Notes: a model not told the origin generated them from the letters alone. A DNA stretch of 64,000 bases from Eutreptiella sp. 'Long Island Sound 2002' (GCA_964036045.1 OZ038379.1:39122001-39186000), one strand, 5' to 3'. Positions 1-64,000 are shown, numbered from the stretch's first letter. Numbers and translations: made by a program.

Positions 1-3000
1 TCTCCTACGAGGACCCCACCAGCCTTTTTCCGGATAGCGTGCACCGGCACATTGTCCAACAACGTTGCCAGGGACCCCCCCCCCCCTGTTTGACCTGCAT
101 CACCAAGGTTGCAAGCGTCACCACGGGCTTTGTGGCCCACGACCTCCGCGTAGGCGTAGCGATGACCTTTAGATCCCGGGTGGTAGCATGTCTTGCAATG
201 CCCAAACCTGCGAAGACAACGTGGCATGAAACGTGTCCCATGCCGAAGGTTCTCGGCTCACCTTGTAGCGGTCTGCATCCGCCGCGGCAAACCGGTGGCG
301 CATGTCAAGTGGGCGTTTGCCGTAGCTTTGCCAGACTCGCAAAGCGGTGCAGTGTATATCTCCGTACGGTTCGAGGCGAACCCCTCGGAGCCGAAGGGAT
401 GCCCAGTTGTCGCTTGGAAGGATCCCTACACATCATCGCACCGCACATCGGCTTCTGCGCCAAACCATGGTCCCGGTATCCACCAAACCCCTCAAGATCT
501 GCCTGCTCATGACATTTCGAGGGCACCCAAGACCGCTGATCTGCGGAAGGTACTGCGCCATGTCTCCATTTCGGCCCTCCGGCGATCCCAGACCCCAACA
601 CTTCACATGTGCGCTGCACAATGTGCTCAGCCCTTGTGACTATTCGTGGCGCAAAGTGTGCTTCTATCGCCTCCGGCTGCCCACCATAGACACTGTAGTA
701 GATCACCAGTACGGCAAAGTGTTTGGCCTACCCAAGTGGTGTGCGCGTGGAAGCCTCTTAGCGTCGCTGATCCACGGCGGTCCCCAAGTGCTGGCGGTGT
801 GTGTGCGGGCAATCATCTTGATGGCTGGCACGCGCAGTGTTGTTCCCTAGGGGAGGAACCCTCTTGCGGAAGAGGCCACGCGCTATCTGTTGGTCGCGTC
901 GACATGGGAGGTTGGCGCACAAAGCACCGTGCTACAAGATGCTTTGGCGAAGTACGGCTTGGCCCTCCATCCCCCGCCGGATCCCTAGGTCGACTTAGCG
1001 CTATTGCAATGCACAAGCTTGTTGCAGCACGCTCACCACCTGGTCCCTGTGTATGTGGAAACCGGGGGAGCGCTTCGTGGGTCTACATTGAGCGGCGGCA
1101 CCCTTGTGTGGCGCCCTGGAGTCGGCTATCATGTACAAGGCATGGGTACGGGATGTGCTTGTGAGGGGCATCCCCAATGGACGGGCAATGGCTGGCCCAC
1201 TGGACAACAATGCTGCCGTTTGCATGGCCATACCTGCCCGCATACTTTGTGATGGAGGCCAACCATGCGCATTATAGCTCCATCTCTTTAGCCCGTGTTG
1301 CGTCTTCGCTATTGCTGGTGCTATACAAGCATGCCATGGTGTTGCGAAGGTCAAGTCAACTGGGCGAGATGTGGGTCCGGGCGGGTCATTGCAACAACAG
1401 TATGGCCCCTGCTTGTCCGTTTGAACCGCGGGGCGCACAATTTGGCTAGGGCGAGCCTGTGCGTCGCAATGTCCTTCACAACTCTGTGGCTGCCCTCGCT
1501 GCATGGTTGCGGGGCAGCCTTTGCGAGAAGTGTTCTCATCCTCCATGCTAATAGCTTTGAAGCTGCTCGGACAGCGGTGACGACTTCGGTGGCAGCACCT
1601 CGGTTACTGCCATTCTAAGGGGTGCCATCCTACAAGGCCTGTGTGGACACCTTCACCAGGGGCGCCGTGAATCAACTTGTCCTCCAATGCGTCTTTTAGC
1701 TCCGCTGCGTCCAGTTCCAACGTCAACTGGTTGAAATACATGCTCATAGCTAACGTATGTGCGGCGACATCGCTAGGAATTTACTAGCCCAATTGCGTTT
1801 TAGCTACCTATACTACATGGACTTCGTTGTCTCGACTTTTGGGGCCCTTGGCTATCACGAATCACTGCAGGCACTGGCGGTTGTTGAGACATGAGCATGC
1901 ACTTGGTACACACAAATGGGAGCGCCGTTGGAGTGTGGGATCCAATGCAAGTGGGGCTCGTGCTCCTTGCCAAGATCCTTCCCGTGATCGCGTTGTCTGT
2001 CGAGCCGCATGGGAGGGATGAGCTTGCGCCGTCTTGGGGGTGGTGGTAACAGTGATATCGTGGTGGTGGCTAGCCTACGACCCTAAGTCTGCCCTACTGC
2101 TGCCGCCGCCAGCCGGCAAAGCAGCCGGGTGCGCCGGCCCTAGCAGCGTAGGTATCAATATTTTTTTGTTTCAATTTCTTGCCTGTGTTCATTTCACATT
2201 TGAGATTTACACCAAAAATTAGCCACTAATATTTATCCCACAGATTTTTGACCGCGATTAAATTTGTCACTTTTTTTGTCTGCAAATGCAACGCGTGGAA
2301 GGAAGGGTCTAGCACGCTGCACCACCCCTTACCTGATCTCTCGCAAGAAGTGTTGCGGTGTGCTACATCGACGGGAGTTTCAACTCTGGTGGTAGGGGGG
2401 GGGGTCCGTCCGGCGCCGCCTCCTTTGACACACACGGTAAGGAGAAGGAGGAGCGGCGCCGAGAGAAGGAGGAGCGGCGCAAGGTGTTGCAGATCGAGAG
2501 GACGGTGAAGGAGGTGACACGGGCCCATCAGGCTAGCCGGCCACAAAAGGTTGGCGGAGGTGAAGGGGGAGGAAGGGTAGGTGGTGGTACAAGAGGATGA
2601 GGACAAAAGAGGGGATGGGACGGGTAGAGGAACATAACCCCCCCCCCCCCCCCGAACCCCTGTTCTTCCCCTCCCTCAATGGGTCCAGAAGGCCTTGGGG
2701 AACGGCTAAGCGATCTATTCCAAGGTAACCGTTGTGGCGTGGTGTAGCGAAATCTGGAGCAGGGCTATGGCCTAGACCACCACATTTTTGCTGACCCCCA
2801 AAAGGCGCACTACACCCTGCGGTGCTGTATGCGCCGCCTTTTTCATTGCCTAATTGGAAGAACGTCGAGGGCAAGGGGTACTGGCAGAAAGATCCGCCAC
2901 AGGGGCTGCCTAGCGCTGCCACCCAGTGTTTGGGGGGCCAATTTGTCCGACGGGCAAAATGGTTTGCTTGAGGGCAGGGGGGGCCCTCAACCTCTTTTTG

Positions 3001-4144
3001 GACCCATGGGGGATGCACTTTGGCACCAACCAAGACATAGTGTGCTTGCAACTTGCAACACTAGGTAGCTGTGGACTGGTGCCAACAATGGCGGGACGGC
3101 AATTTGGTGTTTTTCGCACCGGTTTGGCATGTGCTGCTTGCAGTGCCCCCCCTCCCCCCCCATACGACTATGGGGCGTAGCACAAATACAAGGGGCTGCT
3201 GATTGGGTCCCGGAGGACAAGAACTATTGCGAGCATCACTCGGGCGACAAAGCCTAGGGCTGCCGCTGCCATTGTCATTGCCATTGCTATTGTCACCTTG
3301 GGGGACCCCGTGGATGCCCCCATTGTGGCTTGCACCTTTTGCATGGCCACGGGGGTTGTATACACCAAAGACTATCACCATTTTTGAGAGGCATTATTCT
3401 TTGCTTGCTTGCTTGCTTCCATTGAATACTTTGCACACTTGGTTTAAATTTTCGGGTTGAATGTTTAAGATATAAAGCGCCGACGCAATTTTCAAAAATT
3501 GGCCTTAAGAATTCAACGGAAAAAAATTAAAAAGGTGACCAAAACAATTGATGTTCCCCTTTTTGACGGCTTGTACCTGTTTGGTTGCATGCGAAGCACG
3601 CCCTAAATTGACCCCGAAGAAGAGCCCAAACCCAACCAAACCAACACCACCAACCCGCCTAACCCACTCAATACAATCCAAGGCACCCCAGCACCATGGG
3701 ACCCGATGACGGGCTCCCAAGAGGTAGCAACCTCAAACAACGGCCCGAGTGGCCAAGGACATGACCGGTGAGGCGTAATGGGTATGTGCTTTGTGTTTTT
3801 GTGCTTGTGTGGGCAGGTTTGTTTTTTGGAAAAAACATGTAAATTTTCTTCGTTGATTTTTACTTGTGTGGCCTCGTGATTTTGTAAAAATCTGCAATTT
3901 TTAAGCCAACAATTAATCTCAAATTTTAAAGCCAAAAGCCATTTTTAGTATTATTACATATCTACACCGGTGACCCCCTACACCCACGGGGTAAAATTGT
4001 AGCCAAACACACAAGGTACCCCATGGGGGTGGAAATTTTGACCAATGATCACCATAAACTAGCGCACAAAGTGACATTTTTCGTATAATCAATTAAATTT
4101 TGGTCATATTTCAAATATGCTGGCTTTAATGTGGGTCTCTAGGG
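1..4144 (+). mobile_element. Decayed copy 1 of RAG1/Transib-like TIR DNA transposon family (left end not seen)
   Basis: 3900-4144 aligns with the reverse complement of 48241-48480. It ends ggctttaatgtgggtctctaggg, matching the family TIR gactttaatctaggtcactaggg (53368-53390). Transposase relic PARILCDGGQP at ~1233-1265 resembles PSRLVIGGDQP of copy 4. ORF2 relics lie at 2300-3750. Confidence 0.7.
2290..3395 (+). pseudogene. Relic of transposon companion gene ORF2 (copy 1)
   Basis: K/E/R-rich stretch, then CCMRRLFHCLIGR and LFLDPWGMHFGT..LQ. These match MWIFRRLIRCLIRR and LVFDPRGFRFGT..LQ of ORF 49793..50599. Stops and frameshifts are present. Confidence 0.75.
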
Positions 4145-6578
4145 CGGACATGGGCGTATACGACTGTCACCATCGCGGTCTGATCGGCTTTAGGCTTGCC
4201 CGCCACGTACTCTAGCACTCATGGTAGCTCAGCCAAGAGAAGGTCAGGAAATGAGTCCGTGGCGTCCGAGCGTCCAAACCCTGCAAGCGGCTAGCCAGGA
4301 CCGCATAGAACAGCACCATGGAGGCCAACGACGGGGGCTGATGCAAGATTTGGAGACGTTCCAGTTGGCATCATGGTGGCGCAGCCGTGTACACCCGCCT
4401 AGCAGCCGGGTCCTCGGTGACCAAATAGCACCAGCCACGTTTCCGTAGGCCGCAACTCATTGGGCGCTCGGCAGGAGAGAGATTGGCAAAGGAGTGGTTG
4501 GCACCAAGCATGCTTAGGCTCGTGAACGGCAAAGGCACAGAAAGAGTGGGGATGGGGGAGGCAATGGGAAGGCGGTACGGCACGGGTCACTCACGTTGCA
4601 GCAGGTCCCGTCATGCTTATGCGCCCTCCGTGCATGGCTAGCATGGTCGCACCCTAGGCAGACCTGTCCACGTGTCAAGCACGTTGCGTTGGACAGCGGT
4701 GCCATTTCTGCAACAGGGCAAGAGGTTGGTGGGAGGAGGGCCGCTATGTGTTGTTAGCACGTCACTGGGTTGGAGTGCGATCGCGGTCGGTGGGGGGCCG
4801 CCAGAGCGCCTGCCGGACGGGGGCTCACAAGCGGCGTGGTGCAAGGGGCGAGCAAGCAAGGAGCATGAGGAAGGAGGAGCATAGCCAACGCGAAGAGGTT
4901 TCGCTAGCGCTGCCCACAACTAGACGGTGCCTCCTATATATCACACGCATCCAAGATGCGGCCAGGTTCACGTCGATGAATAAGTCAAGGTTCCGCACCA
5001 CCACATAGGACATTACGGCCGCTTCGACGGCACCCGCTACGCGGCTGTTGCGAGGAAGTCGTTACCGCGGGATCATGAAGAAGTCCACCACCATGATAGT
5101 GTTGCGGCCCCGAATCACTTGATGAGCATCACAACAGCCGTGGCATGCTAAAAGGCGGCCGTCGGGGACCACAAGGCAGGACCGGCACCCGGCGTGCCCG
5201 CATTCAAGGCGTCATGGGCACAACCAATCATGCAGAATAGGCAACCGCCCAAGACGTCGGACCAAGGGCCAGACTTCGCCACCACCGAGGCGAAGCCCAC
5301 AAACACGCAAGAGGGGGGAGGGGTGCAGTGAACAACCACATAGTTGGCCCCAACCATTCTTGGGCCTTGGGTCGCAGAGCTGTCCATGGCCATGAAGCTT
5401 CACACATGCGGACTCCCAAGGCAGGGCGCTAAAAGGGCTCTGGCTAAACACCCAATCTGTGGGGACTGAAAAGGGCCGTGTCGATTCATGGCCATGAGGT
5501 AGCGGGGCGGGTCTCTGGTCTCATAGGAAGTTATTGTCAACCCCTCCTTTTCTTAGAGCTTGCTCCATCCCAAGTCGTCACCACTGCACTGCACAATGAC
5601 CCTAAGCGCTGAAGCTGCACGGTCCCCTCGCTGCTCCACCGAGCCAAGCAGCAGTTTCTTCATCCCAAGTGCCCTGGCGACACAACCCTTGGGTAACTTT
5701 TGCGGAGCGGTGGTGTGGAGCGGCGCGTGTTGTTGAGTTGGCACTTGGGCTTGGACTTGGCGTGGCCGCGGACCACGGGCGGGAGCCCACAGGGTGTTGA
5801 GCTAGCATCTTGACCTGCGGGGTATTATTTTCTCCTTCCCGGCAGCCAACAGTGCGGCCTTCCACATGTGGCCCCACCACCACACAAAGCTCCATCTACA
5901 CTTTGACAACCCGGCACGCGCAGCAACCTTGCACACACCACGCCGATGGACAATGAGACACACAGACACCGCCATAACGGCGCGACACAAAGCTACCCTT
6001 GACCCAACCGCCTCCGGCACATGGCGCACTAGACACAAGACGCCGACACTAGCCCCAAGCCTACTGCAAGGCACCTCACGCCACGCCACCAAGCCGCCAA
6101 GTAGCGAAACGCTAACCAAGGTGACCCATGCCGCACCAATAGCCGCATCACACAACACATCCAAACGCCACAAGGCCACCGCACTGGCACCAACACCCAA
6201 GCACCCAAATGCGCACCGCCAACCAACACCACTGGGCACATCAAGCAGAGGGAGGCCAACACAACACCGGCAATGAAAGAATGAAAGACCCGGATCCAAC
6301 AGGTACCACCGGACAACATCACTGGACAGCCAGAAGACATTTGACCGGGAATAGCAAGCCCCACAACAACCTAACCCACCCTGACGTTGCTCACACCAGA
6401 ACGCACGATGCACCAAAGCACTTAGGCTGAAAGGCCACCAACACAACACCAAGGCCGGGGGCACAAGTGTATAGTAAGCACCGCCAACGACGTACCCATC
6501 GGGCACGACCACATCACATTGACAAGGTCGGCTCCAAGAACACACAGAGACCCGCGCAGCAAAATGCCATGCAGGGTA

Positions 6579-8817
6579 CCCCGGGAACCTGTCTCAAAAA
6601 CATAATAACGTTCAAGGGAATCACATTTTTTTGACGTTTGAACACTATTTTTCAAAACTTTCATAGTGCTTTTCACCATTTATGCGACCTATTGCCGTGG
6701 CAGTTTTTTGTGATTAATAATGGATGCCCGTGTGTTTTTGAGACGGTGGTGGTGTTTGTCACGTTTTTCAATCGTTGCAAAAATCGTTCAAAAACCAGCA
6801 CAATTGCTTCAAAAAAGTTTTTTTGAATGCTTTTTGACGTTTGAACTTTCAAAATTGAACAATCTTCCCACAACGTAAGCATACACACATGCAAAACACA
6901 ACAGCCTTTGACGTGTTGCAGCCCCATTGTCACATGGATGTCCTCCGCGGACACCCCAACAGGCTCCGGGTGTCCCTTAGAGTTCGCGGGACTGGGGGGA
7001 CTCCCAAAGAGCTTGGGTGTCCCGGGCGTCTTGGGCGGACTCAGCAGCTCCCGCATCTCCGGTACACCGCGACCACCTGGGTGTGTGGTGTCCAGGCAGG
7101 CCGCCTCCTGTACCTGTTCCTAGGCCTGCAGCAGACAGTAAACCTCCTCCCATCCGGAGAGGCAGTAGAGCCCAGGCGTATCCCGGTGCGTGCCCCGTCC
7201 AAAACGGATTGGACCCTAGCCCGCAATACCTTCTCAAGGTCACTGCATAGGGCTTCCAGGAACTGCACCACTAACCGGCCCACTGCCATGATGCAGTGCA
7301 GGATGCACATCAAAATGTGTTGCCGTGCCATACACGTCAGGGGCTTGCCGACGCAACCGGCATGTTGCAGGCTATGGCCATGCAGCAAGTATTGCCGGTG
7401 GTGGTCTGCATCGCGTTGCAGGGTGCGGTGCTGTCGGCTGCCTTGCCACCGCCGGGTGGTGGAATCCCATATTGCCTCGTTGTAGATTGACCCCACTTGG
7501 GGGGCAATTGAGACACCCACCCAGCGGCGGATCCAGGGGCTATCTTCGGCGCAGCGAACGGTGGGAGCACGCTTCACATTGGCCCAGGTAAAGCGGCCGG
7601 TGTCATAGATGTGCTGCAAAATCTAAAAGCAAATATGAATTTTGAATGTTCAAAAATCTTTTTTGAAGTTCGAAAAACAGAATTGGGGCAGGTCTGCCCG
7701 TTCTTCAACGTTTTTGGAAATTTGAACATTCAAATTTGAACGACTAGATAGCGAAACGAAATAGCTACGTGTTCGTGCAAACCATCCTTGCAGGTTGTCC
7801 TTCCATATGGCACCCAGTTGAGCCATATCCTTGTCACCGCAGACCGCCATCCCGATGACCCAGTAGTACGCCGGTTGGCGGGCGCGGGCACCATGGTTGG
7901 CCAACGCAATGCCCAGGTGGCTCCAGCTTCCCCCTGCGTAGGGGAACGCATCACCCCGCACAATGAACATTAGGGGGTGTGACCAGTCAATGCAATCGCG
8001 CAGAGCGTTGCGCGATTGCACGTAATTGATCCAAGAAGCGATGGGCCACGAGTGGCCCGACGAAGGCAGGCTACCGGCGGTGACGGGGGGCGCCAGCTGG
8101 AGGGGGTACAACGAGCCCGCCACTCGGCGTCGAAGGCCTCCCGGGTACAAATGGGCCGCAAAAATGGCCATCCGGTCTTCAAGGAGTACTGTAGACCCTG
8201 CCGGGTGAATAACTCCGACAGGGCACGGAAGCCGTACTTTGGGGCCTTCAAGGCCACAACAAGTTCTACGGCGCCAAGCGGAGTGATCAACAACTCTGCG
8301 TGTTCCCGTATGGCAGCGTCCTCCGCAGCACGCACCACTTTGTGGCCACCCTCCACGGTGGCTTGCTCCCACCGTGCCTTGCAATGAGGGGAGGATACCG
8401 ACCATTGGGCCAATAGGTGGCCCACTCGCGCATCCCATAGGTTGGCCGCCCCGCTCAAGCGAACCAATGTCGCCGAGAGCTCCTCAATCACATCCCGCCC
8501 ATAGAGCGGTGCTGTGCGCGCGCTCATACTGGTGGCCCCAAAGAAGAAACAACAAAGTGAAGGGCTATACAAACAGTGGTATGCACGGGGCACAAATACC
8601 AAAGGGTCATCAAACAAACCTCCCCCACAGCAAATGAAGCACACTACCGTTGGGGGTGCACAACATGCCATATGCAATACCATTAGCTCAGAAAAAAACG
8701 TTCAAAAAAGAAAATTTTGTTCAAAAAACTGTTTGAAATTGAATGTTCAAAAATGAAAGTTTCAAAATTGAATGTTTCTTTTTTGAACGTCATTATGTTT
8801 CACACAGGTACCCGGGG
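6579..8817 (-). mobile_element. Copy 2 (different subfamily) of RAG1/Transib-like TIR transposon, 2.24 kb, internally deleted
   Basis: Imperfect ~36-bp TIRs: ccccgggaacctgtctcaaaaacataataacgttcaa at 6579 vs the reverse complement of the right end, ccccgggtacctgtgtgaaacataatgacgttcaa. TA flanks both ends (6577-78, 8818-19). It contains the transposase 5' two-thirds. Confidence 0.85.
6990..8527 (-). pseudogene. RAG1-core-like transposase, two exons, frameshifted and 3'-truncated
   Basis: Motifs FIVRGDAFPYAGG, AVCGDKD, AEDSPWIRRWVGV..GSIYN and MCILHC. Intron 7623-7787 sits at the same position as in copy 4, with an intact ttttag acceptor and the donor mutated to GG. Confidence 0.85.
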
Positions 8818-10205
8818 TAGGGGCAGGGTAAAAGGGCCACACGACGGAGGTCCTTGTTTGGAGTGAGTTTTAACAGTATGAAAGAGATTTTTTTTACCTC
8901 AACATCACACACCCAAAACATGGTGAAGGCGAGCTCACAGGCCACGGACACCATCGCCAACACCACACTCCGCTACCAGCGCAGGGGGGGCAACAACACA
9001 AGAACCACGGACACCGCCACGCCACACTCCACAACCACCGTACCGTGAACGAAGGCCTAAAGGCAACGGACGCCACCAACACACCCACCACCCCACACCA
9101 CGCATCACACACACGCGACACGGCGTGTAGACCTTTGGACAGAGAATAGATTGCGCGACCCGCTCATCGGGCAACCAATAGGGGCGGATCCCCACACCAA
9201 GTGGTCCAAGTCTGGTAGGGCTCATCCGGGGTCCTCGGCAAACGTCGCCCAGAGCCAAGGCAACAACGAGTTCCAGGCGTGCTGGTACATGGTCCAGGAT
9301 GGGAGTAACCTACACGCCAGCGTAACTCCACAACTCAAACCACACAGGTGAGGCGATGGAACCGTAGACGGCGGGAGCAATACCCTCTGTGGCAAGACAT
9401 ACTCCACACGGCTGGGCATCCCCCACCGCTGCCGCCAAAAGGAGGGGACATTTGCCCCCACGACCCACCGTGGTAACACATGTGGGAACATCCTCCCACC
9501 TACACCTAGACTAGGTGGGCGCGATACTGCCTTCCTAAGTCACCTGGGGAGCAACTTTGTAAGGCACGTCAACTAGGGCAATTGGCGGGGTGGCCGCCTC
9601 CCTGGTAAGTCCTTCTTCTTGCATAGTCAAAGGATGCATTCCGAGCTTCGAAGATACCTACCGAAGGGGATATGACAAACTCAGACCAGAAGAAGGTAGA
9701 AGGTGTTCGAAGTTCAACCTCGAAGAGCTGCTCTTATGGTGTTGTGGATGAATGGAGAGGCATCATTCTCCAATGGGGACTGTGAGGGACACACAATTTA
9801 GTATTGTTGGGGTCACAGACATGTCTTAGCTCCAAGGGGCAAACAATATGGGATACGTAGTTTGCGATTGTGATGGACACATGTATGGGGATTGCAAGGA
9901 CCCCACATTTGGCGACTGTGAGACCCACAGTTTGTGATGCCGAGCAGGGAAACTAATTTGGGACTGGGGTTTGCGGACTGTGGTGCACTCACATTAAGGG
10001 GCCATGGGGAACCCACCTTTGGTGATTGTCAGGAGCACACATCTAGGGCACTGTGGATTGGGTACTGTGGGGGGCACACCCTTAGCTTTGGACAACAAGG
10101 GGCATGTATGCAGGCGATAATGCAGGGCGCACATTGACCTTGATGCACGATGCACCCTCCTTCTGTCCCGCTGCTGTCTTTTGCACCTTTTGCTGGCTCT
10201 AACAG

Positions 10206-10310
10206 TCCGAAGCCGATGCATCCGCCAACTCCTGGACATGCATGCACTGCAATTTTCCGAACCCCAACGAGGCTCTCAAGTGCAAATCCTGCTTCAAGTA
10301 TCGCCAAGGG
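10206..10310 (+). CDS. Isolated exon encoding a RanBP2-type zinc finger
   Basis: Translates SEADASANSWTCMHCNFPNPNEALKCKSCFKYRQG, which fits W-x-C-x2-C-x3-N-x6-C-x2-C. It is preceded by a pyrimidine tract and ctaacag and followed by gtatgt. Length is 105 bp, phase 0-0. Confidence 0.7.
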
Positions 10311-13300
10311 GTATGTTGTGTGGCCCCCACGGCGAGCCTTGTTAGATTATACGGTTTGGGGGGGGGGGGGGGGGTTGGCACACGGTTATTTTGGGGGGGG
10401 GGCAGCCAAAGCCCAAGGAACTGCAGGCAGGTCTTGAGCTTCTGTCCTTTTGGGTCTTGATACTCTTTTTCTGCGCCAACCCACTTGGGTTCTGTCTTGT
10501 TGGGTAACCTCCCAGATTGCTTGCCCATTTTTCTGTCCACCCTGTAGATCTCATTATCCACATAGTGAGGATTTCCTTGCCCTCTACCTGGAACGGGGCA
10601 GGGAACAATTAGAACGGGGTGTAACAGGATGCACGCACATGCCAATGGAAGCACGGACAGAGACATGGACAGAATGGGACGGCAGGACGGGACCAGCCTG
10701 GTGCCTGTGGCAGAGTTGATCCTGCTGTGGAGTGGGGTGCCTGCACAAAAGGTGTGGAGGAGCTGCAGGCTCTTGTTTAGGAAGTCTTTGTTTTTGTTTG
10801 TGTTTTTTTTCCGTGAAGGACTGGACGCCTCCACCCCTTTCATGGTCACATGGTGTAAAGGGTTATGGGAATGCAGTGCATTAGGGGAGGGATGCCTGTT
10901 TCACCTTGGGGTGTCCGTCAGCAATGAGATGTTCCTTTTACCTTTGTCAAGGACAGCTTTAGGTTTTCAGCAGCGGACCCTGTGGTGGGTGCTCAATTTT
11001 CACCCGACGCCAGTTGTCCTTCAACTGACAGCAGTTATTGGCAGGATTGGAGATGCCAGCAGGCCAGAGTTCCACAGATTTTTTGTTCCATTAGCCATCA
11101 CACTGGGTCAAGCCAAAGGAGACCACATGGAGGATGGAGACAGCTTTCACTTATTTCATGTATGGAGATAGACGTTGGCAATTGACCACACCATGCACCA
11201 GCTTCTCCCCCTCTGGTACCCAACGGGGAGCCTGTACACATGAAATGCATTTCTACTCAGGTCAGATCATCCAATATGTCCAGCAGTGTTGCCTTTTTCA
11301 ATGTTGCAAGCCTGTCCATGGTGTGGCCCAGGGGGAACCAGTTGGAATGCTTGCAGGCATGGGGGAGGGCGTCCCCCAGGAATGAAGCAATATTCAGAGG
11401 ATGCAGAACACAAGGCACTAACACGTCTGACCAATTGGCATTGGCCGAACTGCAGAAACATATTCTGCTGCAAGGAAAGGGGGTGGAGCCACCTGGCAGG
11501 AGGCTGGGGGTAAACTATGTTTCTGCCCCGGGGATACAGGTATTGAGGGGTTTCCACAATGTACCAATTGTGTGGGACAAATTTTTGTCAGCTTTTGGTA
11601 CGTGATTTGTTCAGCTTGTTATAGGATTTGTGTGGCATATTTTTGAAATTTCTCTCGCTCACTGCACCTGTGTTGCAATTTGTTGGTTGGTGGCTCTGAA
11701 CCGTTTCTCCCAACATTTTGCATGACGATGCTCACCGTGCTCACCAGGCCCTTGTCCCATGAGCACCCAAAAACGGGTTTGTGATGCCCCTTCTGGTGCA
11801 GAGTTCCCAAGTAGTTGCTGTGCATTAGGATGGGCACACACAACACAGAATGGCACACGTTTAAGCACTCCCTTTTTGTCATGGACGAGTTTTGGCTACC
11901 AAACATAATTTGTTCCTTTTTTTTGAAGAATTGGTACAGACTCTGTCGCATCAGAATCAGTTGCTCAGGATGGGGTCTGTAGGGGGGAGTGTGGTTCCAT
12001 CCTCCCACCTCCTTTGCCTCCAATCACACTTAGTTACCTAAGGTCACCGGAAGCTCGGGCCCAATGTCAACATTGGCACTGCAACCAGAAGGAGAATTCT
12101 GTCTATTGTAACCCGCCCACCATAAAAATGTCTATGATGCATTCCTTCATACTCTTAGGTACCCACCAAAATCACCATGCAGATCTAAAGACATCAAAAC
12201 CAGCACCCCGGCATACATGGGAGACCCCACATACCCCTCCCCGTTTTAGGGTCCATTTGAATACTATATCCCAAAAAGGGTTGGTGGTTTAATCCCTTGC
12301 ATAATCCTTCTGTTGTCGAATAAAAGTATTCCCCAATAGGTTTTGGTTGCGACCCCTCTAGACCCCCCATTCCCGCCTGAAACCCTCTTTTTAGGGGTAG
12401 TTGGCAGTTTTTCATGGATGGTGTCATGTTAGGGGAATGGTGTCAAAGAAAGTCAAAACAACGACCAAGCATTTTCGGCTCCCAATCCCATGGGTCGCGG
12501 TGAGGGGTGAGCACTCTTGCAGATTATGCAGTTGTTAGCCAGTTTTGTTATGACAGTGTTTTTGGTCGTTTTAGTGACTTTGTGGTACCCCCCTCTTGGG
12601 TGGGATTAAGGATATTGTGATGGTATATCCTTGGTTCACTGGAAAACGATATGTTTTGCCAAATCTAGCCCTACCAAGGGCCGGTCAAGTAGACGGTCCA
12701 AAATTCCCCCTTGAAAAGGCCCAAATAGCATAAACAGGCAAGTTTACCCCAATTTCAAATACAAGGCTGTACGAGCCAATAAATATGACGTACCAAACAC
12801 ATGGCATTTTTGCGAAAAAGAGGCAAAGGCAAGCATCAATCAGGCTACAATTTGACTCCTCCATACACACACATTTGTGTCACGAAAGAGGAGCCTTCCC
12901 CAGTGCCATTGTTGCATATTAACATTCGCATTGTTGTAGCGTTGTTGATGAATTGATATCGCTATGTAAGCACCATGCTACGTTGAAGAATTGAATCGCT
13001 TTGAACCCAAAATGTTGTATTGTTGATGAACACATGTTGTATTGTTTGTGCACCGTTGCATACTTCTGCTCGGGTGACCGGATGCATTTCATCTGCGACA
13101 CAGTGCAATCATCACCTGTGTTACAATCTAGGACCATGAAGAAAAACAGGCGAAAGTTGTCCTAACTGGAAATTGGTTACAATTCGCCCACAAGGCAATC
13201 CGACGTAATCCAATTGTAAACCGGTGAAAAGTGAGCCAATTGGTGCCCAGAATGATTGGAAAGTGAAATAGGTGAAAAATCGCCTATTTGAACTGAGCAA

Positions 13301-15454
13301 AAATGTTTTTGCTGAAATGGAAATGGGCAAAAATTAGCCCACAACAAACAACTCCGTTATCGTAAATGTGGCAACGAATGGGATAGGCAAGCTAGGACTC
13401 CTACTAATTTGATGAATTGTTCTTCTGTTGTTGCGGACCGCCATTTGGTCCACCTTGTCAATTAAGATATTCGGATGATAGGAAAGTCAACGTCCCACCA
13501 AAAGCAGCAAACACCCAATAGCATGAATTTAACGAGGAAAACATTTAGAATTTCCCTTAAAATTGGTTTTAGGCAGGCTTCCTAAGTCCGAATATTTTGG
13601 ACGAACATACCTTCTCCCCTATTCCTCGCTCTCTTCAATACACATTCATCAATTCGACGAGTTAGGCAAATTTTAACGGTTTTATAAGGTCGAGCGATGT
13701 GTTGCCTCTCATCGTGCTGCAAGGTCAAACATTCAAAAGATATGAATAATGATAATGCGCTGTTATGTTCTTCTTTTCGACAAGCAGCCAACACGTGCAT
13801 GGATGTGCAAACACAGCACTACGTAGTTGGTCGACGACTCACCCATTGCTTAGCGAAACCAGCCCTTCGTTCCGGCAACGAGATCGTCGAAGAAGCTGTG
13901 GTTGGGGGCAAAAGCGAGAATCTCGTAAGATAGTGTGTTGCACTGCGGTACGATAAATGACCAAGGAAAAGTTGGCATCATCCGGGGATGTAATGCCCAT
14001 TGTTCCCACGTTGGTGTGCCGTGATGGAGACAATTGTCTTCAATATCTATGGAACCCTCCGTGTTCAAGTTATGCCACAAGCATCACATGGTGTGCAAAC
14101 TTTTAAAATTTGCGGATCTTGCATTTTGCGAAGACCCCCATATTGGAATGAATTTTTTGCGATTTTTTTTTTCAGTTTTGACCGCATAAATTTGAATGGT
14201 CGGCCAAAAATTTAATGTTTTTGCGATTGTTTTTGCACTTTGCATTCAAAAATATAATTAGTGCATCCAATTGAATTGCAGATTCGTGCGGGATCACAGA
14301 GAAAAAAATGTGGCTGAGTGAAGTTTATGGAAATGGTGCCGAATACAGGAAAGGAAAACACACAAAGGAGATGTGGAATGAGAAATACCAGTTACTTGAT
14401 GCGCGGAATCAATTAAATTTTTGCAATTCTTCTGATTTTTGTGTTTTCGTTTTGATTGTATTGGTCAAATTTTTTTTTTTTGTCGGATGGGACCAATTTT
14501 ATGTGCACAACCTACCCGGAAAATTTTTTAATTTTAAAATAACCAAAGTTTGCACGGTATGGAACAACCTGGGCTCCGTAGCATGCTTGTAGGTACCGAA
14601 TGCGATCGCTATCACGATCAATGACTAGTCAGCTCAAGGTGCAACAAGACCCAATCGCCTTCGATACTTGTTGTCCATCTAATTTGCCCTTCCTGAATAT
14701 ATATTAAGGTTCCACAACAATTCTACGAGTACCCTTGCCCGCTCTGTGAGGCATGGTGCACGGGGATTTGCAAGTCGCGCTAGTGCCAGAACCCGTCATT
14801 GATGGCGACTCAAGACCTCTGCAATCACTTAACGGCCATGTATTGCACTGCGCACATGACGTGCGCAGTGCATTGGCCTCGTTGCGGTGGCATGTTGCAG
14901 CTATTCTTGCCCTAGTGACCCAGATTAAAGCCAATATAGTTAACGTCTGGTGAAAAGTTAATGACATTAATGCAAAGGTTTATGTTTTTGCCTGATTTTT
15001 GGGGGTACATAGGGGAACTTTCTACCCCTGCCGCGTGCCTTGCGTTTTCAGTGGTCATTTCCTTCCGGGGTTTGGGCTTTGGGCTTTGGGCTGTCTTTCC
15101 CAGTCCGAAGAAGGCCTTATGGGCCCACAGGCTGCCTCTACGGGGATGCCAGGCACAAGCCCACCTCACACACCCTGCAGCCACCCGGCTGGAGAGCGGG
15201 GCATACGCCTCCTAGTGCGGTTGTGCTGTCACGGCGTCATGGTGTTGTGCGGGTCCTTTGGCCACGTGCAAGTGACGAGACCAGGGGGGCAGACGTAGAG
15301 GAGGGGGGACCACCTGCCGGGGTCTTTCGGGTTCCTAGTTCCCTTGGTCTCCGACGTCAAGTCCTCCCCCGTCACCCGAGGGAGGATGCTTCCCCTAGAA
15401 AGAAAGAAGCAGGGAGCGTAAAGCATGGTCGGATCGCCGACTGACATGCCAAGG

Positions 15455-15525
15455 GAAGGAGGATTCGAACCCAAGACCTGCTACACGGTATCGCGCTGGG
15501 TTGCCGCTAGACCACACAACCAGCG
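15455..15525 (-). other. tRNA-derived Pol III head (A box + B box), not a functional tRNA
   Basis: TGGTCTAGCGG (15514-15504) and GGTTCGAATCC (15471-15461) at tRNA-like spacing. No pairing acceptor stem. Confidence 0.65.
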
Positions 15526-15545
15526 ACCTGTAGGGAGGGCCAGGG

Positions 15546-15660
15546 TCTTAGCTCAGCCGTGCCTGAGCTTTGGTTTTGCTCGTCGGGTGGTGTGTGTGTG
15601 TGCATGCGTGTGTGCAGTGAGCCTCTGTACTTGTAGAGCATTTTTGCTTGTTGCCAGCAG
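15546..15660 (+). repeat. Split direct repeat A1
   Basis: Identical to 21648-21762. Confidence 0.95.
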
Positions 15661-15716
15661 ACCATAGGTGGTCACACGTAGAGCCTGCTCCGTGACACTT
15701 TGGAACGACCCGGTCT

Positions 15717-16772
15717 GTGAATATGTCAGTTGACGATTTTGCCGTCTTCGCGAAGGGAACAATTTGTTCCCAGTTCATTGATAGCGTTCCCATGCTAGAG
15801 ATAGCCAGGGCTGCCTCGCAGGTGGAGATGAAGCTGTCGGTGGTGCTGGAACGCAGGCCAGAGTGGGAGGCTAGTTTCGTCGCCAAGTACGGAGTCGAGT
15901 TGGGGGAGGTGGGGCTGGTGAAGATGATCGCCTCGTATTGCGTCATGGCCCAGTGCGACCTGGATGTGGCGTCGCTGGGCTTTGTCAAGGTGGAGGTACC
16001 ACCCCAACAGCCGCAGACGGTGTCGCCAGAGCTTCAGGAGCTCAAGCAGTTGGTTCAGGGACAGGCCCTTGTGATGGAGGGCCTGCGCAAGCAGTTGGAG
16101 GCGGTCAGTGCCAAGGCCGAGGCGGAGTCCAAGAGGAAAATGGCGAAGGTCCCGCCGCTGTGTAAAGCGGAAATCGTGAAGGTGAGGGAGTTGGATTCTA
16201 AGCCCCAGTGGATCTTCGCCAGCCTTCTCGCGCTGTCCACCTTGTTGTGGCGCAGGGAGGTGCCCCAACACGAATACGTCTCCAAGTACAAGGACAAGGA
16301 AAAGTTCACGGACGCCATCCTGGACGAGCTGGCGCCGGTGGTGGACGCGGACTCCGCGGACACGGAAGTGTGGCAGCTGGAGTCCATGGATGATGACGAA
16401 CTTACGCGCCTTCGGAGTTTTGTCCAGGCGGTCTGGACGTTCACGGTGACTAGCCTGTCGGCGTACAGGGGCAAGAAGGGCTTGGACCCCGGACCGGTCG
16501 GCGAGGGGTCGGACGCGGCCGAGGACGCGTCCGATGTGCCTGTGCTGTCCGCTGGTTGTACGGGAGCGGCGGAGGAGGAGGTGGTGGGGCGGCGGCTGCA
16601 AGCCATGAAGGGTAAGTTCCGCGTTGAGGGGGGCCGCCGCCTGTACACCGCCAAGCCGGGCGCCGAGCCGATGGACGTCACCAATGCCCCGGTGACAGCG
16701 TGTCGGGCATGCAAGAACGCTGGGAGGGGAGTGAAACGGCATTGGTTTCACGAGTGCCCCGGCTTTGACTGA
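15717..16772 (+). CDS. Gag-like protein (351 aa) with coiled coil and C-terminal CxxC..H..C knuckle
   Basis: First ORF of the element. Ends ACRACKNAGRGVKRHWFHECPGFD*. A homologous C-terminus occurs at ~63180-63260. Confidence 0.75.
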   Translation: MNMSVDDFAVFAKGTICSQFIDSVPMLEIARAASQVEMKLSVVLERRPEWEASFVAKYGVELGEVGLVKMIASYCVMAQCDLDVASLGFVKVEVPPQQPQTVSPELQELKQLVQGQALVMEGLRKQLEAVSAKAEAESKRKMAKVPPLCKAEIVKVRELDSKPQWIFASLLALSTLLWRREVPQHEYVSKYKDKEKFTDAILDELAPVVDADSADTEVWQLESMDDDELTRLRSFVQAVWTFTVTSLSAYRGKKGLDPGPVGEGSDAAEDASDVPVLSAGCTGAAEEEVVGRRLQAMKGKFRVEGGRRLYTAKPGAEPMDVTNAPVTACRACKNAGRGVKRHWFHECPGFD

Positions 16773-19700
16773 TGGGGAAGCTGCCCCATCCGGCCCATCC
16801 CTCCCGAGCCCCGGGGGGCCTTGGTGGTTCTCGGACCGTCGGACTTCCGGGATGGCGAGGACGTGGTCTGGCGCCTGGTGTGGGCAGCGTGGAGACGGAT
16901 ATGGAAGGAGGATGAGATCACCTCCGTGGACGCCCTGCAGGCATCCTCCTGGGCAAAAAGCACCATGGGTACGTATTGTACCCACTTCCGCAAGATGGCC
17001 CTCTGGGTGGGCTACACGCCCACATCCGAGCTTGAACGAGCGGCGTGCCGCTACATTTTCCAGTTATGGGGACTGGGGTACTCGGGAAGCTCCCTCAAGG
17101 TCGCAGTGTCGGCGTTCCGGGCGCTGGAGGACATGGGATGGCTGCCCGCGTTCGTCAGTCGCCGGGTCTGGCGCTGTGCCAAGTGGGCGCCCACGGAGCC
17201 GGCCCTGCGGCCCTACGCGGGTTTGGACGACCTCCGCAACTTCGCGCTGGCTTGCACGGAGCGACCGCAGTGGACCGTCTATGGGATGGCAGTCCTGGCA
17301 TTCACCTGCCTTCTGCGGGTGGGTGAGGCCGCGCCCCTCCGTCGGGGGGGATCCCGGTGTCGGGGATTGGCGTTCCGCACGGTCAAGGTGGCGCCGCGCA
17401 TCGTGCGCAGGCGACTCGGGAAGTATGCCCAAGAGTGGCTGGGCTGGCTCGATGCCACGGGGGCCACGTCTGCTGTCGTCGGAGCGCAATTCTGTCCGCA
17501 GGGACCAGCTTTCATGCAGTCGGTCATGGCTGCCGCGTTGGGGGGCAGCGACAACCCCCACGCCAGGTGGCACGCATGGAGGCGAGGGGGCTCCGCGGCC
17601 CTGCGATGGTTGGGGCTGCCCATCAAGTGGCTGGCTTGGTGGGGGCGGTGGCTTTCGGAGACGGTGGCAGTCCACTACGCCGACGCGCCCGACGACTTCG
17701 TCGTCACGACCGAGGCTGTCCTCCCCTGGCCCCCTGATAACCATGCAGGAGAGTTCGTTTGGCGCGCCGTGTCCCTCCGGGACGTTTTCCCGAAGGAGCT
17801 CCTGGAGCTCTGTGCCCCTGATGCCGATGAGCCCCCACAATGGGGAGGTGACGGGGATGGGTCGGCAGGAGGTCGGGGTGGATCGTGCCCTGGGGAGTCC
17901 GCGAGTCCTGCCGCTGCGGAAACTGCTGGGAGGGAGGACCGGGCTGGCGCACGTGACCCGGGGGCCCCTCCGGCCCTTACGGCTGTTGAGGGGTCCTCAG
18001 GACGCGGGCGCCGGCCGCGGGGGGACGGGGGGGGGGAAGTCATTGATGTGGATGCAGACCCCCCACCTGCCTCCGCAGCAGGCTCCTCCATCAGGCGGCT
18101 GCGCATCGCGGCCCGCAGGACGGGTGAGGTCGCGTCCGTCTTGGGCAAGCGGAAGGCCGCGGGCCCGGCCAGGATTGTGGGTGCGGCTGCCCGAACGGCA
18201 ATTTCCCGTCGCGTCGGAGCTGGGTCAGTGGGTGCGGGAGCGCCTTCGGACCGGTGAGTGGGACGCCTGGTTGTGCTCCCTGCGGGCTTGTCTGCCCCGC
18301 GCACCGCCTGGTTTACTGGAGCGTCGCCTGTTGCAGTTTCTGGAGTGGGGCAGTGAAGCTGCCCGTGATCTCAGACAGCCGGAGTTTCTGCGAGTCTTGG
18401 CTGTGGCTTTGTCCTCATTTAGCCCTGAGGTTTGGGAGTCGCTCTTGCATGATTCGACGTCGCCCAAATTGCTTATGCAGCGTATCAGGGAGGAGGTATT
18501 GGCGCGGGGTTTGGGGCCGGTGGGGCATGTGGATATCCCCCGCGAGGTCTGGGATAGTTGTGTGCCGGACGGCTTCGCAGAATTGGTAGGCAGGCAGTTT
18601 TCTGGGATAATTCCCCCATCGGATGAGGCGGTGGTCATGATGAGGGCATTGCGGGACCAGGGTTTGCTTTTCCCCCTGCCGCCGGGGTCACCTGGGCCCA
18701 ATGGGGGTGTTTTTGCGATACCCAAGACGGAGGAGAAGTGCAGTTTGATTGTCAATCTGGTGCCCCTTAATGAGGAGATGCGGTCTCGGCCGGAGAAGTT
18801 CTCCCTCCCCTCTGTGGAGGTGTTGGCCCTTTTGGCGCAGGTGGCTCAGCAAGGGTCCTCCTTTTTCCTCCCCTCTTTTTATGCCCGAGCGCGTTGCATG
18901 AGGCCGGTGTGGGATATTCTGTCCCTGCCGGGGGGGGGGGGGGAAGAGCTGTGCATGTGCCACATCGACCTGAGTAATTGCTTTTGGTCACTTCAGCTGC
19001 CGCGCGAGTTCTGGGGGGCCTTTCGCGTCTCGGATGGAGAGGGGGGGGTGTTGGCTTTCCGGTGCTTGCCCTTTGGGTGGAAGTACAGCCCCCTCCTGTG
19101 CCAGCGAGTGTTAGAGGGTCTGGTGGCCGGCGCGGGGCTGTTGGGGGTGCTGGTTTTAATTTACTTGGATGATGTCCTGGTTGTGGGGCGCGGCCGCGCG
19201 CGTGTGCGAGAGCAGACGGCAAGGGCGGCGGAGGCGTTGCGCCGTGCAGGTGCTGTAGTCAGCCCAAAGAGTACGTTAGAGCCTGTGCAGCGGCTGGTGT
19301 GGCTGGGGAAGGATATTGATTTGCAGGGGGGAGAGGTGCGGACTGCTGGCAACGCGTGGGAAGCTCTGTTTGCGCATTGGTTGAGGTTGTCTGTGGGACC
19401 CTGTAGGGTGAAACGGCTGCAGCAGTTCTTGGGGCGGGCACAGTGGATATGTCGCCCGGGTTCTGGGCACAGTCCGCACCTGTCTGGTGTGTGGGCTCAT
19501 GTGCTCTGGGCGCCCCCCCGGCTGCCGTTTACCCCAGTGCGTTTGCTTAAGTCTATGTGCGTGGCGTGCGTGCTTGCCAGGAGGCAATGGTCAGTGGTGT
19601 CCCTCCCCAGGGTGGTGAAGCGGTCGCCGTTGGTTGTTTACGTCGACGCGGCGCTGGACGCGGGTGAATACCGGCTGGGCCTGTTTTCGATGGATGTGGG

Positions 19701-20244
19701 TTCTCGATCGGTTGTGCCCGCGGAGCAACCGCCCAACCAGCAGTGTGCGGAGGCTGCCGCGCTGCTCTGGGGCTTGAAGCTCATCCTCAATGTAGGCGTT
19801 CGGGAGGCCCATTTGTTTGGGGATAATGCGGCGGCGCTAGTGCAGTTCCTTCGGTGTAAAGCCAAGGTGGGGCGTAAATTCCAGCAATCCATTCTGAAGC
19901 GTTTCCGCTACCTGTGGGCGTCGTGCCCAGGCTTCACGGTATATATGCACTGGGTGCGTGGTTCACATAATCCCGCTGATCCTATCAGTAGGTTGAGTGA
20001 CAACTTCAATGGAGATCTGGGTTTGGCGCGCGAGGTGGCGGCGCGCAGGGTTGGGGATCTCTGGGCCTTTCCCGATAGGCGCACGGTTTTTTTGTGGACC
20101 CTGGGGGTGCCTATGGGGCCCTTTGTTCTGCCGCATTCGTGGAGAGCGGGCCTGTGGTCCCCGGGGGGTGGTGAAGGGGGGGCGGAGTTCCACGAGGTTT
20201 TTTTGCAGTACCGCTTGGAGGAGTCGGTGGGTGCAATGACTTGA
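16765..20244 (+). CDS. Reverse transcriptase-RNase H (DIRS type); domains from ~18600, true start uncertain
   Basis: IDLSNCFW, LPFGWKYSP, IYLDD (19159-19173). RNase H motifs YVDAA, QCAEAAAL, FGDNAAAL and NPADPISR. Confidence 0.92.
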   Translation: MTDGEAAPSGPSLPSPGGPWWFSDRRTSGMARTWSGAWCGQRGDGYGRRMRSPPWTPCRHPPGQKAPWVRIVPTSARWPSGWATRPHPSLNERRAATFSSYGDWGTREAPSRSQCRRSGRWRTWDGCPRSSVAGSGAVPSGRPRSRPCGPTRVWTTSATSRWLARSDRSGPSMGWQSWHSPAFCGWVRPRPSVGGDPGVGDWRSARSRWRRASCAGDSGSMPKSGWAGSMPRGPRLLSSERNSVRRDQLSCSRSWLPRWGAATTPTPGGTHGGEGAPRPCDGWGCPSSGWLGGGGGFRRRWQSTTPTRPTTSSSRPRLSSPGPLITMQESSFGAPCPSGTFSRRSSWSSVPLMPMSPHNGEVTGMGRQEVGVDRALGSPRVLPLRKLLGGRTGLAHVTRGPLRPLRLLRGPQDAGAGRGGTGGGKSLMWMQTPHLPPQQAPPSGGCASRPAGRVRSRPSWASGRPRARPGLWVRLPERQFPVASELGQWVRERLRTGEWDAWLCSLRACLPRAPPGLLERRLLQFLEWGSEAARDLRQPEFLRVLAVALSSFSPEVWESLLHDSTSPKLLMQRIREEVLARGLGPVGHVDIPREVWDSCVPDGFAELVGRQFSGIIPPSDEAVVMMRALRDQGLLFPLPPGSPGPNGGVFAIPKTEEKCSLIVNLVPLNEEMRSRPEKFSLPSVEVLALLAQVAQQGSSFFLPSFYARARCMRPVWDILSLPGGGGEELCMCHIDLSNCFWSLQLPREFWGAFRVSDGEGGVLAFRCLPFGWKYSPLLCQRVLEGLVAGAGLLGVLVLIYLDDVLVVGRGRARVREQTARAAEALRRAGAVVSPKSTLEPVQRLVWLGKDIDLQGGEVRTAGNAWEALFAHWLRLSVGPCRVKRLQQFLGRAQWICRPGSGHSPHLSGVWAHVLWAPPRLPFTPVRLLKSMCVACVLARRQWSVVSLPRVVKRSPLVVYVDAALDAGEYRLGLFSMDVGSRSVVPAEQPPNQQCAEAAALLWGLKLILNVGVREAHLFGDNAAALVQFLRCKAKVGRKFQQSILKRFRYLWASCPGFTVYMHWVRGSHNPADPISRLSDNFNGDLGLAREVAARRVGDLWAFPDRRTVFLWTLGVPMGPFVLPHSWRAGLWSPGGGEGGAEFHEVFLQYRLEESVGAMT
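16773..18257 (+). CDS. Tyrosine recombinase, in frame with gag after a single TGA
   Basis: Catalytic set LLRVGE (R), HAWRR (HxxR), WGRW and VHYAD (Y), followed by a low-complexity tail. Confidence 0.9.
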   Translation, partial: WGSCPIRPIPPEPRGALVVLGPSDFRDGEDVVWRLVWAAWRRIWKEDEITSVDALQASSWAKSTMGTYCTHFRKMALWVGYTPTSELERAACRYIFQLWGLGYSGSSLKVAVSAFRALEDMGWLPAFVSRRVWRCAKWAPTEPALRPYAGLDDLRNFALACTERPQWTVYGMAVLAFTCLLRVGEAAPLRRGGSRCRGLAFRTVKVAPRIVRRRLGKYAQEWLGWLDATGATSAVVGAQFCPQGPAFMQSVMAAALGGSDNPHARWHAWRRGGSAALRWLGLPIKWLAWWGRWLSETVAVHYADAPDDFVVTTEAVLPWPPDNHAGEFVWRAVSLRDVFPKELLELCAPDADEPPQWGGDGDGSAGGRGGSCPGESASPAAAETAGREDRAGARDPGAPPALTAVEGSSGRGRRPRGDGGGEVIDVDADPPPASAAGSSIRRLRIAARRTGEVASVLGKRKAAGPARIVGAAARTAISRRVGAGSVGAGAPSDR

Positions 20245-20300
20245 TGTCGTGTAGTGCCGGCGCCTGCTTGTAGAGCTCGTTTCTCTTGGTGCATGTGATC

Positions 20301-20816
20301 ATGACCCGGCGCCGCCGTAACCGCCGTGCGCGTAGCGGCGGGCGGAAGCGGGGCAAGAGCCGCTCGCGCAAGCGTTCGGAGGAGGCCGTTCAGCGGCGCG
20401 CGGCGCGGCGCCGCGCCGCGCTGCGGGAGAAGTTGGGAGCCTTGGTGGGCCGCAGGGCCTGTCACCGGGTGCTCCTCCGGAATGGGGTGCGGCTGTACGT
20501 CGCGTATGGCGTGCCGGAAGATCCCGGGGAGAGGAACGACTTCCTGGGTGCCGCGGCCATGGACATCGCCAAGCGGGTTCGGGGGCAGGCGACGCGGCGC
20601 ACCACCGCGGTTGGGGACCCCGGGGTGAAGCCGGGGGGCAGACACACTTGCGGGGGGATGTGGGATGTGGTGACGGGGTCGAGGGGAGGTCAGAGGGTGG
20701 TGGTGTCGCTGACGGACTGGAACGGGGGTCGTCGTACCCCCGTCCCGTATCTATGGGTGCAGGGGTCTTATCCCTTGGTGGTGAGAATAGCTGGCCACTT
20801 CAGGCCGTTGGTGTAG
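20301..20816 (+). CDS. Accessory ORF4 (171 aa) with Arg-rich N-terminus, function unknown
   Basis: ATG 57 nt after the RT stop. MTRRRRNRRARSGGRKRGKSRSRKR followed by a globular-looking region. Lies inside the element. Confidence 0.55.
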   Translation: MTRRRRNRRARSGGRKRGKSRSRKRSEEAVQRRAARRRAALREKLGALVGRRACHRVLLRNGVRLYVAYGVPEDPGERNDFLGAAAMDIAKRVRGQATRRTTAVGDPGVKPGGRHTCGGMWDVVTGSRGGQRVVVSLTDWNGGRRTPVPYLWVQGSYPLVVRIAGHFRPLV

Positions 20817-21555
20817 TCTGTTTTTTGGGTGGTCAGCCGGTCTCCGAGGGGCTGGGGTGGGAGTGTGCGCTCACCCTTTGCTTTGCGTTCTGTGTCAGGT
20901 CTCTGAGTGCCACCCTGGGATGGCCGGACTGCTTTGCGCCCGGGCATTGCTCGCGCATTTGTGGGCGTTTTTTGGCTTCCACAGCTGCGCCAATGTTCTG
21001 GTTGTTGTGTGTGGCTCGTATTCTCTCTGCGTTTTGGCAGGTCCAGTGTGCGCAGGCGGGAGCCCTCCGGGCGATTGTCGGTAGAGGCGGCCCTGCCCTG
21101 CGTGGATGTCGCGGGCTGATTTTGTGGTTATGGGCCGGGCGTTGGTCCTTTGGCCTGCACCGCTGCCTCTTTGTTGTGGGTCCGGGGTCCATGCATTCTT
21201 AGGGTTGGAGCTGGGTTGGGCGCTGGCCCGCCTTTTTGAGATCTGCTGCGGATCTCAGGGGTGCTGCCCTGGGCTGACCGGGCAGCTCTGCGACAGGGCG
21301 GCAGTGCCTGAAGGTCGCTGTACATTTACCGCTTCCTCATTGGCGGCGGCAGGGGTCGTCCAAGCTCTCTTGGGCTTGGTCTGCGGACGCCTGAAGCCTG
21401 GCGGGTGGCGCCGGTGTGTGCGGGGCGCCTTTGGCGATTTATGTTTGGGGCGGCCGTATACTTCGAGGGTGTGGCGTGCGTTGCGCATGGGAGCCGCTGG
21501 GTCTCAGACCTGGGGGGGGGGGGGGGGGTTATGCGGCAGTTTGGCATGAACGAGA

Positions 21556-21919
21556 CCCACGAGGAGGCGGCACACTGACGAGATGTGCCACAGGAGACGT
21601 GCGTGTTTTGCCTCGTGTTTGCGTGTTTGCTTGTGGTTTTAGCAAAATCTTAGCTCAGCCGTGCCTGAGCTTTGGTTTTGCTCGTCGGGTGGTGTGTGTG
21701 TGTGCATGCGTGTGTGCAGTGAGCCTCTGTACTTGTAGAGCATTTTTGCTTGTTGCCAGCAGCCCACCCGTCCCGCCCAATGACGCTATTTGCGACTTCT
21801 ATTGCCCATACCGGGCTTTTGTGACTGCCCACGAGGAGGCGGCACACTGACGAGATGTGCCACAGGAGACGTGCGTGTTTTGCCTCGTGTTTGCGTGTTT
21901 GCTTGTGGTTTTAGCAAAA
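21556..21919 (+). repeat. Split direct repeats B1-A2-spacer-B2
   Basis: B1 21556-21647, A2 21648-21762, B2 21828-21919. The B1|A2 join (agcaaaa|tcttagc) reproduces the end-to-end circle junction. Confidence 0.95.
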
Positions 21920-22404
21920 GTATAGGGTTGGTGCTGGGGAGGGGCGGAGTTGGTTTGCCAATGCAACTATGTGGTCGCCCATTAGGCTACAAAGGGGGGG
22001 AAAGGAGGGAGCAAGGGGTTAGAGAAGGTAGGGCCACTCGGGTGTCCTCCCCCTTTGTCCGGGGTAGGATACGGCTGCAGCCTGTCGAAAAAAAGGGCGA
22101 GGGGGAGCGAATGCAAGGGCTGGGGAAGGGGGGGTGGGGGGCAGCACCGCTAGATCGCCGGCTCACGTGCTGGGAGGGAGATGAGAGAAGCATAGCACCA
22201 CTTGATCACCAGCTGACGTGCTGGGAGGGAGGTGAGGTAGGGACAGCACCGTCGGACCGCCGGCGGACGTGCTTGGGAGGAGGAGGGTTTGGCGGGGAGG
22301 AGGGGGCGTGCACAGCGATGGGTAGTGGGCTTGGCGGCTGGATGGTGCCGAGAATCAGGAGGGAGGGGGGGACAGTACCGTCGGAACGTTAACTAACATC
22401 TTGG

Positions 22405-22475
22405 GGGAGGGAGGTTTCGAACCCACGATTTGCCACCGGGTAGCGTTGTGGCTTGCCGGGGGCCACACGGCCGGC
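22405..22475 (-). other. Second tRNA-derived head of element X
   Basis: GGTTCGAAACC B box (22423-22413). Aligns over ~110 nt with 15425-15530. The A box is degenerate. Confidence 0.55.
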
Positions 22476-23499
22476 GATGGGGCGGGTCCAGGGATGGGGC
22501 GGGGGCGGGGGGGGGGGCTGAGTCGAGGTGCTTGGGTCTAGTAGTCGGAGGGGCTGCAGTTGGAGGGGCGGCCGTGGGACCGCCCACTGGCATCGCGCCA
22601 CTAGGAGGGAGCATGTGCCGAGGGGGGCTGGGTAGGTGCATATCTCTGTGGTGGCCCATGGGGCCAAACAAATCACTTCACTACCCTGTTTTGGACCAAT
22701 ACAGGAAACACACTCAGGGGGGAGGGGACGGCACAGAAGCCGGCGACACCACATGGCAATCCACCGGTCGAACCACGAAGGCACTCGGTCGGCGGCCCTG
22801 CAGAGGTAGCGGCTGGTGTATGGGAGGGCGGGGGTCAGGGGCACGGCTGGTGGGCAAGCAGGGGTGGGTGCAGGCCCGGGGGAGGATGCCTACCCGCCGG
22901 TTGTTTTGACGGTTCGCCCACAACATCATTGGCTGCTCGTGCCATATCACATCTGTTGTGCAAGGGGGTGAGCTAGGGTGAGAAAGTGAGGGGATTGTTG
23001 TGTGGAAGCCACCGCTTGGGTGCAGGGGGCGGGAAAGCATGACGAGGAGAGGTGGGATGGCCGCACCGTCGCATCACCGACTGGTACGCGGGCGGGGGAG
23101 GGAAGAGGCACCGCCGGATCTCCGACTGACACGCCGAGGGATAGGTGATGGTGTGCAGGTCCCGCTGGATCGCCTGTCGGCGTGCGCGGAGGGAGGGGGC
23201 AAGCCACCACGGTCTGTGATTCTGTTTGTACACCCCCCCCTTAGGAGGCCTAAGGTTGACTTGACATCTCAGAGGCGACAGGGCACTGCCTAGCGGAGCA
23301 AGCGTAAGCCGACAACTTCGGTGGTTTCATGGGGGGGGGGGGGCGGCTGTCAAAGTGTACATTAGTGTGAACATGGTACTAAGCATTAAAATTTCAAATT
23401 CATACTTCGCATTTATCTGTGAGATATTACAAATGAATGTGTCACCTGCATCAATATTAACCTCCAAATGTGAAGTAGAATTTACGCCTATCCCATGAG

Positions 23500-26030
23500 A
23501 GCACAAACACACCGAACAACACATTCAACATGCTTTTATACCATTTTTTTTGTGTGGCCATCTTGGCCGGATGGGTCAGTTTTTGGGCCTTTACCCTTCG
23601 TTGGAACCCTTTGTTGTGGCATCACCCCTGTTGGTGGGGTTGGTAGGGTATGGTTTGGGTTTGGGGTTGCTTGCGGGGTTAGTTTGTGGGTTAGGCTCAT
23701 GGTAGAGGGTTTAGCCGGGGGTTGGCCTTCTTCTTCACCCCCCCCCCAAACTTGTTGCCGATGCTTTTCGGCGTCCTCGGCGGAGGGGAAGAGGAGGCGA
23801 TGGGGCACTTCGTAAAGTGTGCTCTTGCTTGGGTTTTAAACCCACCGCCCCAAAGACCCCCACCCCCCCGTAGTCACCCCCCGTCCCCGTAGCCAAGCCC
23901 CCCCCCCCCCAAGCTTTACGCCAGTCTGGACGACCAAATTGTCAGGACCGTTGCACACATCCCCCACCCCATGGGGTTGGAGATGGGCATTGTTCACATT
24001 GTTCATCGGTCCAAGGGTGGTGTTGTTTGGGTGTGGCTTTGGTGGTCGTGGTGGTGGTGGTGGTTTGGAGGGGTAGCCGGTGCTTCTTGGTGCGGATTGA
24101 GCCCTCGCAAGAGTCGGAATCCGGCTCAAATTGAATACGCTTCTCGGCCCTTTGGGGCTGGAGCTCGGGTTGGCATGTCACTTGAGGGGGGAGGGGGGCT
24201 AGGGGTTTGACGGGGGTCGTTGTGGTGGACTCTCTCCGCTCCTCCTCACTGCTTGCTCCTCCATCATCCATTGCCACTCACATGTCCCTATCCTACGCCC
24301 TCATGAACCCTATTTCTGACAGCTTGGCCCACTGCGTGGGCTCATACCCCTTCCACATCACCCACACGTCCGCTGCCACCTGGCCTGCTTCACAGTCTCA
24401 CAAGCCACGTGGCAGGGAAAGGCCAAGGTGTGCAGCTTGGGCCAAGATGTAACGTGTAGCCTTTGTGAACCGTCCTTTTGAATCCAAAACGTCTTTGACC
24501 TATTTTCGACTCATTGTTTACATTGTGCCTTGCTACCGTACCCGTGTGCCGTGCTCTTCTCCAAAAATTCAACAAAACTAAGGACTTCATCAATGCACTT
24601 TGGTACCGGGCTGAAATTCACACACCAATTCACAAAAAAATGCATTCACACTCCCATTCACGCGCACATTCATAGGTCCTTCACACCATTTAGACAAACG
24701 CGAAATCACACGAGTTTCGCGTGATTTTAGCACGAATTAGCATCCATCTCACGATTATGTCACACATGTTTCCTCTGTGCTCCCAGGAGTATTTCATGAC
24801 AACCCTTTGGTCCCTCCATGTTGTACGAATGGGACGGGTATTGGTCGCATTGACCATCACCTCGGCGACCTAAAAGACAGAAAAAAGAAAAGCCAAGGAG
24901 CAGTTGATTCATTTTTAACGCGAGTTTGTGAACATGTAATAGTTAATATATTTTACCTCAATTTTTGATACTTGAAGCGCTGATGCAGGAATTAAATATT
25001 CATTGAGATGTTAATGTGAACGCTCGAAATATTAACCCGCATCCTGCCGTTAACATATCTCACGCACTGATGTAGTTCCCATTGCTTGCACGCTGTGTGA
25101 AATAGGTGCCCGCCAAGGGCGCCTCCGCAGGCTCAGCAACCACCTCAACTGCCTGCGCTGTAGCTTGCGTTTACCCCGTTGCCGCAACCTTGGTGGGGGC
25201 GTGGGGATGATGGACCCGGAGGCTAGTACCCCGCATCCCCGTGTCATCGTTGTACGATAGCTCCGCCTATGGGTTGTACAGTGGCAGTGGGACCGCAAGC
25301 ATGTTGCGCCAATGTGGCGTAAAATGGCAGGCTTTCCCTTCGTGCCACAACTGCACCCATCCCAAAGGGATGGAGTGCTGCAGTAGCACCAGCTAATGGT
25401 TCGTCTCAAAACGGACATCCCGAGGGCAACCCATTAGATTAAGAGCTGCGAGCGACCCAACCCTAACACGCTGTGCCACCGGTGCCATGGCGGCGCCTGG
25501 CACAGGCCGCCGGATCCCCCCCCCCCCCCGCCCTGCTTGAGTCCTTCCCCAAGATGTCCTTCCCCAATCTATGCTTCGTAAGGAGGCAACGGATCAACCG
25601 CCTCAAAATCTATATCAAAGTTAGACGATTGTGGCGTGCCCCCACAAACAGTTGTTGCTCTGGTGAGGAGGCCTAGTCAAAGATGAGCACCAATCAAAGC
25701 CCTTTTGCGGTGTCACTAGCATTGGCACTTTTGGGGCCCAAGGCCTTGGATAGCCACCGGGGGAAGGGGTTTGGGGGTTGGGGTCGGGGGGGGGGGGGGG
25801 TTGCTCGAGTACATCCCCCGCTATGTCCGACCCCCCCACCCCATCATCCACCTCCACTTCCCGCTCTTGCTACACCCCGTCCCCCTACGTTTCCCCTGCC
25901 CCCCCTCCCCGTTGTGCCCTCTTGCTCTCCCTCTTCCTCGCTTTCCCTCTTCTTTTTCTTCTTCTACTCCTTCTTCTGTGTCCGCCTCCTATTGGAGGAG
26001 TTGTTGTTGACTCCTCTTGGCGCATTGGCC
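23500..26030 (-). pseudogene. ORF2 relic of copy 3
   Basis: VAEVMVNATNTRPIRTTWRD, ILAQAAHLGLSLPRGL..QWAKLSEIG and TLYEVPHRLLFPS match copy 4 ORF2. Same intron acceptor position (ttttag|gtc, ~24870). Confidence 0.85.
24451..24765. mobile_element. 315-bp insertion with 4-bp TSD (ATGT), no TIR seen
   Basis: ATGT at 24447-50 and 24766-69. Removing the insert restores KYSWEHRGNILAQAAHLG in register with copy 4 KYPWGPLHRIVARDPPLG. Confidence 0.65.
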
Positions 26031-26039
26031 ACCGCTGTC

Positions 26040-26730
26040 GATTTGTAACGTCCTTCTCCAAATAGTGGGGGCAGTTGGATAGGCAACCAACCTCGCAACG
26101 CTTGGTGTAATATGTCCGTGGCTTGTCGGAATACAAGTCCCGGAGGAGGTCCCGCATGGCAACCACCGCTTGCCACTCCCCATCCTAGGGCGTAGGCTAC
26201 ATCATCCTGGGCAGCTGCGAGGACATCAGGTGCTGAAGACAGGCACACCCCCCACATCATCCGAGGCAGCAAAAAGGACCATCCCCGCAGCATCATTCCA
26301 GGCAGCAGGAAGCAACACAGCCACATCATCCTAGGCGCTGAAGACAGGCAAACACCGTACAATAGCTAGTTGTGGGCAAAGCTTCCCCCCACCCGAGGAA
26401 CAACACCCCGGACTCCTGTGTCCTGCACCTCCGTTCTCCTCTTCCTCCTCCGTCGGGCGTCGTCGTAAAACCTAACGTATCCCCGGTGCGGGCCCGGTAA
26501 AGGAACCGCTGCGCGGCCAAGGTGGTCTCGTTGGGGAAGGCCGCAAGGCAGGCCTCCATGAACGCCACTTGGAGGCGGCACATGGCCATGCAACAATGGA
26601 GGATCCATGAGGACACCAAACATCGTTCAACCACAATGTGTTGGTCCTTAGCGCATCTACCGTTTTTTGAGCTACCTCTTGTCTCCTTGTTGCGGTCACG
26701 GGTGGCCTCTTCGACCAATGTCACATGTGG
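26040..26730 (-). pseudogene. Transposase relic of copy 3 (middle to C-terminal core)
   Basis: WILHCCMAMCRLQVA, MRDLLRDLYSDKP and SNCPHYLEKDV match copy 4 exon 2. Confidence 0.85.
26200..26364. repeat. 165-bp insertion made of degenerate catcatcc..ggcagc units, with 4-bp TSD (GCTA)
   Basis: GCTA at 26196-99 and 26365-68. Removing the insert restores the spacing seen in copy 4. Confidence 0.55.
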
Positions 26731-29700
26731 CGCATGTGCATAGCATGGAACATAGGAATAGAGAGCGATATCCTGTCCTCACCGAGGCCAATTTTTGGAT
26801 ATATCCAGTAAAGGGCGTGCGATATGGTTTTGTAGGGTTGGTAGCGGGTCTTTGACATGGGTACCGTTCGACGCTTGGAAAAATGCTCGGAATTTTTTGT
26901 TACCAGAGCGCCTCCAAAAACGCAACCAATATCGGTAGCGATGTCCTGGGGTCTTTCCGGCACAGATGCTTAGGGGCGCCCTGAAGAAGTTTTGGTCCCA
27001 ATCTTGGAGACATAAAGTACAAGAATGTTGTCTGCCATCTTGGTGCCTTCTTTGCATGCACAACTAGGAGGGTGGAAGAAGAGTATAACATGAAGTACTC
27101 AAGCTTGTGTAAGGACATTGGGTGTTTTGTTATGTTTGTGCATGTCTTTGTGCTATGTGTGTTTGTCTAAGGCATCACGTATACCGATGTGGAGAACCTC
27201 CAAAGAGGCGTGCTTAAAACGTGTTTCACCGCCTCAGATGTCCTTTGTCCCACTGCTTTTCCCCTTTCAACAAATCGGAAAACGTTCGGTGGTAGCTAGG
27301 GAAGTGCATTCATTGTGCCCCCCCCTCGCCCCTTCCTCTTCTCCTCAGCCTCATATCTTAACTTTGAGGGGCACCTTGTATATGCTAATTGAGCAAATGT
27401 TGAATTACTGGAACTCAAGGATGTTCAGTATGAGCTCCAACATGCTCTTGCTACAATGTGCCTGCACCAATGCCCATCAGATACAACTGAACCCCGCATG
27501 TTGCGGGTTTTTCTAGATAAGTTTGTATCAAGAATGTATACTATTCATGCCAAGGTCACACAGTACTGGCAACATGAATGCATAAAAAGTTCGCTTCACC
27601 CCCTAAGAATACAATTCTTTTGTTGATCACACGTGAGGTGTTAGCCAAGACAACGGCCAGCAAGCATGAAACCTCGTATGGGGTTCAACACAAGAATTTA
27701 TGCATCATTGCCCCGCATGTAAAATGTGATGCGGACCGCACGTTCGCTGATGACGTAGATAAAGGACGGCGATCACATTTTCTTTTGTTGATTTCCATTT
27801 TGTGCATGCACCTTGACACCGTGATTATGGACCTATAGTGGTCAAAGGAAGACATTTGGACATGGTTTAAGAAGGCGGATGTCAAGAAACATCCAAAAAA
27901 TTTAAAACCACTAATGTCCACCCTCTCCCCCTTTCTTGCACGCATGCCCCCTTTGAGGTTCTCCGCGTCATTATAATTGATGCCTTGTGTGAGCCCCCCA
28001 AGGCAACAATCCACAATGCCATACGGGCTACTCTTGCAGCAGCCCCTGTCACTGAGGTTATGGGCAAGGAAGCACGGTGGAGGGTTTGAGATGAGGCCCC
28101 CTTCGGTACTTGGCAAAAGACATTTTTGCCACCACAAGGGGAGGGTTTTGGAATAGAGTGCCAGCCCACTTGCCACCCCCATGGTCCTTTGTGGGGTATT
28201 GAGTTTCTTTTGGCCCTTGCCCCCAAGCCTTCAAAGCGAGCCCCGAAACGTGCCCGTATGGCTGTGATAGATTCCTAGATGCCAGCTCTAGGTTCCTGGA
28301 AGGACTATGAGCAGGCCGATGGTGAGAATTCAACTGTCTGGTCGTGCGTTTTTCTGGGTGGTTCGCGGAAGATGCACTTCCTGTTGCACAAGGTTTTTGT
28401 CGTAACGTCTACTTCTCCCATCGCTGCTACACTTTTTGGTCAGGCCGCAACCGAAGCAGTCCTTCAAATTCCTTGGCCGCCTTCTGGCCGCGCCGAAATC
28501 AGCATCAATAGTGGCAGCAGCATCACCATCCGCATCCCGCTAAGCGTCGGGAACACCGGCAACACCCGCCCTACGGGCAACCGAGCCCTAGAAGCCCCGG
28601 AGTCCCAGAAGCCCCAGGAGCAGCAACAACATCAAGAACAGCTGAAGAAGGAACAACAAAAGAAGCAGCAGCAGCCGAAGCAACAACACAAGAAGGTGAG
28701 GACTGCCCCCCCCCCCCCCCCGCCCCCCCCGGTGGCGCTTGTGGCCGCGGCGTTGGGGGCATCCGTGGCTGCGGTGCAAGTGCAGTACTACCTGCACCTC
28801 TGCACCAAGAAGAGTCAGAATTTGGTGCCTGTCCAGGCTCGGTTCCAGCCCCCCTGCCGTGGCTTGGCAGACCAAGGCCAGGGTAACGAGCCACAGGACC
28901 GTGGGGAGGGTTGCAAAAATTGCCTCCTCCCTTTTCCCCATGGCCCTTTTAGTTGGGTGTGAGGGAAAATCGTGTCCGGCTGTGTTTTGTTTTGGGGGTA
29001 AGCAACAAGGTTCGGGAGTGGCTAGTAAAGGAGTTTAGGTTGCTAGCTGACCACGTTCGGGTGCTAGCGCGCAAATTTGAGGAGGAGGTTAAAAAGTTTC
29101 CTGGGGCAATGCAACGGGTGCGGGAGACGCGTGGCAGGAAGAGGCAAAGGGGGGCTGGCCTCAGGATCAAGGAGCGCAGGCTACGAGAGGCTGCCGCCGC
29201 CCAAAGCCAAAATTCACAGGCGCTGCTTGAGCAGATGCATGCTCCATGGGGGCAGGCCAAGCAACAGCTTTTGAAGGCGCCCCTCTCCAAAATGCCCCCC
29301 TCCACCCTCCCTCCATTTGGGGTATGGAAGTAGATTTGGGCAGGGGGAACAGATGCTCCACAGGGTTGTTACCGTGGTGCAGGCAAGGTTTGGCTGGCAC
29401 CAATGCTCCAACTCATGTTGCGAGCAGTTGCGGAAACGCGGGGGGTGCAGTCACCCTGCATACCAGCCCCCCCGCATGGCAATCAAAAAAATTGCTTTTG
29501 TATTGTAGAGCGGGTGTTATTCAAGTACCTGCAACGGGCAACCCGGGAGTGGCCTAAGCCACCCCCCCCTTAAAATATTTGGCATGTCAGGGAGGAAGTG
29601 TACGGCCATGTTTGAAAGGGCAGCAGGCTGGGTGCAAACACCCGGGAACATTAACCGCCAGCACACGGGGTGGGGTGCTGTTGTGCTCAAGGAGATCCAG

Positions 29701-30339
29701 AAAATGTATAGGGATTGGCCACATGTGGGATCAAAGGACCAGTCTCTTTTGCCCTCCTCATGGGAAACATGGTCCCCTTGGTCATGCTGCACCAGATCGC
29801 CACAGCCAAAGATGCTGAGTCTGAGCTCAAATTTGAACGAGATGTCCGTGTGTCCTCTAGAGGGGTGAAGAGGAAGAGGAAGAGCGTCCCCTCCTCCCTT
29901 GTGCCTAAACCTGAGACTGAGTCGTTTGGGTCGAACACGGATCTGTGTATGTCCTGTACAAGTGCTAAGGGCAAGAGGAAGAGGGTGGCAGCCTGTGTAG
30001 GGGGGGAGAGGAAGAAGAAGACATCCGCCCCTAGCCCCTACTCCTCGTGGAATGGGACAGGGATGAAGGCCTGGGGACAGGGAGGGGAGGTTGGAGGGTT
30101 CCCTCCCCCTTAGAATAGTACCCGTGTGCGCACAATGCTTCCCTATGTCAGGGTCACTGGTCATCGCCGCAACACTTGGATGGACCCGTTCCCTCTACTC
30201 GACGGGACACCATCTGGGTAGGGGGAACTTGTTGTGCCGCTTGTCCCCCTTGAAGCTGAAGCCATTGGCTCACACAAGGCAGAATATTGACCTACCAACG
30301 AAGTCTTCGATGTGCCGTTTCGGTGCCTGCGTGCCCGCG

Positions 30340-33300
30340 TCTGGACGGGGGCGGATAGTTGAGCACACTTTGGGTTTGCAGAGGTCTGTGCTCATGCGAG
30401 CAAAAAGTCGGAAATGAAAGCGTAGTGGAAGCTAATGGTCGGGGTTTTGCAAAAATGCCTTGTTTGTACGAAACTGAAACAGTGGGCCCTTGGGCAGGGG
30501 CGGATAATCCAGCACATTTGGGGCCTGTAGATCTCAAAGCAATTGCGAGCAAATAATTAAGGTCGCGGCGGAAGCTACTGCTTCAGGCTTTCCAAAAATG
30601 CCAGGTTTGCACGAAGCTGACACGGTGGGCCTCTTGACAGGGACGGATAGTGGAGCACACTGGCGGCCTGCCAATCTCAGAGCTGCCGCGATCTGATAGC
30701 CTGAAATAAAGTCCTGCTGGAGGCTGTTGGTCGGAGCTTTCCAAAAATGCCTTGTTTGCAAGAAACTGAAGCAGTGGGCCCTTGGACGGGTACAAATAGT
30801 CAAGCACGCTTGGGGCCTCCATATCTCAGAGGTGTTACGAGGAAATAGCCTCAATTGAAAGCGTCGTGAAAGCTACTGGTCCAGGCTTTCCAAAAATTTC
30901 TTGTTTGCAGGAAAGTAAAACACTCGGCCGTGGACGGGGGCGGATAGTTGAGCACATTTGGGGCCTCCAGATCTGAGAGCTGCTGCGAGCAAATATCCTT
31001 AAATGAAGTCTTCGTGGAAGCTACTGGTCAGGGGTTTGCGAAATTGACTTGTTTGCAAAGAACTCAACCAGTGGGCCCGTGGACAGGGGCGGATAGTCGA
31101 GCAAACTTCGGCCCTCCAGATCTCGAAGCTGCTACAAGCAAATAGGCTGAAATAAAGTCTTTCTCGAAGTTATTTGTCGGAGCTTTGCAAAAATCTCTTG
31201 TTTGCAGGAAACGTAAACAGTGGGCCCCTAGACGGGGGCCCATTGTCACGCACACTTGGGGCCTTCACATCTCAGAGGTGTTGCCAGCAATTGCCTTGAA
31301 CTAAAGTTGCGTTGGAAGCTACTAGTTGGGGACTTCCGAAAAGGCCTTGTTTGCAAGAAACCAAAACAGTGGGCCCTTGGACGGTGGTGGATAGTGGACA
31401 CACTTGGGGCCTGCAAATCTCAAAGCTGCTACGAGCAAATAGCCTCATATTAAGTGGTGGTGGAAGCTACCGGTTGGGGCTTCCCAAGAATGCCTTGTTT
31501 GCAAAAAACTGAAACAGTGGGCCCGTAGATGGGGGCGGATAGTTGAGCACACTTGGCGGCTGCAAATCGTAGGGACGTTGGGAGCAAATAGCCTGAAATA
31601 AAGTGGTAGTGGAAGCTAGCGGTTGGGGCTTTCCAAAAATTCCTTGTTTGCAAGAAACTCAAACAGTGGGCCCCTCGATGGGGGCGGATAATCGAGCACA
31701 TTTGGGGCCTGCAGATGTCAGAGCTGCTACAAGCAAATAGCCTGCAGAAAAATCTGGGTGAAAGCTACCGGTCAGGGCCTTTCAATAATGCCTTGTTTGC
31801 AAAAAACTCAAACGGTGGGCCACTGGACGGGGGCGGATAGTTGAGCACACTTGGTGCCTGCAAATCTTAGAGCTGCTGCGAGCAAATAGCGTGAAATAAA
31901 TTCTTGGTCCAAGCTACCGCTCGGGGCTTTGCAAGAATGCCTTGGTTGCAAAACACTGGAACAATGGGCCACCGCACAGGGCCGGAAAGTTGAGCACACT
32001 TGGGGCCTGCAAATCTCAAAGGTGCTGCAAGCAAATAGCCTGAAATAAACAACTGGTGAAAGCTACCGGTGAGGGCTTTGTAATATTGCCTGGTTTGTAT
32101 AGCAACTAAATAAGCAGGCCCCTGGACTGGGGCGAATAGTTGAGAACACTTGGTGCGTGCAGGTCGCAGAGGTTTTGGGAGCAAATAGCCTCAAATAAAG
32201 TCTTGGTGGAAGCCTCCGGTTGGGGGCTTGCAATAATGCCTTGTTTGCAGAAAATTGAAACAGTGGGCCTTTGGACGGGGGCGGATAGTGTAGCACACTT
32301 GGCACCTGCAGATCGCAGAGGTGTTGGGAGCAAAAAGCCAAGAATAAAGTTGTGGTGGAAGCTACCGGTTGGGGCTCTCCAAAAATGCCTTATTTGCAAG
32401 AAACTGAAGCAGTGGCCCCCTCAATGGGAGCGGATAGTCAAGCACACTTGGGGCCCGCAGATCTCAGAGCTGCTACAAGCAAATAGCGTGAAGAAAAAAC
32501 GAGGTGAAAGCTACCGCTCGGAGCTTTGCAATAATGCCTTGTTTGCAGGAAGCTCAAACAATGGGCCACTGCGCGGGGGCGGATAGTAGAGCAGACCTGG
32601 CGCTTGCAAATCTCAGGACTGCTTCGAGCAAATAGCCTGAAATAAAGTCTTGGTGGCATCGCAGAGGTGTTGGGAGCAAACAGCCTGAAATACAGGCGTG
32701 GTAGAAGCTACTGGGCAGGGCTTTCCAAAAATGTCTTGTTTGCAAGAAACTCAAACAGTGGGCCCGTGGATGGGGGCGGATAGTCGGGCACACTTGGGGC
32801 TTGGAGATCTCACAGGTATTGCAAGCAAATACCCCGAAATACAGTTTTGGTGAAAGATACCGGTGTGGGCTTCGCAATAATGCCTTGTTTGCTGAAAGCT
32901 GAAATGGTGGGCCACTGCACGGGGGCGGATAGTCAAGCACACTTGGAACCTGCAGATCTCACAGCTGCTGTGAGCAAATAGCCTGAAATACGGTCTTGGT
33001 GGAAGCTACTGTTCGGGGCTTTGCAAAAATGCCTCTTTTGCAGAAAAACGAAACACTTGGCTCTCGACAGTGGCGCATAGGGGCACACATTTGGGGCATG
33101 CATATGTCAGATCTGCTGCGACCAAATAGCGCAAAACAACGTCCCGGTGGAAGCTATTGAACGGAGCTTTCCAAAAACGCCTTGATTGCAGGAAACTGAA
33201 ACAATGCGCCCTTGGACGGCGGTGTGGATAGTCCAGCACACTGGGACCTCTAGATCTCCACACTGCCGCAAGCAAATAGCCTGAAATACAGTCTTGGTGA

Positions 33301-35118
33301 AAGATACCTGGGGGTCTTGCAATAATGCCTTGCTTGTAGGGAACTGAGACAGTGGGCCCCTGGACGGGGGCGGATAGTTGAGCACACTTGGGGCCTCCAG
33401 ATCTAAGAGGTGTTGTGAGTAAATAGCCTGAAATACGGTTCTGAAGCTAATGGTCGGGCCTTTCCAAAAATGCCTTGTTTGCGGGAAACCGAAACACTGG
33501 GCCCTTGGACACGGGCGGATAGACGAGCACACTTGCTGCGTGCTAATCTCAAATCTGCTGCGAGCAAATAGCCTCAAATAAAGTCCTAGTGGAGGCTATT
33601 GGTCGCGGCTTTCCAAAAATGCCAGGTTTTCGGGAAGCTGAAACAGTCCGCCGGTGGATGGGGGCGTTAGTGCACCACACTTGCATTCTACGAATCTCAG
33701 AGGTACTTTGAGCACATAACGTAAAATAAGGTCTTGGTGGAAGCTACCGGTCGTGGCTGTGCGGAAATGCCTGGTTTGCAAGAGGCTAAAACAATTTGCG
33801 TTGGAGGGGGCCGGATAGTGGAGCACACTTGGGGCCTGCGGATCTCATAGGTGCTAGCAAATAGCCTGAATTAAATTGTGGTGGAAGCTACCGGTCGTGG
33901 CTTTGCTGAAATGGCGTGTTTGCAAGAGGTTAAAACAATTGGCGTTGGAGGGGTCCGGATAGTGGAGCACACTTGGGGCCTGCGGATCTCATAGGTGCTA
34001 GCAAATAGCCTGAATTAAATTGTGGTGGAAGCTACCGGTCGTGGCTTTGCTAAAATGCCTTGTTTGCAAAAGGCTAAAACATTTGGCGTTGGAGGGGCCC
34101 GGATAGTGGAGCGCACTTGGGGCCTGCGGATCTCATAGGTGCTAGCAAATAGCCTGAATTAAATCGTGGTGGAAGCTACCGGTCGGGGCTTTGGAAAAAT
34201 GCTTGTGTGCAAGAAACTGAAACAGAGGTCGCTGGACGGGGGCCGATACTCGAGCACACTTGGACATTTGCGGATCTCAGATGTGCTGCATGCTACCTGT
34301 CTCAAATAACGGCATGGTGGAAGCTACTTGTCGGAGTTTTCCAAAAAATAGTTTTTTGTTGAAACCTGAAGCAGTGGGCCCTTTGGACGGCGGCGATAGT
34401 CGAGCACAATTGGGGCCTGCAGCTCTCACAGCTGCTGCAAGCAAATAGCTTGAATAAATGTCTTGAAGCAAGCTGCTGGTTGGAGCTTTCCCAAAATGCC
34501 TTGTTTGCAGGAAACTGAAATAATGGGCCCCGGGATGGGGCGGGTAGTTGAGCACACTTCGGGCTTGCAGCTCTCCGAGTTGCTGCAAGCAAATAGCTTG
34601 ATATTAAATGGCGGTGGAAGCTATTAGTTGGGGCTTTCCAAAAATGCCTTGTTCACAGAAAACCGGTCGGGCTTTTGCTAAGATCCCTGGTTTGCAACAA
34701 ACTAAAACAGTGCAGCCCTGGACGGGGGTGGATAGTGGAACACACTTGGGGCCTCAACATCTTAGATGTGCTGCGGGCACATAGGCTACAATAAAGTGTT
34801 GGTGGAAGCTACTTGTCGGGGCTTTCCAAAAATGCGTGGTTTTCAAGAAACTGAAACCGGCGGCCGCTAGATGAGGGCGGATAGCCGAGCGCACTTGCGG
34901 CCGGCCAATCTCACAGGTGTTGTGAGCAAATAGCCTGAAATTAAGTCTTGATAGAAGCTACCGGTTGTGGCTTTGCAAAAATGCCTTGTTTGCAAGAAAT
35001 TGAAACAGTCCGCGCTACAGGGGGGCGGGTAGTAGAGCACACCTAGGGCTTGCAGATCTGAGAGGTGGTGCGAGCAAATAGCCTGAAATAAAGTCGTGGT
35101 GGAAGCTACCGGACAGGG
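30340..35118. repeat. Tandem satellite, ~149-bp unit, ~32 diverged copies (block 1)
   Basis: Recurrent unit ggaagctaccggtcggggctttccaaaaatgccttgtttgcaagaaactgaaacagtgggcccttggacgggggcggatagttgagcacacttggggcctgcagatctcagagctgctgcgagcaaatagcctgaaataaagtcttggt. The aagct anchor recurs about every 149-150 bp (e.g. ~31314, 31463, 31612, 31761, 31911, 32060). Confidence 0.95.
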
Positions 35119-36362
35119 CCTCCCCTACAAGCCCCCCGTCCGTGCTTGCACAGAGGCCACGAGGGACGAGCCGGAGCGGACTAGGTCTCTTCCGTGGTGG
35201 CGTTGCCGTGTTGCCGCCTTGGTGGCAGTGTGGATTGGTGTGGCGAAGGAGCTAAGGTCACGTCTGCCAGTGGATCAAAAAACCTCCCCCCCGCGGCGTC
35301 CGCCGCAGCGCGAGGGCGGGGGGGGGGGGGGGGCTCTCAGAGCATGTGCGCTAGTTAACCTGGTGGCCTTTGGCTGAGGCTGCCTCCGACCCTTGGGTGG
35401 GGATGGACGCCGCGGTAAGGCGCGGCTATTAAAGGGCGCTGAGATGCGGCTAAAAACTTCGGGGAGCGACGCCAGCGGCTCGGACGCCGGCCGGGGGGGG
35501 GGGGGGGGGGGGGGGGCTACTCTCTTTGGGGGGGGGGGGTCTCGCGGCGCGGGTTACGCCCCGTGGAGTCGGAGGAGACGGCGGCGCCCGCGGTCACGGG
35601 CCCGGGGTCGCCGACCCTCCCAGCCGTTAGTGGGGAGGAGAAAGGTCAACGTCCCCCCCGCCCCATCGCGTTGGCCCCTCATCTACCGAACCCTCCCCCG
35701 GTCAACCAGGAGGTCAAGCGCTTGGCGCTTCGTGGGCCTGGGCTTGTCTGCCCTCAATGCAGAAGTAGGGCGGGTGCCCAGTGTTCTCGGAGGGGCTGTG
35801 CCCCTGCATGACGCAGAGGGGCCCGAGTCCGGGAGGGCCTAGTAGGCCGGGCGGGCCTGTCCGAGCCAAGAAGACAGCGCGGCTGCCCCTGCGCGCCAGT
35901 CTCCCGGGACTAGCACCTGGGCGCGTGGCGCGACCCGGGACGGGGCTGTGGGACATCATGGGCCCACTCAGGGGTCGGTGTGCCCTTCATGGCCCGCCCG
36001 GCCACAGTGGCTGATGCCCCAGCCTAGGCTTCTGCACGTCTCGCACAACGGCGCTCCATGCTCCAAGCAGAGCACGCCCTGAGTGCCATTGCCCGCCCCT
36101 TGCAGGCGACTGCTCTGCGGGGCAACAGGCGGGACGCTCTTGGGCGGCGCCCGCGGCGGGCTCCTAGCATACGGTAGTAGGGGGGGGGGGGGGGCTCGAG
36201 GGGACGGGAGAAGTTATCCATGACAAAATTGTCGCCCAGCAGCGGCCGCATGCGGGCAAGCGCTCGCAAGCGCCGGACCCACGAGTTCCGGCAGTGCGTC
36301 GCCACGCGCATAAGCGGCATCATCACCTTGTGGCGTGACGCCACGCATGGGCGGGCCGATAG

Positions 36363-37200
36363 TCACGCGCACACGCGCCTCCCCAAGGGGAGGAGCGAGC
36401 GGCAACGCCCAAGCGTGGCCCCGCATAGCAGTGTGCCAGCAATTAGGTGGCGCTCCGCCAAGCCCGCAGCCTTGCGCAGGACTTGGCCTCGCTCTAACAG
36501 CGGCAGGCGTGTACCTCGCAGTCGGTGGTCCGGGGACGCTGGGAGCGCCCGCCCCGCAAAACCCTCATAATACACGGCCAGCTCACCCCAGGAGACCCCG
36601 GCCGGCCCCGGCGTCCAGGTCAACGCCTTGGCCCACCTGACCAAGTCTTGGATGAAGTCCCCGGGACAGCGCCAGCCCGGCGGGGTCCCCGTCCAGAGCC
36701 TAGCTGGTTGCAGAGCGCGTCCCCCGGCAGGGTTCGACGAAGTCGTCCTAGTGGTACGGGTTGCGGGCCCGTGGATGCGGCTGGTCGGGGAACAGGGAGT
36801 CCCCGTCGCCCGCCTGGTTCCCCTGGACGGCTGCCATGCGGGCCGCGAGGACCGCTAGGTACATGCCATAAAGGCGGTACGGGAACTCGTCCACGAGCCC
36901 GCATCCACCCCCCGCGGCAGCCGGAGGGCGAAAACGCCCGCCTTCCGCAAGCAAGCTGGCCCTTGGTCCGGCGGCCCCACCTTGGGGATCGCCGTGGCCG
37001 TGTTTCTGAGCTAGGAATGCCATGTCTCTTTGGCACTCTCCCACTTTGGGCACTCCCACAGGACGTGGACTGCGTCCCCGTGAGCCGCGCCGCAGCGGGG
37101 GAACACGGAGTTGATCCGCATGCCATGGCTGGACACCCTTGCCGATGTCCACAGGGTTCCGGTCATGAGCCCGCGCAGTAGCAACTTCTCGAACACAATC
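36363..37200 (-). pseudogene. LINE ORF2 C-terminal region (zinc-knuckle-like and W-rich domains)
   Basis: PRCGAAHGDAVHVLWECPKW (decayed CxxC-x-H-x4-C) and WAKALTW..VSWGELAVYYE. Confidence 0.6.
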
Positions 37201-38249
37201 GTGGGAGCCCGCAGCGCTGCGGGGAAGGCCGGGCCATCCGCCCCGTTGCCCTGCCCCCGGAAGATGACTTGGCGCCGCGCCCCAAGCTGGCGCGAGGAAT
37301 GGCGGCGAAGGCTATCTCGGACCCGGTGTTGGATGTAGCGGAGGGGTTCCTACACGAAGTACAGCGGGTGCTCTTGTGCCGGGACGTCCCAACACCACCA
37401 GCCTTCGCGCGGGCTCCAGCCTAGGGTGGCCGCCGTTTGGAGCGCGCGCCCCACCGGGCCTGTCCCGGGAGGCCACGTTACCCCGAGATAGCCTGGGTGA
37501 AGAACGGGCTGACCCCCCGCCGTAGGGCCACCCGGGCGAGCCAGACGAACCTTTCCTACCGCGTGTGCATGATCGTGGAGACGCGACGCCCCTTGGACAG
37601 GACCATGAAGACGATCTCTTTCGCCCGGGACACGCATGTTGCTCCCCACAGGGCCCGCACGACCCCGGTCTCCAGCTCCCGCAGGTCATGGTCCGTCACC
37701 GATGCGACGGCCACTCCTTGGAAGTTCGGGGAGGCGGCAGAGAGCACTCCGTCCAGTTTCTAGGCGACAGGAAAGCACCGTCCCCGTGACTGTGGAGCCC
37801 TCAATGGCGATGCCGACGCCAAGCTGCCGGAAAGTCGCCGCCAGCGTAACGTGGACACCCTGGAGCAGGACCGGCGGGGCGCCTTGTTCTCCCTGGACCC
37901 ATGAGCAGGACTTGTCCACGCGGACGTCTTGGCATGTGACCTGTAGCCACTCCTCCGTCGCGGGGACCGTCCCCTGCAGGGTGGCCGCGCCTAAGGCTAG
38001 CGCGGGAATGTCATCCGCATAGCCTGAGGACACCAGCGCGGCGTAGCCGGAGCCCGCATCCCTCAGGGGGAGAGGGGCCCCCGGATCCAGGTCCTCCGCT
38101 TTGTCCTTGTCCAGAACGGGGGGGAGGGCGGCCGTCCGCACGCACGCCTATTGGCGTACGGAATCCACCTCCTATTTCCAGATCGCCGAAAGCACGTTCA
38201 CCAAGAAAACCCACAGGGGGCACCCCTGGAGGCTGCTGTTGGTGGCCTA

Positions 38250-39039
38250 CCCGGGGGGGGGGGGGGGGGGCGACTCCGCGGGTCCTAGGACGCCAACTAC
38301 CCCTCCCCCCCCCCCCTAGGGGCCTTCGGCCAACAGCTAGTTGCCAAAGGTGTCGCCCCAAGGCGTGCACGGGCGCCTAAGGCGCACGATGCTCCATGAA
38401 CACCAAAGGTGCCCTAAGGAAAATTTTGTCCAATTTGCACCCCAACAGTGTCCTTAAACCTAACCTTGACTCTAACACCCACCCCCAACCCTCAACCTAC
38501 TCCTATCCCTACACCTAACCCTAACCCTAACCCTAACCCTAGCCCTAACCCTAGCCCTGGCTCTCACCCTAGGCTAGGGTCACACTGGGTGTTGGGGTCC
38601 AAAATAGAGCAATGATGTGGCAAAAGCCGCCATGAACGAAATCGGGGGGATCCTGTTCAGCCCAATCAACATGGATGGCATGGCCAAACCAACTGGCTGC
38701 AAAGGTTAGGGTTAGGTTTATGGTGATGGTATGGTTAGAGGGAGGGCAAGGAGAGGTAAGGGGCGCCTGTGCCCCCCTCCCCCCCCCCCCAAACACTCCA
38801 AATCGCCCCACTCGGACCACCCCCCCCCCACCGACCCTCCCGGACCCCCCTCCCACCCCAACCGACCCTCCCGGAGCCCCCCCCCCCCAAGCCCCTCCTA
38901 GACCCCCCCCCCGCAATTGCCCCTCCCTGAGCCCCCCCCTCCAATGCCCCCCCCCCCCCCTTCCCCCCAAGGGGCCTCCGGCCAACAGTTAGTTGGGGGG
39001 GTAGTTGGCGTGCAGAACCGAGGGGTTGCCCCCCCTGGG
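38250..39039. mobile_element. 790-bp MITE-like insertion with ~50-bp TIRs and internal telomere-like repeats
   Basis: TIR cccRggggggg..gacgccaactacccc at both ends. 6-bp duplication GGCCTA (38244-49, 39040-45). Interrupts the RT between ALGL and ATN..QGCPL. Confidence 0.8.
38455..38745. repeat. Interstitial telomere-like repeats in divergent orientation
   Basis: CCCTAA/CCCTAG run at 38519-38554 with a degenerate flank from ~38455. TTAGGG-like run at 38704-38740. Confidence 0.8.
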
Positions 39040-40499
39040 GGCCTACTCCGCAGGCCGAGGGCCCGGGCGATCTTCAAGGCGCGACGGAACTGTTTGTACA
39101 TGGCCCCGAGGGTACGGCACGTGCCCGGGTCCATGCCAAGCTCCAACGCTAGGGCCAACACGACCGCCTCGGGAATGAGATCGACACATTTGATGTAGTT
39201 CATACTCATCCCTACAACCGCATATCCACGGAGAGGACGCAGGTCCAGGAGGACCTGCGTCAACGCCGCCCCATCTAGGGCACTCCTGGCGGGGCGGAAG
39301 CCAAAGCCTGCCACGTGGGCACAAGACTCCTGCCACACAATGGCATCCGCCAAGCGCACACCCGCCCATAGCCGGTAGACCATGGATAGGACCGTGAGCG
39401 GGAGGGTGCTCAGCGACCCCGGCTGGCCCTCTTTGGGGATGGGCGCTGTGTAGCCCTCGGCTAGGCGGGCCGGTCATTTGCCCAGGCGCTCCACCTCCCG
39501 CACGAGGGCCGCCAACCAACCCAGAAACCTATCGGGAAGGGGGCGGAGGTCGGCCAAACTCCACCCGTGCAGCCCTAGTGCCCTGGGCTTCATGCGGAAG
39601 AGCCCCTTGCGCAAGCGGGGTCCGTCCAGCCGCGAGGCAATCATGGGCACCCGTCGGACATGGTGCCCATATCGGCACAGGAAGGCCGTGGGATCCGGTT
39701 CGGCGTCCGTCGCATACCTGCGGTATATCGGGCGCCAGGCGTCCTGCAAGAGGCTATCAATCTCCGCTATCTTGGCCGTGGCAGTGCCATCCGGCGTGGG
39801 CAACAATACACTGCTCCCTGGTTGGAGGTCCAGGCCTCCTTCAATGCAGGAGCGCCACTCGCGGAGACGGCCCTGGTCCTCCGCCCTAGGCCCGGACCTT
39901 TCCTGGCAGCGTCGTGTGGAGGAGGCGGAGTGACTCCAACGGGGCCAGCCGGTCGTGCGCGCCCTTCAGCTCTAGGCCGGCATACTTTAGGCCAAGCGCA
40001 CAGAGCCTTCCCAGGCGACGGCGAAGCGCCGTCCACGCCTGCTGTACCCCGCTCGGCATCGCGCCCACGCCACGCGTTGGTCGCTCTAGCCAGCCGAGGA
40101 CATTCCGGAGGGGGCCTTGGGCCGCCTGGATGCACGCCGGAGGTCAGTTGACAGACCCCCGCAGTGTCCCGGCCCTACTTGGGGCAGAGGCACACCTCCT
40201 GGAACAACTGGTCGGTTCCCTTCCTCATGGAAGGTGTCGGGGGGCCAATGGCAGGGCGGCCCCGGCCGGGAGGGGGTCCGGGGGTATGTCCGGGTAGGCC
40301 AGGGCAAGGAGGATTTCTTACGCTGCCGTGATTCAGAAGGCCCACGCCCGGTCCACATCCCTCGTGAACAGGGCCGCTTGGCAGCTGGCCTCCACGTGGT
40401 TCAGGAGGCGCTGCGTAAGGAGGAGCCGCTCATGTTCTCCCCGCGGGGCCAACGGGACACACGCGGGCCAGACAAACTTCACCACCTACTGAGATGAGC

Positions 40500-41273
40500 C
40501 CTTCAGCTGCTGGTGGAAACGCACCGGGGTGCAGCCAAGGGTGGCCCCGCACGGCACATGCTCCGCCGCACGGAGCCACAGAGCGAGCCGCGTGTCGACG
40601 AGCAGCCCGTCTATGCGCGAGGGGCGCGTGCCCTCCGGGCTTTGGTACGAGCAGAGAGGGTCCCGCCCGAGGGCGCACGCCAGCTCAAGGTGTGCGCCCA
40701 CTAGTCGGCGGGTCAGGAGGGACGCTAGGATAGACGGGGGGGCCTGTAGCGGGTAGTTGAGGTCGAAGTTGAACTCCCCCCCCCCCACCAGCTGGGGGGC
40801 TGTTCCCTGGCGCGCCACGTACAATGTGGCCTGGTCCCAAAAGACCCGGCTAGGGAGCGGTAGGGAGGAGACACCATACGCCACTTGGGCATGCAGAGAA
40901 TCCGCCCCCCGCCCCAGTCCCACCAAGTCATGACAGTAACGGGTGGAGTGCCAGAGGGTTCGGGCGAGGGACGTCCGTCTCGATCCGGGGCGCCCCTTTG
41001 GGCGAGAGGATTGGTCGTCCGGGAATGCCGTGGCGAACCAAGATACCCCGCCCCCCGGCCAATGCATCGCAAATGCTCCCCCCTCCCTCCCGGACTCCAA
41101 GGGCGCCCCCCACAACAATTGCCGCCCCGACGCTCCGGCCTTGGCGCGCATGACTTGTTGCGCGACCTCCCCGAGGCCGGATTCGGAGGTGAGTACGACG
41201 TCTGCTTGCCACTCGACGACCGTGTGCCAGTGCAAGCCAAGGGACGTGACACATCGCCTTGTGCCACGCGCAT
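40500..41273 (-). pseudogene. LINE apurinic-endonuclease (APE) domain relic
   Basis: MRVAQGDV start, ADVVLTSE, LHAQVAYG, GGEFNFDL (decayed GDFN) and PSRIDGLLVD..TPV. Confidence 0.8.
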
Positions 41274-41318
41274 TGGCACCGGATGGGGTTTCACATCCCC
41301 GCAGCTCAGTAGCAGAAG
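41274..41318 (-). other. Degenerate 2A-like (stop-go) motif directly before the APE
   Basis: LLLLSCGDVKPHPVP|M vs consensus DVExNPGP. Each of the three mismatches is one nucleotide change away from the consensus. Confidence 0.6.
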
Positions 41319-44300
41319 GGAGGGTGAGGTCCGGTTGACACCCCACCAATGCTGGTGGAGGGGCGGAGCCTGGGTGGCCCCGGCGGGGGGGGGATGGGGC
41401 GAATGGTTGGGGGGGGGCCTCCATCCCAACCACGGACTCAACTGCCATTGGTCAGAGGGCGCGAAGGGAGAGGCCAGAGGGGGGGCAGCAAAGCATGCCT
41501 GCAAGTCAGACATTGCTCCTGGGCCTGCTGCGCCGCGGTTTGTCGGTCAAGAAAGGTCACCAGCTCAGGGGCGCGCCCGGAGGCGGGGGGGGGGGGGGGG
41601 GGGGGCGGGAGGAGGCGGAAGGCTGCCGGCGGCACGCAAGAGGGGGGGACTGGCAGGCGCTGGGGCCAACTGTGCTCCCATCCCTTGGCGAGGCGGCTGG
41701 CCTCCCGGACGACCTCGTGCAGCAGGTCCCCGTGAAGGCCGGTCCACGCGGCGGAGGACGTCCGGCCACCGGGCTGTGGCCCGGACTTGCCCCAGCTCCG
41801 GCAGGGTTGCCCACCAGACCTTTGAAGATAGGGGGAGGAGGGCGTGCACCGCGGTGCCCACGTCCAGCCCGGTTGCCGTGGGCGTGCGGGGGGGGGGGGG
41901 GGGGCTGGCGGGCGTGGTCGTTGTCCCACGCCCGGCCCCACCAGTCCACCGCCACGGCGTGCAGCCTGCTGGTGGCCGTCTCTCCCTCGAAGAGGGTGAG
42001 GCGGTGGAGCGGGAGGAGGTGCCAGTAGGCGGGGGGGTTGTCCCAGCGCACCACTGGGCCGTGCCGGGTCAGCCGCCACAGCGCCGCGCCGGTCTCCTTG
42101 TGCCATATGGGTGTCAGGTACTGGCGCCATGTATAGGGGAGGCCGGCACTTTGGACGTCCGGCTAGGGGGCACGCGCGAAGAGGACCCGGGGGTATCTCC
42201 ACTGCAAGGCCTGGGCCACAGTGGCCCCCTTGGTCCCGAACTCAGGGCCATCGGGGACCTGGACGGCGGAAATCAAAAAAGGGCCGCCCCAACGCGGGTG
42301 GTGGGTGTGCCACCATCCGTTCCAGGCCCCGGCAAGGAGGTCCTTGATGTGCATGCCCCCATGGCATAGCCCCTCAAGGGGGGCCAGGGCACATGCGGTG
42401 CTCGCCCGTCCGTGGCGCGGCTGGGGGGTGGGGCACATCTTCGTGGCCTGGTGGTACCACCATCGCACCAAGGCGAGGCCATGGTGCGGTCGCCCGTGCC
42501 AGGGGAGCGGGGGGGCCAAGCCTTCGTGCCTCCGCCCTCACCCCCAGCCTCGTCCTAGCGGTCTCTGTACCATGGGCAAAAAAGGCTGGTGGCAGGGTGC
42601 AGGGGGGCCAAGGCGCGTCGCAAGAGGGCTAGGGGCTGGTCGAGGTGGGGGGGGTTAGGCGGCCGTGGGAGGCATCCTGCCGTCCGGGGGCCCATCCTAG
42701 CCAGTCCCCGGTTAGTCGGCGCGCCCTGTCGGCCTGGCTTGCGGCCGCCGTCTGTCCCGGCTGGGGGGAGGGGAGGGCGAGGGGGGCCTGACGCGCCCCT
42801 GGTTGTGCCCGGCGCCAAGGACAGCCGCACCGCCGCGGCGGGTTGGTCCCATGCCATCTTGCCACCGCCCCACACCAGTGTGGGGCCCCCTGCCACTGCC
42901 CGGGCGGAATCCCCCCACTGAGAGGGGCGAAGGGCCATAACCTCGCTGCGGGGCACCCTCTTGGGCTGTGGGCGTATAGACACTCCTGCTGTATTGAGGG
43001 TCCGGTTCCCGAGCCCATCCCAAGGGGAAGCCAACCGGTGCTAGGTGCGCTACCATTACCACGACTACTAGCCGTGGGCGCAGCCGGTAGCGTGCCAAGG
43101 GGTCGGTCCGGGGCGTCGGGTTTTGCGCCTCTGCTGGTATGGGCCTTGGGGAAGCCGGCGTGCGCTTGGGCTTGCCGTCGCCTCCAGCCGCCGCACATCC
43201 CGGCCCCATTGCTCCCCAATTAGGCGGCACCGCCGTCTAGCCGTCTCATGGATGCTGCTCCTCCAAGAGGCTGGGCGGGAGAGGGGGGGAACACGTCGCT
43301 ATTGTCCCGGTCACCCGGTGCCATGGGCAGATACAGCGGCGCGGCGGCTGTGCCCCTTGCCATCCCGCCACCGCCCCACTCCGGCGTGGGGCCCCCTGCC
43401 ACCGCCCAGGCTGGTTCCCCCCCGCGGGGGGGGGCACAGGACCATCACCTCGTCTCAGGGCCCCTCATGGGCTGTGGGCGTATAGACACCCTTCTGTCGG
43501 GCAAGGGGTGCGGTCCCTGGGGCCGTCCCAAGGGTGGGGTTCCCGAGGCTGGAGCTGCTGCCATCACCAATGTAACGAGCACCGGGCGTGACTGGTGGGC
43601 TGCAATGGGGTTGGGTCGTGCCGCCGCCCCCACCGCGGTTCATCACCCAGGCCTCCGTCAGCCATCGCGGGCAGCCCACCACCTGTAGAGAAAGGGCCAG
43701 GAGTAGCAGGGCTAAGAACATTCAAGAATGTCGTCGTCCTCCTCGTCCACGTCGACCGCCGCCGACTCGGCATTGGCCGTGGCTAGGTCCCCCGTGTGGT
43801 CCAGGGTCTCTTGGCCCGCCGCTAGCTGCCGCGGACCCCTGGATCCCTATGGGCGCGTCATTCGCGCTCTGGGGCCCACGGGCTGGTAGCGCCCCTGGCG
43901 GGAGCGGCGGGTGGTCCGCTCCCAGCGGCGGACATCAAAGAGTGTGGGGCACGCCCGGCCGGACACCCTGCAAGTCCTCAGCACCCCCTCCAGCCCGAGG
44001 TCAAAGACCGGCCGCCGGAGGGTGTTGTGGGTCAGCTGGGTGCAGCGGTGGACGCGGATGGTCACCTCCAACCCACCTGCCTCCTCCGCGTAGCGCCAGA
44101 GTTGCGTATCCTCATCCAACGCCAGACCCAGTTGCGCCGGGTAGCCGGAACTGCACAGAGTTTGTTTGCGTCGGCGCCGGCGCGCCCAGCAGGCTGGCGA
44201 TGCACGCTACCACCTTGGGATCCGCCGGCTCGGTCCCCCAGACGTGGACTCCCACGTTGCCGGGGGCACCCCCGGCCACTAGTCCCGCGAACAGCGGCTG

Positions 44301-45620
44301 GAGCTCCTGGTCCTCGGCGAGGGTTTTCCAGACCTCCGCGGAGGGCCCGCGGCGCTTTGGTGGCCGCTTGTACCAAGCACGAACGCCGAATGTTGGCAGA
44401 TGGCACCTATGACTATCCACGGTTGGAAATGGACACCCCGGGCGTCGCCGATGGCACGCATTACCAGCGGCACCACCGCCGACGGGAGGTCCGCTGAGGT
44501 CTCGACCTTCGATCCCTGGACCACCGCCTGGATGTTAATGGGCGGTGGCCTGGGGCATGGCCGCCCCCACGGTCCGAAGTTGTGCCAGGGGTGTCCTTGC
44601 CGAAGGCACCCACGTGGAGGCGGCGCACGTCGGCATCCCCCAGGACTGCCGCATCTAGGACGCAGACGACCCGGAGTGTGGACGGCAGGGGTACAGCGGC
44701 GCACGATTTGTGTGCGGGAGCTCAGTTGCCTCCCGCTGGTCATCGTCCGGGAGACACTCCGCGACAAGCTGCAGCACATGCCCCGGCGTAGCACGGTCCA
44801 CAACCTCCGGGTTAGCCATGTTTGAGGGTTGGCGCTCGGTCCGAACCATGCTCTGCAGGGATGTGCCCAACACCGCAAGACTGATTTTTCGAGCGGCGGA
44901 GTGCGTGCAGTAGGGTCGCCACCGTCCGGGCTCCTTTGCCGCCCCCTTGGACGTGCACCAGCGCCGTGACCCGCTGGACGCCGTCATGTGCTGTGAGGGC
45001 GGCCGTAGCCGCGAGGTGGGCCTCGTGGACCGTTGTTCTCTACCAAGGCCACGCATCGTAGCGCCTCCTCGTGGGAGGGCTCTTTCCATTCAGCCGGGTG
45101 CCACCCCGGCACGATTTGGGCGATGCCCCGTTTCCGGATTGTGCTCCGGGACTCAGCTTGGTAGAGGCGGTGCGGCTGCACCGCAGTAGTCGAAGGGAGC
45201 AGGGCCCATGGGGCCGGTTCCGTGGGTTGTATCGGCGGGAGCGCTGCCTAGGTGGGGCCAACGGGCCCCAACACCCGCACCGCGCCCTGCCGGGACCCCC
45301 GCGCAGCCTTATCTTGTCGTGGAGGCGTAGGGCACGCCACCAGCACCCGCCTGCCCGGGGGGGGGGCAGGGTGGCGGACCCCTCTTGCACGCCTCCCACT
45401 CGCCACAGGTTGATGTTGCCCTGGGCCACCTTGATGTCCTCCTGAGCCCAGTAAGGAGGTGAAGGGGTGGACGGGAAGATTTTCCGACCGACAGAGACAC
45501 CCGTTGCGGTGCTTGAGGCTCCAATGGCTAGAGCTTGTGCTAGTCCACACGCATGGGGACTTGGGCGCGGGGGGGAGACTCTGAGGCGTAGCTGCTGCTT
45601 GCTTCGCCTGGTTGGCCGCG

Positions 45621-46441
45621 GGACAGGGGCGGAAAGTCGAGCACACTTCGGGCCTCCGGATATCAGTGGTGTTGCGAGCAAATAGACTGGAAAAAAGTCT
45701 CATTGGAAGATACGGGTCGTGGTTTTTCCAAAAAGCTTTGTTTGCACAAAACTGAAACAATTGGCCCCTGGACAGGGGCTGATAGTCGAGCATACTTGGG
45801 GCTTGCACATGTCCAAGGTGCTGCGAGTAAATAGCCTTAGATAAAGTCTTGGTGGAAGCAACTAGTCGGAGGTTTCACAAAATGCCTTGTTTGCAGACAA
45901 TTGAAACACCCCCTGGACAGGGACGAATGGTCGAGCACACTTGGGGTCTGCAACTCTCACAGCTGCTATAGGCAAGTAGCGTGAAATAAAGTCGTGGTGG
46001 AAACTATTGGTCGGGGCTTTCCAAAAATGCCTTTCTTTGCAGGAAATTGAAATAGTGTCGAGCACCCTTGCGGCCTGCAGCTCGCAGAACTGCTGCAAGC
46101 AAATAGCGTGAAATAAAGTCCCGGTGGAAGCTACTAGTCGAGGCTTTGCAAAAATGCCTTGTTTGCAGGATGCTGACACGGTGGGCGCCGGGACGCGGGC
46201 GGATAGGCGAGCACACTTGGTGGCTCGGATATCAGTGGTGTTGCGAGCAAATAGCCTGTAATACAGCCTTGGTGGAAGATACGGGTCGTGGCTTTTGCCA
46301 AAAGCCTTGTTTGCAGGAAACTCAAACAGTGGGCCCATGATGGGGGCGCATAGTGGAGCACACTTGGGGCCTCAAGATATCACAGGTGCTGCGAGCAAAT
46401 CGCCTGAAATAAAGTCGTGGTGGAAGCTATTGGTCTGGGCT
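45621..46441. repeat. 149-bp satellite, block 2 (~5.5 units)
   Basis: Same unit and orientation as block 1. Confidence 0.95.
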
Positions 46442-48616
46442 TGATAAAACGCAGCCCTTTTTCCTCTGCAATCCTCTCCTCTCCTTAGGGATACTGCTAC
46501 ATAAAGCACAATGTTTCACCATGCATTAATCGTGCACAACCTTATTGTATGGGTCAGGGGCGATGTCTCCACGTTGCAGGCCGTTTGCAAGCATATGTCT
46601 TGTCCATACAGATCAATTCATGCTATCGGCCTCTTGTCCTGAACTTCTCAAGAGATACTCGTTTGGACTGCAAGGAGCTACACAAGCTGCATGGCCCCCC
46701 GTCTGGCACAACCAAGGTTTTGCGGCGCGTCTTGGGGCCTTTCCGTGGCACCTAGGCCATTCAAGCAGCCCAGAGTTGCCATACCCATGCGCTCTACTTC
46801 CAATATGAGCATGTTGTGCCGGCAGCACTCCTAGAAACCGTGGACTGCCTCCAACCAGGGGCGTGTTGGTCTATGGTGGCCCTTAGGCAACAGGAAGATT
46901 GGCATCTTTTTTTAGTGGGCTACCCCCTCACCAACGAGCAAGCTTTTTCCACAACTCTGCCATCTATTTCTCCAGAAATAGGGCCAGTGGCTGTACAAGG
47001 GCGGCAGGCAACTCCACTACAACACGCCACCGTAACCTCGGGCCTGTATGTTGATGGTTACCAACCCCGCGGCCACCCCAATATTACCGCCAAGATAACT
47101 CCAATGGGTTTTGAGGAACTACGGTTCCCTCTTGCGGGCTCTGTGCCACGTTGCACAGATATGATATCATAGTCACAATTGCCCAAAACTGTGGATGCAA
47201 AATGGGTGCCTAAGCGGGCAGAGCCCTTACATGCCTCGCCCTCATGTACATTTCAGCAGCGCATGAGATACCAAGGTGTTGAATACACCACTACTCTTAG
47301 GGTACGGTTTGGTTGCATCCCTACAAACCGGCACCATTTGTGGGGTGAATGTAAGCAATGTGTGGCATGTGGATTGCTGAATAAGCACAGGGTGAAGGAC
47401 ATGTTTTTGTAGAAGGGGGGTTGTTTGAATCACATTCGGGGGCGCACATCGATTTCAGCGTGTTTCAAACTTAGAAAATGTATGCGTCATATAGGTTGTG
47501 TTGCCAATCACCAAGGGAGGCGCATCTTGGCTGCTTGGTGTCATTGGGGGCACACTCCCGCCTCGGTCGCAACGTGCGGTGCTGCAAATTATAGCCCATG
47601 TGGCAAGAAGGTACAACCCCGGATCCCTACCGCGTCATAGCCGGGAGCACTCGCGTTTAGTGAGGGGTTGTTTCCTAGCTGGGATCATCCTAACGGGCCG
47701 TGAGGTTCGGGCAGTAATGGGTAGATTGGCAAGTGGCATGGTTCTGCCCTTGCCCTTTCTCTCACTAGTCTTGGGTTATTGCCGCATGCTGCACCTTTGT
47801 TATGGTGGCGCACAGCTGTCCCCTTGTTCATGGCGTCCTATAGGCTTGGTGTGCACATACAGTGTGCACATCATCCCCGAATTCACCGAAGAGGCTTGCA
47901 CTGCAACTCTATATATTCACTGGTGGAGCCACACATGGTTCAACCCTCACACTCCCATGTTGCTCCCTGATGAGGGAGGGGCGAGGGACTTAAGGGTTGC
48001 AAAACCATACGCGCCCGTGACTAGTACACAACAAGATGCTAGTATTTTGGAAACTCTGAAACACTAGCTTTAGCAAAAGTGTGCGGCAAAAGCAAAAAGT
48101 TCCCTCTCCTCCACTTTGGGCCCCTGTCCATCGGAATGTTGTGCTGTAGGCTTACATGGTGGCTGCCAATGTGCTGCAGCGCACAATGTTTGCAGGGTTG
48201 TTACACCACCTCTTTGAATTGCTAAAAGCAGCTGGTTGTACCCCTATTGACCTAGCTCAAAGTCAATATGTTTAATATTTGGCCAAAAATTAACACGTTA
48301 ATCTCAAGTTTCAATTTTTTGGGGGAGGTTAGGGGGTTTGCCATGAAAATTATGACCCCCACGGGTTGCCTTACGGGCTTGGGTGTCATTTCCCCCCGGT
48401 GGTTGGTGGGGGGGTCCTACCCATGTGGTTGTTTGAAAATGTTAAAATGGCTCTTGGCTTGAATTTTTGTTTTTAATCTTTCCATTAATATTTGAAAAGT
48501 TAAAAATTAAAGGGTCGCCGGCATTAATATTAATCTCACAAATATTAACTCATTTCCCCAAATATTAACCCTGCTAACAATGGCACAACGCAACATGGAA
48601 TGCATCATGTGTGTGA

Positions 48617-50885
48617 TTATGTCTCTTGTCCATGGCCATTGTGGCCCCTTGGGTCCCTGTTCGGGCCCTCATACCTCGTGGGACCCGTAGTGGGGTCCCA
48701 CATCTTTGCGGGTCCGGATGGGGGGTTAGTGGGGTTAGTGGGGTTAGTGGGGTTAGTTGGGTTAGTGGGTTGGGTGGTAGGGTTTGCGTTTGGGGGGTTA
48801 GGCGTTTCATTTGTGGGGGTGGGGGGTTTGGTCTTCTTTTGGCCCTCTTTCTTTTGGGCCTCTTCGCGGTGCCGCTCGGCCTCCTCAGGGCTGGGGAAGA
48901 GGAGGGAGCTGTTCACCTCATAGAGGGTGGTGCCGCCCGGGTATTCCACCCAAACGGCACCGTACTTCCGCCCGTGGATACCACGGACGGTGCCCCTCTC
49001 TACCCCTTTGGGGTAGAGTACGTGGACGACCGTCCCGATGATCGGATCCTCGGGACGGTCGTCCTTCTTCTCGGCACCCTTTGGGGTGTCGGTCTTGGTG
49101 GTGGGGGGGGGTTTGTGGTGGCGTTGGTGGGTTTGGGGGCGGGGACGGCCTTCGTAGGCCGTGCGGTGGTGGTGGGGGGGGGGGGGGGTTTCGGCCTTTT
49201 GGGCCGGGGGATCGCCTTGTCTTCGCTTTTCTCGGACGACTCGAAACAAAACTTTCGTTTCTTGGGGGCGGGTTGGGGGGGGTTGGGCTTCGCTTGGGGG
49301 GGGGGTTTCGGGGCGGTCGTGGTCGACGCCCCCCCCCCCCCTCCTCCCCCTCGCTCACCCCGCCCCCAGCCATGCTCCCCCACATCTCCTCATCCTCCCC
49401 CCCCGCGTACCCCACCTCCTGCATCCGAGCCCACTCCGCGGGCCAGAAGTGGCGCGGCGCCACCCATGCGCCGCTCACCACGCGCGAAGTCTCCCAATCG
49501 TGGAGACCTCGCAAGAGAGCAAGGCCCAAGGGTGGGTCTCGGGCCACGATGCGGTGGAGGGGCCCCAGGGGTACTTCCAGGGATCCTTAGCGTCTCGCCA
49601 GGCCACCTGGATGGGCCTGGCATTCGTCGCGTTGACCACGACGTCAATAACCTGAATAAAAGATGAAAAAAAAGATTAATTTTTTTGGCGACATTTTTAT
49701 TTTTTCGACTTTAATATTAACTCTTAACTTTCGATATTTCGACCGGCGGCGCAAAAATTAAATATTAATCTCGAGAAATTGAACGTGGCTTCCTAAAAAT
49801 TAATGCACGCACGCAAATCACATACCTCAAAACTCCCGTTCACTCCGCCTGCCTGAACTGCCCCCATGGCCTCCCGGAAGAGCGCGTCGGCACTGGGGGC
49901 CTCCACAGGGGCCACAGGGGCTCCCGCGCTGGCCATCGGGGCCGCCTGGGCCCCCGGTTTGGCCGCGGTCGCGGCCGTGGTCGCCGACTTGACGGCGCGG
50001 CACTGGGGGACCAAGCCCTCGTACGAGGGCTGGCACCCCGGGTCGTAGGTGGGGCGGGGCAGGGCTAGCACAGTGGCCAAGTCCATCCCGAAGGCCAGAG
50101 CCTTGCCGTGGCGCCACTGCCTGACCCAGCCCAGCTGGGCCCAGTGCTGCAGCAGCACCAGGTAATGCGGAGTCCCAAAACGGAAGCCGCGGGGGTCGAA
50201 AACCAAATTCAGTGCGGGCAAGGCGCCCGCACTGATTGCCTCTGGCATGGGGGCAAGGGGGGCACCAGGGAGGGGTTTCCAGACCCAGACCCCCCCCCTG
50301 GAGGCATCCTTACCCCAGGTGCCTCCGTGTTTCCCCTTGTTCCGGCGGATCAAACACCGGATCAACCGCCGAAAAATCCACATGACTATCATGTGGCTAT
50401 GGGGAGGGGATGAAAAAACGGGTTGATCCCCCGCGCACCCCTCCTGCAGCACCTCGGCTAACCAGGGGATCGGCCCCGCCTTTCGGGCGGTGGCAGATTG
50501 GGGGCCCAGGGCTTTGAGAAGCCACTGGGGGGGGGGGGGGTCATTGGGGGGGTCAACAACGTGAACTTCCCCGTCCCCGTCCCCCTCGTCCACCACCACT
50601 TCCCCCTCCCCCTCATCCTTGACCTTCCTCCCCCCAGGCTGACCTCTACCCCCCCCCCCCCTGCCCCTGGCTCCTCTCCCTCTCTCTCCTCTCCCTTTTC
50701 TCCTTGTTTTTCTTCTTCTTCCCCTTCTTCCCCTTTCGCCGCCTATCCGAGGATTCTCCGCTTGACTCCTCGGTTGGCGGTTGAGCGGCTGGAGGAGGAG
50801 GTGCTTGTGCTGGTGCTGGTGCTAGTGCTGGAGCTGCGGCTGCAGCTGGATGAGCTACAGCTAGTCGTTGCTCCACTTGTGCCAT
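48617..50885 (-). CDS. Companion gene ORF2 (~700 aa): basic/acidic stretches, W-rich domain, C-terminal Tudor-like domain; 4 frame breaks at G/C runs
   Basis: Intron 49652-49825 (GTATGT..CAG). Domain conservation with copies 1 and 3. Tudor-like IIGTVVHVLYPKGVERGTVRGIHGRKYGAVWVEYPGGTTLYEV. Confidence 0.7.
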
Positions 50886-53081
50886 CTAAGAGAGCGAGAG
50901 GATGAAAAAAAAATTAATAAAAAAATTGATTTTTGTGCCTGCAACTTAGTTTCTTGAAATTAGTATTATCTATCGAAAAATTAATTAATATATTAAATAT
51001 TAATGAACGCGCCTATTAATATTCATCTCGAAATATTAAACGAAGCAACGGAAATATTACTTCGTATACGCAAGCAAGCATGCACAAGCAAAACACACCA
51101 GGGCTTCGTTGTTCGCTTTGAACATGTCGGCCAACATCTTTTGCATGGCCGAGGCGTCCATGGCAAGGAGAAAACAAAGCTAATGGTGGGGAAGCAAGGG
51201 TGGAGGGCGGGGGGCTACCGGTGGCCATGAGTTTGGCCATGGTGCATGGGGCGGTATGGGGGGTCCCGTAATTGCGTAGCGGAAGGTCAAATTTTAAAAA
51301 CCACCACTCCCACACCTGGGAAACTACCTCCCCCTCCCGCTCTACTTGGGTTGCCCCCGGCTTCCCCCCCCCCCCCAAGGCCGAGTGGTCATTGTATGCG
51401 CGCTTAAGAATGGCGTTGAGGCTCTCAACGACATCCGCGCACTCGGCGCCCAACCCTACCCCCAAGCGGCGTGGATTGGCCACGGCCTCGGGGACATCCT
51501 CCTCCAAATAGTGGAGGTAGTTTGATTGGCAAGCCTCCTTGCAACAATGTGCACGGTAGGCGCGTGCCACCTCGGCCGCACGTAGGTCCTTGCGGGGCGG
51601 CTTGTCCGTGTACAATTCCCGGAGGAGGTCACGCATGGCCACGACGGCTTGCCGTTCACCATCCTCCGGGACGTAGTCCAACAACGGACCAAGTTCCTCC
51701 CACGCGAGAAACAACGCACGGGCCTCCTCCCCGTCGGGTGCCCCCGTCGCACCCAACTTCACACCCGTGCGGGCCTGGTAGAGGACCCGTTGCACGGCGT
51801 CGGTGTTCTCCTTGGGGAGGTCCACAAGGCGTGTCTGGATGGACGCCACTTGGAGCCGGCCAATGGCCATGCAACAATGGAGGATGCATAGGAAGACCAT
51901 GCACCGGTCAAGCACAATGTGTGGATCCCCTATGCATCCCCCATTCTCCAAGCCACGGCCGGTCTCCTTGTAGCGGCGGCGGGCCGCCTCCTCACGGTCC
52001 AAGGTGCGCCGGGTCTCCACGTTGACCCATGCCGCCGCAACCTTGTCCCACACCCCCATATTGTAAATTGAGCCCACCAAGGGCGAGGTGGACACACCGA
52101 TAAGGCGCCGCACGAACGGTTGGTCTCCCCCGATGACCAACCTGCTTGGCACCCAGCGCGACACCCAATGAAACTTCTCGCAGTCTTGTATGGACTGCAA
52201 TACCTACAAAAAGGACATGGATTAATATTTACATTAGTTTCTCGAGATATTAAGTTAATTTTTCAGACGGCGTTAATATTAACCGAAAACAAGATATTAA
52301 TCTCGAGAAATTAACGCAAAAATGCAAAAAAAAAACAAACAACGAATCGGCCACAAACTTTCAAGTTGTCGGCCCATATCGTTGCAAGTGCTGCCATGTC
52401 CTTGTCCCCGCATACGGCCATCCCTATCACCCACAAGTACGCGGGTGTGCCGCCCCCTGCGCCGTGGTTGAGGAGCCCAATGGAGAGTTGGGTCCAACTA
52501 CCACCGGCGCACGGGTGCGCATCCCCATGCACAATGAAGGTGAGGGGCCTTGTCCAACCGATGGTCTCCACTAGCGATCGGCGTGATTGGACGTACCGGG
52601 CCCATGAGGGTAGCGGCCAAGAGCGCCTACTAGCGGGGGGATCGGAGATGGACACGGGTGGTTGTAGGTCAAGGGGGGTGACCAACTCCTTCCACGTGTC
52701 CGTGAACGTATCCCCAGTGGGGATGGGGCGGGGGAACGGGAGGCCCGTTGCGGCCGAGTAGGCCGACCCCCGGCGGCTCATGTACTCCGACACGTGCCGG
52801 AAGCCGAGTTTGGGGACGTTCAAGTCCATGAGGAGGCCGATGAGGTCCGAGGCCGGGAAAAGGTGGGAGGCATATTGCTTCACCGCCTCCACTTGCTTAG
52901 TACGAATAAGGGAGGGGTAGCCAACCTCCATGGCCTCGGACCATCGGGCCCGGGCCAAAGGGGATGAGGCCACCCACTCACCAAGGAGTTGGGAGACCAA
53001 AGGGTCCCGCAAACTCTTGGCCCCACTCAAACGCACGAGCGTCATGTTAAGCTCGGTAAGGGTGTCCCGAGAGAAAGGCAT
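50743..53081 (-). CDS. RAG1-core/Transib-like DDE transposase, 3 exons (53081-52359, 52203-51099, 50885-50743), ~656 aa, open
   Basis: GT-AG introns at 52204-52358 (phase 0) and 50886-51098 (phase 1). IVHGDAHP (D1). GGDQPFVRRLIGV..GSIY vs RAG1 GYDEKLVREVEGL..GSVY. ILHC vs ALHC. NYLHYLEEDVPE..GLGAECADVVESLNAILKR vs NYFHKTLAHVPE..SIGAWASEGNESGNKLFRR. Confidence 0.88.
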
Positions 53082-54477
53082 AACAAGGGCTATACAAGTA
53101 TACAAGGGAACATGGTGGTGTGGAGGGGGGGGGGATGCGGGCAACCGGAGGGGGGGTGTCCAAGACACCCACCAACACAACATCGGAACCTCTCTACTAT
53201 ACCGTTGTGCAACAATATACCACGTAACACCCCTTATAGGTCCGCATATGTGCATGGAAAAATGGGTACAAATGGCCCGATCGCAAAAATTTGACTTTAA
53301 CCTCTTAATATTTGCGAGATTAATATATTAACGCCTTCATATATTGAAAATTAAAAATTGACATATTGACTTTAATCTAGGTCACTAGGGACTATATTAA
53401 TGGACACGGAAACTCGCATTATAAAGTGGAGCCTCGTAGGTGCCAAGGAGGAAGGAGATGTGTTTTGTGTGTGGGGACTTGTGGCACAAAATGTGGCATG
53501 CGGTGGTGGGTGTCAGACGAGTTGGAAACTATCCAAGGTTGGACACATTTGGTTGGAAAAGTTGTGCCCAATTTAAGTCATGTGCTGCATGTCCAAAGGC
53601 GCTAAAAACACGCAATGGAAAGCGTGTTGCTGAATCAGCCCCCACCCCCAACCCAAATAATACTTGCATTGCTGCTATACCTCCATCTGAGTGGATTTCA
53701 CTTTAGTGGCTCGATGCATTTACTATGGAACAACGTGTTCCGCTTGCACGAAAAGCTAGGCTGATGTGTATCCCCATTGTTGATAGTAACATTGAGCACC
53801 AACTAGTGGAACATGGTAGCGGCAGCAGCAGTAGCAGCAGCAGTGCTAGCAGTAGCAGTGACAGTAGTAGTGAAGGCCCCTCTCGCACCGACTTAGATAG
53901 TGGTGGGCAAGAAGCATTCAGTGGCTCTACGGTAAGTGCCACTAATTATGATTCGTCCTCGTTATCGCGAAGCAACAAGTATCGCCGTGTGGCTGTACAA
54001 ATTGGAAGGGACGTAGTGGATGTAGACGCCATGTGCAGTGATGCATGTCCAGTACACATGCTAAGCAAAGGAGAGTACAGCGCTCACACTTCAAGTTACG
54101 TAAAAGCATTATTCTTGCCTTACTTTTGCTAGTGTCTCTGCATTGCCTAGGTATAATGGCATCTCCTATAGTGCGCAAAATTGTTGGATCCATGCCTAGA
54201 AGTTGTCAAAATGGCTTGCAAAAACGCATCAGAAGTTTTGGTTGCGAGATCGGCCCCAAAAACTCAACCAACATCGGTACCAACATCATGGGGATTTTCT
54301 GGCTAAGATGCCTAAGGGCGCTCTGAAGAAATTTTCCATGCTATGGTGCTTGCAATTTTCGAAATCCACTTTGCAACTTGCGTTGGATTTGATGAGCATA
54401 CATGGGTGGCATTTTCAAAAATCCTAAGCAATATGAGTAGCATTTTCCATCCAAATTTTACCTTCTATGTTGTGTGT

Positions 54478-55822
54478 CTCGGCGACATGAATCTGCGGGG
54501 TGGCCGTGTTGGACCATGCCGCCGGACCGTTGTCCCACACCCCCACATTGTAAATTGAGCCCACCACGGGTAATATCGAAAAGCTCATAAGGCGGCGCAC
54601 GAAGGTGTGGTGTCCCCACATGACTAGCTCGCTAGACACCCATTCATATGTGCAATAGAACTTCTAACCTAACAGAGAAATGGGGTTAATGAATGGATTA
54701 ATATCTGTTTTTTACTATGAAGTTACTTTCAACCAACTTAGATAATATTCACTAAAATCTAGATATTAGTCCGCATATGTCAACAAAAAATTACCGAATG
54801 TGGAATGGGGCACAACTCTCCAAGTTGTTGGCCCAAATCGTTGCTTGGTGCGCCCATGTCCTTGTCACCGCACACCGCCATCCCAATCGCCCACAAATTC
54901 GCGGGTCTGCGGCCTAGTGCACCATTATTGATGAGCAGAACGGAGAGTTGTGTCCAACCCTCACCGGCACCTGGGTTTGCATCCCCACACACAAGCAATG
55001 TGAGGGGCCTTGTCCAATCGATAGCATCCGCAAGTGAAAGCCGCGATTGGATATAGAGCACCCATGATTGAACGGGCCATTACCCACCGCCTGTGGGTGG
55101 ATCCGCAATGGACACGGGAGGCCACAACTCAAGGGGGTTGGATATATCACTTCATCTGTGCAAGAAGTTCTCCCGCGTGGGGATGGCCCGGGCAAACGGA
55201 TAACCCGCTGCGGCTGTGTATGTGCCCCTCGCCATGTCTTTTATTCGGACGCGGTCCCGAAACCAACCTTCGGGGCGTTCAAATCCATGCGGAGCATGAA
55301 TAAGTCGGCCGAGCGAAAGGGGAAGGAAGCATATTGCTTAACGGCCGCCATTTGGGTGGTGTGCTTGAACGTAGGGTAGCCCACCTCGGTGGCTTCGACC
55401 CACCGAACCTGGGCCAAAGGGGATGTGACCACCCAGTGAGCAAGGAGTTGTGCAACCAAAGGGTCACGCAAACTCTTGGCAATAGCCGCCCATGTAAGTG
55501 TCATGCTTAGGGCGGCAAGGGTGCCCCGAGAGAAAGGCATCACAAGAGCTAACAAACGGGAAAAGGTGGTATGAGTGACGTCACTGGTGGCCCTGGGCAG
55601 AAGAGGACCCATGGAGCTACCATTGGAACCCATCTACCATCCCGTTTTGCAGTAATGTAACCCATAAGAACCCCTAGATATTGTGGTATGCAAACAAAAG
55701 AAGGACACAAATGACCGGAAAGTGCGTTAATCGTTGAATATCTAGCACGTCAACATGTCAACCAGTTAATGTATGTAGTATTGACGATTCACCATATTAC
55801 CTTTAATCCAAGTCACGAAGCT
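54478..55822 (-). mobile_element. Copy 5: 5' part of RAG1/Transib-like transposon, decayed
   Basis: MPFSRGTL start at 55540, LVCGDANP, AVCGDKD, an intron, then TFVRRLM..GSIYNVGVWD. Eroded TIR accatattacctttaatccaagtcacgaag at ~55791-55820. Confidence 0.85.
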
Positions 55823-55871
55823 TGTCCTAATGTGCAATGTCAATGGTAGCGGGTCCCCCTTGACATTGTAC

Positions 55872-56480
55872 CCTCGACGGGGGCGGAGACACGAGCACAC
55901 TTGCGGCGTGCAGATCTCAGATCTACTGCAAGCAAATAGCTTGAAATAAAGTCGTGGTGGAAGCTATTGGTCATGGCTTTCCAGAATTGCCTTGTTCGCA
56001 AGAAACTACCACGGTGGGCCCCTAGACGGGGCCGGTTAGTCGAGCACACTTGGGGACTGCATATCTCAGAGTTGCTGCAGGCAACTAGCCCGAAATGAAC
56101 TCTTCGTGGAAGCTAATAGTCAGAGCTTTCCAAAAATGCTTTGTTTGCAGGAAAGTGACACGGTGGGCCCCTTGACGGGGGCGCATAGTCGAGCACTCTT
56201 AGGGCCTCCAGATCTCCGAGTTGTTGCGAGCAAAGAGACTGAAATATAGTCTTGGTGGAAGCTTCGGATTGTGGCTTGCTGAAAATGCCTTGTTTTCATG
56301 AAACCGAAACAGTCGGGCCTGGACGGGGGCGGATAGTGCAACACACTTGCGGGCTGCAGCTCTTAGCGGTGCCGCCAGCAAATAGCCTGAAATAAAGTCC
56401 ACGTGGAAGCTACTGGTCGGGCCTTTCCAAAAGTTCTTGGTTTGCAGAACGCCGAAATAATGGCCCCTCGACGTGGTGGA
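55872..56480. repeat. 149-bp satellite, block 3 (~4 units)
   Basis: Same unit and orientation as blocks 1 and 2. Confidence 0.9.
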
Positions 56481-56630
56481 GCACAAGCGTTGCTGCTCCT
56501 TAAATGATCACCGTTGTGGATTGGCCAAAATGCAGAAATTTGTTTTGTGGAGGAACTACTCAGAGTACAGCACTAGGTAGGGCAATCTGTGTGAACCTTA
56601 AGGTGCCTTCCGTGGTCCCCTGCTTTATGT

Positions 56631-57641
56631 ATGGTCTACAACACACAATTTTCGACGTTCATTTGTACTTCAGATTGTTGCAGTTTGCTTCCAAAGTGTG
56701 ACATCGTGCTGGCACCAGGGCAAGAGCTGGACCCCAACCTCAAGGCCGTGCACCACTTCGGGAAGTTGGAACTAGCGGCGTTTTTCATGCCTTCCTCCGA
56801 TCAAGCTTTTCGCCTATTGAAATGCAAATGTGCCACGTCAAACGTTCAACCATCATTAGTGAAAGAGGGGGGGTTCCAGCGCCGGAAGGGGATTCCAGCA
56901 GGGGTTCGAGCAGGTGTTCTAGCGCTCGAAGGGTGTTCCAACAGGGTTCCAGCAGGGGTTGCGGCACTCATTCCACCCCACATTTGCTGCTCTCCGCCCA
57001 CGTTTCTCACACTGTTGTGCCAATTTTTCATCTTGATCATGGACCACCCGAATTGGCCTGTTCTTGCATCATGGGTTGACAAGGTGAATGCCCTTTTGGG
57101 TGAAACCCTCACACCTCCAACCATAGGTGATGTCGCTATTTTCAAGCCCACCACCATTGTTGGTCGTGTCCCAGTGCGGGGGTCCATCACGCATGATCAT
57201 ACCCCCCGTTTCGTGAGCGATTACATCACCGACGTTATGGACAAAAACCTCCACATTCCCATTTTTCAAGTATCCCTTCATCCCAAAGACGTGGAGGTTT
57301 TGCACCTCCGCATCACCTCTAGGCTCTCCACCAACTCCAACAGCACCGTGAAGCTACATGTGGGAGAGGACCAATCCGCTGACGTCCTCTTTGCTAGGAG
57401 GCGCTCCACAAGGAAGAAGGTGGGCAAGGACAACTATTTACTCCCCAAACCCTTGAATCACACACTCTGCTTCCTCTCCCTCAAGGATGCACCCAGAGAG
57501 ATCCCCATCTACTTGTTGCCCACGTCAAGCCAGTTACAGTGGAGACCTCACGGCCGCTATGGCCTTACCAACCCCACGATGATGTCCACTACCAACGAGG
57601 AGCCCCTTCTTCCTTTTCCTATGGGCCAGCCCCGCCATTGA
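56631..57641 (+). CDS. Unassigned ORF (336 aa), possibly the upstream part of the dioxygenase pseudogene; includes a minisatellite
   Basis: Long open frame that overlaps ORF 57539..57961, which leads into the PhyH-like relic. No recognisable motif. Confidence 0.3.
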   Translation: MVYNTQFSTFICTSDCCSLLPKCDIVLAPGQELDPNLKAVHHFGKLELAAFFMPSSDQAFRLLKCKCATSNVQPSLVKEGGFQRRKGIPAGVRAGVLALEGCSNRVPAGVAALIPPHICCSPPTFLTLLCQFFILIMDHPNWPVLASWVDKVNALLGETLTPPTIGDVAIFKPTTIVGRVPVRGSITHDHTPRFVSDYITDVMDKNLHIPIFQVSLHPKDVEVLHLRITSRLSTNSNSTVKLHVGEDQSADVLFARRRSTRKKVGKDNYLLPKPLNHTLCFLSLKDAPREIPIYLLPTSSQLQWRPHGRYGLTNPTMMSTTNEEPLLPFPMGQPRH

Positions 57642-57961
57642 TTGGCAGCAACGAGGAGGTTGTCCCTGGCCCTGCACGTGGCACACCCACCAATGGGAAC
57701 CCCAATGCCATCGCCACCTTTGGGCTTCGCCGGTACCGTGGTATGTTTGCCGACTCCCCGGTCCACAACACCACCAAGGACGAGTGCATCACCATTCCCG
57801 GTCACAAGTGGGGGTCCCTCTTCAACGACAATATGCCGGCTACGGATTGTCAAGGAGACGACCCTGGCCGAGGTGCCCAATTCACCCGCTTGGGACTGCC
57901 GCTACCCGATGAAGAAAGGACGGAGCTGCTGGCCTTGGACGCCCTTGCGAAGGAAGTATAG

Positions 57962-58359
57962 TTGGAGTTGCAAAAAGTGAAGGAGTTTGATGATGTTCTG
58001 GTTGTCGGGGCCGGCTATATCCGCGCGACCTATGACAGGCGGCAACATTGGCACCTGGATTGCCCCTAGACACAGAACACTCAAGGCAAAGCGTTCTCCG
58101 CGTTTGTGCGGTGCAACGTGGATGTTCCCGCCGATGCCTGTTGTGGTTGATGCGTGCCGTTGTCCCATGAGGGGGTGCCGAAGCCCATGTACTAGTACCC
58201 GCCGGACATGGAGTTTGGGGATATGGTGTATTCACGTCGGAGTGGATCCACTGTGGTGGAGCCGTTCTGGTTGGACTAGCTGCAGGCACTCCTCGGGTCA
58301 TTGCCTTCTTCGCGCTAGCCAATTATATCTACAATATTACTACACCCCTCTCCCCTTAA
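57962..58359 (+). pseudogene. PhyH-like 2OG-Fe(II) dioxygenase domain relic
   Basis: RQHWHLD (HxD), AFSAFV, CVPLSH, FGDMV, a 1-nt frameshift, then FTSEWIHCGG (distal H) and TPRVIAFF (R). Stops are present at 57959 and at three points inside. Confidence 0.6.
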
Positions 58360-59059
58360 ATCTAGCTAACAAGCAACAAGCAAGCAAGGAACAAACAAGA
58401 ACCAAGCACTTCTCCTTTCCCTTTGGCCATTGCTCAGCGTCATCACTCCGGCCTCTATTGTAGTGTAGCCATCCTAGAGCCCAGGTAGTGCCTTTGCCAA
58501 ATTCAAGGTTTGAGCCAAAATCTGAGTGGTGGCGCCCCGGGGCGGGGGGGGGCTAGTCGGCAGGTGGCCTCCCAAAGCAGCACATTTTGTGCCCCAAAAT
58601 AGCCTTTTTGGCCCAAAACGGCCCCAAATCCCACTCAGAAACGGCCAAATGAAGGGAATGAGTAGCTACATTCCATGTGCGCCTTCACTTCCTCGTGAAA
58701 CAGAGTCTTTTCTTGCCCTCTACCTCCAGGATATGTCCCAGAATCAGCCCAAAAATGGCTAAAAATGGCGCAAAATGTGCGAAGCTAGTGTCAAGGAGCC
58801 CCAAAACCAAGAACGGGCCGTATCTTGGCCTCCGTGGCTCAAATCTGAATTCCAAGGGCAGGTAGTCCTCCCTCAACCCCCAACTTTTTGCGGCTTTCAA
58901 GCCTCAGGTTTGCCCCACAAAACGCGTAGGCCCTTGTACCAGTGGTCACTTCGTGGAGCCATAGGGCAGCCCAGCCCGCACACGGTGGGGGCCAACGGTC
59001 GGTCCACCAAGGTCCCCGAGGCGACAAAAATCATTTGTTTCCAACGTTGTTCCTATACG

Positions 59060-59320
59060 AGTTGGAATGCTCAAACAAGTGTTTTGAGCCTGTTTTGAGC
59101 TCGTGGTGACACTTTTTGGCCCATGGAAAGTTTCAAAATGCCTTGAAAATGGGACGTTTTTGGGACCAAGAATGGGTCAAAACTGGGTCAAAAACGCATT
59201 GTTTCAAAAGTGATCCTTGACCATTGACGGTGCTCAAACAAGTGTTTGTAGCCCATTTTGAGCCCGTGGTGACGCGTTTTGGCCCATGGAAAATCCCAAA
59301 ATTTCTTGAAAAGGATGTAG
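59060..59320. repeat. Degenerate direct duplication (~165-bp offset)
   Basis: gctcaaacaagtgttt..ttttgagcYcgtggtgacRc.tttggcccatggaaa..caaaat..cttgaaaa occurs at ~59069 and ~59232. Confidence 0.7.
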
Positions 59321-62300
59321 ACGAGTACTTGTGCGCATGCCAACAGGTAGCTGTCGGTAGCTCTGGTGCGGTGACATCACGTTTCGATTTGTGGTTTCGG
59401 ATTGAATACGGACACTATGCGCTTAGCTGGAAGGGGTGCTAGAAGGGGTTCCAACGCTCGAAGGGTTGCTGGAAGCGGGGGTTTCCAGCGGTGGAAGGGA
59501 GGGGGGTTCCAGCGATGGAAGGGCGTTTCCAGCAGGGGTTCCAGCAGGGGTTCCATCACTCGAAGGGGGTTCCAGCATTAACGTGAAGGGGTTCTAGCCC
59601 CACTATATGACTGCATTGTTTATTTATCAACTTCCTTTTGTGCCCCAGGCCACGCTAGACATCTACGCGTTGCTATTTCTAGCGGACGGGACTGGCATGC
59701 GATGAAGCGGAGGTGATCTCAAAGGTCAAGATTTCGGTAAACGGTATGGTTGCGAAGCCAAAGGTTGTGACGGCAGTGATTGGTGGGGAGGTGGAGACCA
59801 AGCCAATAACGTGGCCGGCAATTGCGGGTTTGAGTTCGGAGCATTGGTCCAAAAGTTTGTTTTTGAAGGGCAAGACTAATTGGTACGGATGCCTAAGTTT
59901 GCGGGTTAAAAGACAGCCACCGCACTTGTTGGTACTCCGTTTGCATTTGCTTATCACAGGAGATGAGAAACGGTCAGAACAAGAGTTATTTTTGTGTGCT
60001 AGTGCCACAACATAGGCACACAGATCATACACCTACCAGCTGTGGGATGCTTTACCACGTGATTGGAATTTTTGGCACTCCTTGAAGTGGTTTGCCAATG
60101 TGGACGGAGCCCTTGGAAGGTTTGGCAGTCGTTAAAGCGTTTTGATGGTGTGGGTGGAGCCCGTGTTCATGCAGAATTTGAGACCCGTGTGGATGAGTGG
60201 GTGGCTGAGCGGGTGGCGGAGCCGTTGCAAGGGCGGGGCCGCAAGCTTGACCCCTTGGTTGTCGAGGAGGAGTCCGCAGAGCGTGCTGAAGGTGCCCCTA
60301 AGCGTAAGACGGGCGTGAAGGTAGAGGGCAAGCCCGCAAACGTCCCAAGCAAGCCCACCCCAGGGCCAAGCCCGACAAGCCCACACCCATCGTCAGCCCC
60401 CCCCCCCTTTGCCGACCCCCGCCCCCATTCCCTTTCCCCTGGAGGAAGCAGCGTGGGGCTTTTTTGGTGGCCTCGTGCGCACCTTGGAGGGAAACGTGCA
60501 AACCACAGTGAGAGATATATTGCCTGTTCGCCGTGCATGAGATGCTGTAGGGAAAATCAGTAGCTAGGGCGAGCTGTGAGCTGCATAAGCTTCAGGGGGA
60601 GCTCGTTGTAGCTGAGAGTCAAGTAAAGGCCGCAGAGAAGCGAGCACAGGAGCTCGAGGAGACACCGGAGGACACCAAAGGATAAAAGGTAGAGGTACAG
60701 GGCGAATTGAACATGCGAGAGAAGTGGGAGGAAGGGAAGGACTGGTCCGACAAGTACCTCTCCATTTTGGGGAAGCTGAAGTGAAGAATGTTCGCCTCCT
60801 CTGAGTGGGTGCAGATATATAAGGCATGTTGTGCATTGTGCCATATGTGGGCCATTTGAGATGCGGACTGATTCATGCCAAAACAGATACGCGAAAATCT
60901 CCTTCGTGCAAAGCGTGCCACGGGACAGGGACCATGGTAACTGCTTGTAAATGATGCATGAGGTGGTACTTCTTGTCACTGTTGGAAAGGTCGCTAGAAG
61001 GGGTTTTTAGTGCTAGAAAGGGTGGTTTGAGCACTAGAAGGAGGTTCCAGCAGGGGTTGTAGCACTGGAACGGGGTTTTAGCGGGGGTTCCAACGCCCAT
61101 TCTTGGTCTCTAGGTTTCTTAAATGTACAAGGCGGTGACACGGTTTACGCAAGCAGTGCCCCCCCCTAGCGGCCTATCCGCAACTCAAGGACCGTGCACG
61201 ACGTGAGGGGCGCGTGCACATTGCCACAGCCCTAGCAGCTCTTCTCGTGGAGGGCACGCCACTAGTTGAATTCACTCGGGATGGGCTTTTCATCCGTAGT
61301 AGCATGGACGTTGAGGGGGAGGATAGCCAAGCGTGTTAGGCTGCAGTTCGGGTGTGGAAGTACGCCATGGAGTCCAACTCCTCGATCGAGGAAACGTTGA
61401 GGTTGCCACGGTAATGCACGCAACGCAACCTTCGCGACGCGCGAACCCGCTTGACACCGCACACGGCAGAGACACTCAGTATCAACGAGGGGTCCATGCA
61501 CCCGAGGATTGCAGCTGTGACATAGTTGAGCGATGTCGTGGTAAACCAAGTTCAATTGGCTATGGCCGAGGGCAATTATAAACATAACCGGACAGACAAA
61601 TGCATCTAGGTGGTTGTGGTGCCCGATGCATCTCCTTTGTAGAAAACTAGGGTTTCAAAACCGCACGTGTTTGTCTATGTTTGGGGGGAGGGCATGAAAG
61701 CTGCGGGATACATTGCCCTTTGGGCAATGTAGTAGTGCATGCACGGGCCAGCTGATGTTGGATGTCTCCTAGTTGTGGACGGCATAGGCCAACTCAATGA
61801 ACAAGTGGTTGTGTTGCAAAGGGACACCACATTTTTCATTGATGGCTAGTCTTGGGGGTTCGTGGTGTTCCTCTCTTGGGATGCCAAGTTCATAGCCGTA
61901 ACAAACTGCGGGCAAAATTTTTGGTGTTGTGACGATGTTACTATTTTCCGTCGATAGGACCATGTCTTTGAACACGTTCGTTGGGGCTCCTTCTTGCGGA
62001 GTATCAAGGTGGACCGTCGGGTGGGAGACGTGGTGCATGGTGCTTGCCGTGTCACACACGCTTCCAACAAGCGATTATGTGATGATATTATCCGGTGGTT
62101 TGTTGGGGTAGTTGGCCAACGTGCCCGTGCATGTCATGAAATCTGGGCTGACTTATTGCATGAGGCTCGCTCTATTCTAGCGGCGGAGTGAAAGGACCTT
62201 TTGCATCGAAAGACAAAGCAAGGAACCTTTAACATTAGCACGGCCCGACTTTTTTGGGCGGGCACGCAATTTAACAACGGCTCATGTTAGCCCTCCTGAC

Positions 62301-62849
62301 GCACTTTCCAACTATTATTTGCAATGGTGTATTTATGTATGTTTTCGTTGCCACTTTTTTGCGCGATTTTGGTGGTCTTCAAAGACTAAAAAAGAACCTT
62401 GTACTCACATTGAGGTGGCCTCTGCCAAACTTTTGTGTGCAAGCATTGGTACATGTTGGGAGAAATTGGGGCGGAAGGCCACTCCATGGGTCCATTGGAC
62501 TGTCGCCCATTCCCACTACTTCCTTACCAAACATCCCACTTTATATCTATTCTCGAGTGTACCTGCCGAACACCGGCAACGCCGTTTTACGATGCAGGTG
62601 AAAAACTCCATACATGGATGGTCGATCCGAAAGCCACGGGTGTCGAAATGAGGTATGCGCCATGTGCTAAACATGGAGACTATGCGAATTGGCTTGCGGC
62701 ACTACATTGCACGCAAGGGCTGTGCACTGTTGAAAAGACAACGGAACTACAAGGACATTGTCCTGCACTGATGAGTTGAGTTGTAATGCGTTTTTTGGAC
62801 ATTTGTACCCTTTGTTACCCGCACCTTTAAATGAACATGCGCATGGTCG

Positions 62850-64000
62850 ACCACCCCCGATGAGACCTTGGCTCACAAGTACTCCGAAAGGCATGCAGAC
62901 GGTGCAGCAGGCAGCGTATGCGCTTCCTCGAAATCCGCGACCGCTAATAAGCAACCCTGATAGCGTCGAGTGGTCCTGGACGCCCAGCTGCGCATGGCCA
63001 CGGTTGCCGGGTCGTCCGGGCGAACACCGGAAGGGGCAGCCGTCCACGCCAATGCTGCCGCACGAAAGATTCCGCCAGCCATGGTCTCCGGCACGGTGAC
63101 GACTCGCCCGACCCCCTCTCCGGGCCTGACTCCAAAGGAACCTCGGGCCCAACTCCAGGCCCCCGTTCCTGGAGCTCAGGACGAGTTAGGGCACTCGAAG
63201 TGCTAGTGCCTGGCCGGCTCCTCGTTGAGGCCCAATACCAGGCAGCGCTTGCAAGGCTGCAACGCCACAGCCGTCTCGGGCACGCAAGAGCCTTTGGCCG
63301 TCCGCCAGTGCAACACCCAGCCCCTGCTGTCAAACTTGATACCTTTGTACGTAAAGTTGTCCCCACCTTGGTTCCGGGCGTCCCGCCAATCGAGGCCGTC
63401 CAGTGGGTTGGTCGCTTGAGAGGCAGAAAGCGCGGCAGGGTCGGCATACTTTTCCGTGTAGGCCTTCTGGGACTCGACCAACATTGACCACATCCAATAC
63501 GCCAGTCGATCCTCGGGATCAGCCCCCGCCGCCGACCCTGCCAACCGGCTGGGCGACAGGCCTCTCCGCTGCCTTGACGTAGTCGCTCGAGGCGTCCCCA
63601 CATTGCGGCTTCCAAGACGCAAGTTTCGGCTTAGCCATCCGCTCAGTGACCGCTGTGGCTGTCAACTCCGGCACTAGTGACTTGTCGTTGACGCTGAGCT
63701 CGTCCAGCTTCATCTCCAGAGAGACCAGCGCCGCCTGTTGCTGCGCCAGCAGCGCACGCATCTGGGCTGGGGACACATTGGCCACGTCTTGGCCGTCGGA
63801 TCCAGAGCTACCGCCACACTTATTGGCCGTCTTCGCAGGCGACGAGGTGAAAGTAAACATGGTGCACACAAATAGAAATTTCGCAGAACTGTAGTAGAGA
63901 CACAGATGGGGTTGTGAACTACTCTCCGCCCAGAAAACCAGGGGCCGACAGGAGAACTCCCCCTCTGCCATCACAGCCCGCTGCTGCCACTGGGGCTGGG
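62850..64000 (-). mobile_element. Second, diverged YR retrotransposon fragment (gag + YR N-terminus), decayed and truncated
   Basis: PCKRC..ARH*HFECPNSS* matches the gag knuckle ACRAC..RHWFHECPGFD*. AMRSWASRTTRRYQ..LSEYL matches YR N-terminal ASSWAKSTMGTY..CRYIF. Confidence 0.7.

Follow-up and report, generated by a model that had tools for sequence, protein, structure and literature searches.

The locus described here raises the question of whether a transposon with a RAG1-like transposase in the protist Eutreptiella sp. 'Long Island Sound 2002' belongs to the Transib/RAG1 lineage, as had been proposed in a sequence-only reading, or to another group of DDE transposons. The stretch of DNA that we analyzed (the window, 64,000 nt; GCA_964036045.1 OZ038379.1:39122001-39186000) carries the transposon at positions 48242-53390 on the minus strand (Table 1; all coordinates are window positions).

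Ends, copies and state of the element

The transposon has 30-bp inverted ends that match at 27 of 30 positions (90% complementary) and is flanked by a 2-bp target site duplication. The inverted ends in the sequence-only reading are therefore real, but shorter than the 31 bp given there, as the extra base on each side belongs to the target duplication. Three independent full copies end at identical bases and all three complete copies have a 2-bp duplication (GT, TA, and AG), for which the chance expectation is approximately (1/16)^3; readings of the duplication as 3 bp or longer fail. The termini begin CCCTA and read CCCTAGTG.../CCCTATTG..., and the two subterminal regions also pair with one another in inverted orientation (48527-48548 with 53305-53326). 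The inverted ends, target duplication, multiple copies, and conserved acidic triad that characterize DDE cut-and-paste transposons in general are all present.

The family is abundant and diverse: 490 relatives (clusters) of transposase exon 2 reach E ≤ 1e-3, one assembly contains at least 151 close ORFs, and contig pieces number in the thousands in DNA-like runs. The four additional relatives previously noted in the window were all recovered, one of them containing the second gene only, as was a lone element end, and all are broken. When inverted repeats were sought around the other three copies in the window that carry a transposase, no ends were detected; a word-index search with the relative L001 matched only itself and one fragment, and Rfam gave no match over the whole window. 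In the window copy the transposase frame stays open for 636 aa, but some conserved residues carry changes private to this copy, and the second gene is frame-disrupted. Based on these private substitutions and the disrupted second gene, the window copy is probably not autonomous, and we consider the activity previously suggested for it to be doubtful.

Table 1. Features of the transposon and its relatives in the window.
Feature	Position	Strand	Details
2-bp target site duplication, 3' side	48240-48241	strandless	AC on +, GT in element orientation; repeated at 53391-53392
3' terminal inverted repeat	48242-48271	-	Alignments to copies L008 and L009 end exactly here
3' subterminal region	48272-48616	-	TTAATATT-type motifs; copies at 48272, 48485, 48524-48561
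Second-gene last exon(s)	48617-49651	-	Reading frame shifts at least twice in window copy
AT-rich second-gene intron	49652-49825	-	Donor GTATGT at 49825-49824, acceptor ATTCAG ending 49652; 174 nt; ~30% GC; 3 TTAATATT copies
Second-gene large exon	49826-50885	-	Protein-level matches to 25249-25759 and 2677-3360
AT-rich GT-AG intron (intron 2 of the sequence-only reading)	50886-51098	-	GTGTGT..TCTTAG; 213 nt; 29% GC; 3 TTAATATT copies
Second-gene first exon (predicted)	51099-51161	-	ATG at 51161; 21 codons, phase 0 at donor, in frame past acceptor
Transposase exon 2	51016-52203	-	GGD (second catalytic Asp), C.LHC, PDGEE, D..ES.N, RGGG motifs
Transposase intron 1	52204-52358	-	GTTTGT..TTGTAG; 155 nt; phase 0
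Transposase exon 1	52359-53081	-	241 aa; conserved start codon and N-terminal region; first catalytic Asp (HGD, residue 187)
5' leader/subterminal region	53082-53360	-	Motif copies at 53305-53326
5' terminal inverted repeat	53361-53390	-	Begins CCCTAGTGACC; pairs with 48242-48271
2-bp target site duplication, 5' side	53391-53392	strandless	Same dinucleotide as 48240-48241
Relative	7143-8503		Truncated
Relative	23554-26712		Truncated
Relative	54499-55540		Truncated
Second-gene-only fragment	2677-3360		Truncated
Lone element end	14910-14937		Truncated

The transposase, the second gene and their introns

The junction between transposase exons 1 and 2 is evident from comparison with relatives: across it, the spliced protein shows gap-free alignment to L001:140-1576, a relative with 32% identity whose ORF is uninterrupted, and L004, L005, and L006, three further diverged relatives, have an intron in the same position. 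The intron itself has a GC content of 30%, versus 61-62% in the exons. Among the reads placed on the element there was no spliced RNA for the predicted splicing of the transposase, and no joint matched any predicted intron; in the sole run recorded as RNA, two contigs span the boundary of exon 2 and intron 1 without splicing (52183-52322) and could be pre-mRNA or DNA carry-over.

An uninterrupted ORF of 656 aa had been assembled in the sequence-only reading by the removal of two introns. We reproduced both intron 1 and, when 50886-51098 is also removed, the exact ORF, but the second intron is unnecessary for the transposase, whose frame without this removal stops at a TAA (51016-51018) to give the 636-aa protein. 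As the frame is open without it, and as there is an upstream ATG in another frame at 51161, the simpler reading of this intron is as the first one of a second, downstream gene, and not as part of the transposase gene. The predicted first exon of that gene overlaps the tail of the transposase in a different frame. In the large exon the frame is broken at G/C homopolymer runs whose lengths vary between copies, and three pieces of 48617-49651, read in different frames, all have protein-level matches in the diverged copy at 23554-24893. The second gene matched no Pfam family and consequently has neither a kelch nor a PHD domain. Atlas look-ups with two of its pieces returned phage thymidine-hypermodification families and SH3-like barrels at 0.66-0.76, which is the range of the shuffled controls, and are leads only, the likeness to SH3-like barrels being a weak one.

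Conserved residues and fold of the transposase

Over exon 1, an alignment of eight relatives has a common Met start and a conserved motif, ..I(V/I)(R/K)GD.(Y/F)P.(A/G)G.., in which the D is invariant. The conserved acidic columns of exon 2 are D27 (16/16), D257 (20/21), and E260 (19/20). Between D27 and E260 the conserved Cys and His columns are C90, C106, H109, C110, C209, and H219, among which there is no C-x2-C or H-x3/4-H spacing.

The structure model (AF2) used for fold comparison comprised exon 2 only (pTM 0.64, mean pLDDT 66). A model of the continuous relative L001 was dropped from the fold search as its N-terminal 129 residues, including the strand with the first Asp, were of low confidence (pLDDT <50), and alignments in which exons 1 and 2 formed separate rows were not used for modeling because MAFFT placed exon-1 fragments over exon 2. 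The best 43 Foldseek matches to the exon 2 model in the PDB were all RAG1 or BbRAGL (best E 3.4e-5, probability 1.00 for nearly all). By VIA the model (residues 3-304) aligned over 277 residues within RAG1 674-997 with a Z of 14.0, as compared to 11.2 for HzTransib, 6.9 for the P element transposase, and no more than 5 for unrelated folds. The sequence-only reading is supported in this respect: by the model, the transposase has a RAG1/Transib-type fold with its acidic residues in the expected order, and over exon 2 its catalytic region shows the three-dimensional architecture of RAG1 and Transib. Of the AlphaFold DB clusters, RAG1 scored 5.5e-4 and an EnSpm-type DUF4218 protein 1.2e-3, and many unnamed eukaryotic proteins outscored both; as these two clusters score alike, the fold cannot tell Transib from CMC, for which, to our knowledge, there is no solved structure to compare. 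An Atlas shape search gave a TM of 0.57 to a nematode DUF1280 cluster, and Atlas feature matches bore RAG1 Pfam families.

The RAG1 motifs that had been listed are all present, and their order and register hold across the aligned region, with the ..VYICTLCD stretch of RAG1 corresponding to ..SIYNMGVWD in the transposase. An exception in its detail is the NYLH that had been matched to RAG1 NYFH, as its H is private to the window copy (0/106 relatives; the majority residue is L). The proposed N-terminal likeness to the RAG1 nonamer-binding region was unsupported by sequence search. No Pfam family was identified in any piece of the transposon even at E 1-10, and this includes the RAG1 domain in the transposase and the EnSpm families (Transposase_21, DUF4218 and similar). 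The only match of the single sequence to the PDB by phmmer was BbRAGL (E 0.41), and it was gone when the family profile was used, which matched nothing at E ≤ 10. Judged by these searches, the likeness to RAG1 is unconfirmed by sequence methods, and a significant tie to any named superfamily is absent.

Placement of the family and its proposed mechanism

We consider it probable that these elements are a two-gene class II DDE family forming an unnamed lineage of the CMCT supergroup (EnSpm/CACTA, Mirage, Chapaev, Transib, and allies), and not a Transib or RAG-like family in the strict sense. The CMCT clade, as defined by Kojima 2025, includes RAG1-like members with 2-bp duplications (PMC12730594). 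The element has in common with that clade a DDE transposase whose second Asp and last carboxylate are separated by a long insertion, inverted ends enclosing an element able to bear extra genes, and a duplication within the clade's range of 2-5 bp; for the CMCT member ESTA, likeness to RAG1 was likewise reported from structure-based comparison. RAG1, Transib, and CMC have C(2)C and H(3-4)H zinc-binding motifs in common (PMC12730594), and they are given as the signature of the CMCT clade, in which Plavaka, ESTA, and Lanisha are also included; neither is present here. The element ends in CC..GG and not in CA..TG, no sequence-level match to any clade member was obtainable, and this protist host is not among the groups that PMC12730594 lists. 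Because the zinc motif is absent and the termini differ, the family could lie outside CMCT as now drawn.

Features of the family lean toward CACTA/Mirage. En/Spm (CACTA, maize) and Mirage (nematodes) likewise have short duplications (2-3 bp), two products on one strand with the transposase upstream, and a short motif in both orientations near both ends, and CCCTA is a single change from CACTA. The duplication length equals that of Mirage, which makes 2-bp duplications, and lies within the 2-4 bp of CMC elements (EnSpm/CACTA, Mirage, Chapaev). This resemblance would be explained if the family belonged to CMC proper as a divergent, Mirage- or EnSpm/CACTA-like member that had lost the zinc motif and used, as En/Spm does, a TnpA-like protein to bind the subterminal repeats. 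DUF4218 and DUF1280 proteins are among the fold neighbors, and the motif at the first Asp, GD(G)(Y)P, is similar to the DGFNPF of plant CACTA transposases, although this is a lead only. We think this placement rather unlikely, as the EnSpm families of Pfam are not matched even at E 1-10, C(2)C/H(3-4)H is absent, and RAG1 scores at least equal to the DUF4218 protein, whose match (E 1.2e-3) is at the level of fold and is the sole similarity to CMC transposases. In addition, the termini are not CAC(TA), the accessory gene has no recognizable domain, and motif copies also fill the introns of the element.

A motif common to introns and element ends is unusual. CGCTATAA occurs in three inverted arrays in L006, and TTAATATT is its counterpart in the window element. 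RNA folding of the three introns gave z-scores of -1.95, -0.58, and -0.19 with the intron ends unpaired, so that an explanation of the motif by RNA structure is unsupported. A bolder reading, which we put forward tentatively and would not expect to hold, is that the family is a superfamily-level lineage of its own in euglenid-like protists, a zinc-less sister of CMC plus Transib/RAG1, in which the AT-rich introns of each subfamily are arrays of the short motif found at its ends. If true, the introns would double as internal binding-site arrays or spliced-out mini-copies of the element ends. A MITE origin has been proposed for euglenid introns (PMC11282704), for which this reading, if true, would supply a concrete autonomous partner.

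It is very unlikely that the family is a true Transib/RAG-like lineage, related closely enough to inform how RAG1 arose. The Transib heptamer begins with an invariant CAC (PMC1131882, Kapitonov & Jurka 2005), whereas the ends here begin CCC and have no CACAATG-like heptamer and no nonamer-like block ~23 bp in. The duplication is 2 bp in 3/3 complete copies and not 5 bp, and neither the zinc site, a RAG2-like (kelch/PHD) partner gene as in ProtoRAG/RAGL, a Pfam RAG1 domain, nor significant sequence similarity to Transib transposases or the RAG1 core was found; the element has instead an unrelated second gene and AT-rich introns. Structure is what draws the family toward this lineage, as RAG1 and BbRAGL, above HzTransib, are the best solved-structure matches (mouse RAG1 6xnx, BbRAGL 6b40, HzTransib 6pqn/6pqx; Z 11-14, ~250-280 residues), with acidic residues in the same order and conserved G.D...R...G......S.Y and ..LHC at matching positions. 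BbRAGL was also the only PDB sequence match, but that match is lost with the family profile, and part of the motif match depends on a substitution private to the window copy. What stands of the proposed RAG1/Transib lineage is thus a family of transposons with inverted ends and a RAG1/Transib fold, while strict membership falls on the 2-bp duplication, the CCCTA ends, and the absent zinc motif. That the match reflects a fold shared generically by DDE transposases with helical insertions, and that these elements belong with P, hAT, or another superfamily, is scarcely credible: the P element transposase and Hermes do appear lower in the fold lists, but with a Z of 6.9 (P) versus 14.0 and 11.2 (RAG1 and Transib) and Foldseek E-values of 0.37-0.67 versus 3e-5, and hAT and P elements make 8-bp duplications.

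For the unnamed CMCT lineage that we favor, we propose that a transposase multimer would recognize the 30-bp inverted ends together with the TTAATATT-containing subterminal motifs. The transposase has the RAG1-type architecture, in which a long helical insertion in an RNase H-like core separates the second Asp from the last carboxylate. We infer that cleavage would take place at the CCC...GGG termini through D187, D268, and D498 or E501, and any hairpin intermediate would be equally putative. Insertion with a 2-bp stagger would produce the 2-bp target duplication. By analogy to TnpA of En/Spm, an accessory protein is probably supplied by the second gene, which lies downstream in the same orientation.

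No such element in this protist lineage was found in the literature that we searched, the coverage of which is limited, in agreement with the earlier suggestion that it is undescribed in this kind of host. Within that coverage, the family extends the RAG1-type transposase architecture to a new protist lineage. The match is to the fold and not to the Transib family, and it does not directly inform how V(D)J recombination arose. The family shows that the RAG1-type architecture can occur without the zinc site common to RAG1, Transib, and CMC, and with a 2-bp footprint, and helps to separate those features of RAG1 that are ancestral to the whole supergroup from those specific to Transib/RAG.

Element ends and the transposase gene

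The element is oriented on the minus strand and bounded by 30-nt inverted ends (48242-48271 and 53361-53390; 27/30 bases complementary) that read CCCTAGTGACC...GGTCAATAGGG in element orientation. It is flanked by GT/GT (AC on the plus strand, 48240-41 and 53391-92), and two other complete copies, L008 (from the same public assembly) and L009, align to it over their full length with 92.4 and 90.8% identity, respectively, end at identical terminal bases and are flanked by TA/TA and AG/AG. No duplication of 3 bp or longer fits any of the three complete copies, and the target duplication is therefore 2 bp without a fixed sequence. The inverted ends proposed in the sequence-only reading stand; their length of 31 bp had counted in one duplicated base on each side.

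The junction between transposase exons 1 and 2 is supported because an unbroken 478-aa ORF with 32% identity in a relative (L001:140-1576) aligns without gaps to the spliced protein across residues 241/242 (E 2e-53), and because three relatives from metagenome assemblies (L004, L005, and L006) also have an intron at the position of intron 1. This intron had been predicted together with a second, 50886-51098, and we could reproduce the resulting 656-aa ORF by splicing out the latter too. However, assigning 50886-51098 to a second gene, as its first intron, is the simpler explanation: from an ATG at 51161, 21 codons in a different frame reach the intron's donor in phase 0 and stay in frame past the acceptor, continuing as an Ala/Pro- and Lys/Glu-rich protein that resembles the N-terminal part of L006's second ORF (687 aa). 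Either assignment leaves the catalytic part of the transposase unchanged.

As a transcript check, contigs from four public runs were placed on the element. In three DNA-like runs, whose pieces numbered in the thousands and whose summed depth was very high, no joint fell at a predicted intron. The sole run recorded as RNA, an estuary metatranscriptome, contributed 29 small pieces on the element, two of which pass unspliced from exon 2 into intron 1 (52183-52322). As these two could represent pre-mRNA or DNA carry-over, the predicted splicing is neither confirmed by transcripts nor refuted by the unspliced pieces.

The second gene and a motif shared by introns and subterminal regions

The second gene is conserved at the protein level in another copy in the window (23554-25759) and in the diverged metagenome relative L006 (3415-5478). 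No Pfam family was found for it, and its C-terminal part gave weak SH3-like-barrel leads only. In the window copy its frame changes two or more times, for the most part at G/C homopolymer runs that differ in length among copies; these changes may be genuine frameshifts or may stem from errors in long-read assembly. The end of the gene encodes a PTN repeat through a 9-nt tandem unit at 48718-48775 (GGGGTTAGT-like on the plus strand), with the number of units varying among copies (9-nt indels). L006 has a tandem array of ~16-nt units (GGGATATGGGGATACA; 2690-3010) between its transposase and second gene.

The 8-mer TTAATATT is present in 16 copies in the 5.1-kb element, seven subterminal and three in each of its three AT-rich introns; the 59 kb of window outside the element has only two. 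The three introns each also contain a longer form, ATATTAATCTCGAGAAATTAA, which is absent elsewhere (0 expected). L006 has its own 8-mer, CGCTATAA, whose 25 copies form three inverted arrays; the transposase intron is filled by one of these arrays, and the introns of L005 and L007 contain motifs peculiar to each. Since the intron RNAs fold no better than shuffles, the intron motif more probably acts at the DNA level, for example in protein binding, than as an RNA hairpin.

Features of the element and its relatives (window positions unless a relative is named)
Feature	Position	Strand	Details
Transposase exon 1	52359-53081	minus	241 aa; Met start common to five diverged relatives
Transposase intron 1	52204-52358	minus	GTTTGT...TTGTAG, 155 nt, phase 0, 30% GC
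Transposase exon 2	from 52203 to TAA at 51016-51018	minus	yields 636-aa protein
Second gene	48617-51161	minus	downstream of transposase, same strand; first 21 codons overlap transposase tail in another frame
Third AT-rich GT-AG intron	49652-49825	minus	within second gene, from splice-site flanks
G or C homopolymer runs	49163-49196, 49321-49354, 50516-50540, 50652-50664		10-15 bases, in second gene; frame changes there
TTAATATT motif regions	48272-48561, 49652-49825, 50886-51098, 52204-52358, 53305-53326		
CGCTATAA inverted arrays	L006:1288-1360, 3021-3321, 5444-5550		
Truncated transposase-bearing copies	7143-8503, 23554-26712, 54499-55540		
Second-gene-only fragment	2677-3360		
Lone element terminus	14910-14937		26/28 bases, starts CCCTAGTGACC; without partner end nearby

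Relatives and activity of the window copy

An exhaustive HMMER search with exon 2 as query identified 490 cluster representatives at E<=1e-3, all unannotated and mostly fragments. Close ORFs from a word-index search numbered at least 151, every one of them on contigs (0.02-5 Mb) of a single ENA assembly. Four further ENA metagenome assemblies and Logan contigs yielded the diverged relatives (32-46% identity). Relatives within the window have 36-61% protein identity to the element, and several old subfamilies therefore coexist; the lone terminus is probably what remains of a copy that was truncated or interrupted. A contig of run X6, labelled organism B, matches the window at all 170 bases of 52040-52209, and the window may derive from the lineage of organism B. 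The longest pieces from organism A (runs X2 and X3) differ from the window by 8-10%, with a summed depth far above that of organism B, and the element family may be much more abundant in organism A.

Current activity of the window copy is doubtful. In its favor are the open transposase frame with the acidic residues kept, the private changes across both transposase exons (12 synonymous against 16 non-synonymous; ratio about 0.3-0.5) and a private divergence that is lower in exons (1.6-2.5%) than in introns (3-6.6%). Counting against activity are the dN/dS values relative to L008 (0.98 for exon 1, 0.47 for exon 2), private changes at positions conserved in all subfamilies (R to L in RGGG; R to H and Y to H beside D187), and the frame changes of the second gene, although some of the latter could be assembly errors. 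In addition, exon 1 is broken in all four sibling copies examined, the closest copy pairs are only about 94% identical, and among the word-index matches no two contigs shared an identical exon-2 protein. The window copy is unlikely to be autonomous.

RAG1-like fold and placement of the family

Pfam gave no match for any piece of the element or for 22 family members, the sole PDB sequence match was amphioxus RAG1L (E 0.41), and the family profile had no PDB match at E<=10; judged from sequence, there is no RAG1 likeness at a significant level. By its predicted fold, exon 2 of the transposase is RAG1-like. With the AlphaFold2 model of exon 2 (22-row alignment, mean pLDDT 66, 204 residues at pLDDT >=70, pTM 0.64), the top 43 Foldseek matches were all RAG1 or the amphioxus RAG1-like protein BbRAGL (best E 3.4e-5, probability 1.00 for nearly all), compared with E-values of 0.02 for the Transib transposase HzTransib, 0.37 for the P element transposase and 0.67 for Hermes. 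VIA-align gave Z 14.0 over 277 residues (model 3-304 versus mouse RAG1 674-997), with 11.2 for HzTransib, 6.9 for P element and <=5 for everything else. An Atlas feature search, separate from the fold searches, found clusters bearing RAG1 Pfam families. From these three results, the order and register with RAG1 claimed in the sequence-only reading were therefore right.

The first Asp is residue 187, in the conserved motif ..I(V/I)(R/K)GD.(Y/F)P.(A/G)G.. at the end of exon 1, and the second is residue 268 (GGD), present in 16/16 family rows. A D-x-x-E-S-x-N helix supplies D498 (20/21 rows) and E501 (19/20 rows), either of which is a candidate for the last catalytic carboxylate. In the phmmer alignment to BbRAGL, D498 faces the first Glu of the SEGNE stretch, which we take to be the position of RAG1 E962 (mouse sequence), and E501 lies one helical turn further. 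Conserved Cys/His residues in the family are C90, C106, H109, C110, and C209, which may constitute a different metal site. Where RAG1 has ..VYICTLCD and NYFHKTLAH, the family reads ..S.Y.E..WD and S.YL..LE.D, and the NYLH match to RAG1 noted earlier is weakened, its His being private to the window copy (0/106 relatives).

We know of no CMC transposase with a solved structure, and RAG1 as the best PDB match therefore cannot tell Transib from CMC. Among AlphaFold DB clusters, the RAG1 cluster (5.5e-4) is close to an EnSpm-type DUF4218 protein (1.2e-3), and many unnamed eukaryotic proteins outscore both; a nematode DUF1280 cluster was among the best Atlas shape matches. Defining features of Transib are a 5-bp duplication and a 38-bp TIR with an invariant CAC start (PMC1131882), whereas the element has a 2-bp duplication and ends that begin CCC. 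No RAG2-like gene was found in the element. Of the RAG1/Transib lineage first proposed, the RAG1 fold is retained, but strict Transib membership is contradicted by the 2-bp duplication, the CCC ends and the differing RAG1 Cys/His positions. The 2-bp footprint, a terminus one base off CACTA, two genes on one strand and a subterminal motif in both orientations lean toward CMC. Group boundaries already differ between authors, as Kapitonov and Koonin placed Chapaev within a broad Transib superfamily (PMC4411706), while Kojima used "CMCT" as the group name (PMC12730594). We therefore file the element family provisionally as an unnamed lineage of the CMCT type (EnSpm/CACTA, Mirage, Chapaev, Transib and allies).
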